Shown here in pieces: positions 1 to 64,000 of a DNA stretch of 64,000 nucleotides. How positions within the stretch are numbered: the first letter of the stretch is position 1; each line of letters begins with the position of its first letter. Made by a program: the position numbers and the translations under genes. The stretch covers positions 10,032 to 74,031 of the forward strand of contig CAYQOU010000010.1 in NCBI GenBank assembly GCA_964419255.1, read 5' to 3'. The notes beneath the pieces are model-generated. The model worked only from the letters and a program-made list of their open reading frames with translations. It did not search any database and was not told the DNA's origin. Origin of the DNA: an uncultured Fibrobacterota bacterium. Lineage in GTDB: Bacteria > Fibrobacterota > Chitinivibrionia > Chitinivibrionales > CAYFVL01.

Positions 1-333
1 GCGGTCCTCAGGAGACGACAACCAAATTCAACCGATGAGCGCCAAACCATACGCATAAACAGCATGGAAATACATCCGGGACGTCATGAAGTGCTTATCG
101 GCGATAGTTCCGTTCAGTTGACTTCCTCCGAGTTCAGAGCGCTTCACTATCTTGCAAGAAAGCCGGGATGGGTGTTCACCAGGTATCAGATTGTAGAGGC
201 GGTGCACGGAAGTAATTATCCGGTCACCGATAGAAGCGTGGATGTTCTCATCGTGGGCCTCAGGAAAAAGCTGGGTGATGCCGGTAAACACATTGAAACG
301 GTACGCGGGATCGGGTATAGATTTAAGGAGTAG
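1..333 (+). CDS. phoB: OmpR/PhoB-family response regulator, C-terminal winged-helix part only (5' end lies outside the window)
   Basis: Frame 1 is open from nt 1. Translation '...LTSSEFRALHYLARKPGWVFTRYQIVEAV...VDVLIVGLRKKL...IETVRGIGYRF' is a trans_reg_C DNA-binding domain. A PhoR-like kinase starts 8 nt downstream, followed by pstB-phoU. Confidence 0.75.
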   Translation, partial: AVLRRRQPNSTDERQTIRINSMEIHPGRHEVLIGDSSVQLTSSEFRALHYLARKPGWVFTRYQIVEAVHGSNYPVTDRSVDVLIVGLRKKLGDAGKHIETVRGIGYRFKE

Positions 334-341
334 ACTTTTCG

Positions 342-2147
342 ATGCAAAAAAGGCCATTCTTCTGGCATATATTTCCTCCCTTTCTCATAATTACTATCAT
401 AGCAAGCGCGGTTATTATCCTGTATGTTAATCATGCGTTGCGTTCTTTGCTGTATGAGCGTACGGTAGAAGATTTAAAAACCCGGGCCTATCTTTTGAAA
501 CATCAGCTGCAATTTGCCCACATGGATTCCCTCATCGATATCGACTCTGTTGCAAAATTCGTCGGAGCCAGAACAAATACGCGCTTGACAATGATTTTGC
601 CTTCAGGTAAAGTAATTGCAGATTCCGATGAAAACCCGCTCCAAATGGATAATCATGCCGATCGCCCTGAGATACGTCAGGCTTTGTCCGGGGATACCGG
701 CATTGAAACACGCTTCAGTGCTACTCTGTCTCGCGACCTTGTTTACGTTGCAATTCCGCTGATGCAATCAGATACATCATCCGGTGTACTGCGGGTGTCG
801 CTGCCTGTAATAGATATGGCGCAAGCCATATCCGGTACGCTTTCGCGCATTCTGGTAACCGGTCTTATTGTTATCCTGCTTTCGATACTGGCAAGTGTTG
901 CCCTTTCACGCCGCCTCAGTCGTCCTCTGGAGTATTTACGAATGGGGGCCCAGAGATTTGCCCGTGGTGATCTGACTATGAGACTTGCGATCCCCGATAC
1001 AGTTGAGAGCGCACAGCTGGCGGAAGCAATGAACACGATGGCTCAACAGCTTGATGAACGCATTCGTACCATTACTCGTCAGAGAAACCAACAGGATGCA
1101 ATTCTTGCAGCAATGGTCGAAGGGGTTATTGCAATTGATAATGATGAACATATCATCATGGTAAATAATGCCGCAACACGAATGCTTGGCAAGGAACCAA
1201 TGGAAATTGTACACCGCTGGGTACAGGAGGCGATTCGGGATGTTTCCCTGCAGCGGTTTATTAAGACCCTCCTAACGGAGCGTATTCCTCAGCAACAGGA
1301 GATTGTTCTTCATCAAAACGGTACCGAGCGGGAACTTCAGGTTAATGGTACCATGTTAAGAGGATCGAGAGGCGGAATTAAGGGGGGATTAATTGTATTG
1401 CATGATGTTACTACTCTTAAACGCCTCGAAAACATACGCAAGGACTTTGTTGCCAACGTATCCCATGAGCTCAGGACACCTCTGACATCAATAAAAGGAT
1501 TCGTTGAAACTCTTTTGGACGGGGCAATGGAAGAGCGGCAGGAGCGGCATCGATTTCTAAAAATCATTGCAAATCATGTCAATCGTCTGAACGCTATTAT
1601 CGAAGACCTTATGACTCTCAGTCGTCTGGAAAAAGTTGATCTGGACGAGAAAGTGCATCTTGAAACCTCCTCTCTTGATCCGATCGTGCGGGATGCGGTC
1701 ACCGTGTGTTCCGCAAAAGCTTCACAACAAAGGATATCAATATCGATCGAAGGCGAACGGGGGCTTACTGCAGTTTGCAATGCCTCACTCTTTGAACAGG
1801 CATTGATAAACCTGGTTGATAACGCCATAAAGTATAGTCCGCCGGAAAGTCATGTGCGAATCGGATGTACACGCCTGGATGGTACTATAAGTGTGTCTGT
1901 AACTGATCAGGGGCCAGGTATTGCCCAGGAACATATTCCACGTTTATTTGAGCGTTTCTACCGAATAGATAAAGCCCGCAGCCGCAAATTAGGTGGTACC
2001 GGCCTGGGGCTGGCTATTGTAAAACATATAATGCACGCAAATAATGGTTCGATCACCGTCGAAAGTGAATTAGGAAAAGGCTCAATGTTTACTTTGCTTT
2101 TACCGACCGACCACATTGTTAAAAGCATTACTAAGGAGAATGCATGA
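342..2147 (+). CDS. phoR: PhoR-like sensor histidine kinase (TM sensor, HAMP, PAS, HisKA, HATPase_c)
   Basis: 601 aa. H-box '[19 protein letters not shown]', N-box '[12 protein letters not shown]', G-boxes 'DQGPGI' and '[13 protein letters not shown]'. The stop overlaps the pstB start (ATGA at 2144-2147). Confidence 0.85.
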
Positions 2148-2920
2148 GCGAATCGAGAGAAATACTACCAATCAAAATCCAAACCCAAAACCTTGATTTT
2201 TTCTATGGAAATTCTCAGGCACTTTTCAACATTTCCCTTGAAATGCCTGCAAACCAGGTTACCGCTCTTATCGGTCCTTCGGGTTGTGGAAAGTCAACCT
2301 TCCTTCGGACCCTTAACAGGATGAATGATATTATTGGTAATACCCGTGTAAAGGGAACTGTGCAGATAGATGGTCAGAACATCTATGACAACTCTTCAGA
2401 TGTCGTGCTGTTGCGCAAACGAATAGGTATGGTTTTTCAGAAATCTACCCCTTTCCCCAAATCTATATTCGACAATGTCGCATTCGGTCCGCGTATTCAC
2501 GGTATTCGCAACAAGGCAAAACTCGAGGAGATCGTTGAGCAGAGTCTCCGCAAATCAGCCTTATGGGAAGAAGTTAAAGACAGAATAACAAAGAGCGCCA
2601 TGGGATTATCGGGAGGCCAGCAGCAAAGGCTCTGTATTGCCCGTGCACTGGCGGTGGAGCCTGAGATACTTCTGATGGACGAACCGGCATCAGCCCTGGA
2701 TCCGCGTTCCACGGCACGCATCGAAGATCTTATCGCTGAGTTAAGAAACGCCTATACCATAATTATTGTGACCCATAACATGCAACAGGCGTCTCGAGTA
2801 TCAGACAGGACGGCATTTTTTTACGAAGGAAAAATGATAGAAAGCGGAGCTACGGAACAGATATTTACACAACCGAAAAAAAGACAAACAGAAGATTATA
2901 TCACAGGACGATTCGGATAG
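2144..2920 (+). CDS. pstB: Phosphate ABC transporter ATP-binding protein PstB
   Basis: 258 aa. Walker A 'GPSGCGKST', ABC signature '[15 protein letters not shown]', Walker B 'ILLMDEP'. The N-terminus is typical of PstB. Confidence 0.93.
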
Positions 2921-2954
2921 ATCTTTGCCCGACCCACACGTTTGAGGAGAGAAT

Positions 2955-3629
2955 ATGACGCTCATAATGCAAAAGGAAACTGATAAACTTAAAAAAGCAC
3001 TTTTGTCACTCTGCGCTCTGGTTGTAAATAATGTTTCTAAATCAGTCAGAGCTGTAATGCAAAAAGATTCTGAGGCAGCTTACAAGGTGATGGCTAACGA
3101 TCGAGAAATAGATAGTGCGGAGATCGAAGTTGAAGAAGAATGCCTCAAAATTTTGGCTCTTCACCAGCCGGTTGCAGGTGACCTGCGATTCATTATCGCA
3201 GTCATGAAAATTAATAACGACCTAGAAAGAGTTGGGGATCTGGCAGTTAATATCGCAGAGAATGCCATCGCCCTTGCCAAGTTAGGCAATGCCCCTTCTC
3301 CATTCGATCTTTCCGGCATGAGCGAAATAGTCATAGACATGCTCAACAAAAGCATTGATGCACTGATAAACATTGATACCGAGCTTGCCCATGCCGTATG
3401 TCAGATGGATGATAGTGTTGATAAAATAAATCGGGAGATGTATTCAAGCGTAAAAAACTGTATTGTATCCGACCCCGAAAAAATCGATTGTCTTATCCAC
3501 TACCTCTCGATATCACGCCATCTTGAGCGCATCGGCGATCATGCGACAAATATATCTGAAGATATAATATACATGAATAATGGAGAAATCATTAGACACA
3601 AAGTCCGAAGCAATGAACCGCATTCTTAA
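2955..3629 (+). CDS. phoU: Phosphate signalling regulator PhoU
   Basis: 224 aa with two PhoU repeats ('DLERVGDLAVNIAE', 'HLERIGDHATNISE'). A GAGGAG RBS lies upstream. Confidence 0.9.
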   Translation: MTLIMQKETDKLKKALLSLCALVVNNVSKSVRAVMQKDSEAAYKVMANDREIDSAEIEVEEECLKILALHQPVAGDLRFIIAVMKINNDLERVGDLAVNIAENAIALAKLGNAPSPFDLSGMSEIVIDMLNKSIDALINIDTELAHAVCQMDDSVDKINREMYSSVKNCIVSDPEKIDCLIHYLSISRHLERIGDHATNISEDIIYMNNGEIIRHKVRSNEPHS

Positions 3630-4318
3630 ACGTCTCCATTTTTGATCTTTGTAAGTATCTGACCGAGTATTTTATTCGTTTGCTTACAATAGGTAACAGA
3701 AGAGATGATATCTTCTGCCTTTTGCACATAAGGCCCCCCGGTAAGCTCATAGGAGCAGGCATTTACCAGTGCATTAATGCCTTCGGGGGTTGACTCCAGG
3801 TGGAACTGCATACCAACGACCCGATCATCATAAATAAAGCACTGATTTTCACACGCCGCGCTTCGCGCAATTTGCCGGCATCCTGAAGGTATATCGAAGG
3901 TTTCCCCATGCCAGTGCAATACGGGTGTATTGTCAGGCAGACTGATAAGGCTGTGAGCATTGGCTGGAGAGGAGAATATGGGAAACCAGCCGATCTCCCT
4001 GTACCTGTTCCTTTTTACCGCCGCCCCCATTACCGAAGCAATCATTTGTGCCCCCAGACATATTCCTATAACATACTTCCCCGAAGAAATCGCCTTTTCG
4101 ATGTGTAGCTTTTCCCTTTTCATCCATGGAAAAAGCTTTTCATCCGAAACACTCATGGGACCACCCATTATCACCAAAAGCGTGTATCTTTCATGGGAAG
4201 GAAGCGGTTCACCTTTATACAAATGAGTTTCTGTGAAAGGGATTGCATTTACATGCGCCCAGCTGCGTATTGCACCGGGCCCTTCAAAAGCAACATGTCG
4301 TATCACATGAATGTGCAT
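3626..4318 (-). CDS. Class-I glutamine amidotransferase-like protein (GMP-synthase-type GATase1 domain)
   Basis: 'LLVIMGGPMSV...KYVIGICLGAQMIA...LHWHGETF' gives the nucleophile-elbow Cys and the His of GATase1. I place the start at Met16 of the listed ORF (MHIHVIRH). Its stop overlaps the phoU stop in the palindrome TTAA (3626-3629). Confidence 0.7.
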   Translation of the reverse strand: MHIHVIRHVAFEGPGAIRSWAHVNAIPFTETHLYKGEPLPSHERYTLLVIMGGPMSVSDEKLFPWMKREKLHIEKAISSGKYVIGICLGAQMIASVMGAAVKRNRYREIGWFPIFSSPANAHSLISLPDNTPVLHWHGETFDIPSGCRQIARSAACENQCFIYDDRVVGMQFHLESTPEGINALVNACSYELTGGPYVQKAEDIISSVTYCKQTNKILGQILTKIKNGDV

Positions 4319-4440
4319 AGTATACTTCTCTCTGTTAAGTTCGGCAAAACCCGAAAAAAACAAAGTTCAAAGGACAAAAATATCAGAAAATCAGGAAAAG
4401 ATAAATAGATGAAATGATACTATTAAAAAACGTGCATCTT

Positions 4441-4539
4441 TCATCTTCTGTCTCGCCGTCCTCCTCCATTCCGCTTCAGCGAAAGGACGGGAGCATAGGG
4501 CAATTTGGATGCTTGTATAACCGCAACCATCATCTTCAT
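4441..4539 (-). pseudogene. glnK: Truncated remnant of a glnK/PII gene downstream of amtB copy 1
   Basis: A 32-codon ORF 'MKMMVAVIQASKLPYAPVLSLKRNGGGRRDRR' starts 16 nt after the amtB stop. Its first 14 residues match the intact GlnK at 9837-10178 ('[20 protein letters not shown]'). After that the similarity is lost, and it stops at 32 aa versus 113 aa. Confidence 0.6.
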
Positions 4540-4555
4540 TTTAATCTCTTCTGTT

Positions 4556-5875
4556 CTATGATTCTGTAGTAAATATCTGAAATCCATTATACGCTTCCAT
4601 ACCCATTTCGCCCACATCCAAACCGCCGATTTCTTCTTCGCGGGAGACCCGTACACCAACAGTTTTTTTCAATATAAACCACAAGAGCAAAGAAATAGGA
4701 AAAACCGTTGCACCTATTACGATTACTCCCAGAAGTTGTATTCCCATCAAAGCTAACCCGCCGCCGTAGAACAGCCCTCCATCACCGCCGCGCAGTGAAG
4801 GAATCGCAAATAGCCCTACAGCCAGCGTCCCCCACACACCATTAACCAGGTGCACTGCGAGTGCCCCCACAGGATCATCAATACTTATCTTATCAAATCC
4901 ATACACCGCCAGCACAACTAATACACCTGCTATTAAACCTATTATGAGTGATCCAACCGGTGATACAACTGCGCAGGGTGCGGTGATTGCCACCAGTCCG
5001 GCAAGGCATCCATTGACAATCATAGAAAGATCCGGTTTTCCGCCAATGATCCAAGCACTGATCATTGCTCCCAAGATCCCTGTACAGCTTGCCAAACCCG
5101 TTGTCAATGCTATTCGTGGGACGTTTGCATCCATTGCCAATTGACTGCCCGGATTGAAACCAAACCAACCGAGCCATAATATAAACCCTCCCAGTGTCGC
5201 AAGAGGAATGGAATGACCAACGATGGCACGCGGCGAACCATCAGGCATATACTTACCGATACGCGGTCCCAGAAGTAACACTCCAGCCAGTGCTGCCCAG
5301 CCTCCCACAGAATGTACAACCGTGGAGCCGGCAAAATCGTGAAATCCCATCTCGCCAAGCCAGCCGCCGCCCCATATCCAGTGACCACCAAGTGGGTAAA
5401 TAAAGGCAACCAGAAAAGTGCCAAATATTAAATACGATACAAACTTTATTCTTTCAGCAACCGCTCCCGAAATTATCGAACATCCGGCCGCAGCAAATGC
5501 CGCCTGAAAGAAAAAGAAAGCATATACCGGAATATTGGTTGCCGGATTGTGTGCCGATTCATCTACCATAAATGAACTTGTCCCCACAATACTATTACCC
5601 GGGCCAAACATCAAACCGTACCCGACAGCCCAAAAGGCGACCATGGAAATTGCAAAGACACTGAAATTTTTCCCAAGAATGTTTACGGCGTTTTTTGATC
5701 GACAGAAACCGGTCTCCACAAACGCGAATCCTGCATTCATAAAAAAGACAAGAAATGCCGCCACAAGTACCCAAAGGGTGTCTATCAAATTTATAGCTGT
5801 TCCGTCTTGAGCCATAACCGCACCAGTGGTTAATAGAACTAAAATGGAAACGACACTTCCACGGCGCAATTTCAT
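4556..5875 (-). CDS. amtB: Ammonium transporter AmtB (copy 1)
   Basis: Start taken at Met41 of the listed ORF ('MKLRRGSVVSILVLLTTGAVMAQDG', a signal-like N-terminus with a GGAGG RBS upstream). Amt signatures 'FAGSTVVHSVGGWAALAG' and 'DDPVGALAVHLVNGVWGT'. Clear paralog of the gene at 10215-11558. Confidence 0.9.
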   Translation of the reverse strand: MKLRRGSVVSILVLLTTGAVMAQDGTAINLIDTLWVLVAAFLVFFMNAGFAFVETGFCRSKNAVNILGKNFSVFAISMVAFWAVGYGLMFGPGNSIVGTSSFMVDESAHNPATNIPVYAFFFFQAAFAAAGCSIISGAVAERIKFVSYLIFGTFLVAFIYPLGGHWIWGGGWLGEMGFHDFAGSTVVHSVGGWAALAGVLLLGPRIGKYMPDGSPRAIVGHSIPLATLGGFILWLGWFGFNPGSQLAMDANVPRIALTTGLASCTGILGAMISAWIIGGKPDLSMIVNGCLAGLVAITAPCAVVSPVGSLIIGLIAGVLVVLAVYGFDKISIDDPVGALAVHLVNGVWGTLAVGLFAIPSLRGGDGGLFYGGGLALMGIQLLGVIVIGATVFPISLLLWFILKKTVGVRVSREEEIGGLDVGEMGMEAYNGFQIFTTES

Positions 5876-5944
5876 GCAGGACCTCCTCGTTTGACACATA
5901 ATTGTTGTATAAAAATTCAAGAATGAATCGTGGCACCTATATAC

Positions 5945-5959
5945 GCAACCCACATACCA
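5945..5959 (-). promoter_or_regulatory. Possible sigma-54 (-24/-12) promoter for amtB copy 1
   Basis: The minus strand reads TGGTAT-GTGGG-TTGC with correct GG/GC spacing. The GTTGCGTAT after it is identical to the porin-amtB promoter at 12822-12836. It lies 70 nt upstream of the ATG. Confidence 0.45.
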
Positions 5960-6120
5960 AACAATCGATTTGCATATCTGTTCTAAAAAACTCAATTTTG
6001 CTTTTCGGGTGGGAACAAATTTGTGTCATCCTGGTTTTGTGTGACAAATATGTATCACATACATCGTGTTTTCCCACGATCAGCTATTGCATATATAAAG
6101 TATAAAGGAACAAATGGCTG

Positions 6121-6135
6121 TGGCGCCATTTTTGC
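6121..6135 (+). promoter_or_regulatory. Sigma-54 (-24/-12) type promoter upstream of the degenerate activator gene
   Basis: TGGCGC-CATTT-TTGC, one mismatch to TGGCAC-N5-TTGC. It lies 27 nt before the first ATG (6162) and 81 nt before the alternative ATG (6216). Confidence 0.6.
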
Positions 6136-6161
6136 TTGCTTTGACAGCACACAAATAATGG

Positions 6162-7181
6162 ATGATTAAAAGTAAACTATCGATTCTCTTATCTTCTGTC
6201 AAGTGTAAGTTACATATGCTTATTACAGTGAACAATGCATTAGTAGGAACAAGTGAATCTATACAAAAGGTCCGTGATGCCATTGAGCGGGTTGCACACA
6301 CGACGACTCCGATACTGCTTGTAGGTGAGACCGGCACAGGAAAAGAAAGCATCGCGCGTGAAATTCACGAACTCTCGAATTTTTCGCAGGGTTCTTTTGT
6401 GACGGTCAATTGCCCTGCACTCACCGACACTGATTTGCAACAGGGACTGCTTCTTCATTCTCCTCCCCATGGTATAAAAAGGGGATATCAATCTTTGAGA
6501 CATGTGAACAATGCCACGGTGTTTCTCAATGAAATTGGCGAATTGCCATTAAGCGCACAGGGTGTTTTACTGGAGGTTCTTCAAAAATGGGATACCCACA
6601 GGCTGGAGAACGAAAAGCATACCTATACAACACGATTTATCGCATCGACGAGTCGCAATTTGGCCGAATGTGTCAAAATCGGAGAATTCAGAAAAGATCT
6701 TTTTTACCGTATAAATGTTTTTACAATCACACTACCACTCTTACGAGAACGCATTCCGGACATAATTCTTCTGGTCGATCACCTTCTTAACGCATACAAG
6801 ATAAGATACAGTAAACACATAGAGACAATCTCATCCGAAGCACTCGAATTATTGACCTTATACCCTTGGCCGGGTAATGTGCGGGAGCTGGAAAATGTCA
6901 TCGAGCATGCCGTGCTGGTATCTGCGGACACGGTAATTGAGGCACACGATCTGCCGAGCTGGATGCAGGTTTCAAGCACTGAAGATCATTCTCATGGTGA
7001 TACATTTAAAAGCCTTATAGCCGCCTATGAGAAAAAAATCATAACCAATGCTTTGGAAACTGCGCGAGGTAATCAGACAGAAGCGGCACGGCTTTTGGGC
7101 ACAACCAAGAGAGTTATTCAATATAAGGTGCGTCTCTACCATATAGACTACAGAAAGTTCAGAAACAGTCAGCCATTTTAA
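6162..7181 (+). CDS. Sigma-54-activator-like AAA+ protein with Fis-type HTH; no N-terminal sensor domain, degenerate GAFTGA and Walker B
   Basis: 339 aa. Walker A 'GETGTGKE', 'FRKDLFYRINV', 'WPGNVRELENVIEHAV' and C-terminal HTH 'NQTEAARLLGTTKRVIQYKV' are present. Where family members carry 'ELFGHEKGAFTGA', this protein has 'LLLHSPPHGIKRG'. Walker B reads 'VFLNEIGE' (N instead of D). The start may instead be 6216. Confidence 0.75.
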   Translation: MIKSKLSILLSSVKCKLHMLITVNNALVGTSESIQKVRDAIERVAHTTTPILLVGETGTGKESIAREIHELSNFSQGSFVTVNCPALTDTDLQQGLLLHSPPHGIKRGYQSLRHVNNATVFLNEIGELPLSAQGVLLEVLQKWDTHRLENEKHTYTTRFIASTSRNLAECVKIGEFRKDLFYRINVFTITLPLLRERIPDIILLVDHLLNAYKIRYSKHIETISSEALELLTLYPWPGNVRELENVIEHAVLVSADTVIEAHDLPSWMQVSSTEDHSHGDTFKSLIAAYEKKIITNALETARGNQTEAARLLGTTKRVIQYKVRLYHIDYRKFRNSQPF

Positions 7182-7329
7182 ACCTGCATTGTGCGGTTCT
7201 GAGTGGATGATTCGCCCAATCCCTTAAGGGCAGAAAGGTTGGAGTAGTCGTGCGGAATACCCTCTGTGGTATTTTCGACATTGCTGAAGCCCGGGATTCC
7301 CTGTGCCCTGCAGAATGGTATTGTAATTC
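7182..7329 (+). repeat. Intergenic repeat element, copy C
   Basis: Starts immediately after the stop codon at 7181: 'acctgcattgtgcggttc...cattgctgaagccc...cagaatggtattgtaattc'. It aligns along its length with the copies at 19052 and 30616. Confidence 0.75.
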
Positions 7330-7398
7330 TGTATATTGTATTTTGTGACTGCAGTCTGAGTCTATACTGAAAAACCTTTTTATACCAGAAAAACAATC

Positions 7399-9642
7399 AT
7401 GGATCACATTAAATTGCTCTGCGATATTGGAGAACTAAACTGGATCTTTTCGGATTCAAAAGGAACCGGTACATTCCTTCAGAAAATTGTGACCATGGTC
7501 GCGCGACATATGCATGCTCAGGTATGTTCGATCTATCTTTTCGATTCTTCAACCGAGAGGCTGATGTTGAAAGCGACTCACGGACTCAACCCTGCACATA
7601 TTGATAAAATATCTTTACGAATCGGTGAAGGGCTTACTGGAATGGCTCTCAAAGAGCTTCGCCCAATCTGCGAAACAAACAGCAGCATTCATCCTAATTA
7701 TAAATTCTTCGAAGGGTCATTCGAGGAGCATTTCGAGTCTTTCCTTGCCGTTCCGATCCTTCGGGGAATCGAAAAAATTGGTGTACTGGTAGTTCAACGG
7801 AAAAACAACGCGCCTTTCACCGACACCGATATCATTGCCATGCGTGCAGTCTCCAATCAGCTGGCAAACATCATAGAAAACGCGCGTGCACTGCTGTCAC
7901 TCAACGGCCGCATCGGCTCAAAACAAGATGCCCGAAAACCAAAACTCGACTCCTTTATTAAGGCGAAGAGCGCAAGTGCCGGATATGCTTTGGGCAATAT
8001 TGTGGTGGAAGAGAAGAATAAGGCATTTGCATATTTCAAAACTCGGCGGTTTACGACTGATTATTCACTGGACGATTTCGAAAAAGCGATAACCTATACC
8101 ACCCGTCAGTTGGAATCCTTTCAGGAGCATGTTGAAGAACAGCTGTCCGATGTGGCTTCTCTTATTTTTGCAGCACATCTTCTTTTGCTGCAAGACGAGC
8201 AGTTTGTCGGCACGATACGAAGACTTATACATGAAGGAAACAATCCCCCCGAGGCTACGATGCGGGTGGCCTCCCGGTATATCGATTTGCTCTCCTCCAA
8301 TGAAAACCCCTATTTCCGAGAGAAGGCAGATGATATCAAGGATCTGGCTCTGAGAATCATCCATAATCTGACCGCAGCCGAAAAAAAGGAAGGCAACTAT
8401 ACTAATCGCATTGTTATCGCACGGGAGCTGCTTCCCTCCGACATACTAAAAATCAGCATCGAGGGAGCATTAGGGGTTATTCTGGTGGGCGGTGGCGTGA
8501 CAAGCCATCTGAGCATTCTTGCCCGCTCTCTGCACATGCCGCTTATCATCGCCGATGTAGCTCAGCTTCTTGATTTGCCCCAATCAACACTAATCTTAAT
8601 GGATGGTGAGCTGGGAAATATCTTCATCAATCCGGATAAGAATATCATCACCACATTCCAAGAACGTGAAAAGGCACGAGAGCACAGCTGCAGCATACGG
8701 CACAAAGCAAAGGCGCAAACCTATACCCGAGATAACACAAGAATACATATTCTCAGTAACATCAATTTGCTCACCGATTTACAGGCCGCACAGCAATTGG
8801 GGTGTGAAGGCATTGGACTGTATCGTTCCGAATTTCCTTTTATTATTCGAAATAACTTCCCGTCCGAGGAAGAGCAGTATGTGGTTTATCGTAAACTGGT
8901 AAAGGGAATGCCAGGAAAGCCTATGACGTTTCGAACCTTGGATATTGGAGGAGATAAAGTTCTTTCCTACTATGACTGGTTTAAGGAGCAGAATCCCTTT
9001 TTGGGTATGCGATCAATTCGTTTCACGCTCAACAAAAAAGATGTTTTCATCCAGCAACTTCGTGCGATTCTGCGCGCCGGACATGATGCCGATCTGAAAA
9101 TAATGTTTCCCATGATATCCTCTCTGGACGAAATGCAGGCGGCACGTGCTCTTGTCAACCAGTGTTTGGAGCAGTTGAGCAGGGAAAAAGTAAAATATAA
9201 CAAGAAGCCGCATATCGGCATGATGGTGGAAATACCATCGGTCATCGAGCTGATTGATGAATTTGCGCAGCTTGTCGATTTCTTTTCGATAGGGACAAAC
9301 GACCTTATACAGTACCTGCTTGCAGTCGACAGGACAAACGAGAAAGTTTCGTACCTTTATTTGCCGCATCATCCTGCCGTTCTCAGAGCAATGAACCGTA
9401 TAGTTTCGGCAGCACATTCAAACGAAACTCCCGTCAGTGTCTGCGGTGATATGGCACACGATCCCCACTATATTCCCTTTCTATTAGGAATCGGGGTCAC
9501 ATCATTTAGTGTAGACCCAGTGTTTATCCCAGCCGTACAAACGAGTGTTCAGTCCACTTCTCTGAAAGAAGCTCAAAGTGTGGCAGGAAATCTTTTGCGA
9601 GCTTCAGAAATATCCGTAATAGAAAATTTTTTGAATATATAA
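7399..9642 (+). CDS. ptsP: Phosphoenolpyruvate-protein phosphotransferase PtsP (EI-Ntr, N-terminal GAF domain)
   Basis: 747 aa. An N-terminal GAF-like region is followed by PEP-utilising enzyme motifs 'GGGVTSHLSILARSLHMP' (active His), 'GIGLYRSEF', 'FFSIGTNDLIQY' and 'VSVCGDMA'. Confidence 0.9.
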   Translation: MDHIKLLCDIGELNWIFSDSKGTGTFLQKIVTMVARHMHAQVCSIYLFDSSTERLMLKATHGLNPAHIDKISLRIGEGLTGMALKELRPICETNSSIHPNYKFFEGSFEEHFESFLAVPILRGIEKIGVLVVQRKNNAPFTDTDIIAMRAVSNQLANIIENARALLSLNGRIGSKQDARKPKLDSFIKAKSASAGYALGNIVVEEKNKAFAYFKTRRFTTDYSLDDFEKAITYTTRQLESFQEHVEEQLSDVASLIFAAHLLLLQDEQFVGTIRRLIHEGNNPPEATMRVASRYIDLLSSNENPYFREKADDIKDLALRIIHNLTAAEKKEGNYTNRIVIARELLPSDILKISIEGALGVILVGGGVTSHLSILARSLHMPLIIADVAQLLDLPQSTLILMDGELGNIFINPDKNIITTFQEREKAREHSCSIRHKAKAQTYTRDNTRIHILSNINLLTDLQAAQQLGCEGIGLYRSEFPFIIRNNFPSEEEQYVVYRKLVKGMPGKPMTFRTLDIGGDKVLSYYDWFKEQNPFLGMRSIRFTLNKKDVFIQQLRAILRAGHDADLKIMFPMISSLDEMQAARALVNQCLEQLSREKVKYNKKPHIGMMVEIPSVIELIDEFAQLVDFFSIGTNDLIQYLLAVDRTNEKVSYLYLPHHPAVLRAMNRIVSAAHSNETPVSVCGDMAHDPHYIPFLLGIGVTSFSVDPVFIPAVQTSVQSTSLKEAQSVAGNLLRASEISVIENFLNI

Positions 9643-9773
9643 GAACCGCACCGGATGCCCAAGCTGACGGAGAGCCTGAGGATCAGGGATCGAGTATAAC
9701 GGAAAAAAAATCAAGCGTTGTCTCCGGGACAGCCTCTTATCCAGTAAATATCCTGCTACCGGACGCACATGTT

Positions 9774-9806
9774 AAAAAACCCGCATACATGAAGCATGTA
9801 TGCGGG
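9774..9806 (-). terminator. Rho-independent terminator after glnK
   Basis: Perfect 12-bp stem cccgcatacatg/catgtatgcggg (9780-9791 / 9795-9806) with a 3-nt loop. On the minus strand it is followed by TTTTTT (9774-9779). Confidence 0.85.
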
Positions 9807-9836
9807 TCAGGCTATAAGGTGCGAGGAAAGAGAACA

Positions 9837-10178
9837 TTACCCTATAGCGTCATTTCCTTCTTCGCCGGTTCGGATCCGGATACATTGCGGCAAATCGAAA
9901 ACAAAAATCTTTCCATCTCCGATGTTTCCTGTCCGTGCCCCCTTAATAATCGCATCAATTGTCGGCTTTACATATGGTTCATTAACCGCGATTTCCAGGC
10001 GCACCTTCTTCAACAGGTTTACCTCGATAACACTACCACGATAACTTTCGGTGTATCCGGCCTGCTGACCGCATCCGATAACATTGGTGACGGTCATTTT
10101 TCGAATTTCGGCGTTAAACAGAGCCTGCTTTACATCAGGCAACTTATTTGGTTGTATTACTGCAACGATCATTTTCAT
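9837..10178 (-). CDS. glnK: PII nitrogen regulatory protein GlnK
   Basis: 113 aa. T-loop '[13 protein letters not shown]' retains the Tyr. C-terminal '[11 protein letters not shown]...IRIRTGE'. It lies 36 nt downstream of amtB. Confidence 0.9.
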
Positions 10179-10214
10179 GTTATTTCGCTCCTTATTAACT
10201 GTTTATAATCCGGC

Positions 10215-11558
10215 TCAGCCTTCAGTATAAAAGATTTGAAATCCGTTGTACGCTTCCATTCCGTGTTCTCCAATATCGAGCCCTCTCAGCTCCTCATCGC
10301 GATCGACCCGAATGCCTATGGTCGCCTTAATAATTGAAAAGAGGATGAAGGCTGCGATAAAGGCCCATGCAAACACGCTCACGATACCAACCAGCTGCAC
10401 CATCACCGGCCCAAAACCTCCGCCGAAAAACAGTCCGTTTACGCCTCCGTATGCTTCCTGGGCAAATAACCCCGCAGAGAGTGTACCCCATGCCCCGCAT
10501 ACGCCATGGACGCTTACCGCACCAACCGGATCATCGATCTTGAGTACCTGATCGATAAACAAAACAGCCAAAACAACCAAAATACCACCGACCAGGCCGA
10601 TAATAACCGCGCTCAGCGGCGACACGTTAGCACACGGAGCAGTTATCGACACAAGACCGGCAAGTGCGCCGTTGAGAGCCATGGAAGCATCTGGCTTTCC
10701 TATAATCACCCAGGCGGTGACCATTGCGGCTAACGCCCCCATTGAGGCGGCAAGGTTTGTGGTCACGGCGATACGTCCGATGCTCATGTCGGCAGTTGTG
10801 GTCGATCCGGGGTTGAAGCCAAACCAACCAAACCAGAGAATAAATACACCAAGTGCTGCAAGCGGAATGTTGTGGCCGGGAATAGCACGAGAGCGGCCAT
10901 CCGGTCCATACTTGCCGACGCGAGCACCCAAAACAATCGCACCAGCCAGCGCACACCAACCACCGACGGAATGCACAACCGTTGATCCGGCAAAATCTAT
11001 GAACCCAAGGTTTTCCAGCCAGCCCTGTCCGTTGAACAGACTACCCCAGGCCCAGTGCCCGGAAATCGGATAGATAATCGCCGATATAACTATGCTGTAT
11101 ATAAGGTAAGCTGAAAATTTTGTCCTCTCAGCCATTGCACCGGAAACGATCGTTGCCGCGGTAGCCGCAAACACCGTCTGGAATATAAAAAACACCAGCG
11201 TCCATTCCCACCCTTCCATTCCCGGAGTTGCATCGGAGAGAAAAAAACCACTTGTTCCGATGAAATGCCCGGCGGTTGTACCAAACATCAGCCCAAAACC
11301 CAGCACCCAGAAACCAAGTGAGCCGATAGAAAAATCCATAAGATTTTTCATCATGATGTTAACTGCGTTTTTTGCACGGGTAAATCCGCTTTCCACCATG
11401 GCAAACCCGGCCTGCATGAAAAACACAAGCAATGCTGCTATCAGAGTCCACAGTACGTTACCATGTTCCTGCGGCATCATCTCAACCTCCTGAGCCACCA
11501 GAGGCATTGTACTTGCCCCGACCAGGAGTGCTGTGGTTATCAGTTTAGTTGTTTTCAT
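10215..11558 (-). CDS. amtB: Ammonium transporter AmtB (copy 2)
   Basis: 447 aa with a signal-like N-terminus. Motifs 'FAGSTVVHSVGGWCALAG' and 'DDPVGAVSVHGVCGAWGT'. AGGAGG RBS. Confidence 0.95.
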   Translation of the reverse strand: MKTTKLITTALLVGASTMPLVAQEVEMMPQEHGNVLWTLIAALLVFFMQAGFAMVESGFTRAKNAVNIMMKNLMDFSIGSLGFWVLGFGLMFGTTAGHFIGTSGFFLSDATPGMEGWEWTLVFFIFQTVFAATAATIVSGAMAERTKFSAYLIYSIVISAIIYPISGHWAWGSLFNGQGWLENLGFIDFAGSTVVHSVGGWCALAGAIVLGARVGKYGPDGRSRAIPGHNIPLAALGVFILWFGWFGFNPGSTTTADMSIGRIAVTTNLAASMGALAAMVTAWVIIGKPDASMALNGALAGLVSITAPCANVSPLSAVIIGLVGGILVVLAVLFIDQVLKIDDPVGAVSVHGVCGAWGTLSAGLFAQEAYGGVNGLFFGGGFGPVMVQLVGIVSVFAWAFIAAFILFSIIKATIGIRVDRDEELRGLDIGEHGMEAYNGFQIFYTEG

Positions 11559-11582
11559 CTTATTCCTCCTGTCAAAAATCCT

Positions 11583-12749
11583 TTAGAACTCTACTATAAT
11601 TTCAGATCCAACCGAGAAACTGACTTCGGTATCTTCGCCATCGATATCTGTATCACTCACCGGAATGGTAGCTCCTCCCCACAACCACCACTGTACGCCA
11701 TCGGCCGGATAGACATACAATGTGGGTACTACCCATATTGACGCATCTTCATATTCCTCTCCAGTGATATCGTCAGCCTCATAAATAGCAGCTTCGTGAT
11801 ATTCCAGCGGTAAACCAGCCGCAATCATTTCAGTAAAAGCATATCCCGGCTCAATGTAGAAGAAAAGCTCATCATCCAGACCAAACAGCGCATCATCAGA
11901 ACCCGGTTCGTTTATTGAATCAGGATCTACCAGCGTGTAAAAAGATGCCGCAAGACTGAATTTGTCAAGAGTCAGCACCGGCTCGACCAGAATAGTCACT
12001 ACATTGGCACGTTCATCACCATTAGGAAGGTTCTGATAACCCACATCAGCTTTCAGCGACAGCGCATCACCAAACAAACCGTTATACTCTAAACCTGTTA
12101 ACACAGCTCCGGCCTCAGAAAAACCTTCCTGGACATCGAAACGCACCCCGTAGTATGCTTCAACGCTCTGTCCGTCGGCCAGAGTAAGACCGCTTGCCCC
12201 AAATAAATCCAGCTCATTAACGTCTGTCTCAACGGTGTCGATAATGACCCCTCCCACATCTACCGGTATTAGCTCTTCGGGTGAATCCGTGACGCCAACC
12301 AGAAGCATCTGGGTAAACATTTCAGTTCCCAGTGAGTATTGAATACCGCGTGTAAATGATTCGGGAGTAATCATGCTGAGTCTTTTATAGTAGTAGTAGT
12401 TAAACCCTCCATATTGATAGACAAGATCTCCCACCGAAAACGTACCGATCTTGGTGTCGAACGTAATATCGAATCCGTCAAACAACACAGATACCCATCT
12501 GTCTCCCCGAACCGGATCTGTTCCTGCAGGAACCCGCCCCAAAAGCATGGTTACATACAGGTTTGCAGATACGTTTTCGGCAAAAGCCAGGCTCATACCC
12601 ACGTCCAGTTCCTGATTGGCGTAAAAGTTTCCGTCAAAGTCCGCAACCACATCCGCGTCCAAAAATCCGCTGAATGTAACCTCCGGCTGCGCATGCACGA
12701 GTAAAGACATAGCCGCTACCAGAGTAAATGTGTAAGATTTAAACCGCAT
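11583..12749 (-). CDS. Putative outer-membrane beta-barrel porin, first gene of the porin-amtB-glnK operon
   Basis: 388 aa. Signal peptide 'MRFKSYTFTLVAAMSLLVHAQ', acidic with alternating-hydrophobic strands, and C-terminal '...IIVEF' (terminal Phe typical of OMPs). A 24-nt gap separates it from amtB. I do not recognise a family. Confidence 0.5.
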   Translation of the reverse strand: MRFKSYTFTLVAAMSLLVHAQPEVTFSGFLDADVVADFDGNFYANQELDVGMSLAFAENVSANLYVTMLLGRVPAGTDPVRGDRWVSVLFDGFDITFDTKIGTFSVGDLVYQYGGFNYYYYKRLSMITPESFTRGIQYSLGTEMFTQMLLVGVTDSPEELIPVDVGGVIIDTVETDVNELDLFGASGLTLADGQSVEAYYGVRFDVQEGFSEAGAVLTGLEYNGLFGDALSLKADVGYQNLPNGDERANVVTILVEPVLTLDKFSLAASFYTLVDPDSINEPGSDDALFGLDDELFFYIEPGYAFTEMIAAGLPLEYHEAAIYEADDITGEEYEDASIWVVPTLYVYPADGVQWWLWGGATIPVSDTDIDGEDTEVSFSVGSEIIVEF

Positions 12750-12821
12750 ACCGCCTCCTTGTAAAGTTTATTTGTGTAAAGGTTTTTTGTATCTGTCAAA
12801 CCGTTTTCATCATGGTCATAC

Positions 12822-12836
12822 GCAACGAATATGCCA
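12822..12836 (-). promoter_or_regulatory. Sigma-54 (-24/-12) promoter of the porin-amtB-glnK operon
   Basis: The minus strand reads TGGCAT-ATTCG-TTGC. It lies 73 nt upstream of the porin ATG (12749). Confidence 0.7.
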
Positions 12837-12911
12837 GTGCCCCAAAATCGCCCTCTACGAAGCAGGGGAGGCATTTTTGCCTGAAAAGTAGCCTTTTTTG
12901 TATCATGCCTC

Positions 12912-12927
12912 GGAACAATTTTGTTCC
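12912..12927. promoter_or_regulatory. Palindromic candidate activator site (UAS) GGAACAATTTTGTTCC
   Basis: 7-bp perfect inverted repeat GGAACAA/TTGTTCC with a 2-nt centre, 76 bp upstream of the -24 element at 12836. Near-identical sequence occurs at 6012-6027, and the core occurs at 52699-52708. Confidence 0.5.
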
Positions 12928-13290
12928 TTCAGGAGACGACGTTACACATTTTTGTGTTTGTCGACAGAGGCCGACAAAAGGGACTTACGCAAGTCCGGAA
13001 AACCTGGGATAGCAAAAAAACGGTAGAGCAGAAAAAAAAGAAAACAGTTGGAGCACTCTGATAGATAGTTGATTTAGATAGTTGATTTAGCTCAACAGCC
13101 CCTCACCACCCTTACCAGTCACCCGTGAGACTGAATACCAATCCAAGAAAGCGGTCAAATCCATTCTCGCAAAGAACTATTCGCGACAACAGTAACATGT
13201 GTGAGGGATATATATTTATAGAGTTATGACTGAGGCAGCTGTATTTTTTATTACATGTATACACCAATACACGCAAAAACTCACAAAATC

Positions 13291-15828
13291 ATGATTTTAA
13301 ATCGATTCATTCCTCTTATTCTCTTGCTCGGAGTGTTGACTGTTTCCGCACAGGATACAATAAAAACACCACCAGATACAATTTTGAATCAGCGGCAAAC
13401 CGACACGCTTTCCACCCTGGATGATGATACCTCCCTGACAGGTGAAACGGTTGAAAGAGTCGACACTGTTGCCTATGATGCCGATAAGATTCAGTACGAC
13501 TTACAGGAAGATCTTCTTCTGCTCACCGGCAATTGTGTGGTATCCTACCAGAACATGCGCCTTTATGCCGATACGATACACTACCTCATGGACGAAAATC
13601 TTCTTCTCGCCTCCGGGGTTCCACAGCTGATCGAGGGAACCGACACGATCGTCGGCGAGACTATGGTATACAATCTGGTAACCCGCCGCGGTAAGGTCCA
13701 GTATGCGACCGCTCGAAGTGGCCGTGGAGCATACACCGGAGTACAGATCGCCAAAGGAGACAGCAGCACGTTCTATATCGATCAGGGCGATTATACCACC
13801 TGCGCCCTTATCGATACGCCGCATTATTTCTTTTACAGCCGTAATATTAAAGTTACCCCCGGTGATAAGGCAATCAGCCGTCCAATCATACTCAACATCG
13901 GCGATGCTCCTGTAGCAGCACTTCCCTATTATATACTTCCCCTTGAACGTGGACGTCAGAGCGGATTTCTTCGCCCCAGATGGGGAGGAAATGTTAATCG
14001 TGGCGGCTATCTGGATAACGTAGGATATTACTGGGCAATAAATGACTACATGGATTTCTCGATCTGGGGAAAGGTTCAGGAATTTGAAGATTTTATCTTG
14101 CAGGCTCGCGGGCAATATAACCTGAAATACTGGCTAAGTGGCCATATCTCCGGGCGCTATGCTCAAACCAGTGGCCTGGACCTTGAGAACACTCAATGGT
14201 CATTGAACTATCGACACGACCAGAACCTGGTACCCGATGCCTCGCTGCGCCTTTCGGGAAGTGGCAATCTTGTTTCCGATGAGCGGTTTTATACCCGATT
14301 TTCCGAAGATTCATCCGAGATATTAAATCAGAAGATCAATGCAAACCTTTCTTTAGCCAAGCGCTTCAGCGGAATAAATGCAAGCGGGAACATTAGCTGG
14401 AATCGCGATCATAATCTGAGTACCCAGATCATCGAAGAGGAGCTTCCCCTTGTAAGCTTCAGCCTTCCCAATCGACCGCTGATTCCCCAGTCCCCTTCTG
14501 CACTACCGGATCAGGAACCTGCATGGTACAATAAGATCTACTATTCGTATAACGCACGGGGAGTACAAAAACGTCGACTGTATCAGGGTGATTCGTTGGA
14601 CATAAACGACGTAGCTCATCAGGGGATAACTCAATCGATCAGTCTGAGTTCCCCTCAGACCATTTTCCGCTGGTTTACCGTAAGCCCCTCCTTTTCCGCA
14701 GAATTAACCGGTTTTGATGCTTACATTGATACCGCTGCAACTCCCCGCATACGAACGCGATTTCCGACTACTGCCATCCCTGAATCGGAAGTTTCGGATA
14801 CGGCAATACCTCCGGACAGTTCGTATTTTCTGGATCGCGGAGATTCGCTGGAGTTGTTCTATGTATACCGGGATACGGTGATTGATACATTGCTACTGGA
14901 CACGATTTCCGATCCCAGCTGGGTTCCGCCATCCTATCGAGCCGGTATAAGTCTGTCAACACGCCTGTACGGGATCTTTCCTGTTAAGATCTTCAATTTC
15001 GCCGGCATGCGCCATACACTTTCGCCGACAATCAGATACAACTTCATTCCTGAACGAAAGCTCGATCGCCTCTATCCGACGTTTTTAAGCTGGGCCCGCT
15101 CGCGGAACCGGGAACAGAGCATTTCTTTCTCCATCGATAACATATTTGAAGGAAAGTTCCTTCGTCCCGAAGAGGAAGGAAAAGAAAAAAAGGAACAGGT
15201 AGTCAATTTGCTTTCCGGTGGCATCGGCGCATCGTATAATTTCGAGGCCGATGATGGTGAGCGGGCCTGGAGCGACATTTCTGTTTCAGCTCGCACCTCG
15301 TATAACATATTCAATGTCAGCTTTGGTGCCAGTCTGCGTCCGTATGATCAAAGCAATAATCTGGTATACAGACCCAATCTGATGAGCTACAATATCACCA
15401 TCAGACCTAACAATCTTTCAGCAAGCGGTAAGCTGTGGGGGGGTGATTTTTTTGTGCTGGAAGGATTGCATCCTGAAGACAACCCCTTGTATGCCGATGC
15501 TGGAGAGCAGAGGTGGAATGTCAGTTTTAATCCTCAATTCAGGTACTCAAAATCTCGTATATCGCTGGATGATGATTTCGTTACTGACCGAAGTTACTCT
15601 CTCAATGCATCCGCGGGGATAGATTTCACACGCAAATGGTCAGCCTCATGGAATGGCTATTATAATTTCGAAACAAATCGTCTGGAGGGCCACTCTCTTA
15701 ATTTCGATTGCGATCTCGAATGCTGGCAACTTGATTTCAACTGGCGCCCTTCCGGATATAACCCCGGTTTTGCTTTTACCATCTCACTAAAGGAGCATCC
15801 CGATATCAAATGGGAACGAAGAGACTGA
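13291..15828 (+). CDS. lptD: LPS-assembly protein LptD / OstA family outer-membrane protein
   Basis: Signal peptide 'MILNRFIPLILLLGVLTVSAQD'. N-terminal OstA-like region 'AYDADKIQYDLQEDLLLLTGNCVVSYQNMRLYADTIHY...' is followed by a long beta-rich C-terminal part. The ORF also opens at 13255. Confidence 0.7.
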   Translation: MILNRFIPLILLLGVLTVSAQDTIKTPPDTILNQRQTDTLSTLDDDTSLTGETVERVDTVAYDADKIQYDLQEDLLLLTGNCVVSYQNMRLYADTIHYLMDENLLLASGVPQLIEGTDTIVGETMVYNLVTRRGKVQYATARSGRGAYTGVQIAKGDSSTFYIDQGDYTTCALIDTPHYFFYSRNIKVTPGDKAISRPIILNIGDAPVAALPYYILPLERGRQSGFLRPRWGGNVNRGGYLDNVGYYWAINDYMDFSIWGKVQEFEDFILQARGQYNLKYWLSGHISGRYAQTSGLDLENTQWSLNYRHDQNLVPDASLRLSGSGNLVSDERFYTRFSEDSSEILNQKINANLSLAKRFSGINASGNISWNRDHNLSTQIIEEELPLVSFSLPNRPLIPQSPSALPDQEPAWYNKIYYSYNARGVQKRRLYQGDSLDINDVAHQGITQSISLSSPQTIFRWFTVSPSFSAELTGFDAYIDTAATPRIRTRFPTTAIPESEVSDTAIPPDSSYFLDRGDSLELFYVYRDTVIDTLLLDTISDPSWVPPSYRAGISLSTRLYGIFPVKIFNFAGMRHTLSPTIRYNFIPERKLDRLYPTFLSWARSRNREQSISFSIDNIFEGKFLRPEEEGKEKKEQVVNLLSGGIGASYNFEADDGERAWSDISVSARTSYNIFNVSFGASLRPYDQSNNLVYRPNLMSYNITIRPNNLSASGKLWGGDFFVLEGLHPEDNPLYADAGEQRWNVSFNPQFRYSKSRISLDDDFVTDRSYSLNASAGIDFTRKWSASWNGYYNFETNRLEGHSLNFDCDLECWQLDFNWRPSGYNPGFAFTISLKEHPDIKWERRD

Positions 15829-15895
15829 GGGCAAAGAGATGTATCATACCCAAGATGTAATAGCCGTTTAGCCAACTGCGTAATTTTGCCCGCAC

Positions 15896-16882
15896 TTATA
15901 TCCGAAGATTCTGACACATTTTATCATCGGCGGGCGTGACTTCGACAACACTGTTGATATCACTGTGTCGTATTTGTACCCGTGCCACTTTACTGTTTCG
16001 GGCTTTTGAGTATCTTGCCACCACTGCGGCCGCTATTTGGATATCCTGCTCGGCAGCATCTCCATTAGCTATTCCCAACGGTCCTTCAATATCCGCCATC
16101 TGAAAACGGAAATCACTTGTGCGAACAAGCTTATCCATTATCTCGTTTTCCCGGTGATCTCTGCCCACCACTACCCGCGTCCTGGGAGATATTCTGAAAT
16201 GCCTCCCGTATGCCAGAAGAGAAAACTCCACGATATCGAAGTCGGCTTTATTTTCCCTGAGATCTTCAAACCGTCTACCGGTGGTTTGTTCCGTCAGAAG
16301 ACATCCTCCCGCGGGAGTCGCATGGATAAGTCCATATTTGCGGGCATATGCAAACTGTTCTTTCCTTCCTCTGCCGGAAATGGCCAGAAGTTTCTCCCGA
16401 TCAACGATACCATCCCTCTCTGCGGTTGTTGGAGGAAGAAGCCTGGCACTCAGGGGACGCAGAAGCAGCCCTTTCAATCCGGAGCGCCTTTCCACGCTAA
16501 ACATGCTGTCGCGGCGCTGAGACATGGGTCTCTGACCGACAACTTCCCCGGTTGCAATGAAAGAAGCTCCGCTCTCGTCCATGATCTTTTTTGCTTTTTG
16601 TAAACGATGGATTCTGCAGTCTACGCATGGATTTGCGTATCTACCATAGCCAAATTGCGGATTCTTCACCATACAGAGAATTTCAGCCCCCTCCTCCTCT
16701 ATACGCAACGGGACATTCAATGCCTCGGCAAAATGCCTTACGGCTTCGTGCTCTTTACCGATTCCGGATTCAAACGGCAAAACGAAATGAAGAGCCGTAA
16801 CATCGAGCCCCTGAGACTGCAATATGTGTGTCGCGATGACGCTGTCCAGACCACCGGAGAACATTACCAGACATGAAGACAT
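15896..16882 (-). CDS. PP-loop ATP pyrophosphatase (ThiI/MnmA-like tRNA thiolation family)
   Basis: 328 aa. PP-loop 'VMFSGGLDSV' and 'CVDCRIH...ATGEVVGQRPMSQ'. Its start overlaps the asnS stop (TAATG). Confidence 0.5.
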   Translation of the reverse strand: MSSCLVMFSGGLDSVIATHILQSQGLDVTALHFVLPFESGIGKEHEAVRHFAEALNVPLRIEEEGAEILCMVKNPQFGYGRYANPCVDCRIHRLQKAKKIMDESGASFIATGEVVGQRPMSQRRDSMFSVERRSGLKGLLLRPLSARLLPPTTAERDGIVDREKLLAISGRGRKEQFAYARKYGLIHATPAGGCLLTEQTTGRRFEDLRENKADFDIVEFSLLAYGRHFRISPRTRVVVGRDHRENEIMDKLVRTSDFRFQMADIEGPLGIANGDAAEQDIQIAAAVVARYSKARNSKVARVQIRHSDINSVVEVTPADDKMCQNLRI

Positions 16883-18276
16883 TAAAATTCCGCCTTTTTG
16901 GGATAGCGGGGAAACGGTATGACATCCCGAATATTCTGCATACCGGTGACAAAAAGCAGCAGTCGTTCGAATCCAAGTCCGAAGCCTGCGTGCGGGGCTC
17001 CCCCATATTTACGTAATTCCAGATACCACCAGTAATCCTGCTGGTCCATGTTGTTTTCTTTTATTCGCGAGACAAGCTTGCGGTGATCATCCTCGCGTTC
17101 CGAGCCGCCAATCAGCTCACCGATCCTGGGCACAAGCACATCCATGGCACGAACGGTTTTGCCATCATCATTGGATTTCATGTAAAAAGCTTTTATTTCT
17201 TTGGGATAATCATACACAATCACCGGTTTCTTGAAGACCGTTTCAGTAAGAAATCGTTCATGCTCTGTTTGTAAATCGGCCCCCCAGTGTATTGGATACT
17301 CAAACATGTCCCGCTTCTTTTCTAAAATGTCAATCGCCTGCGTATATGTCACTCTCTCAAACGTATCAGATGCCACCTGCTGCAGAGTGCTGATCACCGT
17401 TTTATCCACCCGGGAATTGAACAATTCCAAATCTTGCCCGCACCGCTCAAGTGTCCAGGAGGCAAGATACTTGACGAATTTCTCCGCCAATTCCATATCC
17501 TGGAAAAGATCACAGAATGCCATCTCCGGCTCTATCATCCAGAACTCAGCCAGATGCCTGCTGGTGTTGGAGTTTTCCGCACGAAATGTTGGTCCAAACG
17601 TATACACCCGTCCAAGTGCCATCGCGAAGATCTCAGCCTCCAGCTGCCCGCTGACAGTCAGATATGCGGGCCGGCCGAAGAAATCTTCAGAATAGTCGAC
17701 CTTCCCCTCTTTTGTTCTGGGCGGCTGATCATGATCAAGAGTGGTCACCCGAAACATCTCCCCCGCTCCTTCACAGTCGCTTGCGGTAATAATCGGCGTG
17801 TGTATATAGTGAAAACCATGCTGCTGAAAAAATGAGTGCACCGCAAAGCTCAACGAACTTCTGATACGGCTGACCGCTCCCAAAGCATTAGTGCGCGGTC
17901 TCAGGTGTGCGATATCCCGAAGAAATTCAAAACTGTGTCGTTTTTTCTGAAGCGGATAGTCCTGAGGTGCTATGGTATACACCTTTAGAGATTTGACATG
18001 AAGCTCGACGGCCTGCCCTTTTCCCTGGCTTTCTGTAAGTATACCACTCACTCTGATACTGCTTCCCGTGGTCAGAGGCTGTACGGAGGTGCTGTACTCG
18101 GGTAAAGAGCTGTCGACAATCAGCTGCAGATTGGCCAGACTGGAGCCGTCGTTGATTTCAAGAAAAGAAAACCCTTTGGCATCCCGTTTGGTCCGAACCC
18201 ATCCATGTACCACCACCTCCTGCTCCGAGGGGGATTCGCTCAGCAACTCGAGAACTGTCTTTGAAGATGTCACCAT
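16882..18276 (-). CDS. asnS: Asparaginyl-tRNA synthetase
   Basis: Class II motifs and the AsnRS C-terminus 'GGSEREDD...[22 protein letters not shown]...IPFPR'. Start chosen at Met16 (AAGGAA RBS). The ORF extends to 18321. Confidence 0.9.
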
Positions 18277-18439
18277 GTGAATTGTTCCTTTATGTACCAT
18301 AGTCCGGCAAAACCGGAGCAAAAAAAAAGGACTAATAATTTATTATACGGGCTTTCCTCTTCTTCCCATATCTCTTGTCCAGCCCGCTAAACGAAAGGTG
18401 ACAGAGATACGGAGAATAAGTGTCAGACAAAACATCCAA

Positions 18440-18961
18440 TTATTCAGCATAGTAGTCTATGAGTGTATGGGGATTGTATTGTCCCACTTTTTCCCTGTAA
18501 TTAAGAAAAGGTAGACCGATAATGGAAAAAACCCCAACCACCTCCCCCTTACGGCGTTGGATCATCTTTGCAACAGCTTCAATCGTTCCACCGGTGGCGA
18601 TCAGATCATCGATAATCAGCCACCGTTTGCCCTCGGGAACATCGTCGATATGCATCTCCAGTGTCGCCTCACCATATTCCAGTGCATAACTTTCCTGAAG
18701 CGTCCTACCGGGCAGCTTGCCTTTCTTCCGGGCAAGGATAAGCGGTAACTGCTTACGTATTGCAAAGGGAGATCCGAGTATGAACCCCCTGCTTTCAATG
18801 GCGATTATGCCATCGATCGATTCATTGGAGTAGATTTCCACCATCTTGTCTATTACGTATGTTAATGCCTGGGGATTGGAAAAAATGCTGCACACATCAT
18901 AAAAAAGAATGCCCGGTTTTGGAAAATCGGGTACCTTCCGTATCACCTTGTCCAGATCCAT
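18440..18961 (-). CDS. apt: Adenine phosphoribosyltransferase
   Basis: 'VPDFPKPGILFYD' and PRPP-binding loop 'LIIDDLIATGGT'. Start at Met18 of the listed ORF (MDLDKV...). Confidence 0.9.
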   Translation of the reverse strand: MDLDKVIRKVPDFPKPGILFYDVCSIFSNPQALTYVIDKMVEIYSNESIDGIIAIESRGFILGSPFAIRKQLPLILARKKGKLPGRTLQESYALEYGEATLEMHIDDVPEGKRWLIIDDLIATGGTIEAVAKMIQRRKGEVVGVFSIIGLPFLNYREKVGQYNPHTLIDYYAE

Positions 18962-19051
18962 AACTGTTCGCTCCCTTGCGAAAAGAGTCAAAAAAAGAAA
19001 AAAAACCACCATTCGTCGGTTACAAGAAACGATTTTTATTGGGTATAATAT

Positions 19052-19213
19052 ACCTAAATTGAGCAGTTCCGCGTGGACGATCCGCTCAAATCACTCACGG
19101 GCACAAAGGATTGAAGTAAATCGTGTGGAATAACCTCTGAGGGTTTTCCAGGATTGCTGAAGTCCTATGCACCAGTATGTTTGCGGAATCGCCTCGAGAG
19201 AATCGCACGATTC
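19052..19213 (+). repeat. Intergenic repeat element, copy A
   Basis: 'acctaaattgagcagttc...ccaggattgctgaagtcc...cgagagaatcgcacgattc'. Roughly three quarters of positions look identical to copy C by eye. Confidence 0.75.
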
Positions 19214-19284
19214 ACGGTATATATAATAATAAATGGGTTTTCTCCCATAATAAAGCACAGTAAATTAGTGAATCGTTTTAGCAG

Positions 19285-20226
19285 GTGTTTAAATTTATGA
19301 CAGTTTTTTGTAAACGCGGATTAGCTGTGTGGATATTCGCGATAATGACACTCTTTGTTAACTGTTCTGTTAATTCATGGGCCAAATACAAGGTCGCCGA
19401 CGCGCTGAGCAGTAACGATAATCAGGCATTTGTTACCGATGACGATCCGGAGTTGGTTGGAGAGGCAATACCCTTTACCATCAAATCGTATGAATCTCTT
19501 CTGGCCGAGATGCCCGATCACACAGGACTTCTCACGACGGTTGGTAAACTTTACGGCAATTATGCCTACGGATGGATTCAGCTGCCCGCCGACACCCTGC
19601 CCGACAGCCAGTATAAACGGCAGACTGCTATGATGAAGAGGGCAAAGAAGTTCTACCTGCGGGGACGGGAGTATATCCTGCGAGCGCTTGAAATCAATCA
19701 CCCCGGCTTTCGCTCCCTGTTGGATGAGGGAGACGTCGATTCGGCCATAGCACTAACGGAGAAAGGCGACACCACCCTTCTGTATCTTGGGGCGCTTTGC
19801 TGGTCGGGTGCATTTCTGAGTGATAAATTCGATCTTTCTATGGCCGCCACGATGGACATACCGGTGGCAATGATGAATCGCGTACTCGAATTAAACCAGC
19901 AGTATGGTGATGGCGCAGTGCACGAATTTTTTATTAATTACTATGGGTCACTTCCCGAATCCAAAGGAGGCGGTGAGAAGAAAGCGCGAGAGCATTTCGA
20001 GAAAGCGGTGTTTCTCAGTGACAGCGCCAAGGCATCACCATATGTATCCCTGGCTCTGGCGGTAAGCGTTAAAACCCAGAATGTAGAACAATTTAAGGAG
20101 CTGCTAAATAAGGCCATTGCTGTAGATACAGATAAAAACCCACACTATCGCCTGGCCAATGTTCTGACTCAACGAAAGGCTCGATGGTACCTGAATAATA
20201 TCGGTGAATTCTTTCTGATTGATTGA
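19285..20226 (+). CDS. TPR-like periplasmic protein resembling the TRAP-transporter-associated TatT family
   Basis: 313 aa with a hydrophobic N-terminus. The family assignment comes from my memory of TatT-like sequences ('...LYGNYAYGWIQ...YLRGREYILRAL...HEFFINYYGSLPES...') and is not verified. Confidence 0.45.
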   Translation: MFKFMTVFCKRGLAVWIFAIMTLFVNCSVNSWAKYKVADALSSNDNQAFVTDDDPELVGEAIPFTIKSYESLLAEMPDHTGLLTTVGKLYGNYAYGWIQLPADTLPDSQYKRQTAMMKRAKKFYLRGREYILRALEINHPGFRSLLDEGDVDSAIALTEKGDTTLLYLGALCWSGAFLSDKFDLSMAATMDIPVAMMNRVLELNQQYGDGAVHEFFINYYGSLPESKGGGEKKAREHFEKAVFLSDSAKASPYVSLALAVSVKTQNVEQFKELLNKAIAVDTDKNPHYRLANVLTQRKARWYLNNIGEFFLID

Positions 20227-20322
20227 GGATTCAACACACCGGCACTTCGCATTTTTTGGACAGTCAGCTCCAGAGGCCACCTGCGGTTTCAGATGGGACA
20301 ATGCCGGTTATTTCCTGTTTCA

Positions 20323-20769
20323 TTAAAAATCCTGCAACCGGACATCTTCGGCCAACCGATCATCGATCTCAAGTGTTCGCTGATATTGGCCAATCGAGGT
20401 AAAATGTATATAAAACGTATTTTCCGGAAGAACATCGGAAAACATATCGGCCCATTCGATCAAACAAACCCCTTCTCCTTCCATGTACTCGTCAAATCCG
20501 ATTTCTATCAGCTCATCGGGGCTCCCCAGACGATAGAAATCAAAATGATGAATCGGAAAACGAACAGTTTCATATGAGTTGACCAGCGAAAAGGAGGGAC
20601 TGCGCACACCTGCGTTTTCATCGAAAAAATGCACGAAACCACGAACAAACTCGGTTTTTCCCGCTCCAAGATCTCCAATTAGCCCAATCACATCTCCCGG
20701 CTTGCAAGCTGCGGCAATTCTGGCGGCACATTCACGAGTCTGTTCTAATGATTGTATGTGTACTTTCAT
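20323..20769 (-). CDS. tsaE: tRNA t6A37 biosynthesis ATPase TsaE
   Basis: P-loop 'GDLGAGKTEFVRG', 'SPSFSLVNSY', 'HHFDFYRL'. Its start overlaps the upstream gene's stop (ATGA at 20766-20769). Confidence 0.85.
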   Translation of the reverse strand: MKVHIQSLEQTRECAARIAAACKPGDVIGLIGDLGAGKTEFVRGFVHFFDENAGVRSPSFSLVNSYETVRFPIHHFDFYRLGSPDELIEIGFDEYMEGEGVCLIEWADMFSDVLPENTFYIHFTSIGQYQRTLEIDDRLAEDVRLQDF

Positions 20770-22310
20770 GATTTGTTCCCACATGGCCTTAACACTGCAA
20801 GCGGCACGATGGCTTCTTCCATCGAAATACCCCCATACCGCCAACCGTTCTGATTATTTCCAACGGTGTTCTCGGTTTTTTGGCTCGCAATAAAATAGTA
20901 GTTTTCTTTCAGAAAGACACAGGTCGTTTCAGGAGAAAAGGAAGGTAGCCGGAACCGGTGAGGCTCTGCCACAAAGAGAGCGTGTCTTTCATCACAGGAG
21001 ACACTTTCGCCGAAACGATATCGGTGTGGCATTTTTTCCGCTGAATCTCCATAGATTTCAGTACCCCGTGTGCAAAACACGCTACCATTACCTGCGGTAA
21101 GAATGACGGTACACTGCTGAGTATTCAGCGTCTGCAGAAGACGAAAAATGGTCGAATGGTTGAATCGATTGGCGAACATGGTGCGGGAATCCTCATCCGA
21201 TACTACAGGATGCAAGGAAAATGGTTGACTCAACGCGGTAATCTCAGACAAATTTACAAGTACCGGGATGATGCTCCCCTTTTGGAGAGCCCTGATGACA
21301 TTGTGTTCATCAAATTTCTTCTCGGTACGGAATATTGTGGTCTGTTCACCAAACCCCGCATTTCGAAGATTTTCTATCAGAAGCTTTTCCTCAATTTTTT
21401 CTTCAGTGACGATCTCAGGATTATCCGCTCGCCAGAAGCCAGAATAGTTATTTTCGATATCCATCGGGTAAAGGCCGGAAAGCAAGGAATACCGGGTAAA
21501 CGCTGGTGATGTGGGCAGAATGGAATAGGAGTGCATTCGGGTGATTTCGAAATATTTCCTGAGTATATGTTCGACTATCATGTATTGATCCAGTCGCATA
21601 CAATCAAAAACGACCAAAACTATTTTTTCACCTTCTTGCGCTCTAGGGAAAACAGCGGTTTTGAGCACATCGGGAGTCAAAAGCGGCGCATCACTGGCTC
21701 CGTGTATCCATCGCAGATAATTTTCCGAATAAAAACCCGAAAAAATCGCGTTTGCATCCGATTTCTGTCCTGCATGAATCTGACGTATACTCTCATTTTG
21801 GACATTTTTCAGCTGAAAATCCCACCGCGTCAGCTCCTCATACACTCCCGCCCACTCGCCGGTGGTAAGTGGTTTCTGCAAAACGGTACGAATTTGGGAA
21901 TAATCGCGCATAAAATTCTGGGATGCCCGGGAAGAAACCGCATGCCTGGTAGGAAGCAGCTTTTTGCATACCGCCAGAAAAGGGGCAGCTGTAACCGGCT
22001 TGTCCAAATATCCGTCGATCAGAGCTTTAAAGGTTTTTTCCAACTGCTGCTCTTCCATCCTTGCCACTAACACTACCGGTAGATCCCGATTGTGAAGTTT
22101 TATTTCCTCGGCTGTTTTCAGGCTGTCTTTATCGGACATTTGTTTATCGAGCAATACAAGATCATAATCCTGTCTCTTGTCTTTGAGCATCTCGAGAGCT
22201 TCATCACTGGTGGTTACAGGAGTAATGCTGAAGCCGCGCGTTTCCAGAAACATGATAAGCGAACGCTGGTATTCGATTTGATTATCTATCCACAACACAC
22301 TTTTACGCAT
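20766..22310 (-). CDS. Response regulator receiver fused to a PglZ/alkaline-phosphatase-like domain (PorX-like architecture)
   Basis: 514 aa. CheY-like N-terminus ('VLWIDNQ...DLVLLDKQMSD...YLDKP'), then a ~390-aa region with 'VLVVFDCMRLDQY' and C-terminal 'WRYGGISMEEAIVPL', typical of PglZ. Confidence 0.6.
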   Translation of the reverse strand: MRKSVLWIDNQIEYQRSLIMFLETRGFSITPVTTSDEALEMLKDKRQDYDLVLLDKQMSDKDSLKTAEEIKLHNRDLPVVLVARMEEQQLEKTFKALIDGYLDKPVTAAPFLAVCKKLLPTRHAVSSRASQNFMRDYSQIRTVLQKPLTTGEWAGVYEELTRWDFQLKNVQNESIRQIHAGQKSDANAIFSGFYSENYLRWIHGASDAPLLTPDVLKTAVFPRAQEGEKIVLVVFDCMRLDQYMIVEHILRKYFEITRMHSYSILPTSPAFTRYSLLSGLYPMDIENNYSGFWRADNPEIVTEEKIEEKLLIENLRNAGFGEQTTIFRTEKKFDEHNVIRALQKGSIIPVLVNLSEITALSQPFSLHPVVSDEDSRTMFANRFNHSTIFRLLQTLNTQQCTVILTAGNGSVFCTRGTEIYGDSAEKMPHRYRFGESVSCDERHALFVAEPHRFRLPSFSPETTCVFLKENYYFIASQKTENTVGNNQNGWRYGGISMEEAIVPLAVLRPCGNKS

Positions 22311-22793
22311 TACCAGGCCCCTTTACATACCAATCTAAGGTTTTTCCGCAGATCAGTTCCTTTGCCCACTGCACCGGAGGAATCCCCACGTGATTAAAAC
22401 GTATTTGCATATTCATTTCCCTATACTGTATACATTTTTTGATTGATGACACCTAAATTGTGCCAATCGCCGCAAGAGAATCGTATAATCTAGGTGGATA
22501 TAAATATACGTAGTATCTGTTCAGAATAATCACAATACCGTGTCATTCCACCCTCGGCGGAAGCTTGCCTCCTGTTTTGCTGAAACTTCAGAGGACTTTA
22601 TGTACGGAGAGAGGAGTATGGTATGACATCCGCGAAGTACTTTTCTGAATAGAAACCACCTAAGTCTCAGAGAGTCGGGGATTTTGCCCCGCCCGTTCAA
22701 TTAAGTATATTTGTTTCACCGTAAATATATAGTGTATGATAATTTTCGCCTTGGTACACCACTTTTCTTCCGCGGTAAGATTACCGTTTTCTG

Positions 22794-23912
22794 TTGATTG
22801 TGAAAACACCTGTCATTCTTGAACAAGCAGCTGCATTTACCACCTTCGGCAATATAGATAAGACGGTTACCTGTCTGCTTGAAGGAAGAAGCGGGTTGGT
22901 GCCCGGACCGTTTTTCGGTGTATCCTCCGCCTGCGCTCCCTTCTCTGATGAGGCGCTACGGGATATCCGTCATGCCTGCCACGATCTGACAGGACAGTTG
23001 GATATGTCATGCTTTGGTAAAAAAAATGATCGGACACCGTTTCTTTTTTGCGCGGCCAAAGGCGATCTGAGCTTTTTCAATACCGGGAACTCTTCTAAAC
23101 TACTTCAGCAAATATCACCGTTTCTTCATGCCCAGGCAGAAGAAGTATGTGCTGTAACCGGCATTCGCCCAACCAGGTGCTTGACAATTTCCAACGCCTG
23201 TGCATCGGGAGCAATAGCCCTGGAGGTGGCTACTGAGCTTTTAGAGGTGGGACAGGCAGACCGGGTCATATTGTTCGGTTTCGATTGCATCAGCAAGTTC
23301 GTTCTTACCGGTTTTGATGCCCTGCAGGCTCTCTCATCAACCGGTGCGCGTCCCTTCGATGCCTCCCGCGATGGGCTTTCATTAGGGGACAGCGCGGTAT
23401 TTGCAATTCTCAGCAGAAGGACTCCACGCAAAGGAGATATACTTATTGCCGGAACAGGTTCCTCGAATGACGCTAATCACCGTACAGGCCCGTCTCGTAC
23501 CGGCGATGGACTGCATGCCGCGGCGGCTACGGCGATGAGAGGAGCGCAGTTAAAAAATCACCAGATCGGTTTTGTGAAATGTCATGGAACGGCAACGATG
23601 TATAATGATGCCATGGAGGCCAAGGCGATATACCGTATGTTTGGTGATGCATGTCCGCCATGCGTGTCTTTTAAAGGAGCAATAGGACATACCAGTGGTG
23701 CAGGATCTCTACTTGAAGTGGTCCTTGCGGCGGAGATAATCAGACGAAGAAAGGTTCCCCCGACCGCACATTACAGCAGCCACGGCGTGGAAGAGCCAAT
23801 AGCAGTCTCTTCCCTGCCCAGGGAGTTGGAAATTCCCTCGGCACTCTGCCTTTCGGCAGGTTTCGGCGGCATGAACGCTGCGGTGGTCATACGGGAGTAC
23901 ACTCATGAATAG
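22794..23912 (+). CDS. Beta-ketoacyl-ACP synthase (KS, Cys-His-His type), cluster gene A
   Basis: 372 aa with a TTG start. 'ISNACASGAIAL' (Cys), 'CHGTATMYND' (His), 'GHTSGAGS' (His), 'GFGGMNAAVVI'. Confidence 0.8.
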   Translation: MIVKTPVILEQAAAFTTFGNIDKTVTCLLEGRSGLVPGPFFGVSSACAPFSDEALRDIRHACHDLTGQLDMSCFGKKNDRTPFLFCAAKGDLSFFNTGNSSKLLQQISPFLHAQAEEVCAVTGIRPTRCLTISNACASGAIALEVATELLEVGQADRVILFGFDCISKFVLTGFDALQALSSTGARPFDASRDGLSLGDSAVFAILSRRTPRKGDILIAGTGSSNDANHRTGPSRTGDGLHAAAATAMRGAQLKNHQIGFVKCHGTATMYNDAMEAKAIYRMFGDACPPCVSFKGAIGHTSGAGSLLEVVLAAEIIRRRKVPPTAHYSSHGVEEPIAVSSLPRELEIPSALCLSAGFGGMNAAVVIREYTHE

Positions 23913-24687
23913 GCACGTATACGTCCATAGCTTCGCCGAGATAAGTCAACGGGGAATTATCAGCCCCACAAAGAAACTTTCATGGGATGCAGACCAGCAA
24001 GATGTGTTTTCCATCAAACGCGAACAGGTCCTGGAGAAGCCTTTTCCCGTATTTGGGAAACTGCAGCCGCCGGAAAAGCTTTCCTTCAGCCTGGCGGCGT
24101 TAATGCTTTCGGGTGACAATACTCAGCACGACGAAAACACCGGTATCTGTCTTGCATCTACGTTTGGTTCCTTCTCTACTGACTGTAAATACATGGAAAC
24201 TGTTTCAAGCGGCTTTGCCAGTCCGGCATATTTTTCCGCTACTCTTCCTTCATCACCGGTTGCGGAGGTTGCTATCAGTTTCAAACTTAAAGGCCCTGAC
24301 AGGGTGATTGCCGGCGGAAACAATCCTGGAATAGATGCTCTTGATTTGGGTATCAATGCACTTTTATGCGGGAAAACATCCCGTATGATGATACTCATCG
24401 TAAACGCCATCGATCCGAAAGATATTTGGTCGTTAAGCAGTTACGATAAGAAACGCTCTCTACCATGCGGATTTGGACTCCTGCTTGGCAGCCATACGCC
24501 GGATTCAGCACCGGTGGCAACCCTGCGATTAGAGGGAACGTTTATGAAGACAGATTCGGACATTCCACCTGGAGAAACTTATTTTACCGAAATAATTTCG
24601 GCCCTGTATTCAAATCGTTCGGAAACGATCAGTATTCGTACTCCCGATTATTCAGGAAATGCATTTGTCACCAAGGAAATGAAATGA
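23905..24687 (+). CDS. Short KS-N-terminal-like protein without the catalytic Cys (CLF-like partner), cluster gene B
   Basis: 260 aa. '...AISFKLKGPDRVIAGGNNPGIDAL' places Asn at the position aligned to the KS active-site Cys (8th residue after GP). It overlaps gene A by 8 nt. Confidence 0.6.
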   Translation: MNRHVYVHSFAEISQRGIISPTKKLSWDADQQDVFSIKREQVLEKPFPVFGKLQPPEKLSFSLAALMLSGDNTQHDENTGICLASTFGSFSTDCKYMETVSSGFASPAYFSATLPSSPVAEVAISFKLKGPDRVIAGGNNPGIDALDLGINALLCGKTSRMMILIVNAIDPKDIWSLSSYDKKRSLPCGFGLLLGSHTPDSAPVATLRLEGTFMKTDSDIPPGETYFTEIISALYSNRSETISIRTPDYSGNAFVTKEMK

Positions 24688-24944
24688 ATGAAAAGCTGTT
24701 GGAGAATTTGAAAAAGCAGATTATAGAAACATTGAATCTCAACGACGTGAGTCCGGAAGATATCGATTCAGATGCCCCCCTTATCGGTGGCGATCTGGGT
24801 ATCGACTCGATTGATACGCTGGAGTTGCTGGTGCTTCTTGAACGGGAATACGGTGTCACTGTTCCCGATGTGAATGTTGGACGCGAGGTGTTTTCTTCTG
24901 TTCGCAATCTTGCCAAATACATCGCGGAAAACAAAGCTGACTGA
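24684..24944 (+). CDS. Acyl carrier protein
   Basis: 86 aa. 'LIGGDLGIDSIDTLELLVLLEREYG' carries the phosphopantetheine Ser in the DS motif. Its ATG overlaps the previous stop (ATGA). It is hidden inside the listed ORF 24465-24944. Confidence 0.8.
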   Translation: MNEKLLENLKKQIIETLNLNDVSPEDIDSDAPLIGGDLGIDSIDTLELLVLLEREYGVTVPDVNVGREVFSSVRNLAKYIAENKAD

Positions 24945-24945
24945 T

Positions 24946-26133
24946 ATGACTGCGATGCCGATAACAGGTTTAGGGGCAGTCTGCGCGGCTGGTGATTCAG
25001 TCGAATCATCCATGCCCGCCATTATTCGTGGTGAGGACGGCCTCACCCCCCTTCGCCTTTTTGACAGCGGACTGAAACAGGTACCGTTGTGCGGACAGGT
25101 TGAGGATTCTGAAACCTGCCGCAGATTTACCAAACACACCAACCGCACGACAGCTTTCGGTGTGATGGCCGCAGAGCAGGCTCTGAAGTCGTTTGCCGAT
25201 CGAAGCGGATTACGTCTGGGGTTAGTTTTGGCAACCACTGTTGCCGGCATGCGGCGATCGGAGCGATTTCTAAACGCTTACCGAAAGGATCCTCAACGGA
25301 TATTTCAGGCCGGCGTCGATCTTTCAGAACACGAGCCGACAGTGGTCTCCGGTACGATCGCCCGTCATTTCAAGGCTGAGGGATTTCATACAATATCAAC
25401 AGCCTGTTCCACTGGACTTCATGCGATTGGTATGGCCAAGCGCCTCCTGGAACAAAACCACTACGATCTGTGCCTGGCGGTGGGCACCGATGCTCTGTCG
25501 CTTCTCACGGTAAGAGGATTCGCCAGTTTGATGCTTATAGACTTTGACGGTTGCAAACCCTTTGATAAAAAGAGAGTAGGCATTAGTCTGGGAGAAGGCG
25601 CGGGAGCTGTTTTGATGGCCAGACCGGAGGTTGTAAAAACATACCGGATTCCGGTTCATGCCTATGTGAGCGGCTGGGGAGCGTCGGCAGATTGTTACCA
25701 CATGACCGCCCCTCATCCGCAAGGCAATGGGGCAAGAAAAGCGGTGATGAGGGCTCTTGAAGAGTCGAAACTTTCACCTGACGACATCGACTTTATTGCG
25801 GCACACGGTACTGCGACTCCAGATAATGACAGTGCGGAGATTCAGGCGATGAAAACTCTGTTTGCCTCCCTCCCCCCGTTTTGCTCCCTGAAACGGACAT
25901 TAGGACACACTCTTGCTGCATCTGGCATTTTGGAAGCGGTTTTTGCGATTCGAGCAATGGAGCATGGGATAGTACCGCCAACCGCAGGATTTATGCACAC
26001 AGATGATAATATCGGAGCTGAGCCTTCCCCCGGTGAAAAGAAGGATATCAATAACCTTTTAAAGAATTCGTTTGGATTTGGCGGCAATAATGCTGCTGTC
26101 ATTTTTTCACGTCGCGCCTCAAACCAAGAGTAG
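24946..26133 (+). CDS. Beta-ketoacyl-ACP synthase II-like (KS), cluster gene D
   Basis: 395 aa from Met25 of the listed ORF. 'ISTACSTGLHAIG', 'ADCYHMTAP', 'AHGTATPDND', 'LGHTLAASG', 'NSFGFGGNNAAVIF'. Confidence 0.85.
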   Translation: MTAMPITGLGAVCAAGDSVESSMPAIIRGEDGLTPLRLFDSGLKQVPLCGQVEDSETCRRFTKHTNRTTAFGVMAAEQALKSFADRSGLRLGLVLATTVAGMRRSERFLNAYRKDPQRIFQAGVDLSEHEPTVVSGTIARHFKAEGFHTISTACSTGLHAIGMAKRLLEQNHYDLCLAVGTDALSLLTVRGFASLMLIDFDGCKPFDKKRVGISLGEGAGAVLMARPEVVKTYRIPVHAYVSGWGASADCYHMTAPHPQGNGARKAVMRALEESKLSPDDIDFIAAHGTATPDNDSAEIQAMKTLFASLPPFCSLKRTLGHTLAASGILEAVFAIRAMEHGIVPPTAGFMHTDDNIGAEPSPGEKKDINNLLKNSFGFGGNNAAVIFSRRASNQE

Positions 26134-26942
26134 TGAGAATGTATCTGCCGATTATCTCAACGTACATGCTTGAGCCGGACTCACATCAAGAGTGGGAGAA
26201 ACAAATTCCCGCATCCATGAAACGTCGTGATCCCAGGATCTGGCAAATGGCATGGTTTGCGGCGCAAGAGGCGATAGAAAAGGCCGGTTGTCAGCCACGC
26301 TCAGTCATCGTAGCAACCGCATTGGGTGCTTTAGATGAGACATGCCGTTATCTGGACAATGTATTTGCAACGGGTTTTGGGTCCCCGAAAAATTTCATCG
26401 CATCCGTTCATAACAGCATGGCGGGTAAGCTTGCCATGGCATTTTCAGTACAAGGACCGAATCTAACCATGTGCGAGGGGCAAAACTCCTTTGCCTCCGC
26501 CTTGATTGCCGCTTCACTGCTTACACCGCACGACTTTCCGACATTGTTGCTAAGCGTGGATGAGAATATTGGCATTCTCCAGGATGTGCACCCACATCTG
26601 TCTGACGATTGCCGGCCATGGTTATCTGAAGGGTGGCAGGATTGTGCAATCGCATTCGTGCTTGGGGCTGCCGATGATCAGGTGGCAAAGCCTGCCCTGT
26701 CGGCTGCGGGAATATGTCCGGTGGATAGGACAACGCCCCCACAGGAGGCCTGCATTTCGCTGGTGCAGAACAGGGGCTGGCAAACCGATCGGTTGCTGCC
26801 GCTATCTGAAACAAGTGTCAGCTTTATCTCCCCGGCAAAGTGTGCGTATTCAAAATTTATGGAGAAAATATCGGGGACCACCCTTATTGGCTCCTATTCG
26901 CCATCTTCATCTGGAGCAGCAGTTACAGCATTATGTCAGTGA
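26133..26942 (+). CDS. Short KS-N-terminal-like protein with Gln at the active-site position (CLF/KSQ-like), cluster gene E
   Basis: 269 aa. 'FSVQGPNLTMCEGQNSFASAL' places Gln at the position aligned to the KS active-site Cys. Confidence 0.6.
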   Translation: MRMYLPIISTYMLEPDSHQEWEKQIPASMKRRDPRIWQMAWFAAQEAIEKAGCQPRSVIVATALGALDETCRYLDNVFATGFGSPKNFIASVHNSMAGKLAMAFSVQGPNLTMCEGQNSFASALIAASLLTPHDFPTLLLSVDENIGILQDVHPHLSDDCRPWLSEGWQDCAIAFVLGAADDQVAKPALSAAGICPVDRTTPPQEACISLVQNRGWQTDRLLPLSETSVSFISPAKCAYSKFMEKISGTTLIGSYSPSSSGAAVTALCQ

Positions 26943-27733
26943 CTCCTTTTCACCTGTGGATTGTATCAGCCGCCCTCTCCTGTCTGGTAAGAGGTAAAAG
27001 CAGGTCCAGCCGATACGCAAGCAACCTGCTTCTCGCGGCTCATACCGCTGCATTTGTGCGCGGAATTTTCGATATGAGGAGTCAGTTTTTTTGCCCGGTA
27101 CTCTGGCGGGGAAATCCGAATAGCAACAGTATCGCACTTACATTCGATGACGGCCCCGATCCGATGGTGACTGAAAATGTATTGGATTTACTGGCAACCT
27201 ACAGGTTAAAGGCCACCTTTTTCGTTATTTCCGCCAGAGCACGGCGACATCCCCTGCTTCTGACCAAAACGATTCAGGCTGGGCATACGATCGGCTGTCA
27301 TGACCTGACACACGCGCCCACATCCAATTTCCGGCGACGTGCACAACTGGTACGAGACATCTCGGAGGCAAGAAATATCATTTATGATATCACCGGGTTT
27401 ACCCCCCGACTCTATCGGCCGCCTGTCGGGTTAATGAACCCTCATATACAACCTGCTCTTACCCAGCTTGACATGGATTGTATCGGGTGGAGCAGATCGA
27501 CACGGGAGGCCGGTAATCGCAGACTAAAGAAAATTTTGAAACTTGATACCCTGGCAGGTCCGGGGGAAATTGTTCTTCTACACGATTCAATGCCAAAAAT
27601 TGCTTACAGGGAAGTATTCCTTGAAAAATTAGAAAAGCTCTTCGCCTCAATACAGAAGAAGAATTTGCGCGCAGTTGCGGTTAATACGCTTCTGAATATT
27701 CCGGCGTACTCCATGAGATTTGATGACTTTTAA
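26933..27733 (+). CDS. Membrane-anchored polysaccharide deacetylase (NodB homology domain), cluster gene F
   Basis: NodB motifs are intact: 'LTFDDGPDP', 'GCHDLTHAP', 'LYRPPVGL'. The N-terminal segments are hydrophobic. Start at Met32 of the listed ORF, with a 10-nt overlap with gene E. Confidence 0.8.
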   Translation: MSVTPFHLWIVSAALSCLVRGKSRSSRYASNLLLAAHTAAFVRGIFDMRSQFFCPVLWRGNPNSNSIALTFDDGPDPMVTENVLDLLATYRLKATFFVISARARRHPLLLTKTIQAGHTIGCHDLTHAPTSNFRRRAQLVRDISEARNIIYDITGFTPRLYRPPVGLMNPHIQPALTQLDMDCIGWSRSTREAGNRRLKKILKLDTLAGPGEIVLLHDSMPKIAYREVFLEKLEKLFASIQKKNLRAVAVNTLLNIPAYSMRFDDF

Positions 27734-27747
27734 CAGGATTGATAATC

Positions 27748-28356
27748 ATGCTTCGTTTTACCCTCCTCTTGATGCTCTCTATCAGTGCAGTTGCTCAGAC
27801 TGCTGAGGTCAGTGACAGTTTGCTGCAGTTCATTGCGGGCAAGCTCAAACAAAATCGTCACTTCACCGCCCCATTTACTCAGAAACGATATATGGCAATG
27901 TTTGAGAAGCCTTTAATATCCGAAGGTACAATAAATTACTTATATCCTGACAATATTCGCATCGAGTATGTCACTCCTTTTGAATCGGTCATTCTTTTAA
28001 CGGAGAATAGTATCAACAGGTATCGGATAGAAAATGGTAAATACATCAAGCAACCATCTCTTGAGATAGTAGCAAAAGCAATCACCAAAGAGATTATCAG
28101 ATACGTTTCCGGTGAGTTTATTTCAAATGGCCCCTATCGCATTACCTCCGCCTCCGGAGCCGAAAGACATTTTATTCTTACACCTACCAATGCCGCAGTA
28201 AAGGCTATATTCGACCGTATCGAGCTGTTCTTCCCTGCGGATCCGACTTATGTTCAGAAGGTAAAACTGGTGGAAACAAGCAATGATTCAATAGTTATCG
28301 AACATGAACCGCCCTCTTTTGAACCGGTGCCCGATTCGGTTTTTTCTATCAGGTAG
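27748..28356 (+). CDS. LolA-like outer-membrane lipoprotein carrier family protein, cluster gene G
   Basis: Signal peptide 'MLRFTLLLMLSISAVAQT'. 'FTAPFTQKRYMAMFEKPLISEGTINYLYPDNIRIEYVTPFESVILL' follows the LolA-like pattern. Confidence 0.6.
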   Translation: MLRFTLLLMLSISAVAQTAEVSDSLLQFIAGKLKQNRHFTAPFTQKRYMAMFEKPLISEGTINYLYPDNIRIEYVTPFESVILLTENSINRYRIENGKYIKQPSLEIVAKAITKEIIRYVSGEFISNGPYRITSASGAERHFILTPTNAAVKAIFDRIELFFPADPTYVQKVKLVETSNDSIVIEHEPPSFEPVPDSVFSIR

Positions 28357-28360
28357 CATA

Positions 28361-28927
28361 ATGAAAATTACCACCACTATTGTCTCTATTCTGTTGCTCT
28401 CGGGGATTTTGTCGAGCTGTACCACTGTCCTGAATGGACAGAAAAAAAAGTGCATCCCGCCGGAGTTTTCTCGACATAACTGGTCGGCAAGCGGATTCTG
28501 TGATGTTTGGAAGGGTAAAAGCCGGATACGAACACGGGCTCGAATCGAAATGAATGGTACGGAGATGAGTTTTGCCCTTCTGGATGAATTCGGGATGCCC
28601 CTGGCGGCGGTAAACGCCAGCCCTGAAGGATATTCAGTCCGGCGAGCTTTTCCCCCTCTGAACAAAAAAATAATCTTGCAAGCGGCTGAGGGATTATACG
28701 CATTCGGACTGATATCACTGTTGAGTAAACCTGTGTCCGCCAGGCCGGTTTCACCGTCAGTCGAATTGACCCGGAACAGTTGCTTCACCCTTTACAACTC
28801 TGATAAATTGGATTCGGCAAAAATCATGAGCCTCAGGCACAGCTCGAGTCTTTATAATTTGGATGCCGGGTGTATTCTAGTTAAAGGGAGTAGGGATACG
28901 GTATTTTCCTTTACTCCTTCCGATTAG
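28361..28927 (+). CDS. Small lipoprotein of unknown function, cluster gene H
   Basis: 188 aa. 'MKITTTIVSILLLSGILSSC' is a signal peptide with a lipobox Cys. Its 3' end overlaps the convergent lnt by 17 nt. Confidence 0.5.
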   Translation: MKITTTIVSILLLSGILSSCTTVLNGQKKKCIPPEFSRHNWSASGFCDVWKGKSRIRTRARIEMNGTEMSFALLDEFGMPLAAVNASPEGYSVRRAFPPLNKKIILQAAEGLYAFGLISLLSKPVSARPVSPSVELTRNSCFTLYNSDKLDSAKIMSLRHSSSLYNLDAGCILVKGSRDTVFSFTPSD

Positions 28928-30527
28928 CAGCTTTACCGACCGGGGGATTCGAAGAGAAACGCATGAAAAGTCGAATCGAAGTGGCCAGTAGTAAAAACAC
29001 CAGTGAAAGCCAGACAAGCCAATCACCATACCTGGTGTAGATAGTTTTTACCGATGAAAGTGGAACGGACACCACCAGTGAATCACGAGTAAACAAGCCG
29101 GTTCTTCCCAGTTCACGTCCAAACTGGTCTGCTGCAAGAGAAATGCCCGAATTGGCGCTTCTAACGAGGGATACACCGTTTTCTATGCTTCGCATACGAG
29201 CCATAATGGCATGCTGGTGAGGAGCCGTAGATCTCCCAAACCACCCATCATTAGTAATATTGACCAGCAAATTGGCCCCTTCTTGGACCCTTTTGCGAAC
29301 CAACGCAGGAAAAATCATCTCATAGCAGATAAAGGGAGCCGCCATTATATCCTTTCCGGCATTAAACACTACCGGCTCTGTCCCCCGTGAGAAATCGGCA
29401 CTGCCTATATTCAAACGACTCAGAATCGGAAACTGGCTCTTGAAAGGAATAGATTCGCTTCCGGGCACTAACTGCATCTTGTAATAAGGTATGAACCGGT
29501 CGGTCGCCCCTGCAATCATATAGGCCGTATTGAATACATCGTACTTTTTGGCGACATCTTCTGCGTACTCCCAGTGGAGAGAGCCTGTGATGATAGGAGT
29601 GCCCACCCTATCAGCCCAGGAAGCTACCCGATCGCGGATATGAGGACGTTTTAGCAAATAGCAGTATATTGCGCTTTCGGGGAGGACAATCAGGTCGAGT
29701 GAATCATCCCTTTGCTCTACAATCATCTTTTCCACGACATTCAGAGAACTATCCAGAGAGTTATTTCCCCAGTTAGTCTGATCCAGATTTATCTGGAGCA
29801 CCGAAACATTGATTCGATCGTTTTCCATCGGCTCAATTTTTATCATTCCCCAGAAATAGACACCCGCAAGAAAAGTGGCAAATACCGCAAGATGCAACCA
29901 TTTCTGCGCGATAACATTGCTTAGCCAGTAGCTGCGTAATAATTCGAAAATCAGTATGTTGCCCAAAACAATCAGAAAGGAGAGCAGATATACCCCTCCG
30001 ACAGAGCCAAGCTGCGCAAGAGGAGATATTGGCACAAACACATATCCAAGATTCATCCACGGAAAGGCAAGATCCCCGAGTGTACGAAAGTATTCGATGA
30101 GAATCCAGACGGAAGGAAACAGAAGCAAATACAGCCGGGGAAACGATTTGTAAACGAGCCGGAACAACATTCCTATTCCCAGATAATACAATGCCACAAC
30201 GGCTGTTGTAAATGCCAGCCCAAGAAGAATAAGATGCTTGAGTCCCTCCACCCCTACATTGCTGATCCAGTAAAACTGACTCAGTGATGCTGATATGCCG
30301 AAAAGGTATACATGTAAAACCGCCCTTTTTGCAGGTTTCTGCAGGGCAAAAATCATCATCGGAACAAGCAAAATGAAAGAAAGCAGGGGAAACCCCGCAA
30401 ATAGCCAGTGGGTTTCGTGATTGAATGGGGGCAAAGAGACAGCAAAAAGTAAACCGGATAGAAGCGGTACATACCAGCGGTTGGATTGTTTATACCAGCT
30501 ATATAGTAGATTAATCAGTTTTTTCAT
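28911..30527 (-). CDS. lnt: Apolipoprotein N-acyltransferase
   Basis: Multi-TM N-terminal half plus a CN-hydrolase domain: 'LIVLPESAI', 'YYKMQLVP', 'APFICYEMIFPALVR' (Cys), 'LVNITNDGWFG'. The start could be 30569. Confidence 0.85.
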   Translation of the reverse strand: MKKLINLLYSWYKQSNRWYVPLLSGLLFAVSLPPFNHETHWLFAGFPLLSFILLVPMMIFALQKPAKRAVLHVYLFGISASLSQFYWISNVGVEGLKHLILLGLAFTTAVVALYYLGIGMLFRLVYKSFPRLYLLLFPSVWILIEYFRTLGDLAFPWMNLGYVFVPISPLAQLGSVGGVYLLSFLIVLGNILIFELLRSYWLSNVIAQKWLHLAVFATFLAGVYFWGMIKIEPMENDRINVSVLQINLDQTNWGNNSLDSSLNVVEKMIVEQRDDSLDLIVLPESAIYCYLLKRPHIRDRVASWADRVGTPIITGSLHWEYAEDVAKKYDVFNTAYMIAGATDRFIPYYKMQLVPGSESIPFKSQFPILSRLNIGSADFSRGTEPVVFNAGKDIMAAPFICYEMIFPALVRKRVQEGANLLVNITNDGWFGRSTAPHQHAIMARMRSIENGVSLVRSANSGISLAADQFGRELGRTGLFTRDSLVVSVPLSSVKTIYTRYGDWLVWLSLVFLLLATSIRLFMRFSSNPPVGKAANRKE

Positions 30528-30615
30528 AAGCAATGAGAAAATAGTTTGCGCAAAAATGGAGGACCTCATTCATTACGAATTAAAGGAAAAAAAGTGCTCT
30601 GGGAAAAAGATTAAT

Positions 30616-30767
30616 GCCTGAATTGAGCGGTTCTGATTGATTCGCAATAGAATTGAAGGTTGGATGGTTGAAGCAATCTTGAAAATACCCCCTCGGTGCT
30701 ATTTCCAGGATTGCTCAAGCCCTTATACTTCCGAGGGACAGGGGGCGCTGCGAGAATAACTTAATTC
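30616..30767 (+). repeat. Intergenic repeat element, copy B
   Basis: 'gcctgaattgagcggttc...ccaggattgctcaagccc...gcgagaataacttaattc'. Confidence 0.75.
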
Positions 30768-30790
30768 ATGTTTAAAGAAAAAAAAGGGAT

Positions 30791-31051
30791 TCAGATACGC
30801 TGGTCGAATGCTTTTGCAAATGAATCACTCAAGTCGTCCAGCACTTCTTTTGATTGATAATAGCCACTGCTAATCCGCTTTTTTACAACATCCAGCAACC
30901 TGCCTCTATCTGTCTTGGATGCACCGGATGGCTGACAGCTATCTATCTGAGGTGGTTGCTTTCTTGTACGTGGGGCAGCTTTTTGTTTCCGACCTGCACG
31001 GCCGATATCCGGTCTATACATATTACCGCCGCTAACAGGATTGATATTCAT
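30791..31051 (-). CDS. Possible anti-sigma-28 factor FlgM-like protein
   Basis: 86 aa from Met50 of the listed ORF. The N-terminus is basic and looks disordered. C-terminal 'RLLDVVKKRISSGYYQSKEVLDDLSDSF' resembles the FlgM C-terminal helix region. Confidence 0.4.
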   Translation of the reverse strand: MNINPVSGGNMYRPDIGRAGRKQKAAPRTRKQPPQIDSCQPSGASKTDRGRLLDVVKKRISSGYYQSKEVLDDLSDSFAKAFDQRI

Positions 31052-31382
31052 GAAAAAAGCCCTCAAGTTTCCCGACCTCTGTACCGATAAAACCAATACG
31101 TATGTGAGAAGTGTGCCATTTCTTGCTATTTTCTTTAAAGACAAAGATTTGCCGATCTTTGTCTTTTTTCGTGCCACTTCAGGCAGACTAACACACACCC
31201 TCTCCTAATTAATATATCGGCAGTTCACGCATAAACTTTAATCAAAAATTCAACTGTTTTTTTTAAGCACGGACAGAGACTATAAGCTGCCGAAAACCGA
31301 ATTTTGTTAATCAACCTTTTTTATCAGGCAGGCATGTTTTATTATTATGCTGAAATATTTTGTCTTCATAATGGAGGGTCAC

Positions 31383-31607
31383 ATGAAAGAAAAAGTACAA
31401 GCGGTAATAAATGAGATTCGTCCCAATCTTCAAGCGGATGGCGGAGATATTGAGCTGGTTGACATCACCAGTGACAATGTTGTACACGTACGCCTCCAGG
31501 GTGCCTGTCGGGGATGTCCGGGAGCGGCTATGACATTGAAAATGGGTGTTGAGCGCATTCTAAAGCAGCGCATACCCGAAGTATCCGGAGTTGAGAGCGT
31601 TGGCTGA
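31383..31607 (+). CDS. NifU C-terminal-domain (Nfu-type) Fe-S cluster carrier
   Basis: 74 aa. 'IRPNLQADGGDIELVDI...VHVRLQGACRGCPGAAMTLK' carries the CxxC motif. GGAGGG RBS. Confidence 0.8.
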   Translation: MKEKVQAVINEIRPNLQADGGDIELVDITSDNVVHVRLQGACRGCPGAAMTLKMGVERILKQRIPEVSGVESVG

Positions 31608-31662
31608 TGCGACGCTGTCAGGGGGAGCCGATAAAGGCTCCTCCGCACATTACAAGGAGTCC

Positions 31663-32424
31663 ATGTGGCGTTCTGCATGGACCAAGGCTACGTTTCTTTC
31701 GTTCTGCTGGATAAGTTATCTACTCTGCCTGGGATTGGGTGGCGGGATATATTATTTGATCCATCCACGCCTGGTACAGATTACTCCCCTTCTGGACTGG
31801 ACGATTCTGATTGCTTTCGGAACTTTTTTCCTGATATTAGGCGGTGGGCTGCTACTCCTGACCATCACCGCACTTACCGGTATAGACCTGCTCTATCCAC
31901 ACAATAAAAAGTCCGTCACGGTAAATCTTCTGTTTCCTATTGCAATCGCTTTGGGGAGATTGGTAGGAGTTCGCCGGGATAAGCTCAGGACATCTTTTGT
32001 GAAAGTAAATAACGCCCTTACCAAGGCTCAGCACAAAAGGATAAAAGGCGATCGAATCCTCATCTTACTTCCTCACTGCCTTCAGATAGATGTGTGTAAC
32101 CGCAAGATTACAAACAAGATCTCAAATTGTGTACAGTGCGGAAGATGTCCCGTTGGAGATCTGGTGGGCCTGGGGAAAAAGTATAACCTTCATCTCGAGG
32201 TCGTAAATGGAGGGACGCTTGCACGCAAAAGAGTAGCGCAATTCCGCCCGCATGGCATTGTTGCGGTAGCATGTGAAAGAGATCTGACCCTGGGTATACA
32301 GGACGTGCATCCCATTCCGGTGTACGGTGTCATAAACGACAGGCCGTATGGGCCATGTGTCAACACACGCGTCGATATGAATCTGGTAGAAGAAGCCGTG
32401 CGGTTTTTCCGAAAGGATATCTGA
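31663..32424 (+). CDS. DUF116-family membrane protein (Cys-rich)
   Basis: N-terminal TM helices, then 'ILILLPHCLQIDVCNRKITNKISNCVQCGRCPVGDL...GIVAVACERDL', which I recognise as DUF116. AAGGAG RBS. Confidence 0.65.
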   Translation: MWRSAWTKATFLSFCWISYLLCLGLGGGIYYLIHPRLVQITPLLDWTILIAFGTFFLILGGGLLLLTITALTGIDLLYPHNKKSVTVNLLFPIAIALGRLVGVRRDKLRTSFVKVNNALTKAQHKRIKGDRILILLPHCLQIDVCNRKITNKISNCVQCGRCPVGDLVGLGKKYNLHLEVVNGGTLARKRVAQFRPHGIVAVACERDLTLGIQDVHPIPVYGVINDRPYGPCVNTRVDMNLVEEAVRFFRKDI

Positions 32425-32518
32425 TACATGAATTGTGCGGCTCAGAGTAGGATGAGTCGCGCATTCCCTTCAAACGGCATCACCGCCGGAGAATCGCTCA
32501 ATTCTGCCGGAGAATCTC

Positions 32519-34204
32519 TCAGTTCTGTTGATATTCCTCCTGGTTTATTATCTGATACGAATAGCCTTGTTCAGTCAGGAACAGCTGTCGTTTCATAGCG
32601 AAATCCAGCTCCTTTGATTCACGCGTGACTATCGAATAGAAGGTCGCCTGTTGTTCGCCTTCTTTGGGGCGCAATATTCTGCCCAATCTCTGCGCCTCTT
32701 CCTGCCTCGATCCGTATGAACCGCTGATCTGAACGGCAACATTGGCTTCCGGCAGGTCGATAGCAAAATTACCAACCTTCGACAGTATGAGTACTTTTAA
32801 TTCACCGGTTCGAAACTGCTGATACAGCTTGTCACGTTCATCATTAGGGGTAGAGCCGGTGATCATCGGTACACCGAACTGTTTCGAAAAAGCTTTTAGC
32901 TGAGATATATATAATCCAATAATCAGAATACGGTCATCCGTATGCCTGTTTAAGATTTCCCGGGCGACCTGCATTTTCACAGGATTTTCATATGCCAGTC
33001 GGATCTGCTGTTTAGGAGGGAGCGAAAGGTATTGCATCTTTTCGGAATGCGGCAAGTCGATACGGATCTCAATACATTTAGCTTCAGCAATCCAGCCCTG
33101 TTTCTCCAGCTCCTTCCATGGTACATCGAATTTTTTGGGACCAATCAGGGTAAAAACATCATCTTCATGCCCGTCCTCACGAACAAGTGTTGCCGTCAAT
33201 CCTAAACGACGCCGGGCTTGAAGATTGGCCGTGAATTTAAACACCGGCGCCGGGAGAAGATGTACCTCATCATAGATGATTAATCCCCAGTTTTCTTTGT
33301 TGAAAATCGAGTAGTGCTCAAAAGAGTCGGTTTTCCTTCGTCTGTATGTTAAAATTTGATAGGTAGCGATTGTCAGAGGCTTAATTTCTTTTTTTTCCCC
33401 GCTGTACTCGCCGATATCTTCCGGATTGATGTCTGTTTTCTCGACGATTTCCCTGCTCCACTGACGGGCGGCCGTTATATTGGTTACAAGTATCAGGGTT
33501 CGTCGTTTCAACAGACTCATAACCCCCATGCCGACGACTGTTTTGCCGGCGCCACAGGGCAGAACGACAACCCCGGAGCCTCCGGGACTGGTGGAATCAC
33601 CGACGAAAGCGTCGGCAGCCTGACGCTGATAGTTGCGCAGAGAAAATTCCTTTTCACCCCTGATAGTGTGCCGAAGATTTATTTCGAATGGAGCCCCATC
33701 CACATATCCAGCCTTATCATTTGCGGGATAGCCGATACCGATCAAAGCCTGCTTCAGAAGCCCCCGATAATCATCGGAAACGCTAATGCTGTGGGCATCT
33801 ATCGGTGGGCCAATCAGAGGACGAAGTGTGGGGTGACGGGAGAGATTTTCCAGCAGTGCGGCATCTTTGCTGTGCAACACCAACCTGCCATCTCTTTTCT
33901 CCAAAACAAGCTTTCCGAACCGCCCCATAAACTCATACACCTCCTGGGTGACATTCTGAGGGACGGGATACTTGGAGAAATGCTCAAGGCGGCTGATCGC
34001 CTCATCGGGCGAGAGTCCAAGTGCGGCCGCATTCCACAGAGAAAGCGGCGTAATCACATAGGTATGCATGTACTCGGGACTCTTCTCCAGGTGTGCAAAA
34101 ACACTGATGGCGTCCCGTGCATCGACAAACAAAGAATTGTTCACCTCAAGCAATAGAGTTCGATCACTTTGAACAATCAAGGGATTCTGTGGATTCATAG
34201 ACAC
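32519..34204 (-). CDS. XPB/Rad25/Ssl2-type SF2 DNA helicase
   Basis: 561 aa. 'VVVLPCGAGKTVVG' (motif I), 'LIIYDEVHLLPA' (II), 'RLGLTATLVRED' (III), 'QRLGRILR' (VI). The N-terminal damage-recognition-like domain resembles XPB. Confidence 0.8.
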   Translation of the reverse strand: MSMNPQNPLIVQSDRTLLLEVNNSLFVDARDAISVFAHLEKSPEYMHTYVITPLSLWNAAALGLSPDEAISRLEHFSKYPVPQNVTQEVYEFMGRFGKLVLEKRDGRLVLHSKDAALLENLSRHPTLRPLIGPPIDAHSISVSDDYRGLLKQALIGIGYPANDKAGYVDGAPFEINLRHTIRGEKEFSLRNYQRQAADAFVGDSTSPGGSGVVVLPCGAGKTVVGMGVMSLLKRRTLILVTNITAARQWSREIVEKTDINPEDIGEYSGEKKEIKPLTIATYQILTYRRRKTDSFEHYSIFNKENWGLIIYDEVHLLPAPVFKFTANLQARRRLGLTATLVREDGHEDDVFTLIGPKKFDVPWKELEKQGWIAEAKCIEIRIDLPHSEKMQYLSLPPKQQIRLAYENPVKMQVAREILNRHTDDRILIIGLYISQLKAFSKQFGVPMITGSTPNDERDKLYQQFRTGELKVLILSKVGNFAIDLPEANVAVQISGSYGSRQEEAQRLGRILRPKEGEQQATFYSIVTRESKELDFAMKRQLFLTEQGYSYQIINQEEYQQN

Positions 34205-34348
34205 TTAAAAATGGAAGCAATGGTTAAATTCATCAAAACTATCTAAAATACGAACTGTGTGCTCGTGAAAGTGCACAAAATAGTTTCTGCGGCATTGACT
34301 CGCAGACAGGCTTGACGTACTTTCTTATGGTGCCGAATCATGACGCAT

Positions 34349-34382
34349 CCACTCGTCCGATTAAATGGAGAGTGGTTTTTTT
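34349..34382 (+). terminator. Orphan Rho-independent terminator on the plus strand
   Basis: Stem CCACTC/GAGTGG (34349-54 / 34370-75) plus inner TCC/GGA, followed by TTTTTTT (34376-82). There is no plus-strand gene upstream, since XPB is divergent. purA starts 260 nt downstream. Confidence 0.6.
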
Positions 34383-34641
34383 CGTTTATATGGGCAACGA
34401 CAAAAACAAAAGACGGCTCTTTTGATTCAGGCAGAAACTCATGATTCCGAGATACATACAACCGATTCGACTATTCCTCGTGATAGGACCCGTCTTCGAA
34501 ATCCTGCCCCGATTAACAAACCGGGACTATCCATTAAGGAACTTTGATTTGCGAATTGCAAAAAAAACGTTCTTCACGAATATAGTGATCAGCGTAAAAC
34601 ATATTTAACTGTTTCCGGCACGGCCGGTTTAGGAGATTTAC

Positions 34642-35934
34642 ATGGCTAACACGGTCATCGTTGGTGCCCAGTGGGGTGATGAAGGAAAAGCCAAAGCGAT
34701 TGATTACCTGACCGAACGGTCTGATATGATAATTCGCTATCAGGGAGGGGCAAATGCAGGCCATACGGTCATTGTAGACGGTCAGAAATTTGTCTTCCAT
34801 CTGGTCCCTTCCGGTATTATGTATCCGAATAAGCTATGCGTCGTCGGAAACGGCGTTGTCTTTGATGCTGAGCAGTTTCTCGAAGAAGTAGAGGAGCTTC
34901 AAAGTCGCAGCATTTCGGTGACCGATCGTCTTTTTATATCCGATCTTGCCCACCTGGTACTTCCTTATCATAAGGCGCTGGATGCAGCTGTCGAATCACA
35001 GATGGGCGGCGACAAAATTGGTACGACAGGGCGGGGCATTGGTCCGGCATACGCAGATAAGGTTTCACGCGTGGGAATCAGGGTAGGTGATCTTCTTAAC
35101 TGGGATTCATTTACCTCAAAACTCGAATCAAATTTTTTACAAAAAAAGTTTATCATCGAAAATCTATATAAATGCGATTTTAAACTGCAGCTACAGCAAA
35201 TAATCGAGCACTACAGAGAAATCAGAACACGGCTGGAACCGTTCATAAAGGATACCGGCAGACTGATCTTCGAAAAAGCGCGGACCGGCAGTAAACTGCT
35301 TTTCGAAGGTGCTCAGGGAACTTTCCTGGATATTGATCATGGAACCTATCCATTCGTCACCTCATCCAATACCGTTTCCGGCTCAGCGTGTGCAGGATCC
35401 GGGTTTGGCCCCACAATACTGAATCATGTGATTGGTATCGTAAAGACCTATACAACGAGAGTCGGTAACGGACCGTTTCCAACGGAATTGGACGATGAGA
35501 TCGGAGAACATATCGCCAGAGAAGGTCATGAGTTTGGTTCAACTACCGGGCGTCCTCGCAGATGCGGATGGTTTGATAGTGTTATGCTGCGCAAGGCGAT
35601 TCAGTTAAATGGTATGACGCGAATCGTTTTGACCAAGCTCGACGTCCTGAACTCACTCGATGAGATAAAGATCTGTACTCACTACGAAATTATGGGTAAA
35701 CGTTACGATCAGTATCCATCTATGACTCATCAGCTCGATCATGTGAAACCTGTGTATGAGATTATGCCTGGCTGGAAAACAGACATTTCGGAATGCAAAA
35801 AGATGTCGGATCTGCCCAAAAACGCGATAAACTATATAAATAGACTCAGGCAAGTCTGCTATGATATACCGATTCTTATGATTTCGGTTGGAGCTGATCG
35901 CAATCAGACTATTGAAGTCGAGCCGATTTATTAG
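34642..35934 (+). CDS. purA: Adenylosuccinate synthetase
   Basis: 430 aa. 'GAQWGDEGKAK', 'GGANAGHT', 'TTGRGIGPAY', 'GTTGRPRRCGW'. Confidence 0.95.
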   Translation: MANTVIVGAQWGDEGKAKAIDYLTERSDMIIRYQGGANAGHTVIVDGQKFVFHLVPSGIMYPNKLCVVGNGVVFDAEQFLEEVEELQSRSISVTDRLFISDLAHLVLPYHKALDAAVESQMGGDKIGTTGRGIGPAYADKVSRVGIRVGDLLNWDSFTSKLESNFLQKKFIIENLYKCDFKLQLQQIIEHYREIRTRLEPFIKDTGRLIFEKARTGSKLLFEGAQGTFLDIDHGTYPFVTSSNTVSGSACAGSGFGPTILNHVIGIVKTYTTRVGNGPFPTELDDEIGEHIAREGHEFGSTTGRPRRCGWFDSVMLRKAIQLNGMTRIVLTKLDVLNSLDEIKICTHYEIMGKRYDQYPSMTHQLDHVKPVYEIMPGWKTDISECKKMSDLPKNAINYINRLRQVCYDIPILMISVGADRNQTIEVEPIY

Positions 35935-36111
35935 AAAATGAGCGGTTTAGCTGATTTCCGGTAATGTGCTTATGCTGCAAGATCCGGGTATTATTGGCTA
36001 TAATCATCGGAAACGAGGGCATCCTGCAGCATAATACAGGTAATTCGTACGTATATTTCATACAGCGGGTTACCAATTGTATTTTTATAACGGAGAGGAA
36101 ATTTCATATTT

Positions 36112-36705
36112 ATGATTCCTGCAGAAGTAATTAACGTCGTACTTTCAGACCAGGGATTTCTTATTCTGCTCAAAAGCACCGAAGACAATCGGGTGTTGCC
36201 GATCTCAATCGGAAAAGAGGAAGCTCGTTCCATTTTGATTGCATTAAGCAACACGCAACCGCCCAGACCACTCACACACGATTTAATGAAAACGGTATTC
36301 GATGAGATATCATGTACGATAGAGAGAATCGAGGTGTGTGATTTAAGAGATGAAACTTTTTACGGAAAACTTATTCTCAACAATAACGGGGTTCCTTTAG
36401 AGATAGATTCCCGCCCCTCCGATGCAATTGCCCTTGCCGTTCGTGCGCAAACACCGATCTTTGTTGCAAACCATGTGTTTGAGGAAGCCGGGGTGATCCT
36501 TAAAGAAGAAGATTCTGAGCAGATTGCAGCCGACCAGCAACAACACGTGGAGGAGACAGAAACTCCCCAACACGGCCAATCGGATGCAGAAATGAGCAGC
36601 GTGGATATGCTCAAGAAAAAATTACGACATGCAATCGAGAATGAAGAATATGAGGAAGCAGCCAGGATCCGGGACCAGATACATAAAATAACTTCATCGA
36701 ACTGA
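36112..36705 (+). CDS. Bifunctional nuclease (BFN/DUF151) with C-terminal UVR motif
   Basis: 'VLPISIGKEEARSILIAL...RPLTHDLM...RPSDAIALAVR', then 'LKKKLRHAIENEEYEEAARIRDQI'. Confidence 0.8.
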   Translation: MIPAEVINVVLSDQGFLILLKSTEDNRVLPISIGKEEARSILIALSNTQPPRPLTHDLMKTVFDEISCTIERIEVCDLRDETFYGKLILNNNGVPLEIDSRPSDAIALAVRAQTPIFVANHVFEEAGVILKEEDSEQIAADQQQHVEETETPQHGQSDAEMSSVDMLKKKLRHAIENEEYEEAARIRDQIHKITSSN

Positions 36706-36742
36706 TCATTTTTTACTCCACGTAAGCCGGAAGAGAAGCCTT

Positions 36743-37390
36743 ATGCATTCATCAAAGCCCTACATTATGTCTGCAGGATTTATTATGCTTATAGTAGCCT
36801 TTACTGCCTGTAGTTATGCGATGACAGCAGGTGATCGAGAAAAGTATGAGGCAAAAGGGCTGTCGCAGGTAGAATGGCAGATGATTCAAGACGCTCAGAT
36901 GCCTGAAGAAAAAGTAGATGAACTACTCAAAGCCGGTATCTCGATCTCCGAATATTTCGATTACCCCTGGCTTGCGCTGAGGATATCCGAACGGGAGTAC
37001 ATAAAAAAACGCAAAGCCGGAATGCTGGATGCGGATATAGAAGCTTACAGTAATAAGATGAAGGTAAGTGACTTGGCTGTTATTCAGAATTTTTTTCTGC
37101 CGGGTTTTTACCAGTTCAAACGAAATCAAAAGCTGAAGGCCTTCACAATGAGTGGTCTCACCGTGGGCTTTTTAGGTCTGACAGCGATTCTATCCGTAAA
37201 AAAGGACGGATTCATGCCGGAGCCACTCTTTCTTATGATTCCCGTTATGTTGTGGAGCAGTATCGATATCGGTCTTCAGATACGAAAAGTGCGTAATCCG
37301 GATGCCACACGGTTCAGCAATAGCAGTTTGAAAGATAATACGATAGAGTTTGTTTTTTCAGCACCAATTTATCCTGTAAATGAGAAATGA
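36743..37390 (+). CDS. Hypothetical membrane/lipoprotein
   Basis: 215 aa with an N-terminal hydrophobic segment ending '...FTAC' and two further TM segments. I recognise no family. Its stop overlaps the panD start. Confidence 0.4.
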   Translation: MHSSKPYIMSAGFIMLIVAFTACSYAMTAGDREKYEAKGLSQVEWQMIQDAQMPEEKVDELLKAGISISEYFDYPWLALRISEREYIKKRKAGMLDADIEAYSNKMKVSDLAVIQNFFLPGFYQFKRNQKLKAFTMSGLTVGFLGLTAILSVKKDGFMPEPLFLMIPVMLWSSIDIGLQIRKVRNPDATRFSNSSLKDNTIEFVFSAPIYPVNEK

Positions 37391-37737
37391 GAAACATGTT
37401 ACGACGTTTTCTGGGAGCAAAGATTCGTGATATTCGCATAACCGGAACCTACCTGGATTATGAAGGAAGTATTACGCTTGATGAAGAATACCTTCAAGCA
37501 TCAGGTATTCTTCCCAATGAAGAGGTTTATATTCTCAATCAAGAGAATGGGCACCGTTTTACCACTTATGTAATAAAGGGAGAGAAGGGTTCCGGCAAAG
37601 TAGAGATAAATGGTCCGGCAGCACGCCTTGGTATGGTAGGAGACCGGATAATGGTCCTCAGCTACGTTCTGCTTAGCCCCGATCAGATTGCAGATCACGA
37701 GCCGGTGATCGTGAGCGTGAACTCAACTGATCATTAG
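37387..37737 (+). CDS. panD: Aspartate 1-decarboxylase proenzyme
   Basis: 'MLRRFLGAKIRDIRITGTYLDYEGSITLD' contains the Gly-Ser self-cleavage site, and 'INGPAARLGMVGDRIMVLSY' follows. Confidence 0.9.
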   Translation: MRNMLRRFLGAKIRDIRITGTYLDYEGSITLDEEYLQASGILPNEEVYILNQENGHRFTTYVIKGEKGSGKVEINGPAARLGMVGDRIMVLSYVLLSPDQIADHEPVIVSVNSTDH

Positions 37738-37780
37738 TTCTGATAACTGTTTTTTTCTTCAGGGATAACAATACTGCTTT

Positions 37781-38194
37781 ATGCGAAATATTGCGCTTTT
37801 TTTGTCAGTATTTGCTTTACTTGCTCTTTCGGTAGTTATTGGGACAAAAAATGAAAATGATCTGCCTCAAGATTCTTTTAGGAAAAGTTTAGAACCAGAG
37901 GTCCCTGACATTGGAAGGGTACAGATTTTAAATGGGTGCGGTATAGATGGAGCCGCTTCAGAGGCCGCGGATTTTCTCCGTGAGAATAACTTCGATGTAA
38001 AGGATATCGGAAATGCGGATACCTGGAATTATCCGCACACCATTGTGGCTTCACGCACAAAAGATATGACAGTGGCCAATAAGGTCGCCGATGCACTCGA
38101 TACTGATAAGGTCATCTTGCTCCGTGATGAAAACGGCCTTTATGATGTGACAATATTTTTAGGAGCAGATTTTGGAGATATAATACATGAATAA
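37781..38194 (+). CDS. LytR_C domain-containing protein
   Basis: Signal/TM N-terminus, then 'VQILNGCGIDGAASEAADFLRENNFDVKDIGNAD'. Confidence 0.55.
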   Translation: MRNIALFLSVFALLALSVVIGTKNENDLPQDSFRKSLEPEVPDIGRVQILNGCGIDGAASEAADFLRENNFDVKDIGNADTWNYPHTIVASRTKDMTVANKVADALDTDKVILLRDENGLYDVTIFLGADFGDIIHE

Positions 38195-38579
38195 AACGAC
38201 TTCTGTACTTCACGGTAAGCAACTGCTTTGTGTAGCAATCGATAAGGCGCTCGAAAAAAAAGCCGACAAGAATGTAATACTCGAACTGCAGCTTTCAACC
38301 TACATCGCCGATTGGATCTACATATGCGAATCCGACAATCCTATTCAGAACAGAGCCATCGCTGAAAACATTATTATCGGTCTAAAGCAGCAGGGCACGC
38401 CTCCATGGCATGTGGAAGGGCTCGAGGAAGGAAGATGGATTCTCATCGATTATTCCGATGTTGTAGTCCATGTGATGCTACCTGAAATCAGAGAGTATTA
38501 CCAGCTCGAAACTCTTTGGGAGGAGAGCAGTCGAGTTTCACTCCGAGAGTTTGGTATTGATCCTGAGTCAGATTCCTAA
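38187..38579 (+). CDS. rsfS: Ribosome silencing factor RsfS (iojap family)
   Basis: 'ADWIYICESDNPIQNRAIAENI...WILIDYSDVVVHVMLPEIREYYQLETLW'. Confidence 0.85.
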   Translation: MNKTTSVLHGKQLLCVAIDKALEKKADKNVILELQLSTYIADWIYICESDNPIQNRAIAENIIIGLKQQGTPPWHVEGLEEGRWILIDYSDVVVHVMLPEIREYYQLETLWEESSRVSLREFGIDPESDS

Positions 38580-38611
38580 TCGCAAGACTGAAACATAATT
38601 AAAAATACACA

Positions 38612-38719
38612 ACCCGCATTGAGCGATTTTCTCGCCGCTATCTCCCAATTCCATACAGCAAAAAAAAGGTCTTCAGCACTCATTACATATCTCAGCGGAT
38701 TACACGTTTGCTTAAAGCC
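38612..38719 (+). repeat. Intergenic repeat element, diverged copy D
   Basis: 'acccgcattgagcgattt...cacgtttgcttaaagcc'. The terminal motifs and the ~97-nt arm spacing match copies A-C. The middle is diverged. Confidence 0.55.
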
Positions 38720-38789
38720 TCCTTTTGGCCTCAAGTAATTGTGTAATTAATCTGCTCAGGACCATTCAATTTGAGTATACAATATGGAT

Positions 38790-38823
38790 AAAAAAAAGCA
38801 CCCTTTTGGAGGTGCTTTCTTTT
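38790..38823. terminator. Bidirectional Rho-independent terminator between rsfS (+) and tex (-)
   Basis: A8 run, stem AGCACC/GGTGCT (38797-802 / 38811-816), 8-nt loop, then TTCTTTT. Confidence 0.75.
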
Positions 38824-38861
38824 GTGGGATATAACCTTGGATGATTATTTATAAAAAGGCA

Positions 38862-41036
38862 TTATCTGTTTTTGAAATGATCGGCAAGATTGCTCAACTG
38901 CCCCTGTGAAGGCCGTACCCGTGGGCTTCTTTCGCCAAGGCCTTTCATCGAAAGAGATATCCTTTTCTTTTTCTTATCAACTTTAATAACACGAACATCG
39001 ACGTGTTCTCCCAGCGAAACCACCTGACTCGCATTTTCGACATAACTTTCTGCAAGCTGTGATATGTGTACAAGACCGTCACATGTGGCATTGATATCGA
39101 CGAAGACTCCGAATTGAGTGATATTTGTAACTTTCCCTGAAAGTATCTGTCCTTCCTCCAATTCGGTGAGTCGCAGCCGCCTGCGAGGTCTGGCCGATGC
39201 AGCGGAGATAAACTGCTGCCCGGCACGCAGCTGATCGATCAACTTACGGTCGACGTAGATTTTCTGAGAAAAGTCATCTATCTGAACGGCTTTTATCTGA
39301 TCGGGATCTGTAATCAGCGATTCGATTGATTTTCCAAGCTGTTCGCTTAGTTGATAGACAAATCCGTAGTGATCGGGATGAACCAGCGTACGATCGAGTG
39401 CGTCTTTTGCATTCGGGAAATAAATGTAGCCGGCCACATTCCGAAAAACAATATCATTTACCCCTTTTACTTTCTTTAAATCTATCTTTGTATTCAACTC
39501 CTGCGTTGCGCCGGCTCTCCGAATCTCCTGAAGAGTCTCCTCGGAGACACATTCCAGATGAAGCAATGCTGATTCAGGAGCATCCACGTAGGCAACTCCC
39601 TTATGCAAAGTCATTTCGGTTGTTTTGCGGCTGACCAGATCTGCCATACGTTCTGTGGTTACATACTTCTGAAGGGGATGAATCAAAAAGTACTCTATTC
39701 CGATCTGAGGTATGATATCCATCGGCTGAATATAAAGGAGGCCGATAGCATATATACGTTGCATTGATTCATCCAGATCGGCGAATTTTTCTTTCATCCA
39801 GGTTGACTGGACCAGATTATTCACGCCGACAGGAGTTTTCTTTCTGGAAATTTCTATATCTTCGGAACCGACAGCTTTTTTGACCTGCTGATCGATATCT
39901 TCAGGCATCTCGCTGTCGTGAAGAACTATTGTCGCCGGCTTATGCCGATTCGAGAATTGCTGCAGACGTTTTACAAAGAAGGCCTTATCCTTACCTTTCT
40001 TCTTTTCGGTAGCGGCTCCCAACAGTCGACCATCACCATCCATGGCGACAATAATCATATCGTCACCGCCATGGCTACCCAGAACAAATGTTGTCCCGGT
40101 CTGCCGTTTTTCCTCGATGCGTTTGTTCAGCTCCTGGCTGATCTGGTTCATCGCCCAGTTTTCAATATCGGCAAAGATACGGGCTTTGACATCCTTTTCC
40201 ACCATCGGTTGGAGATATCTCGTCCAACATTCATCGATAGCTTCCAGGATCAAATCAAATCCAATGGAATCGGGATTCTCGATAAAGTGGTGCCTGATCA
40301 GCTCGGTAATGCGAAACAACTGCACGTTGTGCTTGAAGCGAATCGTTTTGTCACTTTCAGCTTTAAACAGTTTCAACAACTCTTCCGGGGTCAGCTCATG
40401 GACAGGTAACATTTTTCCCCGGTATTTGGAATATTCCTTATCTTTTTTGTTTTTCGGCTGCACTTCGAAAAACCCGTCCTCAAAGCCAAAATCTCTGGCC
40501 ATCGAGCGAACCGTGTCATCGTATGCAAACCGTTCCACCAGGATGTCCTTGACACCGCTGATAACATCCTGTACCGATTTTAACGATTCGTCCTTACCCA
40601 CATAGGGCTGGGCAAGCTCTTCTAAAGGAGTATTTTCTTCCTCCTGTATTTGGACAATATCGGCGAGCGGACTCAATCCTTTTGCTATTGCCTGCTGTGC
40701 CCGACTGCGCGGGTTTGGCCGAAGAGGAAGAAGCATATCGTCGAGTTCGGCGGAGCTGGTGCTCAATCGTATGCGATTTTCCAGATGTTCATCCAGAGCG
40801 TTATCTTTCTTCAGTGCGTTGATCAGACGCTTTTTCTTCGGGTTAAGATCCGCAATACTCTGAAGATATGCATAAATACGGCTGAGCGTGCCTGTGTCCA
40901 GATCGGCGGAAATGGCCGGCTGGTAATCAACCAGGTAATAAATGCTATCCCCTTTTTCGAAGTGCTCGCAAACCTGCGTAGCTAAAGAAGACTGCAGGTT
41001 CCATTTTTTCGATACGTTTACGCTGAATTCTGTCAT
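38862..41036 (-). CDS. tex: Tex-like transcription accessory protein (YqgF/HhH/S1 domains)
   Basis: C-terminal S1 domain 'LSGKVTNITQFGVFVDI...DGLVHISQL...VDVRVIKVDKKKKRISLSMK'. Length and N-terminal Tex_N-like region fit. Start at Met30 of the listed ORF. Confidence 0.8.
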   Translation of the reverse strand: MTEFSVNVSKKWNLQSSLATQVCEHFEKGDSIYYLVDYQPAISADLDTGTLSRIYAYLQSIADLNPKKKRLINALKKDNALDEHLENRIRLSTSSAELDDMLLPLRPNPRSRAQQAIAKGLSPLADIVQIQEEENTPLEELAQPYVGKDESLKSVQDVISGVKDILVERFAYDDTVRSMARDFGFEDGFFEVQPKNKKDKEYSKYRGKMLPVHELTPEELLKLFKAESDKTIRFKHNVQLFRITELIRHHFIENPDSIGFDLILEAIDECWTRYLQPMVEKDVKARIFADIENWAMNQISQELNKRIEEKRQTGTTFVLGSHGGDDMIIVAMDGDGRLLGAATEKKKGKDKAFFVKRLQQFSNRHKPATIVLHDSEMPEDIDQQVKKAVGSEDIEISRKKTPVGVNNLVQSTWMKEKFADLDESMQRIYAIGLLYIQPMDIIPQIGIEYFLIHPLQKYVTTERMADLVSRKTTEMTLHKGVAYVDAPESALLHLECVSEETLQEIRRAGATQELNTKIDLKKVKGVNDIVFRNVAGYIYFPNAKDALDRTLVHPDHYGFVYQLSEQLGKSIESLITDPDQIKAVQIDDFSQKIYVDRKLIDQLRAGQQFISAASARPRRRLRLTELEEGQILSGKVTNITQFGVFVDINATCDGLVHISQLAESYVENASQVVSLGEHVDVRVIKVDKKKKRISLSMKGLGERSPRVRPSQGQLSNLADHFKNR

Positions 41037-41269
41037 GTAGAATTGTTGTTTTTTAGCAGGTAGTTGGGTGTAGGAATTATTGTTATAGTCATATAAACTA
41101 CAACATGCCACGTATAGGATCAATACGTTCTGCGGAAAACAACCTTTCGCCGCATTTGATATAGATTGTCATCGACACCATGCCAATGACATTGTCTCTG
41201 ATTAACACATTGTGTTTACCCGACATCGCTAATCCGGATTCGCGATCCTTCATTCTCAGCCTATTTTAC

Positions 41270-41357
41270 AGCTAAATTGAACGATTCTCTCTCGGCGAGT
41301 GCTTCGCCCTCACGGAATTACGTGAATCATCAGCTCATAACCACACGATTCAGGTTA
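41270..41357 (+). repeat. Intergenic repeat element, shorter copy E
   Basis: 'agctaaattgaacgattc...ccctcacgg...acgattcaggttac'. The 5' half aligns with copy A, including 'ctcacgg' at the same offset. The 3' end runs into the stop codon of the LOG-family gene. Confidence 0.45.
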
Positions 41358-42026
41358 CACAAAATTGACATCGGATTCCCGTTTCTTGTAAAAATCATTT
41401 ATGGTCGAAATCGCCTCTTCGGGATCATCGATCACCTTCATCAGACTCACATCATCCGAATCGATGTATTCGGTGCCAAGCATCTTTTCTTCCAGCCATT
41501 CGAGCAGACCGTTCCAGTAATCACTTCCCATCAGTATTAGAGGCAGATATTTTGCTTTCTGGGTCTGGATAAGCGTCAGCGTCTCAAACACCTCATCCAT
41601 TGTTCCGTATCCACCGGGCATAGCAATCACCGCGGAGGTATATTTCAGAAACATCACCTTCCTGCTGAAAAAATGGCGAAAATTGATCAACGTTTTGATG
41701 AACGGATTTGGCACCTGTTCATAGGGAAGCTGGATATTAAGCCCGACAGAAGTACCTCCGGCATCCAGCGCCCCCTTATTCGCCGCTTCCATTATCCCGG
41801 GGCCTCCTCCGGTGATTACACCGTATCCATTGCTGACGGCATGTGTCGCGGTCTGGTAAGACAACCGATAGTATTCGTGATCGGAGGGAGTGCGGGCGGA
41901 TCCGAAGATCGTCACACATGGTCCGATACGGGAGAGGGTCTCAAAGCCCTCCACAAACTCTGCCATGATACGAAAGACACGCCAGGTGTCATCATTAGAA
42001 GCTGGAATTGAGTGATTCGGTTTCAT
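41355..42026 (-). CDS. LOG-family (TIGR00730) nucleotide 5'-monophosphate nucleosidase
   Basis: 'VITGGGPGIMEAANKGA' and 'AMPGGYGTMDEVFE'. Confidence 0.85.
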   Translation of the reverse strand: MKPNHSIPASNDDTWRVFRIMAEFVEGFETLSRIGPCVTIFGSARTPSDHEYYRLSYQTATHAVSNGYGVITGGGPGIMEAANKGALDAGGTSVGLNIQLPYEQVPNPFIKTLINFRHFFSRKVMFLKYTSAVIAMPGGYGTMDEVFETLTLIQTQKAKYLPLILMGSDYWNGLLEWLEEKMLGTEYIDSDDVSLMKVIDDPEEAISTINDFYKKRESDVNFV

Positions 42027-42147
42027 GTTTTCCCTTTCAACTTAAATACGTCTCCGGGCATTTGCCGGTATATGATCTTTATTATATTATTTGAATATGA
42101 TTTTCGTCCACAGGACTAAGAGAAAATACCAATTTTCATACGTTTAG

Positions 42148-42708
42148 GTGTATAAACATAGCCAGATGGAACAGAGTTTTTTTTCCTTATCCTCCTCATG
42201 GAGGAGACGAATTCAGTCTTCGGGATGCACTCTTTCGGAACGGTATCTATACGTAAGCATTTCCGGGCAGAGTATGGCGCTGGTCGAAAAAGACCAGATC
42301 CTATGTACATATCCGATTAGTACATCTCGATTCGGTATCGGCAGCAAGGAGGGCTCCTTTATGACCCCACCGGGCATTCACCAAGTTGCCTCAAAGGTTG
42401 GAGCCGGAGCACCACCCTATCGCATTTTCCGCAGCCGGGTGGATACGGGAATCACCTGGACGGCTGACATCCAGGAAGAAAACCTGATTCTTACCCGAAT
42501 AATTCGACTGAAAGGGTGTGAGAAGGGCGTGAACAAAGAGGGTGATATTGACAGTTTTAAGCGCTACATTTACATCCACGGCACGAATCGTGAAGAATGC
42601 ATCGGCACTCCCCTTTCCCATGGTTGTGTCTGTATGAGAAACGAAGATATTATAGAACTGTTTGACCGCATACAGGAGAATGATCTTGTCATTATTGATC
42701 CACAATAG
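42148..42708 (+). CDS. L,D-transpeptidase (YkuD) domain protein
   Basis: 'IYIHGTNREECIGTPLSHGCVCMRNEDIIELF' is the catalytic His/Cys motif. There is no obvious signal peptide. Confidence 0.7.
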   Translation: MYKHSQMEQSFFSLSSSWRRRIQSSGCTLSERYLYVSISGQSMALVEKDQILCTYPISTSRFGIGSKEGSFMTPPGIHQVASKVGAGAPPYRIFRSRVDTGITWTADIQEENLILTRIIRLKGCEKGVNKEGDIDSFKRYIYIHGTNREECIGTPLSHGCVCMRNEDIIELFDRIQENDLVIIDPQ

Positions 42709-44071
42709 AATATACAGCTCACTCCACTTTACCGGGATTCTCGGTGCGGGGATGAGTGCCCTGGCCCAATATGTTCGCTGGATGGGCTGCGATGTGTCCG
42801 GATCGGACAGAGCATTGGGCAAAGAAGAAACAGAAGATATCTCCGAATATCTCACCTCCATCGGATGCCGGCTCTTTTCACAGGATGGGTCGGGTATAGA
42901 CGAAAAATGCAGCGGAATTGTCATATCAAGTGCCATTGAGGAGAACAACCCGGAGATCCTGCGGGCACGTCAGCTGAATGTTCCCGTATATCACCGCTCG
43001 GATGTACTCGCTGCGATTATCCAGACAAAAAAGGCTGTTGCGGTTGCCGGAACGAGTGGGAAATCGACAGTCACTGCCATGATCTTCCATCTGCTCCAAA
43101 GCTGCGGCCAAAATCCGTCCCTGATCACCGGAGCCGGACTAAATAGTCTCCAGAAACTGGGCATGCCGGGAAACGCTTTTTATGGTGAAGGTCACTGGCT
43201 TGTGGTAGAGGCCGACGAAAGCGATGGCTCCCTGATCAAATATCATCCATATATTGCTCTTGTGCTCAATGTCAGCAAGGATCATAAAACGATACAGGAG
43301 ACTTTGCAGCTGTTTTCTACCCTTGCCGATCAGTCTGAAATCGTTCTGAAGAATAGCGATGATCCTCTTTTGGATTCCATAGACGCGACATACTGCTTTG
43401 GCCAAAGTCCCGTTGCCGATTACACCGTTGAGTCTCTGGAATCCACCGCTCAGCAAAGCGCGTTTTCTTATCGAGGCACAAGCTTCTCCACCCCTATGCC
43501 AGGCCGGCACAACGCGATCAATCTCTTTGCGGCGGTTGTAGCAAGCCTGCTTTGCGGCTGCTCACCGGAATGCCTCAGGGATGCGGCCAAAAAATTTCCA
43601 GGCCTGCACCGTCGCTTCACTATCACCCAGGCAGCACACGGCATCACCATCATAGATGATTATGCACATAATGCCGAGAAAATCCGCGCGGCGGTCACGG
43701 CGGCCCAGGCTCTTTCACCTCGGGTGTTTGTGCTGTTTCAGCCGCACGGGTTTGGCCCGATGAGGTTTATGCGGGAGGAGCTTGCCGCCATGTTCAGGCA
43801 GACACTGAGAGAAAATGATTCACTGTATCTGCTACCGATCTACTATGCCGGCGGAAATGTCATGCGGGATATTTCATCCGCCGATTTGGCATCCGATCTT
43901 CAGGAAAGCTCTTTTGCCGTGCATGCCCCCTCTTCGCGCGAAAAAGCCGTCGAAGCTATCCTACGGCAGGTCAGACCAAAAGAGGTTATTCTCAGTATGG
44001 GCGCACGCGACCCCTCCCTGGATGCTTTTGCGCAGTGGATTGCCCGGCAAGTCGAAGAAATTTCCCTCTGA
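42680..44071 (+). CDS. Mur ligase family protein (MurC/Mpl-like)
   Basis: 'HFTGILGAGMSALAQY', 'VAVAGTSGKSTVTAMI', 'VVEADESDGS'. The start is uncertain (42662/42680/42695). It sits outside a dcw context and next to an L,D-transpeptidase. Confidence 0.7.
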   Translation: MILSLLIHNRIYSSLHFTGILGAGMSALAQYVRWMGCDVSGSDRALGKEETEDISEYLTSIGCRLFSQDGSGIDEKCSGIVISSAIEENNPEILRARQLNVPVYHRSDVLAAIIQTKKAVAVAGTSGKSTVTAMIFHLLQSCGQNPSLITGAGLNSLQKLGMPGNAFYGEGHWLVVEADESDGSLIKYHPYIALVLNVSKDHKTIQETLQLFSTLADQSEIVLKNSDDPLLDSIDATYCFGQSPVADYTVESLESTAQQSAFSYRGTSFSTPMPGRHNAINLFAAVVASLLCGCSPECLRDAAKKFPGLHRRFTITQAAHGITIIDDYAHNAEKIRAAVTAAQALSPRVFVLFQPHGFGPMRFMREELAAMFRQTLRENDSLYLLPIYYAGGNVMRDISSADLASDLQESSFAVHAPSSREKAVEAILRQVRPKEVILSMGARDPSLDAFAQWIARQVEEISL

Positions 44072-44210
44072 AAAACAAAACAGCCGGTGAAGTTTTTCGC
44101 CGGCGCAATAAGAAACCGGCAAAATCGCATTACATCTTAGTATCGGTACATTTCTTTGCCCGAAGTCATGTTGTATATTAGGGAAAATTACATTCCTTCA
44201 CGCAAAAACA

Positions 44211-44243
44211 ACGGTTGAGCCCTGGGTGGTTTAGCCGTTTTTT
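44211..44243 (+). terminator. Rho-independent terminator after the Mur ligase gene
   Basis: 11-bp stem including 3 G-U pairs (44211-21 / 44228-38) with a 6-nt loop, ending in a T-run at 44238-44243. Confidence 0.55.
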
Positions 44244-44305
44244 GCTGAACCGCGCATACAGTGGTCAGTATCCTGAGAATTGATGCATTTGCAGAAAGGG
44301 ACTAC

Positions 44306-44776
44306 ATGCAACAGTCACAACCAATCACAAAAAAAGGCTACGACCAGCTGGTCGAGGAATTAGAACGTCTGAAAAAAGTCGATCGCCCGAATATAATCAA
44401 GGCGGTGGCCGAGGCCCGCTCTCATGGTGATCTGTCCGAGAATGCGGAGTATCATGCGGCTCGTGAGCGTCAGTCTCATATCGAAACACGGATCGGGTAT
44501 CTGGAAGACAAGTTGGCAAAAAGTGAAATCATACATATGGACACAGCCAATTCGGAGACTGTCATTTTCGGCTGCACTGTAAAGATTGTGGATCTGGAAG
44601 ATGACTTCGAAGAGGAATACACTCTGGTTGGTGCAGATGAAGCCGATCCGGCAAAAGGAAAAATCTCCACCGCATCCCCGATCGGTAAGGCTCTGATTGG
44701 TAAGAAGAAAGACGATGTTGTGGAGGTGACAACTCCCGGCGGTAAGCTGACGCTCAAAATACTGGAATTTTCCTGA
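44306..44776 (+). CDS. greA: Transcription elongation factor GreA
   Basis: 'ITKKGYDQLVEELERLKK...ARSHGDLSENAEYHAARERQ'. Start at Met16 of the listed ORF. Confidence 0.9.
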   Translation: MQQSQPITKKGYDQLVEELERLKKVDRPNIIKAVAEARSHGDLSENAEYHAARERQSHIETRIGYLEDKLAKSEIIHMDTANSETVIFGCTVKIVDLEDDFEEEYTLVGADEADPAKGKISTASPIGKALIGKKKDDVVEVTTPGGKLTLKILEFS

Positions 44777-44835
44777 GCTCCAAAACAGATCATGTGCACC
44801 CTTCGCCTATAACTACTTTGTTGACAGGATAACTT

Positions 44836-46635
44836 GTGCAGGTAAAAGAAAACATACGAAATTTCTGTATCATAGCTCATATCGATCACGGAAAATCCAC
44901 CCTTGCCGACCGGTTTCTGGAGATAACCGGAACTGTCAGCAAGGATAAAATGATGGAACAGATTCTTGACAGCATGGATCTGGAACGCGAAAGAGGCATA
45001 ACCATCAAATCGCATCCGATCCGGATGAACTATCGAAGCAAAGATGGTCAGGAGTATATCTTCAACCTGATCGACACACCCGGGCATGTTGACTTTTCCT
45101 ATGAAGTCAGCCGCTCCCTTGCGGCCTGTGAAGGGGCGCTGCTGGTGGTTGATGCGACTCAGGGAATAGAGGCACAGACATTGACCAACATATACCTTGC
45201 CCTCGAAAATGATCTTGCGATCATCCCGGTTCTCAACAAAATCGATCTTCCCTCCGCGCACCCCGAGGAAGTCAGTCAGCAGGTATCCGATCTTCTGGGA
45301 ATTGATCCGGAGGAGATTCTTCACTGTAGTGCAAAAACAGGCGTTGGTGTCGAGCAGATTCTTGAAAAGGTCGTGGGGCACATTCCACCACCGGTGGGTG
45401 AAGAAAACAAACCGCTCAAGGCCCTGGTTTTCGATTCCATTTTCGATTCCTTCCGGGGAGCCATTGCCTATGTGCGGGTGTATGAAGGGAAGCTGAGTCA
45501 GGGCGATCAGATCAAGTTTCTTTCGAACAGAAGCGAATTTGAAGTAACCGAGCTGGGTCATTTCAAGATAGGGCGGGTGCAGCAGAAAAGCCTTTCCGCC
45601 GGCGAAGCCGGGTATGTGGTAGCAAGCATAAAAACCTTATCGGATATTAATATCGGTGATACGATCACCTTAAAGCATGATCCTGCCGACAAACCGATTC
45701 CGGGGTATAAGGAAGTTAAACCGATGGTGTTCAGCGGGCTGTACCCCATTGACAAAGGCGACTACGACGACTTACGCAATGCTCTCGAAAAGCTTAAACT
45801 CAACGACTCATCAATATCCTATATACCCGAGACCTCCTCGGCGTTGGGGTTTGGCTTTCGTGCAGGCTTTCTTGGCATGCTTCACATGGAAGTTGTACAG
45901 GAGAGACTTCTTAGAGAGTACAATGTTAACATCATTACCACCGTACCTAATGTGAAGTACAAGATTGTACTCAAGACAGGCGATACCCGGTATATAGAAT
46001 CCCCCGCCCAACTCCCCTCTCCCGGTGAACTGATTTCGATAAGCGAGCCGGTCGCCCGCGTCCAGATCATCACCCCCTCCGATTATGTCGGTACGGTGAT
46101 GAAGCTGTGTGAAGAGAAGCGCGGGAAGCTGGGGAATATGGAGTATCTGGAAACCACCAGGGTATGTTTACACTATCGGATTCCGCTTTCTGAGCTTATC
46201 GTCGATTTCTTCGACAAACTCAAAAGCTGCTCCCGAGGCTATGCATCCATGGATTACGAGTTTGCGGACTATGAAGAAGAGAACCTGGTCAGAATCGATA
46301 TCCTGATTAACGGCAGTCCGGTGGATGCGTTTTCGGCGATCGTGCACAAAGACAATTCTTATTTCTATGGCCAATCCCTCACCTCCAAGCTTAAAGAGTT
46401 AATCCCGCGACAGATGTACGAAGTGGCTATTCAGGCAGCGATCGGCACGAAGGTTATCGCGCGCACAACGGTAAAAGCATACCGTAAAGATGTCACATCC
46501 AAGTGTTACGGTGGCGATATATCACGAAAACGTAAGCTTTTGGAAAAACAAAAAGAAGGAAAAAAGCGGATGAAGCAGGTTGGCAACGTCGAAATCCCGC
46601 AGGAGGCGTTTCTTGCCGTCTTATCCGCAAAATAA
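44836..46635 (+). CDS. lepA: Elongation factor 4 (LepA)
   Basis: 599 aa with a GTG start. '[15 protein letters not shown]', 'DTPGHVDF', 'NKIDLP'. LepA C-terminal domain '...[16 protein letters not shown]'. Confidence 0.95.
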
Positions 46636-46644
46636 CTGAAAACC

Positions 46645-47601
46645 ATGGATACTCTACGTTCCCCTGAAAAACCAATCGATGCACGCATATCGGTATACAA
46701 ATTCCTGCGGCTTCTGGTTATAGTCGGTCTGACAGGCGGTCTGGTCAAATTGGTCTTCTTCGAAACCTCTCTGGTTTCTACCAATCAAATGCATCCAGGC
46801 CTCTACAAGGGCGACAGGCTGCTTGTGAGCAAAACCGGTACAATCAACCCATTTTCAGGTACGAAGTCTCTTCGCAAGGGTAAAGTTGCGATTTTAAGCC
46901 TCCCGATAGAATCCGGAGGCGGCACCGCAGCCTTTCGCATTGCGGCTACCCCAAACGATACCTTTGAGGTCATCGAGGGGAATGTCCGGATTAATGGTAC
47001 GGAAGAGATCCGGCCAGCCGGGCGGAAAAGGAAAAGCAACCCGCTTCCCGCTCAATACTCTCCGCGAGATGCGATTTCTCCGTTTGCTCTTCCCGGCCGT
47101 GGTGATTCCGTCTCTTTCGCTGATGCCCCTTTGCGAGACCTTGTGTTTCATGCTTCCATGATCAGGCAGGAGAACGAAAGAAATGAATATATACTTCAAA
47201 CCCGACTTCTGGTCGACTCTGCCGATTCCAGTGATTATTTTATTGAAGGTTTTTCTCTATACGACGGCACCTTTTCCAGTATTCCTGATTCTCTTCGATA
47301 CGATTGGTTTTTCTGGGACCGTCTTATAGATTATTTTGATACCTTTCAAGAGGATCACCGGCGGATCGAAATCAGATTCGATATCACCAGAAATGGCGAA
47401 ACCGTTTCTGGATATCGCTATCAAACTGATTTTTTCTTTCTTCTTGCAGACAATTGGGAGGTAGGCTACGACAGCCGGTTCTTCGGTCCAATAAGCAGAA
47501 AAAATATACACGGAACCGCCGAATGTATTCTCTGGTCGCGAGCACCATCAAAAGGCTTGAAAGGATTTAGAACGAAACGGTTTTTTAAGATAGTGCGTTA
47601 G
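46645..47601 (+). CDS. Signal peptidase I (S26) homolog lacking the Ser/Lys catalytic dyad
   Basis: 318 aa with an N-terminal TM helix. Box B is 'NQMHPGLYKGD' (expected SMxPTLxxGD). Box D is 'FRIAATPNDTF' (expected KRvxGxPGDxv). Box E is 'ADNWEVGYDSRFFGP' (expected GDNxxxSxDSRxxG). It sits 9 nt after lepA. Confidence 0.7.
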   Translation: MDTLRSPEKPIDARISVYKFLRLLVIVGLTGGLVKLVFFETSLVSTNQMHPGLYKGDRLLVSKTGTINPFSGTKSLRKGKVAILSLPIESGGGTAAFRIAATPNDTFEVIEGNVRINGTEEIRPAGRKRKSNPLPAQYSPRDAISPFALPGRGDSVSFADAPLRDLVFHASMIRQENERNEYILQTRLLVDSADSSDYFIEGFSLYDGTFSSIPDSLRYDWFFWDRLIDYFDTFQEDHRRIEIRFDITRNGETVSGYRYQTDFFFLLADNWEVGYDSRFFGPISRKNIHGTAECILWSRAPSKGLKGFRTKRFFKIVR

Positions 47602-47859
47602 CTTCTTTGTCTGACTCACATGTTCATCCTCTCCCCTACGGTATTGCTTTAGCGGGAGGATGGGAGAAGCAAAAGGACTTCTTTTACTATGTGTTTTTTG
47701 TTTCCGATTTCCGAATCTCTGATCCTTTATTCTCCGGCCCTGCCGGTTTTTGATGACGGCCTGAAATGCCGGGAGCTGTTTAAAGCCGGCCGAATAATCG
47801 ATTTTACCTGAGAGTCCATTCATGGTTCGTCGGATGAATGGCAGAATTTTGAGGGATGA

Positions 47860-49062
47860 ATGAAAACGCAGAATCATAAAGCAGGCTATTTCGGCTCGTA
47901 TGGCGGTAGATATGCCCCGGAGACATTGATGCCGGCTCTGTATGAGGTGGAGCAAGCATATCGGCAGGCACGTGAGGACGAGCAGTTTCAGCAAAAATAT
48001 GCAACGCTCCTAAAAGATTATAATGGGCGTCCGACCCCTCTCTATTATGCGAAGCGCCTTTCGGATCATCTTGGGGGCGCGCAGATCTACCTGAAACGGG
48101 AGGATCTCAATCACACCGGGGCGCACAAGATCACCAACTCTCTTGGCCAGTCGCTTCTTGCTCAGTACATGGGAAAAAAACGCATAATCGCCGAGACGGG
48201 CGCCGGACAGCACGGTGTTGCGACCGCAACCGCTGCTGCACTGCTGGGGATGGAATGCACCATATACATGGGTACGGTCGATATGGCGCGGCAAAGACCG
48301 AACGTGTTTCGTATGAATCTTCTTGGCGCAACGGTAACTCCCGTGGAAAGTGGCAGCAAGACACTCAAAGATGCGGTCAATGAGACCATCCGTGATTGGA
48401 CACTAACTGTCCAGACAACTCATTACGTTTTTGGATCAGCACTCGGACCACACCCCTTTCCATCGATCGTTCGCGATTTGCAGTCTATAATCGGCATAGA
48501 GGCCAGGGAGCAGATACTAAGTCAGGCCGGCCGTCTGCCGGATGAAATCGTAGCCTGTGTAGGAGGCGGCTCCAATGCTATCGGAATATTTATGCCATTT
48601 ATGGATGATAACGCGGTTCGATTGACCGGCGTGGAGGCCGGCGGAATGGGCCTTGACAGTGGAAAACATGCGGTTCGTTTGACACAGTCGGATGCCGCAC
48701 GAAAAGGTATTCTGCACGGCGCCTTTTCCTACGTGCTTCAGGATGCTTACGGCCAAATAGCCAATACGCATTCAATTTCCGCAGGGTTAGATTACAGCGG
48801 TGTGGGCCCCCAGCATGCTTTCCTGGCCGAAAACGGCAGAGCCAAATACACCTATGCCACCGATCAGGAAGCGATCCAAGGATTCAAGACGTTGTGTGAA
48901 CTCGAAGGAATCATTCCTGCGCTGGAATCTTCCCATGCAGTTGCCTATGCGCTAAGACGTGCGCCACAGATGAGCACCGACTCCGTAATGATAGTTAACT
49001 TATCCGGGCGCGGTGACAAAGATCTCGCGCATGTTGCCGATTATCTGGGGATGACTATATGA
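47860..49062 (+). CDS. trpB: Tryptophan synthase beta chain
   Basis: 400 aa. PLP-Lys motif 'HTGAHKITN', 'GGGSNAIG', 'SGRGDKD'. Confidence 0.95.
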
Positions 49063-49859
49063 ATCGCTACATAAACACTTTTTCGTCAGTAAAACAACAG
49101 AATCGCATCGCATTTATACCATTTGCCGTTGCGGGTGATCCTGACCCCGATCTAAGCCGCCGAATTCTCCAAACATATCTGGATGCCGGTGCGGATATTC
49201 TGGAGATTGGCTATCCCTTCAGTGATCCGATGGCCGATGGGCCTGTGAATCAGAGAGCCGCACAGAGGGCGATTGCCGCGGGCCTGAATCATAAAAGTTT
49301 TTTTGAGATGATTGCCTCTCTGCGCGCAAACACAGAGACACCCTTCGGTCTGCTTCTGTACGCAAATTCCATCTACCATCTGGGTATCGATGATTTTTGT
49401 CGCCGGGCTGCCGATGCCGGCATCGATAGCCTTCTTGTTGCGGATATGCCGCCGGAGGAGTCCAATGATCTGCTCCAATCCATGGATCGACACGGACTCA
49501 AAAGCGTGTTTATCGTCTCTGAGCTAACCGATGAAAGCCGCACACGCTACATCTGCCAAAATACAACAGGATTCATCTATGTTGTCAGCCGTCTGGGAAC
49601 TACCGGTGTTAAACAACAGTTCAGCCTCACGGTAAACGATACCATCGAGCGATTGCGTAGCTGCACCCACCTTCCTCTGTGTGTTGGCTTTGGCATATCT
49701 TCTTCCGATCACGTAAAGGCGGTAAAGCAATCGGGGGCGGATGGTGCAATCGTAGGCAGTAAACTGGTGGGAATCATAGAACAGTATCGAAATAACCAGG
49801 ATGAAATGCTGGGCAAACTGCACGATTCCATCTCTGAGTTTGTCTCCGCAACAAGATAG
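49059..49859 (+). CDS. trpA: Tryptophan synthase alpha chain
   Basis: 266 aa. '[20 protein letters not shown]' and 'GFGISS'. Its start overlaps the trpB stop. Confidence 0.9.
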
Positions 49860-49887
49860 AACACACGCCTTATATCCGGAGAGCATC

Positions 49888-50637
49888 ATGTCAAACTCAT
49901 CTGTAAAACCGGATCTCACCCGTATTGCTCAGCAGCTTGAAGCTCTTGAGGAAACAATCATCTCCAAGCTGATTGACCGAGCACAATTCCGCGTTAATGA
50001 CACAGCGTATAAAAGGGGCGAAAGCGGATTCGATGGCGCCGCAGATCAGAGCCTGTTGGATCTTCGTCTTAAATACCAGGAGCGAATGGATGCACAGTTC
50101 GGCCGCTTTTATGTGCCGGAAGAACGCCCATTCAATAAGGATCTCCCCCGCTCTCGACGCAAAGTCTCCCTTCCGCCCACCTGCCTCAAGCTTGATGATT
50201 ACGATGTGATCAATTTGTGTGGTGATATAAAAAATGCATATCTTGAATTGCTCCCCCGGATGTGCCGGGGGGGAGATGACGGCCAGTACGGCTCGAGCGT
50301 CGAGCATGATGTCTATGCGTTTCAGGCGATCGCACGTCGAGTTCACTTCGGAGCGCTGTATGTGGCTGAAAGTAAATTTCTTGAGGATATTCCACGATAC
50401 CGTACACTTATCAGGGATAAAGACACAGATAAATTGCTCCAAAAATTGACCCGTACCGACATTGAGGAACGCATCATTGAGCGGGTTGCAGAGAAGGTCG
50501 ATCAGATGCAGGCATTCACAAACAGGCAAATCCGCCACGTAATTTCTCCCGCGGTCATTCTTTCCTTTTACCGCGATGTCATTATTCCTATGACAAAAAA
50601 GGGCGAAATTCTCTACCTATTGAACAGAAAAGACTAG
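49888..50637 (+). CDS. Chorismate mutase, long yeast/plant-type (Aro7-like) AroQ form
   Basis: 249 aa from Met30 of the listed ORF. 'FQAIARRVHFGALYVAESKFLEDIPRYRTLIRDKD' and C-terminal 'FYRDVIIPMTKKGEILYLL' closely parallel what I recall of S. cerevisiae Aro7 ('LSRRIHFGKFVAEAKFQSDIPLYTKLIKSKD', 'IYKEIVIPITKEVEVEYLL'). Confidence 0.75.
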   Translation: MSNSSVKPDLTRIAQQLEALEETIISKLIDRAQFRVNDTAYKRGESGFDGAADQSLLDLRLKYQERMDAQFGRFYVPEERPFNKDLPRSRRKVSLPPTCLKLDDYDVINLCGDIKNAYLELLPRMCRGGDDGQYGSSVEHDVYAFQAIARRVHFGALYVAESKFLEDIPRYRTLIRDKDTDKLLQKLTRTDIEERIIERVAEKVDQMQAFTNRQIRHVISPAVILSFYRDVIIPMTKKGEILYLLNRKD

Positions 50638-50720
50638 TTCAGAGGCACACCCCCAACGTTTTTTTCTCTTTCCTGCATAACCGCCTGTTTTTTTCTCCCG
50701 CAATATCGTTTTAATTCTTA

Positions 50721-50735
50721 TGGCACACACATTGC
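50721..50735 (+). promoter_or_regulatory. Sigma-54 (-24/-12) promoter upstream of the nifA-like gene
   Basis: TGGCAC-ACACA-TTGC followed by A, a perfect consensus. It lies 100 nt upstream of the ATG at 50836. Confidence 0.75.
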
Positions 50736-50835
50736 AAAGATGGATTGCAGTGTTTACAAATACATCGCTCTTTTTTGTATTTGATGGGAAATGTGCCAAG
50801 TATCTCCGATACAAATTTAGATCAGCAATACAATT

Positions 50836-52416
50836 ATGAATCATCAGTCTGAATTTTACTCATGCCGGTTTTGTTTTCGTGAAGATATTGAAGGGCTGGC
50901 CGAGATCGCCCATACCCTGGCTTCAGAGTCACAGCAGCGTCCGATGCTCATGAAAGTTTTGGATATAATCGAGAAGCGCTTGAACATGTTTCGTGGGACA
51001 ATCATGCTTCTGTTACCCGACAATTCACATCTTATTGTTCAGGCGGTTCAGGATGCTGAACATGAGGCTCAGGATCAGGTCCATTATCACCGTGGGGAAG
51101 GCATTATTGGGCGGGTTGTAGAGACCGGGAAAGCTTATGTGGTTCCCGATATTGCACTCGAGCCTGCCTTTAAAAACCGGATCCATAAAAGAACAAAGGA
51201 AAACACAAATCATCTTGCGTTTGTATGTATACCGGTTGTACTGGAAAATGAAGTGGTCGGGACCCTCTCGGTAGACATACCCCATAGTGCGGAACGTCCG
51301 CTGGATCAGAATGTCGGTGTGGTGAGTATCATCGGTGCGATGATCGCCAGTTTTCTGAGAACCGAACGGCTTGTACGTCTGGAAAGAGAAAGCTGGCGGA
51401 CCCGATATTGTCAACTGCAAAACGAAATGGGTGAACGCTTTAAGCCTGATACGATGATAGGGGTTTCCTCGGCGATGCGGGATGTATTCAGCCGTATACA
51501 GATAATCGCCCGGAGTGACACCTCCGCGCTTGTCCGGGGGCCCTCCGGCACGGGAAAAGAGCTGGTTGCAACGGCAATTCATTATGCGAGTGACCGACGC
51601 GATGCGCCTTTAGTAAAGGTTAACTGCGCTGCACTCAGCGAGTCGCTGGTGGAAAGTGAATTGTTCGGCCACGAAAAGGGTGCATTCACCGGCGCTCTCT
51701 ACTCACGCAAGGGCAGAATCGAAGAGGCGGAGGGAGGAACTTTGTTCCTCGATGAGATTGGTGAATTTTCTCCGGCGATTCAGATCAAACTACTCCGCGT
51801 GATTCAGGAGCGGCAGTATGAACGTGTTGGGAGCAATCAAACCAGAACGGCAGATATTCGCCTTATATCAGCTACGAACAGGGATCTTGAATGCGCTGTT
51901 GCAAACGGCACCTTTCGGGAAGACCTGTACTACAGAATCAATGTCTTTCCGATCACCATTCCCCCTCTTGCGCAGCGCAAGGACGATATACTTCCCTTAT
52001 CCAACGCATTTGTGGAAAAATTCTCTTCAAAGCAGAACAAAAAGATCACGCGCATCAGTACCCCGGCTATAAATATGTTGATGTCATACCATTGGCCCGG
52101 CAATGTCAGAGAATTGGAAAATGCCATCGAGTATGCGGTACTATTGTCAACCGATGGCGTCATTTACGGGCATAATCTCCCCCCGACACTTCAGACGCCG
52201 GATGGAAAAGATATAACGGCAAAGGGTGGTTTACGGGCCAGAGTCGATGCACTCGAACGCGATATGATCGTCGATTCACTCAAGAGATGCAAGGGCAATA
52301 TGACTGCAGCGGCAAGAAAACTTGGGATTACTCCCCGCATGGTAAGATACAAAATAAAGCAGCTCGGAATAAACACGCGTAATGTCACGACCGGCCAAAT
52401 AATCCTCAGAGGGTAA
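50836..52416 (+). CDS. nifA: NifA-like sigma-54-dependent transcriptional activator (GAF-AAA+-HTH)
   Basis: 526 aa. An N-terminal GAF region is followed by 'GPSGTGKELVA', an intact 'ESELFGHEKGAFTGA', 'GGTLFLDEIGE', 'FREDLYYRINV' and HTH 'NMTAAARKLGITPRMVRYKIKQLG'. It lies directly upstream of nifH. Confidence 0.75.
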   Translation: MNHQSEFYSCRFCFREDIEGLAEIAHTLASESQQRPMLMKVLDIIEKRLNMFRGTIMLLLPDNSHLIVQAVQDAEHEAQDQVHYHRGEGIIGRVVETGKAYVVPDIALEPAFKNRIHKRTKENTNHLAFVCIPVVLENEVVGTLSVDIPHSAERPLDQNVGVVSIIGAMIASFLRTERLVRLERESWRTRYCQLQNEMGERFKPDTMIGVSSAMRDVFSRIQIIARSDTSALVRGPSGTGKELVATAIHYASDRRDAPLVKVNCAALSESLVESELFGHEKGAFTGALYSRKGRIEEAEGGTLFLDEIGEFSPAIQIKLLRVIQERQYERVGSNQTRTADIRLISATNRDLECAVANGTFREDLYYRINVFPITIPPLAQRKDDILPLSNAFVEKFSSKQNKKITRISTPAINMLMSYHWPGNVRELENAIEYAVLLSTDGVIYGHNLPPTLQTPDGKDITAKGGLRARVDALERDMIVDSLKRCKGNMTAAARKLGITPRMVRYKIKQLGINTRNVTTGQIILRG

Positions 52417-52872
52417 TCCGTGCGATCGCCAGCATGCGAGCCAGCAGGATCGCATCGTTTCCTCCACCTTTAGAGGGTTTGGGTTGACCACTCAAAATCG
52501 CTCACCTTTGATTTGATGTTCAAAATATAGCCCCTCAGGAGCTTATTCTCCTCCCATCTCGCAAATGGGTGGTGAGGCAAGGTCAACGAGGTGATAGACG
52601 AATCAATAGTAGTTATTCTGAACATAAACTTTCCGATTCAATTATTCCCCATGTTTTTCATTAATCCGACAATTATTTCCGTTTCCCTCATTTATCTTAC
52701 AAATTTGTCACATGCGCAAAAAGCGGCTGTATAAGCAGCTTTTAGTACGCTTCTTTTCTGTAATACATGATTGTACCCCGATCCTGTGACAAAAACGTCA
52801 TTGTACCAGATAGTAATTGTCCCTTTTACATGTGCGATAGATATTTTGCGTTCATTTATGATCACATAATAA

Positions 52873-53871
<999 letters not shown>

Positions 53872-53905
53872 ATAATCAAATCATTTTCGTCCTGGAGGAT
53901 ACTCA

Positions 53906-54247
53906 ATGTTGATGATACGATCGATGATCAGACCGGAAAAAGCCGATGAGGTTATGGCTGGACTGCTGGAAGCCGGATATCCGGCGGTGACCAAGGTTTC
54001 CGTATACGGTAGAGGAAAGCAGCGGGGGCTGACGGCGGGTGATGTTACCTATGATGAATTACCCAAGGAGTTGCTGCTTACGGTGATAAAGGATAAGGAC
54101 AAAGACTTTGTTGTCAATACCATAATCGAACGGGCCAGAACCGGCAGTGAAGGTGCTTTTGGTGATGGTAAAATTTTTGTCACTCCCGTATTGGAATCCT
54201 ACACAATCAGCTCAGGTGTAAAAGAAGTATCGGAGGATGAGAAATGA
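53906..54247 (+). CDS. nifI1: PII-like nitrogenase regulator NifI1
   Basis: 113-aa PII fold ('MIRSMIRPEKADEV...GDGKIFVTPV') located between nifH and nifD. Confidence 0.85.
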   Translation: MLMIRSMIRPEKADEVMAGLLEAGYPAVTKVSVYGRGKQRGLTAGDVTYDELPKELLLTVIKDKDKDFVVNTIIERARTGSEGAFGDGKIFVTPVLESYTISSGVKEVSEDEK

Positions 54248-54657
54248 AAGAAGTCATGGCAATGATTCGGATAAACCGGATCAACGCAACCAAGCAGGCG
54301 CTTAGCGATGTCGGCATAACATCGTTTACCGCCACGGGGCGGGTATTGGGCCGTGGCAAGGGAGTAGTCGACTACCGAGTTTTGGAGGGCGCAAAACAGG
54401 GTAGTCAGGAAGCGATCACCCACCTGGGATCGGGTCCCAGACTTGTTCCCAAACGGTTAATCACCGTTGTTGTTTCCGATGACTGGGTTGAACGCACGGT
54501 AAAGGCCATAATCGATGCAAATCAGACCGGAAACGCCGGGGACGGTAAAATATTTGTCATGCCGATTATGGAAGCAACCCGAGTGCGTACCGGAGAAACC
54601 GTCTCGGGCGCATCGGGCGGTAATGTACTTGACTCTTCGGGAGGTATTGAATCATGA
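54244..54657 (+). CDS. nifI2: PII-like nitrogenase regulator NifI2
   Basis: 137-aa PII-like protein with an extended T-loop ('GRVLGRGKGVVDYRVLEGAKQGSQEAITHLGSGPRL') and 'GDGKIFVMPI'. ATGA overlaps on both sides. Confidence 0.85.
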   Translation: MKEVMAMIRINRINATKQALSDVGITSFTATGRVLGRGKGVVDYRVLEGAKQGSQEAITHLGSGPRLVPKRLITVVVSDDWVERTVKAIIDANQTGNAGDGKIFVMPIMEATRVRTGETVSGASGGNVLDSSGGIES

Positions 54658-56291
54658 GTACAACAAAAAATGACCTTAACTTCGATCTGACCAAATCCAA
54701 AATAATCGAACGCTACCCCACCAAGGTGGCTCGTAAACGCTCGAAGTCGATGATTGCAAACGACCCGGAAGCGGTTCCTGAAATCCAGGCTAACGTCCGA
54801 ACCGTTCCGGGAATAATCACACAGCGCGGATGCTGTTATGCGGGATGTAAAGGCGTTGTTCTCGGTCCTACCCGCGACATCATCAACCTGACTCACGGCC
54901 CCATCGGCTGTGCCTTCTACAGTTGGCTGACCCGACGCAACCAGACCAATCCGGGTCCTGAGGGTGACAACTACATGCCATATTGTTTCTCCACCGACAT
55001 GCAGGAAGATAATATCGTTTTTGGTGGTGAGAAAAAGCTGCGGGAGGCGATTCAGGAGGCGTATGACAATTTCCATCCCAAGGCCATCGCCATCTTTTCC
55101 ACCTGTCCGGTCGGACTGATCGGCGATGATGTGCACGCGGTAGCACGGGAAATGAAAGAAAAGTTGGGAATCAATGTGTTTGCTTTTTCCTGCGAAGGGT
55201 ATAAGGGTGTGAGCCAATCGGCCGGTCACCATATTGCAAACAACCAGATTTTCAAGCATGTCATAGGCACGAATGATACCGAGCCGCAGGGAGATTTTCG
55301 TATAAATCTGCTGGGCGAATACAACATCGGCGGGGATGCTTTTCTTATCGAAGATCTCTTTGAGCGGTGTGGAATAACCCTCGTTTCAACCTTCAGCGGG
55401 AACTCCAGTATCGATCATTTCGCACAGGCTCATATGGCCGATCTTAATCTGGTCATGTGCCATAGGTCAATCAACTATGTGGCCGATATGCTCGAGAAAA
55501 AGTATGGTATACCATGGATAAAAGTCAATTTCATCGGTGCCGAAGCAACAGCCAAAACACTGCGAAAAATTGCCCAGTATTTCGGGGATAAGGAGCTGAA
55601 GAAGAGGGTGGAAAAAGTGATTGCCGAGGAGATGCCGGCGGTGGAGGCTGCCCGCCAGGACGTTCTCACGCGAACACAAGGAAAGAAGGCAATGATCTTT
55701 GTGGGAGGAAGCCGCGCTCATCACTACCAGTACCTTTTCGATGAAATAGGCATGCAGACAATCGCCGCCGGATATGAGTTTGCACATCGGGACGATTATG
55801 AGGGGCGTGAGAAGCTGCCGACTATCAAGATCGATGCCGACAGTCGTAACATCGAGGAGCTGACTGTGGAGCCGGATCCGCAGCTGTATAAACCGCGCAA
55901 GACGGAACAGGAGCTGGCGGCATTGGAAAAGGCCGGGCTTAAGATGAAGGACTACGATGGTATGATGCCGGAGATGTCAAAAGGCAGTATAGTTATCGAC
56001 GACATCAGCCAGTATGAGACCGAGGAACTCATCAATAAGTACAAACCCGATATTTTCTGTGCCGGAATCAAGGAGAAGTATATCATACAGAAGATGGGAG
56101 TGCCTTTGAAACAGCTTCACAGCTACGACTATGGCGGTCCCTTTGCCGCTTTCAAAGGTGCGATCAATTTCTACACTGAGATTGACCGTATGGTAAACAC
56201 GCGGATTTGGAAGCTTATCGTCCCTCCGTGGAAGAGCGTGAAAAAGACACAGGTGCAGGCTGCCTATACTTCCGAATGTATAACAGCGTAA
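54654..56291 (+). CDS. nifD: Nitrogenase MoFe protein alpha chain NifD (long, anaerobe-type with internal insertion)
   Basis: 545 aa. 'HGPIGCAFY', 'STCPVGLIGDD', 'VMCHRSINY' (FeMo-co Cys), 'LHSYDYGGPF' (FeMo-co His). A ~50-aa insertion 'IDADSRNIEELTVEPDPQLYKPRKTEQELAALEKAGLKMKDYDG' resembles that of clostridial-type NifD. Confidence 0.95.
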   Translation: MSTTKNDLNFDLTKSKIIERYPTKVARKRSKSMIANDPEAVPEIQANVRTVPGIITQRGCCYAGCKGVVLGPTRDIINLTHGPIGCAFYSWLTRRNQTNPGPEGDNYMPYCFSTDMQEDNIVFGGEKKLREAIQEAYDNFHPKAIAIFSTCPVGLIGDDVHAVAREMKEKLGINVFAFSCEGYKGVSQSAGHHIANNQIFKHVIGTNDTEPQGDFRINLLGEYNIGGDAFLIEDLFERCGITLVSTFSGNSSIDHFAQAHMADLNLVMCHRSINYVADMLEKKYGIPWIKVNFIGAEATAKTLRKIAQYFGDKELKKRVEKVIAEEMPAVEAARQDVLTRTQGKKAMIFVGGSRAHHYQYLFDEIGMQTIAAGYEFAHRDDYEGREKLPTIKIDADSRNIEELTVEPDPQLYKPRKTEQELAALEKAGLKMKDYDGMMPEMSKGSIVIDDISQYETEELINKYKPDIFCAGIKEKYIIQKMGVPLKQLHSYDYGGPFAAFKGAINFYTEIDRMVNTRIWKLIVPPWKSVKKTQVQAAYTSECITA

Positions 56292-56368
56292 GAGTATATG
56301 GTGGATTCAGGTCTGGCTTATCCAGCGGGACCGTACAGACAGCGACTATCGATTAGGAGGAATAGAAA

Positions 56369-57751
56369 ATGCTACTACGGCATACAAAAAAGGAAATTAA
56401 GGAACGCAAGGCCCTGACGGTTAATCCGGCCAAAACCTGTCAACCGATAGGAGCCATGTATGCGGCAATGGGTATTCACGGATGTATTCCCCACAGCCAC
56501 GGTTCACAGGGGTGTTGTGCATATCATCGAAGCACACTTACTCGTCATTTTAAAGAGCCGGTCATTGCAGGAACCAGCTCATTTACCGAAGGCTCTTCGG
56601 TTTTTGGAGGACAGTCCAATCTTGTGCAGGCTATCGATAACCTGTTTACGATTTACGATCCACAGGTTATCGCGGTGCACACGACTTGCCTTTCAGAGAC
56701 AATCGGTGATGATGTCCCGCAGATTGCTCAGAAGGCTCGGGATGACGGAAAAGTACCGGAAGGAAAATATGTTATCCATGCGAGTACACCAAGCTATACC
56801 GGCTCACACATAACCGGATACAGTGCGATGGTAAAATCAATGGTAACCTATTTTGCACAACAGGGAAAAAGTAAATCCGATATTATAGATATCATCGCCG
56901 GTTGGATGGAGCCGTCGGACATGCGCGAAATTCACCGGATCGCCGATACTATGGGGATAACACATATCCTGTTCCCTGACATGTCGGATGTACTCGATTC
57001 GCCGCAAACCGGCTCCTACTCATACTACCCGGAGGGAGGCGTTACGGTCGAAGAGTTGAAGATGACCGGAGAGGCAAAAGGGGCCCTCGCCCTGGGGAAG
57101 TTCTGCTCGGAGGCCGCAGCCTTTGAGCTGGACGCCAAATGTAAAGTGCCCGTTGAGGTACTGGAATACCCTCTGGGCCTGAGTGCTACCGACCGGTTTG
57201 TCATGGCACTTTCGAAGCTTTCCGGTAAGAGCATTCCTGCCTCTATCGAAAACGAACGCGGCCGTCTGGTTGACATAATTACAGACATGCAGCAGTATCT
57301 TTCGGGCAAAAGAGTTGCGATCTTCGGTGATCCCGACATGCTGATTCCCTTGACCGAATTTCTCATCGAGATCGATATGAAGCCGGTATATGTCATCACG
57401 GGAACGCCGGGAAAGTACTTCGAAAAACGCATAATGGAGATCGCCGGCGAATCGGTGCCGGATATCCAGGTAAAGTTTGGCGAACGGGCCGACCTGTACC
57501 TTTTGCATCAGTTAATCAAAAACGATCCGGTTGACCTTCTGATCGGAAATACCTACGGAAAATATATCGCCCGTGATGAGGATATACCTTTTGTCCGCAT
57601 GGGATTTCCGATCCTCGACAGGATAGGCCACTCCTACTTTCCTCACATGGGATATACAGGAGGCATGCGGATTATGGAAAAGATCCTCAATGCACTTATG
57701 GATCGTCAGGACAGGGATTCAAGCGAAGAATCGTTCGAACTTGTCATGTAA
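56369..57751 (+). CDS. nifK: Nitrogenase MoFe protein beta chain NifK
   Basis: 460 aa. 'HGSQGCCAYHR', 'TTCLSETIGDD', 'STPSYTGSH'. The N-terminus is short, as in anaerobe-type NifK. Confidence 0.95.
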   Translation: MLLRHTKKEIKERKALTVNPAKTCQPIGAMYAAMGIHGCIPHSHGSQGCCAYHRSTLTRHFKEPVIAGTSSFTEGSSVFGGQSNLVQAIDNLFTIYDPQVIAVHTTCLSETIGDDVPQIAQKARDDGKVPEGKYVIHASTPSYTGSHITGYSAMVKSMVTYFAQQGKSKSDIIDIIAGWMEPSDMREIHRIADTMGITHILFPDMSDVLDSPQTGSYSYYPEGGVTVEELKMTGEAKGALALGKFCSEAAAFELDAKCKVPVEVLEYPLGLSATDRFVMALSKLSGKSIPASIENERGRLVDIITDMQQYLSGKRVAIFGDPDMLIPLTEFLIEIDMKPVYVITGTPGKYFEKRIMEIAGESVPDIQVKFGERADLYLLHQLIKNDPVDLLIGNTYGKYIARDEDIPFVRMGFPILDRIGHSYFPHMGYTGGMRIMEKILNALMDRQDRDSSEESFELVM

Positions 57752-57767
57752 CTACCAGAGGGGGGCT

Positions 57768-57791
57768 TGAGAGCCGTTCTTACGGCTCTCA
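57768..57791 (+). other. Perfect stem-loop between nifK and nifE
   Basis: TGAGAGCCG / CGGCTCTCA is a 9-bp stem with a 6-nt loop (ttctta). No T-run follows. Confidence 0.7.
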
Positions 57792-57826
57792 TAATATTCC
57801 AGCATATCTAGAAAAGTGATTGGATT

Positions 57827-59191
57827 ATGGATACTACAAACGTAATTCTTGACGAGCGCCAGAAGCAGATAATACGTAATCGTGCGGCATCAACGTGTGA
57901 CATTGCATGCGAACGCCGGTCTACCGCCGGAACGGTAAGCCAGCGTGCGTGTGTTTTCTGCGGGTCGCGTGTTGTACTGTATCCGGTGAGCGACGCCGTA
58001 CATCTGATTCATGGAACCATCGGCTGTGCAGCCTACACATGGGATATACGGGGGTCACTTTCTTCCGGGCCGCAGCTTCATCGCATGAGCTTCTGCAGCG
58101 ATCTGCGGGAGCTCGATGTGATACACGGCGGTGAACCAAAACTGGCTGCATCCATCGATCAGCTGGTTGGCAAATACCACCCCAATGCAGTATTTGTGTA
58201 TTCTACCTGCATCGTGGGTATAATCGGAGATGATGTGGAGGCGATCTGTAAGAAGGCCGCCAAAAAACATGGCATACCCGTTATCCCCGTTCATTCGGAA
58301 GGCTTTCGTGGCACGAAGATGGATGGGTATAAGGCTGCCTGCTCGGCACTTGCCGCGCTTGTGGGAACGGGATCTACGCAAGACATTTCACCTTACAGCA
58401 TAAACATTCTCGGTGATTTCAATATCGCCGGTGAGACCTGGATCATAAAAGACTACTATGAACAGATGGGAATCGATGTCGTCTCCACAATCACCGGAGA
58501 CGGCCGGGTAGGTGATATTAAGCGTTCCCATGGAGCAAGCCTCAATGTCGTACAATGCAGCGGCTCGATGATTCATCTGGCCGAGCATATGAAAGAAAAA
58601 TATGGAATCCCTTACATCCGGGTATCCTACTTCGGTATCGAGGACACCGCACGGGCGCTGTACGCGGTTGCCGAACACTTTGATAATGAGCAGATCAGCA
58701 GACGCACACAAGAGGTGGTACGCAGTGAGATCGAACGGGTTATGGCAGTCATAGAATCCTGCCGCACCGATCTGAACGGTAAAAAAGCGGCAATCTATGT
58801 GGGAGGTGCTTTCAAGGCCTTTTCGCTGGTCAAGTCGTTGCGCATGCTGGGAATGGAAACGGCTGTCGTCGGTTCACAAACCGGTAACCGTCAGGATTAT
58901 CAGACACTGGCACAGATGTGTTCACCCGAAACGATCATTGTCGATGATGCCAACACGGTTGAGCTTGCGTCATTTGTACTCGAAAAAGATGTTGACCTAT
59001 TTATCGGCGGCGTAAAGGAGAGGCCGATCGCTTACAAACTGGGCATCGGCTTTTGTGACCACAACCACGAGCGCAAAACGGCACTGGCCGGATTTCGAGG
59101 AATGGCAAATTTTGCAAAAGAAGTACATGGAACGGTTATGAGTCCGGTTTGGCGATTTACGCCCCGGAGAAGCAAAAGGATGGGAGTATGA
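57827..59191 (+). CDS. nifE: FeMo-cofactor biosynthesis scaffold NifE
   Basis: 454 aa, NifD-like. 'LIHGTIGCAAYTWD', 'STCIVGIIGDD', 'VVQCSGSM'. Confidence 0.9.
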   Translation: MDTTNVILDERQKQIIRNRAASTCDIACERRSTAGTVSQRACVFCGSRVVLYPVSDAVHLIHGTIGCAAYTWDIRGSLSSGPQLHRMSFCSDLRELDVIHGGEPKLAASIDQLVGKYHPNAVFVYSTCIVGIIGDDVEAICKKAAKKHGIPVIPVHSEGFRGTKMDGYKAACSALAALVGTGSTQDISPYSINILGDFNIAGETWIIKDYYEQMGIDVVSTITGDGRVGDIKRSHGASLNVVQCSGSMIHLAEHMKEKYGIPYIRVSYFGIEDTARALYAVAEHFDNEQISRRTQEVVRSEIERVMAVIESCRTDLNGKKAAIYVGGAFKAFSLVKSLRMLGMETAVVGSQTGNRQDYQTLAQMCSPETIIVDDANTVELASFVLEKDVDLFIGGVKERPIAYKLGIGFCDHNHERKTALAGFRGMANFAKEVHGTVMSPVWRFTPRRSKRMGV

Positions 59192-60546
59192 CAGTTAATG
59201 CTCGTAAAACGGAAACGCCTCATGTGGCGACACAAAATACCTGTAAACTCTGTGCCCCTCTGGGTGCATCCCTGGCCTTTAAGGGTATACAGAATGCGAT
59301 TTCTCTTCTGCACGGCTCTCAGGGATGCTCCACATACATACGCCGATATATGATCGGACATTTTCGGGAACCGGTCGATATCGCATCCTCCAGCTTTGAT
59401 GAAAGCACGGCAATTTTCGGCGGACGCGAGCAGTTTATCACATCCATAAAAAATCTGATAACCCAGTACTCACCCAGCGTTATTGGAGTTGCCACAACCT
59501 GCCTTGCGGAAACAATCGGGGAAGATGTAGCGGCTTACATCCGGGAATATGCCTCAACCGATCAGGATTCTACCACCGATGTTATCGGGGTAAACACCCC
59601 GAGCTTTCGCGGGACACATGTCGAGGGATTCACCGAAGCGGTATGCTCGATCGTTGACCGCTATGCAAAGCCGTCACCACCGACATCTAAAGTGGTGCTT
59701 TTACCGGGTATGGTTTCTCCGGCGGATTTGCGGCATGTCAAAGATGTGGTTGAACAGTGGGATCTTGATACGCTGCTTCTCCCGGACTACTCTGACACCC
59801 TGGATGGCGGTGCGTGGGACGCATACCACAAACTTCCCTCGGGGGGAACGTCTGTTGAAGAATTGAGAACTATTGGAGGTGCACGGGCAGCTGTGGAATT
59901 CGACACATTCTGCAGCAATGTGACAAAACCGTCATCGATTCTGGCCGCACGGTGCGGATGCAGCACCTATATGCAACCGCTTCCGATAGGACTTGATCTT
60001 ACCGACCGGTATATGGAATACCTTTCTTTACTTTCGGGAATAAAGATGCCCGAAAAAATTTACAAGACCCGTATGCGCCTTGTAGACTCATATATCGATG
60101 GCCATAAGTATTTGTTCGGAAAAAAGGCCGTAGTGTATGGCGACCCGGGACTGGTGTATTCACTCTGCTCGTTTCTTTCTGAAATAGGAGTTGAAGTTAT
60201 TTTGTGCGCAACCGGGACCATGTCGCAGCGCTTCACGCAGAAGATGCTGAAGCTGTACACGGGAAGAGACGTAGAGATTCTGGACGATGCCGATTTTGAA
60301 TACCTGGCTCGACGCACCGAAGTGCTCAAACCCGATATCGTTATCGGAAACAGCAAGGGTTATTCGTTTACTTCTAAACTGGGGATTCCGCTGGTGCGGG
60401 CGGGATTTCCGATTCAGGACAGGATCGGCTCTCAGCGCATACAACACCTGCTCTATGATGGTACACAGCAACTGTTTGACCGGATTGTGAACACGATTAT
60501 TGAAAACGTACAGAATAATACTCCTACAGGCTATCTGACCTACTGA
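59188..60546 (+). CDS. nifN: FeMo-cofactor biosynthesis scaffold NifN
   Basis: 452 aa from Met14 of the listed ORF (ATGA overlap with nifE). NifK-like. 'LLHGSQGCSTYIRR', 'TTCLAETIGED'. Confidence 0.85.
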   Translation: MTVNARKTETPHVATQNTCKLCAPLGASLAFKGIQNAISLLHGSQGCSTYIRRYMIGHFREPVDIASSSFDESTAIFGGREQFITSIKNLITQYSPSVIGVATTCLAETIGEDVAAYIREYASTDQDSTTDVIGVNTPSFRGTHVEGFTEAVCSIVDRYAKPSPPTSKVVLLPGMVSPADLRHVKDVVEQWDLDTLLLPDYSDTLDGGAWDAYHKLPSGGTSVEELRTIGGARAAVEFDTFCSNVTKPSSILAARCGCSTYMQPLPIGLDLTDRYMEYLSLLSGIKMPEKIYKTRMRLVDSYIDGHKYLFGKKAVVYGDPGLVYSLCSFLSEIGVEVILCATGTMSQRFTQKMLKLYTGRDVEILDDADFEYLARRTEVLKPDIVIGNSKGYSFTSKLGIPLVRAGFPIQDRIGSQRIQHLLYDGTQQLFDRIVNTIIENVQNNTPTGYLTY

Positions 60547-60560
60547 CAGGATTATATATC

Positions 60561-61025
60561 ATGAATACGGATTTGACAATCAGATGTGCGACACTTGATG
60601 ACATACCGGGAATGTTATCTCTATTACAGAGCCTCTTTGCCATTGAGAAGGACTTTTGCTGGGATCCCGGCCTGCAGTCGCGAGGATTGAAAATGCTTAT
60701 CTGCCGGGCTATGCATGGGGACGCCACCGTGCAGGTGGCCGAATCAGTCGACAGGATTGTGGCTATGGGAACATGCCAGATACGTGTCAGTACCGCCATA
60801 GGCGGATTTTCCGGTGTGATAGAAGATATCATCGTTATGGAGCAATGGCGCAGACGTGGGGCCGGCAAACAAATTCTTGCGGCCTTATCAAGATGGGCCC
60901 GCGATCAGGGATGTCAGCAGGTCCAGCTGCTTGCGGATAACGAAAACAAGAATGCCCATGCATTTTATACACGCCAGGGCTGGTTTCGAAGCAGAATGGA
61001 ATGCTGGAAACGGGTACTTGTGTGA
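60561..61025 (+). CDS. GNAT-family N-acetyltransferase embedded between nifN and nifB
   Basis: 154 aa. Acetyl-CoA motif A 'VMEQWRRRGAGKQILAAL' and 'NAHAFYTRQGW'. It starts 14 nt after nifN. Confidence 0.8.
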   Translation: MNTDLTIRCATLDDIPGMLSLLQSLFAIEKDFCWDPGLQSRGLKMLICRAMHGDATVQVAESVDRIVAMGTCQIRVSTAIGGFSGVIEDIIVMEQWRRRGAGKQILAALSRWARDQGCQQVQLLADNENKNAHAFYTRQGWFRSRMECWKRVLV

Positions 61026-61158
61026 GAAGTAAGAATTAAGAAGTAAGAAGTGATGATTGTGAGTCAGGGAATCTGTAAACACAGAGCATAGATAATTGTA
61101 TGCCATATAGACTTTTTTTTGTAAGCGGAGTTATATCTGGTATAGGAAGGAGATCACG

Positions 61159-62454
61159 ATGAAAGACATATCTCGCCACCCGTGTTTCAATATTCACGCC
61201 CGTCAACGGCACGGCCGGGTTCATCTGCCCGTTGCTCCCACGTGCAATATTCAGTGCCGGTTCTGCAATCGAAAGTACGATTGTGCCAACGAGAACCGTC
61301 CCGGGGTGACAACGACAACACTTACTCCGCACGAAGCAGTCAGCTACCTGCAGGATCTTCTCAAGCAAATGCCCGAAATTTCGGTGGTTGGTATCGCCGG
61401 CCCCGGAGATCCTTTTGCGGATCCTAAGCCGACGCTTCAAACACTTCGTCTGGTTCATGAACATTTCCCCGAGATGCTTTTTTGTGTCGCGACAAACGGC
61501 CTAAACCTTGCCCCCCATGTGGAAGAACTTGCGTGTCTGGGAGTCAGTCACGTAACGGTAACCATCAATGCTATCGATCCGAAAGTGGGGGCAAACGTTT
61601 ACCGATGGGTCCGGGACCATCCACGGGTTTTGCGTGGAGAGGCCGCAGCCTCCCGAATGATCGATGCCCAGCTCACGGCGATAACACTGTTGAAAGATCA
61701 TGGGATCGTGACAAAAGTAAACACCATTGTACTTCCGGGTATCAACGATCATCATATAGAGGAAATCGCCCGGAAAATGGCTGAGCTGAAAGTCGACATC
61801 ATGAATTGCATGCCTCTTTTCCCTGCACCGGGCTCCGAGCTGGAAAATGCCGAGGAGCCGTCCGGGGAAATGATGGCGAGCACCAGAAAAATGGCCGGAA
61901 AATATCTGCCTCAGATGACACATTGTCAACGCTGCCGGGCCGATGCAGCGGGATTACTCGGAGGGTGTCAGTCGGCAAAGACCGAGGAGCTTCTGCAGAT
62001 GCATGCGGGAGGGTCTCTGAGAGTCGGTCGGGCACAAAAACCGAACGTGGCGGTGGCCACACTCGAGGGGCTTCTGGTCAACCAGCATCTTGGTGGCGCC
62101 CGCGAATTTTGTGTATACACCAAAAGTGCCGACGGTCCCAGACACATAGATACCAGAAAAGCCCCTGTTCCGGGCGATGGGGATCAGCGCTGGTACGACC
62201 TGGCTCAGATTCTTGACGACTGCCACTCGATTCTGGTAGAGCAGGCGGGCGAGAAACCAAAGAAGGTGCTGGCATCACTGGGTACAGAGGTTATCTGTAT
62301 GGAGGGATTGGCAAAACCTGCCCTCGAGGCGCTGTTTGACGGTCGCCCCGTACCCTCCCATCTGACCGTGCAGCGCTCATGTACCGAGGGAAAAGGATGC
62401 GGTAAAAACGATACACAATCTTGTTCCGGCGGTGGTGAGGGATGTGGGGCGTAA
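61159..62454 (+). CDS. nifB: Radical SAM FeMo-cofactor biosynthesis protein NifB with C-terminal NifX-like domain
   Basis: 431 aa. 'HPCF...HGRVHLPVAPTCNIQCRFCNRKYDC' (CxxxCxxC), 'GIAGPGDP', 'TNGL'. The C-terminal ~120 aa are NifX/NifB-like, followed by a Cys/Gly-rich tail. Confidence 0.93.
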   Translation: MKDISRHPCFNIHARQRHGRVHLPVAPTCNIQCRFCNRKYDCANENRPGVTTTTLTPHEAVSYLQDLLKQMPEISVVGIAGPGDPFADPKPTLQTLRLVHEHFPEMLFCVATNGLNLAPHVEELACLGVSHVTVTINAIDPKVGANVYRWVRDHPRVLRGEAAASRMIDAQLTAITLLKDHGIVTKVNTIVLPGINDHHIEEIARKMAELKVDIMNCMPLFPAPGSELENAEEPSGEMMASTRKMAGKYLPQMTHCQRCRADAAGLLGGCQSAKTEELLQMHAGGSLRVGRAQKPNVAVATLEGLLVNQHLGGAREFCVYTKSADGPRHIDTRKAPVPGDGDQRWYDLAQILDDCHSILVEQAGEKPKKVLASLGTEVICMEGLAKPALEALFDGRPVPSHLTVQRSCTEGKGCGKNDTQSCSGGGEGCGA

Positions 62455-62633
62455 ATCACATCCTCCGACACCTTTACGGGTTAAAAGGAGTGAGATTCCA
62501 TGTCGGACAATCGGATGATATTGGTCGTATCATTTGTCTAACTTTTTTGTTTCCTTTATCCATAATATTTGATCTTAGATTCTCCGGCTTTGCCGGCGGT
62601 CTGTTTGCTTAACCTGTTTGAAGAGGAGTGATT

Positions 62634-62936
62634 ATGCAGAAACCAGCCTATCATATCATGGTGTGTAACTCGTTTCGCCTCACCGGCGGTGCGCAGGGGG
62701 TGTGCAACAAAAAAGGAGCTACAAATCTCTTACAGTATCTGGAGGAGGAGATACTGGATCGCGGGCTGGATGCGCAGGTGACCTCCACAGGGTGTCTGAA
62801 AGTGTGTGATCGAGGTCCCGCAATGGTCATTTACCCCCACGGATTGTGGTATGGAGAAATGACGGAAGAGAAAATAGACGCGGTGCTGGATGCGTTGGAA
62901 GAGGGCGGGGCGGTTGAAGACTACCTCATAGCATAA
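62634..62936 (+). CDS. Thioredoxin-like [2Fe-2S] ferredoxin
   Basis: 100 aa. 'HIMVCNSFRLTGGAQGVCNKKG...TGCLKVCDRGPAMVIYPHGLWY' gives four Cys in the C-x12-C...C-x3-C pattern of the clostridial-type 2Fe-2S ferredoxin family. GAGGAG RBS. Confidence 0.8.
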   Translation: MQKPAYHIMVCNSFRLTGGAQGVCNKKGATNLLQYLEEEILDRGLDAQVTSTGCLKVCDRGPAMVIYPHGLWYGEMTEEKIDAVLDALEEGGAVEDYLIA

Positions 62937-62972
62937 TCCGAAAAAAGATATACTAACATAAGGCGGGCGGGT

Positions 62973-64000
62973 ATGAACAAAAAAATAATTCTGGTTGACA
63001 CTACTCTTCGTGACGGTTTGCAGAGTCCGGGCATTGAAGCGACGGTTGAAGACAGGATACAGATTACCGGTCTGCTTGACAGTTTAGGTATTGATGAGAT
63101 CGAGATTGGAATACCGGCGATGGGCGAGCAGGAGTGTAGCTGCATACGCAAATGCGCCCGGCGCTGCTCCGCTGCGCTCGTCTCGGTCTGGTGTCGCGGA
63201 AGAGAGGACGATTTGTATACCGCCGCGCGCTGCGAGGTGCCGGCGATACACTTGTCTTTCCCAGCCTCGCCCGCTCATCATCGACTCATCGGCACCGATA
63301 AACAAGTCTTGCTCGATTCGGTGCGATCTCTGGTGGAAAAAGCCTCGAAGCTTTTTAATTCGGTACGCGTGGGAGCGCAGGATGCAACGCGGGCGGACCT
63401 TGACTTTCTGTCACAACTCTTTGAGACGGCACGGGATGCCGGAGCGACGCGTGCACGCATCGCGGACACGGTCGGTTTGGCGGCGCCCTGTCAGGTTGCC
63501 GAGTTGATGCGTCACACTTCACGAGCGGGTATTCCAATCGAATTTCATGGTCATAACGACCTGGGAATGGCTACCGCAAACAGCCTCACCGCGGTCGAGC
63601 ACGGAGCCGCCGCACTTAGCTGCACGCTGCTTGGTATCGGTGAGAGGGCCGGCAACACAGCGCTGGAGCAAATAGCCATGGCTTTGACCATGCATGGTGA
63701 TTACCAAACCGGTATAATCACCCAACACTTACATAACACAGCCCAGGCGGTCGCAAAAAAGTTATCCTTTGGGATCGCACCTGATAAGCCCATCGTCGGA
63801 TCACGTGTGTTTACCCATGAATCGGGAATACACTGTCACGGCATGCTCAAAGACCCCTCGAGTTTCCAGCCGTTTGATGCGGCGCTGGTAGGCTCAAAAA
63901 CCCGTTTCGTCGTGGGAAGCCACTCCGGCGGCGCGTCGGTACGGGCGGTGTTTGAGCAGCACGGTATTCATCTGAGTAAAGCTCAGGCACGCTCGATTCT
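62973..64000 (+). CDS. nifV: Homocitrate synthase NifV (3' end outside the window; absent from the supplied ORF track)
   Basis: My own translation from ATG 62973 stays open to nt 64000: 'MNKKIILVDTTLRDGLQSPG...EIGIPAMG...FHGHNDLGMATANSLTAVEHGA...GIGERAGNTALEQ...THESGIHCHG'. This is an HMGL-like domain in nif context. Confidence 0.85.
   Translation, partial: MNKKIILVDTTLRDGLQSPGIEATVEDRIQITGLLDSLGIDEIEIGIPAMGEQECSCIRKCARRCSAALVSVWCRGREDDLYTAARCEVPAIHLSFPASPAHHRLIGTDKQVLLDSVRSLVEKASKLFNSVRVGAQDATRADLDFLSQLFETARDAGATRARIADTVGLAAPCQVAELMRHTSRAGIPIEFHGHNDLGMATANSLTAVEHGAAALSCTLLGIGERAGNTALEQIAMALTMHGDYQTGIITQHLHNTAQAVAKKLSFGIAPDKPIVGSRVFTHESGIHCHGMLKDPSSFQPFDAALVGSKTRFVVGSHSGGASVRAVFEQHGIHLSKAQARSI

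Follow-up and report, generated by a model that had tools for sequence, protein, structure and literature searches.

The window, by which we mean the whole 64,000-nucleotide stretch of DNA analyzed here, comes from an uncultured Fibrobacterota bacterium. The same DNA is present in contig JBKHCK010000002.1 (GCA_046541895.1), where window position equals record position minus 10054. The PurA protein encoded in the window bears the NCBI label "MAG: Fibrobacterota bacterium," and its closest named relatives are Chitinispirillaceae/Chitinispirillia MAGs. The genes are ordinary chromosomal ones, including ptsP, amtB/P-II, purA, lepA, trpBA, and a nif cluster; no tRNA genes were found in the window. 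Nitrogen-regulation genes (ptsP [GAF-EI], two amtB, and one P-II gene) lie at positions 4556-11558, and a nitrogen-fixation cluster with a NifA-like activator, nifH, two P-II genes, and nifDK-like, nifEN-like, and nifB-like genes occupies positions 50836-64000.

Seven copies of a repeat, named A to G, are interspersed with these genes. Together with the target-site duplications that flank two of them, they are, in window order:

7183-7332, plus strand: copy A, long form, 150 bp; 5' inverted repeat CCTGCATTGTGCGGTTCTGAG intact, 3' repeat decayed
19053-19216, plus strand: copy B, long form, 164 bp; flanking 5-mers ATATA and GTATA, matching at 4 of 5 positions
22452-22494, plus strand: copy G, minimal form, 43 bp; nothing but the two inverted repeats, left and right, back to back
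30617-30770, plus strand: copy C, long form, 154 bp; consensus 5' repeat; left flank ATTAA..TG, right flank TTTAA
32422-32426, no strand: left target-site duplication of copy F, TGATA; contains the stop codon of the DUF116 gene (32422-32424)
32427-32528, plus strand: copy F, short form, 102 bp; 3' repeat present twice in tandem (32485-32506, 32507-32528)
32529-32533, no strand: right target-site duplication of copy F, TGATA, after the outer of the two 3' repeats
38613-38775, minus strand: copy D, long, diverged form, 163 bp; orientation opposite to that of A, B, and C; no recognizable duplication
41266-41270, no strand: left target-site duplication of copy E, TTACA, 5 bp
41271-41354, minus strand: copy E, short form, 84 bp; opposite orientation
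41355-41359, no strand: right target-site duplication of copy E, TTACA; contains the minus-strand TAA stop of the gene at 41355-42026

All seven copies are intergenic, as the earlier note on this DNA had stated for the copies it listed: the noncoding share of the window is ∼12%, and 7/7 copies fall inside it. The same note described a family of five copies. Its view that copies A, B, and C are related stands, since they are ∼70% alike across ∼150 to 165 nt, the four long copies align with a mean column identity of 71%, and a long copy in the genome of a relative (L177, below) is matched at an E value of 5e-12 by a model built without that copy; the count does not stand, because copies F and G had been missed. 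An nhmmer model built from A, B, and C returns these three copies at E values of 1e-40 to 1e-50, which is circular because they made the model; the same model also matches the reverse strands of B and C and an extra locus at 32416-32471. A 12-mer from the 5' block, ATTGAGCGGTTC, has 20 matches in the window at ≤2 mismatches versus 6.5 expected, and 0 of 100 shuffles reached 20. The block ATTGCTSAAGYCC is common to A, B, and C, and copy G is linked to copy E through a common inverted repeat (I3). Open reading frames that cross A, B, and C are all short (≤82 amino acids), and none is common between copies.

Element ends and interior

Terminal inverted repeats of ∼20 nt bound every window copy (5' CCTGAATTGAGCGGTTCTGAG, 3' GAGAATCGCTCAATTCAGG), contrary to the earlier view that the conserved ends are not DNA terminal inverted repeats. 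They also bound three copies from other genomes, found on L018 and L177, the contigs of two relatives, and on L143, a metagenome contig. Alignment of 13 ends gave the consensus CCTGAATTGAGCG(G/A)TTCT, and paired opposite-strand matches to it bound each copy; a model made from the same 13 ends returned paired, oppositely oriented matches at seven window loci, F and G among them. The element starts CCTGAATT, with the variants CCTAAATT and CCTGCATT. What had been described as a separate tail, ...AGAGAAT...ATTC, is the 3' terminal inverted repeat, the partner of the 5' block, and copy D, previously ended at position 38719, runs to 38775.

The two ends are of slightly different subtypes, ...GCGGTTCTGAG at the 5' end and ...GCGATTCTCTC (reverse complement) at the 3' end, and these subtypes are swapped in copies D and E. 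In nhmmer, both score better on the minus strand than on the plus strand: copy D reaches 23.6 bits on the minus strand, and copy E has 12.5 bits there versus 4.0 on the plus strand. Five copies thus lie on the plus and two on the minus strand, contrary to the claim of one shared orientation, and the argument for a strand-polar chromosomal motif that was built on that claim fails. The L018 and L177 copies, moreover, are on the minus strand of loci that are oriented as in the window.

The 10 elements from the window and the three other contigs form a size series from 43 to 323 bp, and none contains a transposase gene. The two ends of single copies have drifted independently, as expected of decaying transposon ends; thus, most window copies are probably old and immobile.

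The interior contains motifs that resemble the right end. The right-end core motif GAATCGCTCAAT and its complement, at ≤3 mismatches, occur 24 times in the 10 elements versus 1.2 times expected. In each long copy and in copy F, a right-end-like motif follows directly after the left end, at element position ∼27, which is the layout of copy G. The 3' block that the earlier note had delimited (GGATTGCTCAAG) scores, in copy C, as another such motif at position 92. These internal motifs account for the 8-bp "helix" that had been proposed between the octamers TTGAGCGG and TTGCTCAA: it is the left end facing a degenerate internal right-end-like motif, a relic at the DNA level. The main long-range complementarity is instead that of the terminal inverted repeats. 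The pairing counts also changed; our re-count gives 6/8 in A, 7/8 in B, and 8/8 in C, in place of 7/8 in A, 6/8 in C, and 8/8 in B and D.

Target-site duplications and orthologous sites

With element boundaries set by the conserved termini (CCTGA-ATTG... on the left, ...CAAT-TCAGG on the right), perfect 5-bp duplications flank 4 of the 10 copies: E (TTACA), F (TGATA), L177 (TTTAA), and L143 (TATCA). When both boundaries were shifted from -3 to +3 (49 combinations), four elements matched at the unshifted setting (0,0), whereas each of the remaining 48 gave one match at most; calculated from the local base composition, the probability of ≥4 perfect 5-mers among 10 copies is ∼3e-10. The other six copies show no clean duplication when these boundaries are used. 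There is none in A, C, D, and G, and two are imperfect, copy B with its 4/5 match and the L018 copy with a 6-bp TTATTA repeat that is shifted by 1 nt. A 2-bp TA duplication of the IS630/Correia type (Correia elements have a TA duplication and 26-bp repeats) was considered and abandoned: TA lies at different distances from the repeat in different copies, and the 5-bp duplication fits the fixed boundaries exactly.

Several insertions touch stop codons. Copy A starts 1 nt past the TAA stop (7179-7181) of a sigma-54 activator gene, with ptsP 66 nt downstream; copies E and F are the other two in the window, and the element on L143 ends 5 nt before the stop codon of kdsB. Copy F contains, at 32519-32521, the stop codon of the minus-strand helicase gene, and its left duplication holds the DUF116 stop. 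Thus, copy F was inserted between two convergent gene ends, altering the C terminus of the helicase and supplying its stop codon, a small case of mobile DNA reshaping a coding sequence.

Comparison with relatives revealed both filled and empty sites. L018 is a contig of a syntenic relative whose PurA is 81% identical to that of the window. The copy C site is empty there: a single TTAAA lies between the Lnt gene and a gene for an 86-amino-acid protein, versus ATTAA..[copy C]..TTTAA in the window. At the copy F site, L018 has 48 nt of unrelated sequence and no element. L018 also carries a long copy of its own (5171-5332, minus strand) between the helicase gene and purA, where the window has 64 nt and no element. 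In the second relative, L177 (GCA_964586285.1; PtsP, 75% identical), the site of copy A is empty, the orthologous intergenic region upstream of ptsP consisting of 149 nt with no element, and a long copy is present at 20772-20920 on the minus strand. The amtB gene that lies in the window between the genes for the GATase and the sigma-54 activator is missing from L177. Conspecific contigs all retain every copy.

L143, an unrelated contig from a JGI metagenome, carries a 323-bp element at 659-981 with the same ends, the duplication noted above, and an interior unrelated to that of A, B, and C, as expected if a transposase recognizes the ends only. It was found in a metagenome scan with the pattern CTGAATTGAGCGGTTCTG (18-nt seed), which matched 46 contigs; among those inspected or scoring past the 18-nt seed, only L143 and L168 held real elements. 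Three other matches were discarded: a chance occurrence of the 18-mer in a tRNA-like region beside an integrase-like gene (L141, 11380-11450, reverse strand), an HtpG-like coding sequence (L136), and apparently unrelated sequence (L176). A scan of a genome collection with ATTGNGCNGTTC-N65-95-ATTGCTSAAGYCC gave only three chance matches, in Thermoplasmatota and Paenibacillus, with weak nhmmer scores, which is explained by the absence of this species from the collection. Viral contigs scanned with GAATTGAGCGRTTCT gave 111 matching contigs, each with a single chance match, and BLAST of the 323-bp element against a plasmid collection returned only 21- to 22-nt chance matches in Rhizobium.

The inverted repeats, the 5-bp duplications, and the presence of filled and empty orthologous sites together make it very likely that the family is a miniature inverted-repeat transposable element (MITE), a small noncoding mobile element, and not an RNA family. 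The MITE half of the REP/MITE-like option in the earlier note was therefore right. Bacterial MITEs have been described as small and noncoding, with terminal inverted repeats, direct repeats at the borders, and a long stem-loop predicted if transcribed (PMC11578231). Compared by description only, MITEPye1 of Paracoccus yeei, the Correia elements of Neisseria, and the enterobacterial ERIC resemble the window family in these traits and in being intergenic; MITEPye1 has been linked to IS1182 (PMC11578231). MITEs are an ordinary kind of genome parasite; this family is in an uncultured Fibrobacterota lineage, and our literature search on MITEs in Fibrobacterota found no report. Annotators of Fibrobacterota/Chitinispirillia-like MAGs gain a repeat with defined ends, sizes, and a 5-bp duplication that can be masked, and the repeat can be used as a marker of strain and species divergence.

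Transposon family and right-end use

For the mobilizing enzyme, sequence comparison leads us to favor, with moderate confidence, an IS1380-family DDE transposase as the candidate, because the ends fit CCYRNATT and the duplications are 5 bp long, as in ISEcp1 and IS1247. The left repeat of ISEcp1 is CCTAGATTCTACGT, and its direct repeats are 5 bp and AT rich (PMC6061673); in plasmid pC15-1a, we read the ends as CCTAGATTCTACGT and (reverse complement) CCTAAATTCCACGT. The direct repeat of IS1247 is also 5 bp (PMC3281130, Table 2). A tblastn search with the ISEcp1 transposase led to two distant annotated members of the family, an IS1247-like element with ends CCCACATTTCCCAAGT and CCTGCATTCCCCAAGT, starting CCCACATT and CCTGCATT, and a Ligilactobacillus element with CCTGAATTATTCATACTTTTC at both ends, starting CCTGAATTATTC. 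On the plasmid pLAC2 of Ligilactobacillus acidipiscis (L180, 773-802 and 2383-2412), the 21-nt ends CCTGAATTATTCATACTTTTC are perfect and a clean 5-bp duplication is absent; the 8-mer AATTACAA is found on the left flank and again 9 nt past the right end, so an alternative right end may have been used there.

The likeness lies in three traits. The starts fit CCYRNATT throughout (CCTGAATT/CCTAAATT in our element, CCTAGATT/CCTAAATT in ISEcp1, CCCACATT/CCTGCATT in the IS1247-like element, and CCTGAATT in that of Ligilactobacillus); the target duplications are 5 bp, AT rich in both ISEcp1 and the window family; and the extra right-end-like motifs in or beside our elements recall the alternative right ends used by ISEcp1 and ISPme1 (PMC9330008). 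On the other hand, our elements are 43 to 323 bp long and have no transposase gene, whereas the insertion sequences are ∼1.6 to 1.7 kb; apart from the 8 outermost bases and a CG at positions 12 and 13, the repeats differ from those of each IS1380 member that we read; and the host is an uncultured Fibrobacterota bacterium. A literature search returned no report of an IS1380-derived MITE. The link is supported and not proved: the shared part of the termini is only 8 bases long, duplications of 4 to 5 bp are made by other families as well, and a transposase with these ends was not found. Among those other families are IS701, ISH3, and Tn3.

In the proposed mechanism, a transposase encoded elsewhere would bind both ends and move or copy the element, which would insert at AT-rich sites, often on or beside stop codons, with duplication of 5 bp of the target. 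A putative autonomous partner would be predicted to start CCTGAATTGAGCGG and end CCGCTCAATTCAGG. The short forms could have arisen by deletion between internal right-end-like motifs or through alternative right ends. If the IS1380 link is true, the family would offer a natural system for the study of right-end choice by IS1380 transposases, the property that underlies the spread of blaCTX-M and blaCMY via ISEcp1.

Derivation of the MITE from another transposon family, either as a Tn3-derived TIME or from relatives of IS701, ISH3, or IS1634, is unlikely, though it is the strongest of the competing explanations. A search for transposase genes that covered the window and the preceding 10 kb at the start of the contig found none, and the lack of an identified cognate enzyme leaves room for such a source; the first 8 nt of the element, which fit all three IS1380-family elements that we read, speak against it. 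Tn3-family ends begin GGGG. TIMEs (Tn3-derived inverted-repeat miniature elements) are reported to be non-autonomous and to insert into AT-rich targets with 5- to 6-bp duplications, in agreement with the AT-rich 5-bp duplications of the window family, but their inverted repeats are 38 bp long and conserved in Tn3-family transposons (PMC4133298), and ours are ∼20 nt long and start CCTGAATT.

An extension of the MITE reading is speculative, and we think it rather improbable: that the element grows and shrinks through alternative right ends and that the copies at stop codons (A, E, F, and L143) have acquired a role as RNA hairpins at which transcripts end or are stabilized. The first part is suggested by the layout, in which copy G joins one left end to one right end, the long copies add one or two further right-end-like motifs to such a core, and the duplication of copy F follows the outer of its tandem ends. 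It would be a miniature parallel of ISEcp1, which captures resistance genes by misreading right ends.

Folding and RNA-level readings

The earlier note had leaned toward RNA, proposing that the conserved ends pair in a family of sRNAs. We consider it very improbable that the copies are paralogous sRNAs or cis-acting structured RNAs. The elements do fold into long hairpins (copy B, z = -3.5), and copy B forms one long imperfect hairpin from either strand. The plus strands of A, B, and C fold 4 to 16 kcal/mol better than the minus strands, A and B lie ∼65 nt upstream of same-strand genes, and the internal pair of columns 58 and 111 is GC in two copies and AU in two. Against these signs, scoring of the proposed helix over the four long copies gave 84% pairing and no compensatory change; where its positions vary, pairs are lost, and the one variable 3' position forms a G-G mismatch in 3 of the 4, so that the RNA-level helix finds no support. 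Over the same four copies, the terminal helix was 73% paired, with 0 covarying pairs, and did not exceed shuffles. RNAalifold gave a consensus of -4.3 kcal/mol with a covariation term of +0.12, and two pairs were changed on both sides yet kept in at least one copy, columns 58 and 111 being the clearer case.

A search of Rfam returned no match at gathering thresholds and none in the elements at E values up to 10, in line with the earlier remark that no known RNA family was recognized; with no covariation and so weak a fold, the sRNA option falls. Promoter- and terminator-like consensus sites around A, B, and C were within shuffle expectation, and none brackets an element. The presence of both orientations and the size range of 43 to 323 bp also tell against functional RNAs, which would leave the target-site duplications and empty sites unexplained. 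Two narrower ideas were dropped, a sigma-54 promoter in the TTGC block, rejected by eye because there is no GG 10 nt upstream of the GC, and a CsrA/RsmA sponge suggested by many GGA motifs, given that the inverted repeats and duplications explain the family. Since folding favors the plus strand in A, B, and C and the covariation test, with four sequences only, is weak, the hairpins of the MITE could still have a secondary effect on transcripts. A false lead is thereby removed, that of a new class of sRNA or riboswitch.

Least likely of all are REP/REPIN palindromes spread by a RAYT, an IS200/IS605-like tyrosine transposase that acts on single-stranded hairpins with a possible strand bias: the window family shares with them abundant intergenic imperfect palindromes, the whole element being one, and a short hairpin in the unit (in the 5' part of each long copy, between the left repeat at position 6 and the right-repeat-like motif at position 27), but its elements are flanked by exact 5-bp duplications and have termini that fit those of IS1380-family DDE elements, it has no known RAYT gene, and the 5 of 7 window copies in one orientation are not significant, with the L018 and L177 copies on the minus strand. 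HUH/Y1 transposition, the type used by IS200/IS605 and RAYT systems, is not known to generate target duplications.

Two other intergenic features came to light in these comparisons. In the spacer between the helicase gene and purA, a block of ∼130 nt (window 34262-34395; L018, ∼5360-5490) is conserved in both species, and the flanking spacer is not. The block ends with a hairpin, CCACTC...GAGTGG, followed by 6 to 7 T residues, and so resembles an intrinsic terminator; Rfam has no match for it, and a small RNA or a leader is a possible identity. The motif AAAATAGTTT(N)GCG occurs in two separate intergenic regions of the window (30540-30553 and 34279-34295) and is kept in L018 (1682-1695); a promoter or operator function in this lineage is possible.

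Follow-up and report, generated by a model that had tools for sequence, protein, structure and literature searches.

An isolated Fibrobacterota operon colinear with the central module of flexirubin-type aryl-polyene lipid clusters

What does a compact operon encoding two ketosynthases (KS), two short partner proteins, one acyl carrier protein (ACP), a polysaccharide deacetylase and two putative envelope proteins make, and is it an orphan, as a preliminary description had it, or a variant of a known system? We addressed this question for a locus of an uncultured Fibrobacterota bacterium (GCA_964419255.1, contig CAYQOU010000010.1, positions 10,032-74,031 of the forward strand), analyzing this 64-kb stretch, hereafter the window, together with related loci of the phylum.

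Gene layout and protein families

The operon occupies positions 22794-28927 of the plus strand. The ORF list and translations confirmed all eight previously described ORFs at unchanged coordinates, and genes called independently on the source contig formed the same set: KS (A), short CLF-like protein (B), ACP (C), KS (D), short CLF-like protein (E), CE4 deacetylase (F), LolA-like protein (G) and lipobox lipoprotein (H) (Table 1). Re-measurement upheld the tight packing, with overlaps of 8 nt (A/B), 4 nt (B/C), 1 nt (D/E) and 10 nt (E/F), a spacing of one base between C and D, and gaps of 14 nt (F-G) and 4 nt (G-H). Orthologues whose alignment begins at residue 1 back the GTG start of E. The overlaps at A/B and D/E hint that each KS is translationally coupled to its partner.

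Table 1. Features of the operon and its immediate surroundings, in window coordinates
Feature	Position	Strand	Basis
KS-A, FlxI-type ketosynthase	22794..23912 (gene caller start: 22800)	+	Pfam, tree, Aureispira match
B, truncated thiolase-fold CLF-like protein, FlxL position	23905..24687	+	Fold model, Aureispira match
C, ACP of ApeE/FlxM type	24684..24944	+	PP-binding, PRK09184
KS-D, ApeO/FlxN-type ketosynthase	24946..26133	+	Pfam, tree, Aureispira match
E, ApeC/FlxO-type truncated chain-length factor	26133..26942	+	Ketoacyl-synt_2, ApeC/FlxO matches
F, predicted membrane-anchored CE4 (NodB-fold) deacetylase, FlxP position	26933..27733	+	Polysacc_deac_1
G, LolA-like periplasmic carrier (LolA2/FlxQ/ApeL type)	27748..28356	+	Pfam LolA, signal peptide
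H, small lipobox lipoprotein, LolB2/FlxR/ApeN position	28361..28927	+	Lipobox, weak FlxR match
Presumed promoter region, intergenic, 5' of operon	22311..22793	+	483-nt gap to divergent gene
lnt (apolipoprotein N-acyltransferase), convergent neighbour outside operon	28911..30569	-	TIGR00546

Both KSs carry the N- and C-terminal Pfam Ketoacyl-synt domains and retain the Cys, His, Lys and His residues in every orthologue aligned, in agreement with their earlier assignment as full catalytic enzymes. In a neighbor-joining tree, A and D grouped with ApeO, FlxI and FlxN at 100% bootstrap, with E. coli FabF, FabB and ApeR, and also FlxC, outside, which places them in an ApeO-type, non-housekeeping clade. 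KS-A and FlxI formed a clade of their own (100% bootstrap), and KS-D showed no specific grouping with FlxN. The top PDB match of KS-A was ApeO (6qsp_A), its top match in the Aureispira cluster was the FlxI-position KS (2e-47), and it has Ala in place of the FabF gatekeeper Phe. KS-D matched ApeO best among the E. coli proteins (171 bits, versus 159 for FabF) and FlxN best in Aureispira (4e-65).

The reading of B (260 aa) and E (269 aa) as CLF-like partners also stands, and both can be described as truncated chain-length factors of ApeC type. E matched Pfam Ketoacyl-synt_2 (5.6e-11), ApeC (6qsp_B) as its top PDB hit, E. coli ApeC (3e-8) and Aureispira FlxO (7e-12). For B, a Pfam search found no family, and the best fold matches of its AF2 model (pLDDT 82) were ApeC 6qsp_B (2.4e-9), then the ishigamide CLF 6kxd_B; its top Aureispira match was the FlxL-position gene (5e-9), it shares 30% identity with E across 67 aa, and it has faint matches to actinomycete CLFs. 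Proper alignment showed no catalytic Cys in either partner, and B lacks the catalytic His as well. In this genome the Cys-aligned residue is indeed Asn in B and Gln in E, but these residues do not serve as the hallmark of CLF and KSQ proteins that they had been taken for: the column is variable among B orthologues, reads Q in 8/13, H in 3/13, N in 1/13 and P in 1/13 Fibrobacterota E sequences, and is occupied by Arg and Asn in ApeC and FlxO.

The single ACP between the KS pairs has a PP-binding domain (Pfam) and is of ApeE type, as judged by NCBIfam PRK09184 (71.4 bits, cutoff 70) and by identity (45% to E. coli ApeE versus 35% to AcpP); it is 48% identical to Aureispira FlxM. Deacetylase F matched Polysacc_deac_1 (1e-28, 100 bits) and Aureispira FlxP (4e-32), and its CE4 motifs (TFDD, HxxxH, RPP and LLHD), already reported as intact, are conserved in all orthologues, most of which have two N-terminal hydrophobic helices. 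Some close relatives of F are fused to a PPTase, and others lie in or at the end of full aryl-polyene (APE) clusters. The deacetylase had been regarded as an addition to the aryl-polyene set; however, such enzymes (FlxP, ArcN) are regular members of flexirubin- and xanthomonadin-type clusters.

The order of a secreted LolA-like protein followed by a lipobox lipoprotein was borne out by a cleavable signal peptide in G and an L-S-S-C lipobox in H. G scored 38.4 bits with Pfam LolA and 81.3 bits (E 5.8e-23) with NCBIfam LolA2_flexi, under the cutoff of 125, and matched both ApeL from an APE cluster of Cupriavidus and Aureispira FlxQ (1e-9). H fell into no Pfam or NCBIfam family, had just 9 relatives among 1.84 billion representatives and matched Aureispira FlxR weakly (9e-4). 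Profile comparison of the H family with the ApeN set (hhalign probability 40%, E 3e-4) is suggestive of homology to LolB2/ApeN. In the flexirubin operon, LolA2 and LolB2 lie side by side (PMC11885536).

The eight genes follow the order flxI-L-M-N-O-P-Q-R, as found both in the Chitinophaga gene table and on the Aureispira plasmid. In Aureispira the best match of each window protein is the gene at the equivalent position, the match of H being weak. The label "orphan" therefore no longer fits. The resemblance to aryl-polyene clusters, in contrast, proved real, and extends to the ApeO-type KSs, ApeC-type partners, ApeE-type ACP and ApeL-like G.

Conservation and genomic context

A neighbourhood survey of 18 distinct Fibrobacterota loci, 15 of which span the core, showed that the gene set is conserved as a unit in relatives. 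The KS-CLF-ACP-KS-CLF core was invariant in 15/15 spanning loci, from several families of the phylum, and since the same order recurs with different flanks, the arrangement is not due to chance. Orthologues are only 35-60% identical, yet the catalytic residues of the KSs and the deacetylase are invariant. Around the core, presence differs between loci for the deacetylase and the Lol-like pair, as it does for three further genes: a hotdog dehydratase-like ORF, a TAL/PAL-like lyase and a B12 radical-SAM "lipid biosynthesis" gene. Most Fibrobacterota cassettes lack G and H at their side, and no deacetylase gene adjoins the cassette of the Fibrobacter-type loci (L019, L020, L022). Some lineages have attached the lyase, with a Gln motif, or the hotdog ORF, whose copy in L014 scored under threshold. 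In L006, L016, L019, L020 and L022 the gene immediately upstream, in the same orientation, encodes a B12-binding radical SAM protein; that of L020 exceeds the cutoff (360) of the NCBIfam equivalog TIGR04072, "lipid biosynthesis B12-binding/radical SAM protein", with 410.7 bits. Beside the L022 cassette are a more FabF-like KS (39% identity to E. coli FabF) and FabD-, FabH- and ACP-like genes, and L009 carries a transposase insertion.

In the window, the operon stands alone among housekeeping genes. Its upstream neighbour is a divergent PglZ response-regulator gene, and the presumed promoter region gave promoter-like matches at chance level and no Rfam match. At the other end we confirmed the 17-nt overlap of H with the convergent lnt (TIGR00546, 303.9 bits, cutoff 132.9). 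The overlap does not make lnt part of the system: the gene adjoins the cassette here and in L009, L014 and L025, lies 6 kb off in L018, and is absent at L006, L007 and the Fibrobacter-type loci. Because this synteny is confined to one lineage (5 loci) and H and lnt are convergent, we place lnt outside the operon. Among the long Pfam-matching ORFs of the window we found no ketoreductase (KR), acyltransferase, ligase, thioesterase, cyclase or exporter of any kind, and in the window no glycosyltransferase, starter-activating enzyme or MMPL exporter. The functions previously listed as absent were thus indeed not found, except that the absence of a dehydratase is less certain: a few ORFs had no family match, and the L014 hotdog ORF itself scored under threshold, so a small hotdog dehydratase could be missed. 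The sole radical SAM ORF in the window is a nifB-like gene of a nif cluster.

Proposed function and alternatives

Taken together, these data favor the view, which we hold at a probability of roughly 60%, that we are dealing with the central flxI-flxR module of flexirubin-type aryl-polyene lipid clusters, here as a copy on its own. Judged by its sequence, it is a stripped-down form of a pigment-lipid gene block known from other Gram-negative bacteria and not an orphan pathway. Its most likely product is a polyene-type acyl chain, assembled on the ACP with help in trans for the reductive steps and destined for an outer-membrane lipid. The earlier proposal of a dedicated acyl chain, built on its own ACP and sent to the outer membrane, remains the best reading, with an ApeE-type ACP and a Lol-like pair. 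Points against the flxI-flxR assignment include the non-conserved Gln in E, the lack of G and H beside most cassettes, an H homology that is no more than suggestive, the lack of a specific KS-D/FlxN grouping in the tree, and the many pathway enzymes not encoded in the window.

In the proposed route, A would pair with B and D with E as ApeO:ApeC-type heterodimers, and the two pairs would extend a chain on C by decarboxylative condensation with malonyl-ACP. Since the window holds no KR, starter activation, acyltransferase, glycosyltransferase, thioesterase or MMPL exporter, most of the chemistry must be borrowed or absent; malonyl loading, phosphopantetheinylation, ketoreduction and dehydration would be provided by genes elsewhere in the genome (FabD, FabG, FabZ or unlinked ape-type KR/DH). 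If the chain is reduced and dehydrated but the enoyl step is left out, a conjugated polyene-type chain would result. Because the window has no TAL or ligase and E has Gln, priming may proceed by malonyl-ACP decarboxylation rather than from an aryl starter, and a KS/CLF-like heterodimer that primes in this way is on record (bioRxiv 10.64898/2026.05.19.726425). F is predicted to de-N-acetylate an N-acetylhexosamine head group of the lipid that receives or carries the chain, a substrate that is purely conjectural, and G would hand the finished lipid to the LolB2/ApeN-like H for insertion into the outer membrane.

Two other readings keep a special acyl chain and change its fate. In rhizobia, NodE and NodF, a specialised KS and ACP that borrow enzymes of the fatty-acid synthase (FAS), give polyunsaturated acyl chains. 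The KS/CLF pairs and ACP could likewise work with the housekeeping FAS while F unmasks the amino group of an envelope molecule with GlcNAc or GalNAc (such as a glycolipid or lipid A precursor), to which an unlinked N-acyltransferase, conceivably Lnt, would attach the chain. F, with all its CE4 motifs, reaches 108 bits against the NodB model (under the equivalog cutoff of 240 bits), NodB adjoins NodA among its plasmid relatives (tblastn), and lnt lies near the cassette in the five loci named above. We nevertheless consider this scheme unlikely: neither an acyltransferase nor a glycosyltransferase is encoded in the operon, lnt runs convergently and adjoins the cassette in one lineage only, the Fibrobacter-type loci lack an adjoining deacetylase gene, and the homology of the block as a whole is to a pigment-lipid cluster rather than to nod genes. 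Improbable, to a slightly greater degree, is a "ladderane-cluster-like" lipid whose unsaturated chain is methylated or otherwise modified by a B12-dependent radical SAM enzyme, unlinked here. The radical SAM genes upstream of five cassettes point that way, the function given by TIGR04072 being putative, as may 9s5h, a two-chain KS entry among the PDB matches of A, D and B. Anammox clusters likewise combine the radical SAM enzyme Kuste2803, inactive FabF paralogues, and deacetylase-like and lipoprotein-like proteins, their FabF pair being a KS/CLF-like heterodimer. However, neither the window nor the Chitinivibrionales-type loci have such a gene, and the closest relatives of the block are flexirubin and APE genes.

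That the locus is simply the primary FAS, with A and D as housekeeping FabF/FabB, is scarcely credible despite their full catalytic sets, ~30% identity to E. coli FabF and the lack of any other fab gene in the window. KS-A (154 bits) and KS-D (258.6 bits) remain under the fabF equivalog cutoff of 493.75, the tree sets them apart from E. coli FabF and FabB, their partners are truncated and inactive, the ACP is not of AcpP type, and L022 has its separate, more FabF-like KS with fab-like neighbours. An aromatic, non-reducing type II polyketide synthase (PKS), in which a poly-beta-keto chain cyclises, would fit a KS-CLF-ACP set without KR or DH in cis, the Gln in E and the actinomycete CLF matches of B. 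It is very unlikely given the lack of a cyclase or aromatase in the window, partners truncated like ApeC and unlike the full-length act CLF, ApeO-like KSs, a non-conserved Gln, and the dehydratase-like ORF and TAL-like lyase that accompany the cassette in relatives. Equally hard to sustain is a decaying, functionless remnant of a once complete aryl-polyene cluster: most full-cluster genes are absent, many relatives have lost G and H, and a transposase has entered L009, but all eight ORFs are intact, catalytic residues are invariant despite the divergence of the orthologues, and every spanning locus keeps the five-gene order.

Comparison with known systems

The more distant likenesses lie with actinobacterial and rhizobial pathways. 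The CLF Iga12 of the ishigamide pair Iga11/Iga12 (PDB 6KXD) is the second-best fold and sequence match of B, and the NCBIfam models of cispentacin AmcF/AmcG gave sub-threshold matches to A, D and B, but these highly reducing type II PKSs are actinobacterial and have their own KR and DH, and the window proteins score far under the family cutoffs. Rhizobial NodE/NodF/NodB likewise join a specialised KS and ACP, served by the housekeeping FAS, to a NodB-fold deacetylase; the window, however, has no NodA or NodC, F stays under the NodB cutoff and the KSs have CLF partners, so the likeness is an analogy of logic and not family membership. Anammox "ladderane" clusters (amxFabF heterodimer; Kuste2802-2805, Kuste3335-3352), like the operon, combine an active KS, an inactive FabF-like partner, a dedicated ACP and deacetylase-like and lipoprotein-like proteins. 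Their partner is full length (~410 aa), unlike those of the window, and they are more distant in sequence than ApeO/ApeC and the Flx proteins; Fibrobacter-type relatives have a TIGR04072-type radical SAM gene next to the cassette, whereas the window has no radical SAM or SAM-methyltransferase gene for the pathway.

The APE clusters of E. coli CFT073 and Xenorhabdus doucetiae (apeA-apeR; solved ApeO:ApeC heterodimer, PDB 6QSP) are closer. ApeO:ApeC resembles KS-A/B and KS-D/E in sequence and predicted fold, ApeE resembles C, ApeL resembles G, and H would take the role proposed for the DUF3261 lipoprotein ApeN. APE lipids bear polyene chains on a GalNAc-phosphoglycerol lipid, with ApeL/ApeN as proposed exporters. 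Those clusters have one KS:CLF pair plus the FabB-like ApeR and two ACPs, whereas the operon has two pairs and one ACP; they also encode KR ApeQ, DH ApeI/P, ligase ApeH, LPLATs, glycosyltransferase ApeJ, a thioesterase and MMPL ApeM, none of which the window holds, and the enterobacterial cluster has no deacetylase.

Flexirubin clusters have the same eight types: KS, short KS-N-like protein, ACP, KS, CLF, polysaccharide deacetylase, LolA and a small hypothetical protein or lipoprotein. The order of the window recurs in Chitinophaga pinensis (Cpin_1861-1870; flxI-[flxJ, flxK]-flxL-M-N-O-P-Q-R), in the Flavobacterium johnsoniae homologues (Fjoh_1085 LolA2, Fjoh_1084 LolB2) and in the cluster of Aureispira anguillae plasmid pAUEa. 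We know of no product of the flxI-flxR block in flexirubin producers. Identities to the block proteins are only 20-48%, and lengths differ (FlxO ~335 aa versus 269 aa for E; FlxL ~190 aa versus 260 aa for B). In Bacteroidota, the block is embedded among genes for TAL, CoA ligase, KR, DH-like protein, thioesterase, acyltransferase, GT2, exporter and PPTase, and is accompanied by DarAB for the resorcinol part; the unusual feature of the window is a flxI-flxR-type block standing alone.

The operon and its genomic setting

The eight genes, here A to H, are packed plus-strand ORFs at positions 22794-28927, with the overlaps of 8, 4, 1 and 10 nt and the gaps of 14 nt or less that the preliminary description had reported, and a separate gene prediction made on the public contig recovered the same eight. 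The 17-nt overlap of H with the convergent lnt gene was also present. Housekeeping genes flank the operon: LptD, a class II aminoacyl-tRNA synthetase, a phosphoribosyltransferase, a TAtT-family protein, TsaE and a PglZ response regulator lie upstream, and lnt, DUF116, an XPB-type helicase and PurA lie downstream. Elsewhere in the 64 kb are genes for ammonium transporters and regulators, a nif cluster and further core genes, and Pfam and tblastn searches found no fab, ape or flx genes in the 64-kb window outside the operon. A promoter and terminator scan near the operon stayed at chance level, and Rfam gave zero matches.

The PglZ-domain response regulator is divergent from the operon. Members of its family (family 4) are also found upstream in seven Chitinivibrionales-type loci, usually together with a histidine-kinase-like gene (family 5) and a gene encoding 427-505 aa (family 7). 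The nitrogenase cluster looks complete, with nifH, two P-II genes, nifD, nifK, nifE, nifN, a GNAT gene and a nifB-like radical SAM gene with a Nitro_FeMo-Co domain, and is preceded by a GAF/sigma-54 activator; two ammonium transporter genes were also noted. Judged by these genes, the Fibrobacterota MAG looks diazotrophic.

Positions of the operon genes, of other features in the window and of features in loci of relatives. L numbers denote loci of Fibrobacterota relatives carrying the cassette (genes A to E, with or without F, G and H); L056 holds a relative of F. E values are for matches to the Aureispira counterpart.
Feature	Locus	Position	Strand	Family match	Aureispira counterpart (E value)
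A, ketosynthase (KS)	window	22794-23912	+	Pfam Ketoacyl-synt N and C	FlxI (2e-47)
B, CLF-like partner	window	23905-24687	+	no Pfam family	FlxL (5e-9)
C, ACP	window	24684-24944	+	PP-binding; NCBIfam PRK09184 just above cutoff	FlxM (6e-25)
D, ketosynthase	window	24946-26133	+	Pfam Ketoacyl-synt N and C	FlxN (4e-65)
E, CLF-like partner	window	26133-26942	+	Pfam Ketoacyl-synt_2	FlxO (7e-12)
F, CE4 deacetylase	window	26933-27733	+	Pfam Polysacc_deac_1 (PF01522), 100.3 bits (cutoff 23.1)	FlxP (4e-32)
G, LolA-like carrier	window	27748-28356	+	Pfam LolA, 38.4 bits (cutoff 23.6); best NCBIfam 'flexirubin biosynthesis/transport protein LolA2' (LolA2_flexi), 81.3 bits, below cutoff of 125	FlxQ (1e-9)
H, lipobox lipoprotein	window	28361-28927	+	lipobox; no Pfam or NCBIfam family	FlxR (9e-4, weak)
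PglZ-domain response regulator	window	20766-22310	-		
Nitrogenase cluster	window	50836-62454	+		
Ammonium transporter	window	4556-5995	-		
Ammonium transporter	window	10215-11558	-		
B12-binding radical SAM	L020	7391-8764	+	TIGR04072, 410.7 bits (cutoff 360)	
B12-binding radical SAM	L006	7218-8759			
B12-binding radical SAM	L016	737-2110			
B12-binding radical SAM	L019	7374-8747			
B12-binding radical SAM	L022	7417-8835			
Aromatic ammonia-lyase	L020	5518-7158	-		
Aromatic ammonia-lyase	L019	3710-5419			
Aromatic ammonia-lyase	L022	5502-7118			
Aromatic ammonia-lyase	L016	3-434			
Hotdog-fold ORF	L014	13788-14186	+		
Hotdog-fold ORF	L018	19196-19558	+		
264-266 aa ORF	L007	8042-8842	+	no Pfam family	
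264-266 aa ORF	L023	8023-8817	+	no Pfam family	
IS200-type Y1 transposase	L009	8715-9176	+		
Group II intron reverse transcriptase	L009	258-1550	-		
Second lipid/PKS-like gene set	L022	13022-20297	-		
Fused deacetylase-PPTase	L056	10001-11392			

Likeness to flexirubin and aryl-polyene clusters

The locus belongs with the flexirubin-type aryl-polyene (APE) lipid clusters and is a reduced, stand-alone variant of them that is conserved in Fibrobacterota. Flexirubin is a yellow-orange pigment that shifts colour with KOH and is esterified to a dialkylresorcinol; no DarA/DarB-type genes were seen in the window. The operon had been called an orphan, which is not borne out, since it is a flexirubin-type block with the same gene order as in C. 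pinensis and on the Aureispira plasmid pAUEa. In C. pinensis the order is flxI (KS; followed by the flxJ methyltransferase and the flxK halogenase), flxL (short 'condensing enzyme'), flxM (ACP), flxN (KS), flxO ('condensing enzyme'), flxP (polysaccharide deacetylase), flxQ (LolA) and flxR (small hypothetical) (PMC3992019, Table S4), and the accession numbers of the F. johnsoniae homologues, which are almost consecutive, fit this order. With F as the query, tblastn located the block on pAUEa of Aureispira anguillae too, where PPTase, TAL, FabG, KS, ACP and thioesterase genes flank it. For each window protein, the best Aureispira match was its positional counterpart, giving a colinear series of KS, short CLF-like protein, ACP, KS, CLF, CE4 deacetylase, LolA2 and lipoprotein in which the match of H is weak.

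Both KSs carry the full catalytic set that had been attributed to them, and Cys, His, Lys and His are retained in A and D of every orthologue examined. Their best match in E. coli CFT073 was ApeO (127 bits for A and 171 bits for D), ahead of FabF, FabB and ApeR, and C was 45% identical to ApeE versus 35% to AcpP. In an NJ tree, all A and D orthologues fell within a clade with ApeO, FlxI and FlxN (100% bootstrap), whereas E. coli FabF and FabB, ApeR and FlxC fell outside it. A grouped with FlxI (100% bootstrap); the place of D inside the ApeO-type clade was left unsettled by this tree, and its best match was FlxN. Against TIGR03150 (fabF), A scored 154.4 and D 258.6 bits, with a cutoff of 493.75; the NCBIfam cutoffs and the KS tree speak against housekeeping fatty acid synthesis as the role of the locus. 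We note that the gatekeeper Phe of FabF (F400), which KS-D keeps, is replaced by Ala in all KS-A orthologues and by Ser in Aureispira FlxI. The change in KS-A may mean a different substrate entry for the A:B pair.

In each pair, a predicted active Cys-His-His KS is encoded beside a truncated, putatively thiolase-fold partner without the triad, as in ApeO:ApeC. E matched the chain-length factor ApeC (3e-8), and B is, judging from its sequence, a distant paralogue of E. The best solved structures in a PDB search were both chains of the Xenorhabdus ApeO:ApeC complex (6QSP), and an AlphaFold model of B (pLDDT 82) had ApeC as its top fold match and the ishigamide CLF as its next. The likeness to aryl-polyene clusters noticed at the outset is thus upheld, both by these matches of the KSs, CLF-like partners and ACP to ApeO, ApeC and ApeE and by the flx colinearity. 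The residues aligned to the catalytic Cys, Asn in B and Gln in E, are real in this genome, but the Gln had been read as a hallmark of chain-length factors and KSQ domains. Among B orthologues the column varies; in 13 Fibrobacterota sequences of E it is occupied by Q (8 sequences), H (3), N (1) or P (1), and it holds Asn in FlxO and Arg in ApeC; Asn and Gln are therefore no conserved KSQ-like hallmark. An aromatic type II PKS was rejected on the truncated CLFs (260 aa for B and 269 aa for E), the variable Gln and the absence of a cyclase from the window. In a tblastn search of plasmids, E gave only faint Streptomyces matches.

F has the features of a CE4, NodB-fold deacetylase, with the motifs Asp-Asp, His-x3-His, Arg-Pro and Leu-x-His kept across all orthologues; most orthologues have two N-terminal hydrophobic helices, and F does not reach the NodB equivalog (108 bits versus a cutoff of 240). 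The deacetylase had been regarded as an addition to the aryl-polyene parts list. Because flxP is its counterpart in the colinear flexirubin block, it is no addition, and ArcN of the Azoarcus xanthomonadin-type cluster is likewise an annotated deacetylase. Close relatives of F (39-49% identical) terminate full APE-type clusters, and in two of them (P0124 and P0126; 42-49% identical) the deacetylase is joined in one protein with an Sfp-type phosphopantetheinyl transferase. One fused deacetylase-PPTase (at L056) closes a complete E. coli-type APE cluster with KS, CLF, ApeP-like DH, KR, KS, LPLAT, methyltransferase, LolA_3 and MMPL genes.

The putative carrier pair G and H corresponds in position to the end of the F. 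johnsoniae block, formed by LolA2 (Fjoh_1085) and the SPII lipoprotein LolB2 (Fjoh_1084), which are always present in flexirubin loci (PMC11885536). A homology search with G returned 16 Fibrobacterota orthologues only and did not reach Bacteroidota. H belongs to a family that evolves fast, 9 relatives being found among 1.84 billion representatives; neither Pfam nor NCBIfam gave a match for H, its orthologues, FlxR or the unknowns of APE clusters. Its single-sequence AF2 model (pLDDT 44) was too poor for a fold search. In a first hhalign run, the H set matched the ApeN set with a probability of 2%; with a deeper H alignment, the probability was 40% (E 3e-4) in a consistent register. A link of H to ApeN/DUF3261 or LolB2 is, from these alignments, only suggestive.

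Conservation and neighbourhoods in Fibrobacterota

Proteins of the B family are rare: 5.8 billion proteins yielded 25 clusters at 90% identity. When one genome per GTDB species was scanned, the family turned up at 17 Fibrobacterota loci, from Chitinivibrionales, Chitinispirillaceae, Fibrobacteraceae and 'Fibrobacter sp.', and beyond Fibrobacterota there were only faint actinomycete CLF matches. The order KS-A, B, ACP, KS-D, E was constant in each locus spanning it. F comes next in most loci and is absent beside the cassette in three Fibrobacter-type loci (L019, L020 and L022). G is present in the window, L006, L009 and L013, and an H-like lipoprotein in the window, L006 and L013. A convergent lnt gene adjoins the cassette in four loci (the window, L009, L014, L025) and is 6 kb distant in L018; the flanks of the cassette vary by lineage. 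Since the order of the core is constant and the rest variable, the gene set is a conserved unit in which five core genes are accompanied by a changing set of peripheral ones. Across the phylum, further parts of this toolkit are joined to the core as a mosaic.

In five loci, KS-A is immediately preceded by a co-directional gene for a B12-binding radical SAM protein; the L020 protein scored above the cutoff of TIGR04072, 'lipid biosynthesis B12-binding/radical SAM protein'. In four Fibrobacter-type loci only (L016, L019, L020 and L022), an aromatic amino-acid ammonia-lyase gene is placed divergently upstream. It scored 494 bits on hutH (cutoff 539) and 485 on FlxA TAL (cutoff 700), and its motif NQDVVSMG is of the Gln TAL/PAL type, as in Aureispira FlxA, with the Glu of HAL replaced. 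Two loci have a small dehydratase-like ORF of hotdog fold (120-132 aa), placed after F in L014 and before lnt in L018; these ORFs have a FabA/ApeI-like 'GHFP..P.IP' motif, and their matches to Pfam FabA (E 0.019) and to ApeI-like models are sub-threshold. In both Chitinispirillaceae loci L007 and L023, a co-directional ORF of 264-266 aa with a signal-peptide-like N-terminus lies directly upstream of KS-A. The Chitinivibrionales relative L009 has a transposase gene between the deacetylase and LolA-like genes and a group II intron reverse transcriptase upstream of the cassette. Immediately downstream of the cassette in L022, on the opposite strand, is a second lipid/PKS-like gene set comprising an EmrB-type MFS gene, a FabD-like gene (below cutoff), an ACP-sized ORF, a KS, a 3-hydroxyacyl-CoA dehydrogenase-like gene and a FabH-like gene. 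Housekeeping FabF was rejected for this extra KS, which may, given its 39% identity to E. coli FabF and its FabD/FabH/ACP/MFS setting, be part of another specialised cluster.

Proposed function and comparison with known systems

The unusual feature of the block is that it stands alone, without its Bacteroidota/Proteobacteria neighbour genes. The TAL FlxA, the CoA ligase FlxY and thioesterases are absent from the 64-kb window, which also has no KR and no cyclase/aromatase, and Pfam and tblastn found no match there for an acyltransferase, a GT2 glycosyltransferase or an MMPL/RND-type exporter. No DH was recognised among its genes either, though a few of its ORFs lack a Pfam match and small hotdog proteins of this kind fall below threshold. 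The noted absence of ketoreductase, dehydratase, acyltransferase, ligase, thioesterase, cyclase and exporter from the locus stands for the window, with that limit on the dehydratase, and the preliminary interpretation was partly right. The block is conserved alone across the phylum without priming, reducing, tailoring or export genes, which suggests a functional unit; a decaying remnant is disfavoured.

Homology, gene order, intact active sites and conservation are what is demonstrated; from there we infer a pathway in which A:B and D:E would be ApeO:ApeC-type heterodimers acting on the ACP C, with malonyl loading, phosphopantetheinylation, ketoreduction and dehydration supplied by unlinked genes. 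The product would be a polyene-type or otherwise specialised acyl chain. Because TAL and ligase are missing nearby, priming via malonyl-ACP decarboxylation is plausible in this lineage; the Fibrobacter-type lineage could plausibly use an aryl starter. F probably removes the N-acetyl group from an N-acetylhexosamine lipid head group, and the lipid would travel to the outer membrane by way of G and H.

Alternatively, the operon could decorate an existing envelope amino sugar in a NodFE/NodB-like manner, possibly with Lnt; two things weaken this reading: the operon includes no acyltransferase, and lnt is convergent and lineage-limited in position. A pathway to a radical-SAM-modified lipid is attractive for the Fibrobacter-type relatives, but the window has no TIGR04072 radical SAM gene. 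The celluxanthene 'yellow affinity substance' pathway of cellulolytic anaerobes was rejected as unrelated, being an iterative type I PKS. A bolder version of the proposed pathway, which we think unlikely, has the five- to eight-gene cassette act as a self-sufficient minimal pathway that provides Fibrobacterota with an outer-membrane lipid of a new class. Here the two KS:CLF heterodimers and the single ACP would build an acetate-primed, non-aryl, conjugated or unusual acyl chain, borrowing only the housekeeping FabD, FabG and FabZ activities, and the chain would be attached to an amino-sugar lipid de-N-acetylated by the CE4 enzyme. In Fibrobacter-type lineages the B12 radical SAM enzyme would remodel the chain further, and the copy in flexirubin clusters would make a second, so far unseen lipid rather than the pigment.

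Little is known of the envelope lipids of Fibrobacterota, which are anaerobes that degrade fibre and chitin, and a full-text literature search turned up no account of APE-type lipid genes in the phylum. APE/flexirubin clusters are among the most widespread BGC families in Gram-negative bacteria, and APE-type lipid genes are now extended to Fibrobacterota; with five to eight genes, the block is a small, tractable construct for learning what the unit makes.

Compared with enterobacterial APE clusters, whose core set is apeO, apeR, apeE, apeF, apeC, apeI, apeP, apeQ and apeM (Grammbitter 2020), the window shares only the ApeO-, ApeC- and ApeE-like genes, and homologues of ApeR, ApeI/P, ApeQ and ApeM are absent from it. 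The characterised Xenorhabdus APE lipid carries GalNAc-phosphoglycerol, with ApeL/ApeN as the proposed export pair. Some Fibrobacterota lineages link the block to a lyase gene of TAL/PAL-like type and to radical SAM genes of the TIGR04072 'lipid biosynthesis' family, which also seems to occur in anammox clusters, where the 'ladderane' literature describes Kuste2803 as a B12-binding radical SAM protein. The anammox 'ladderane' clusters combine an inactive FabF partner with a deacetylase-like and a lipoprotein-like protein, and their FabF pair is a KS/CLF-like heterodimer that primes by malonyl-ACP decarboxylation (bioRxiv 10.64898/2026.05.19.726425).
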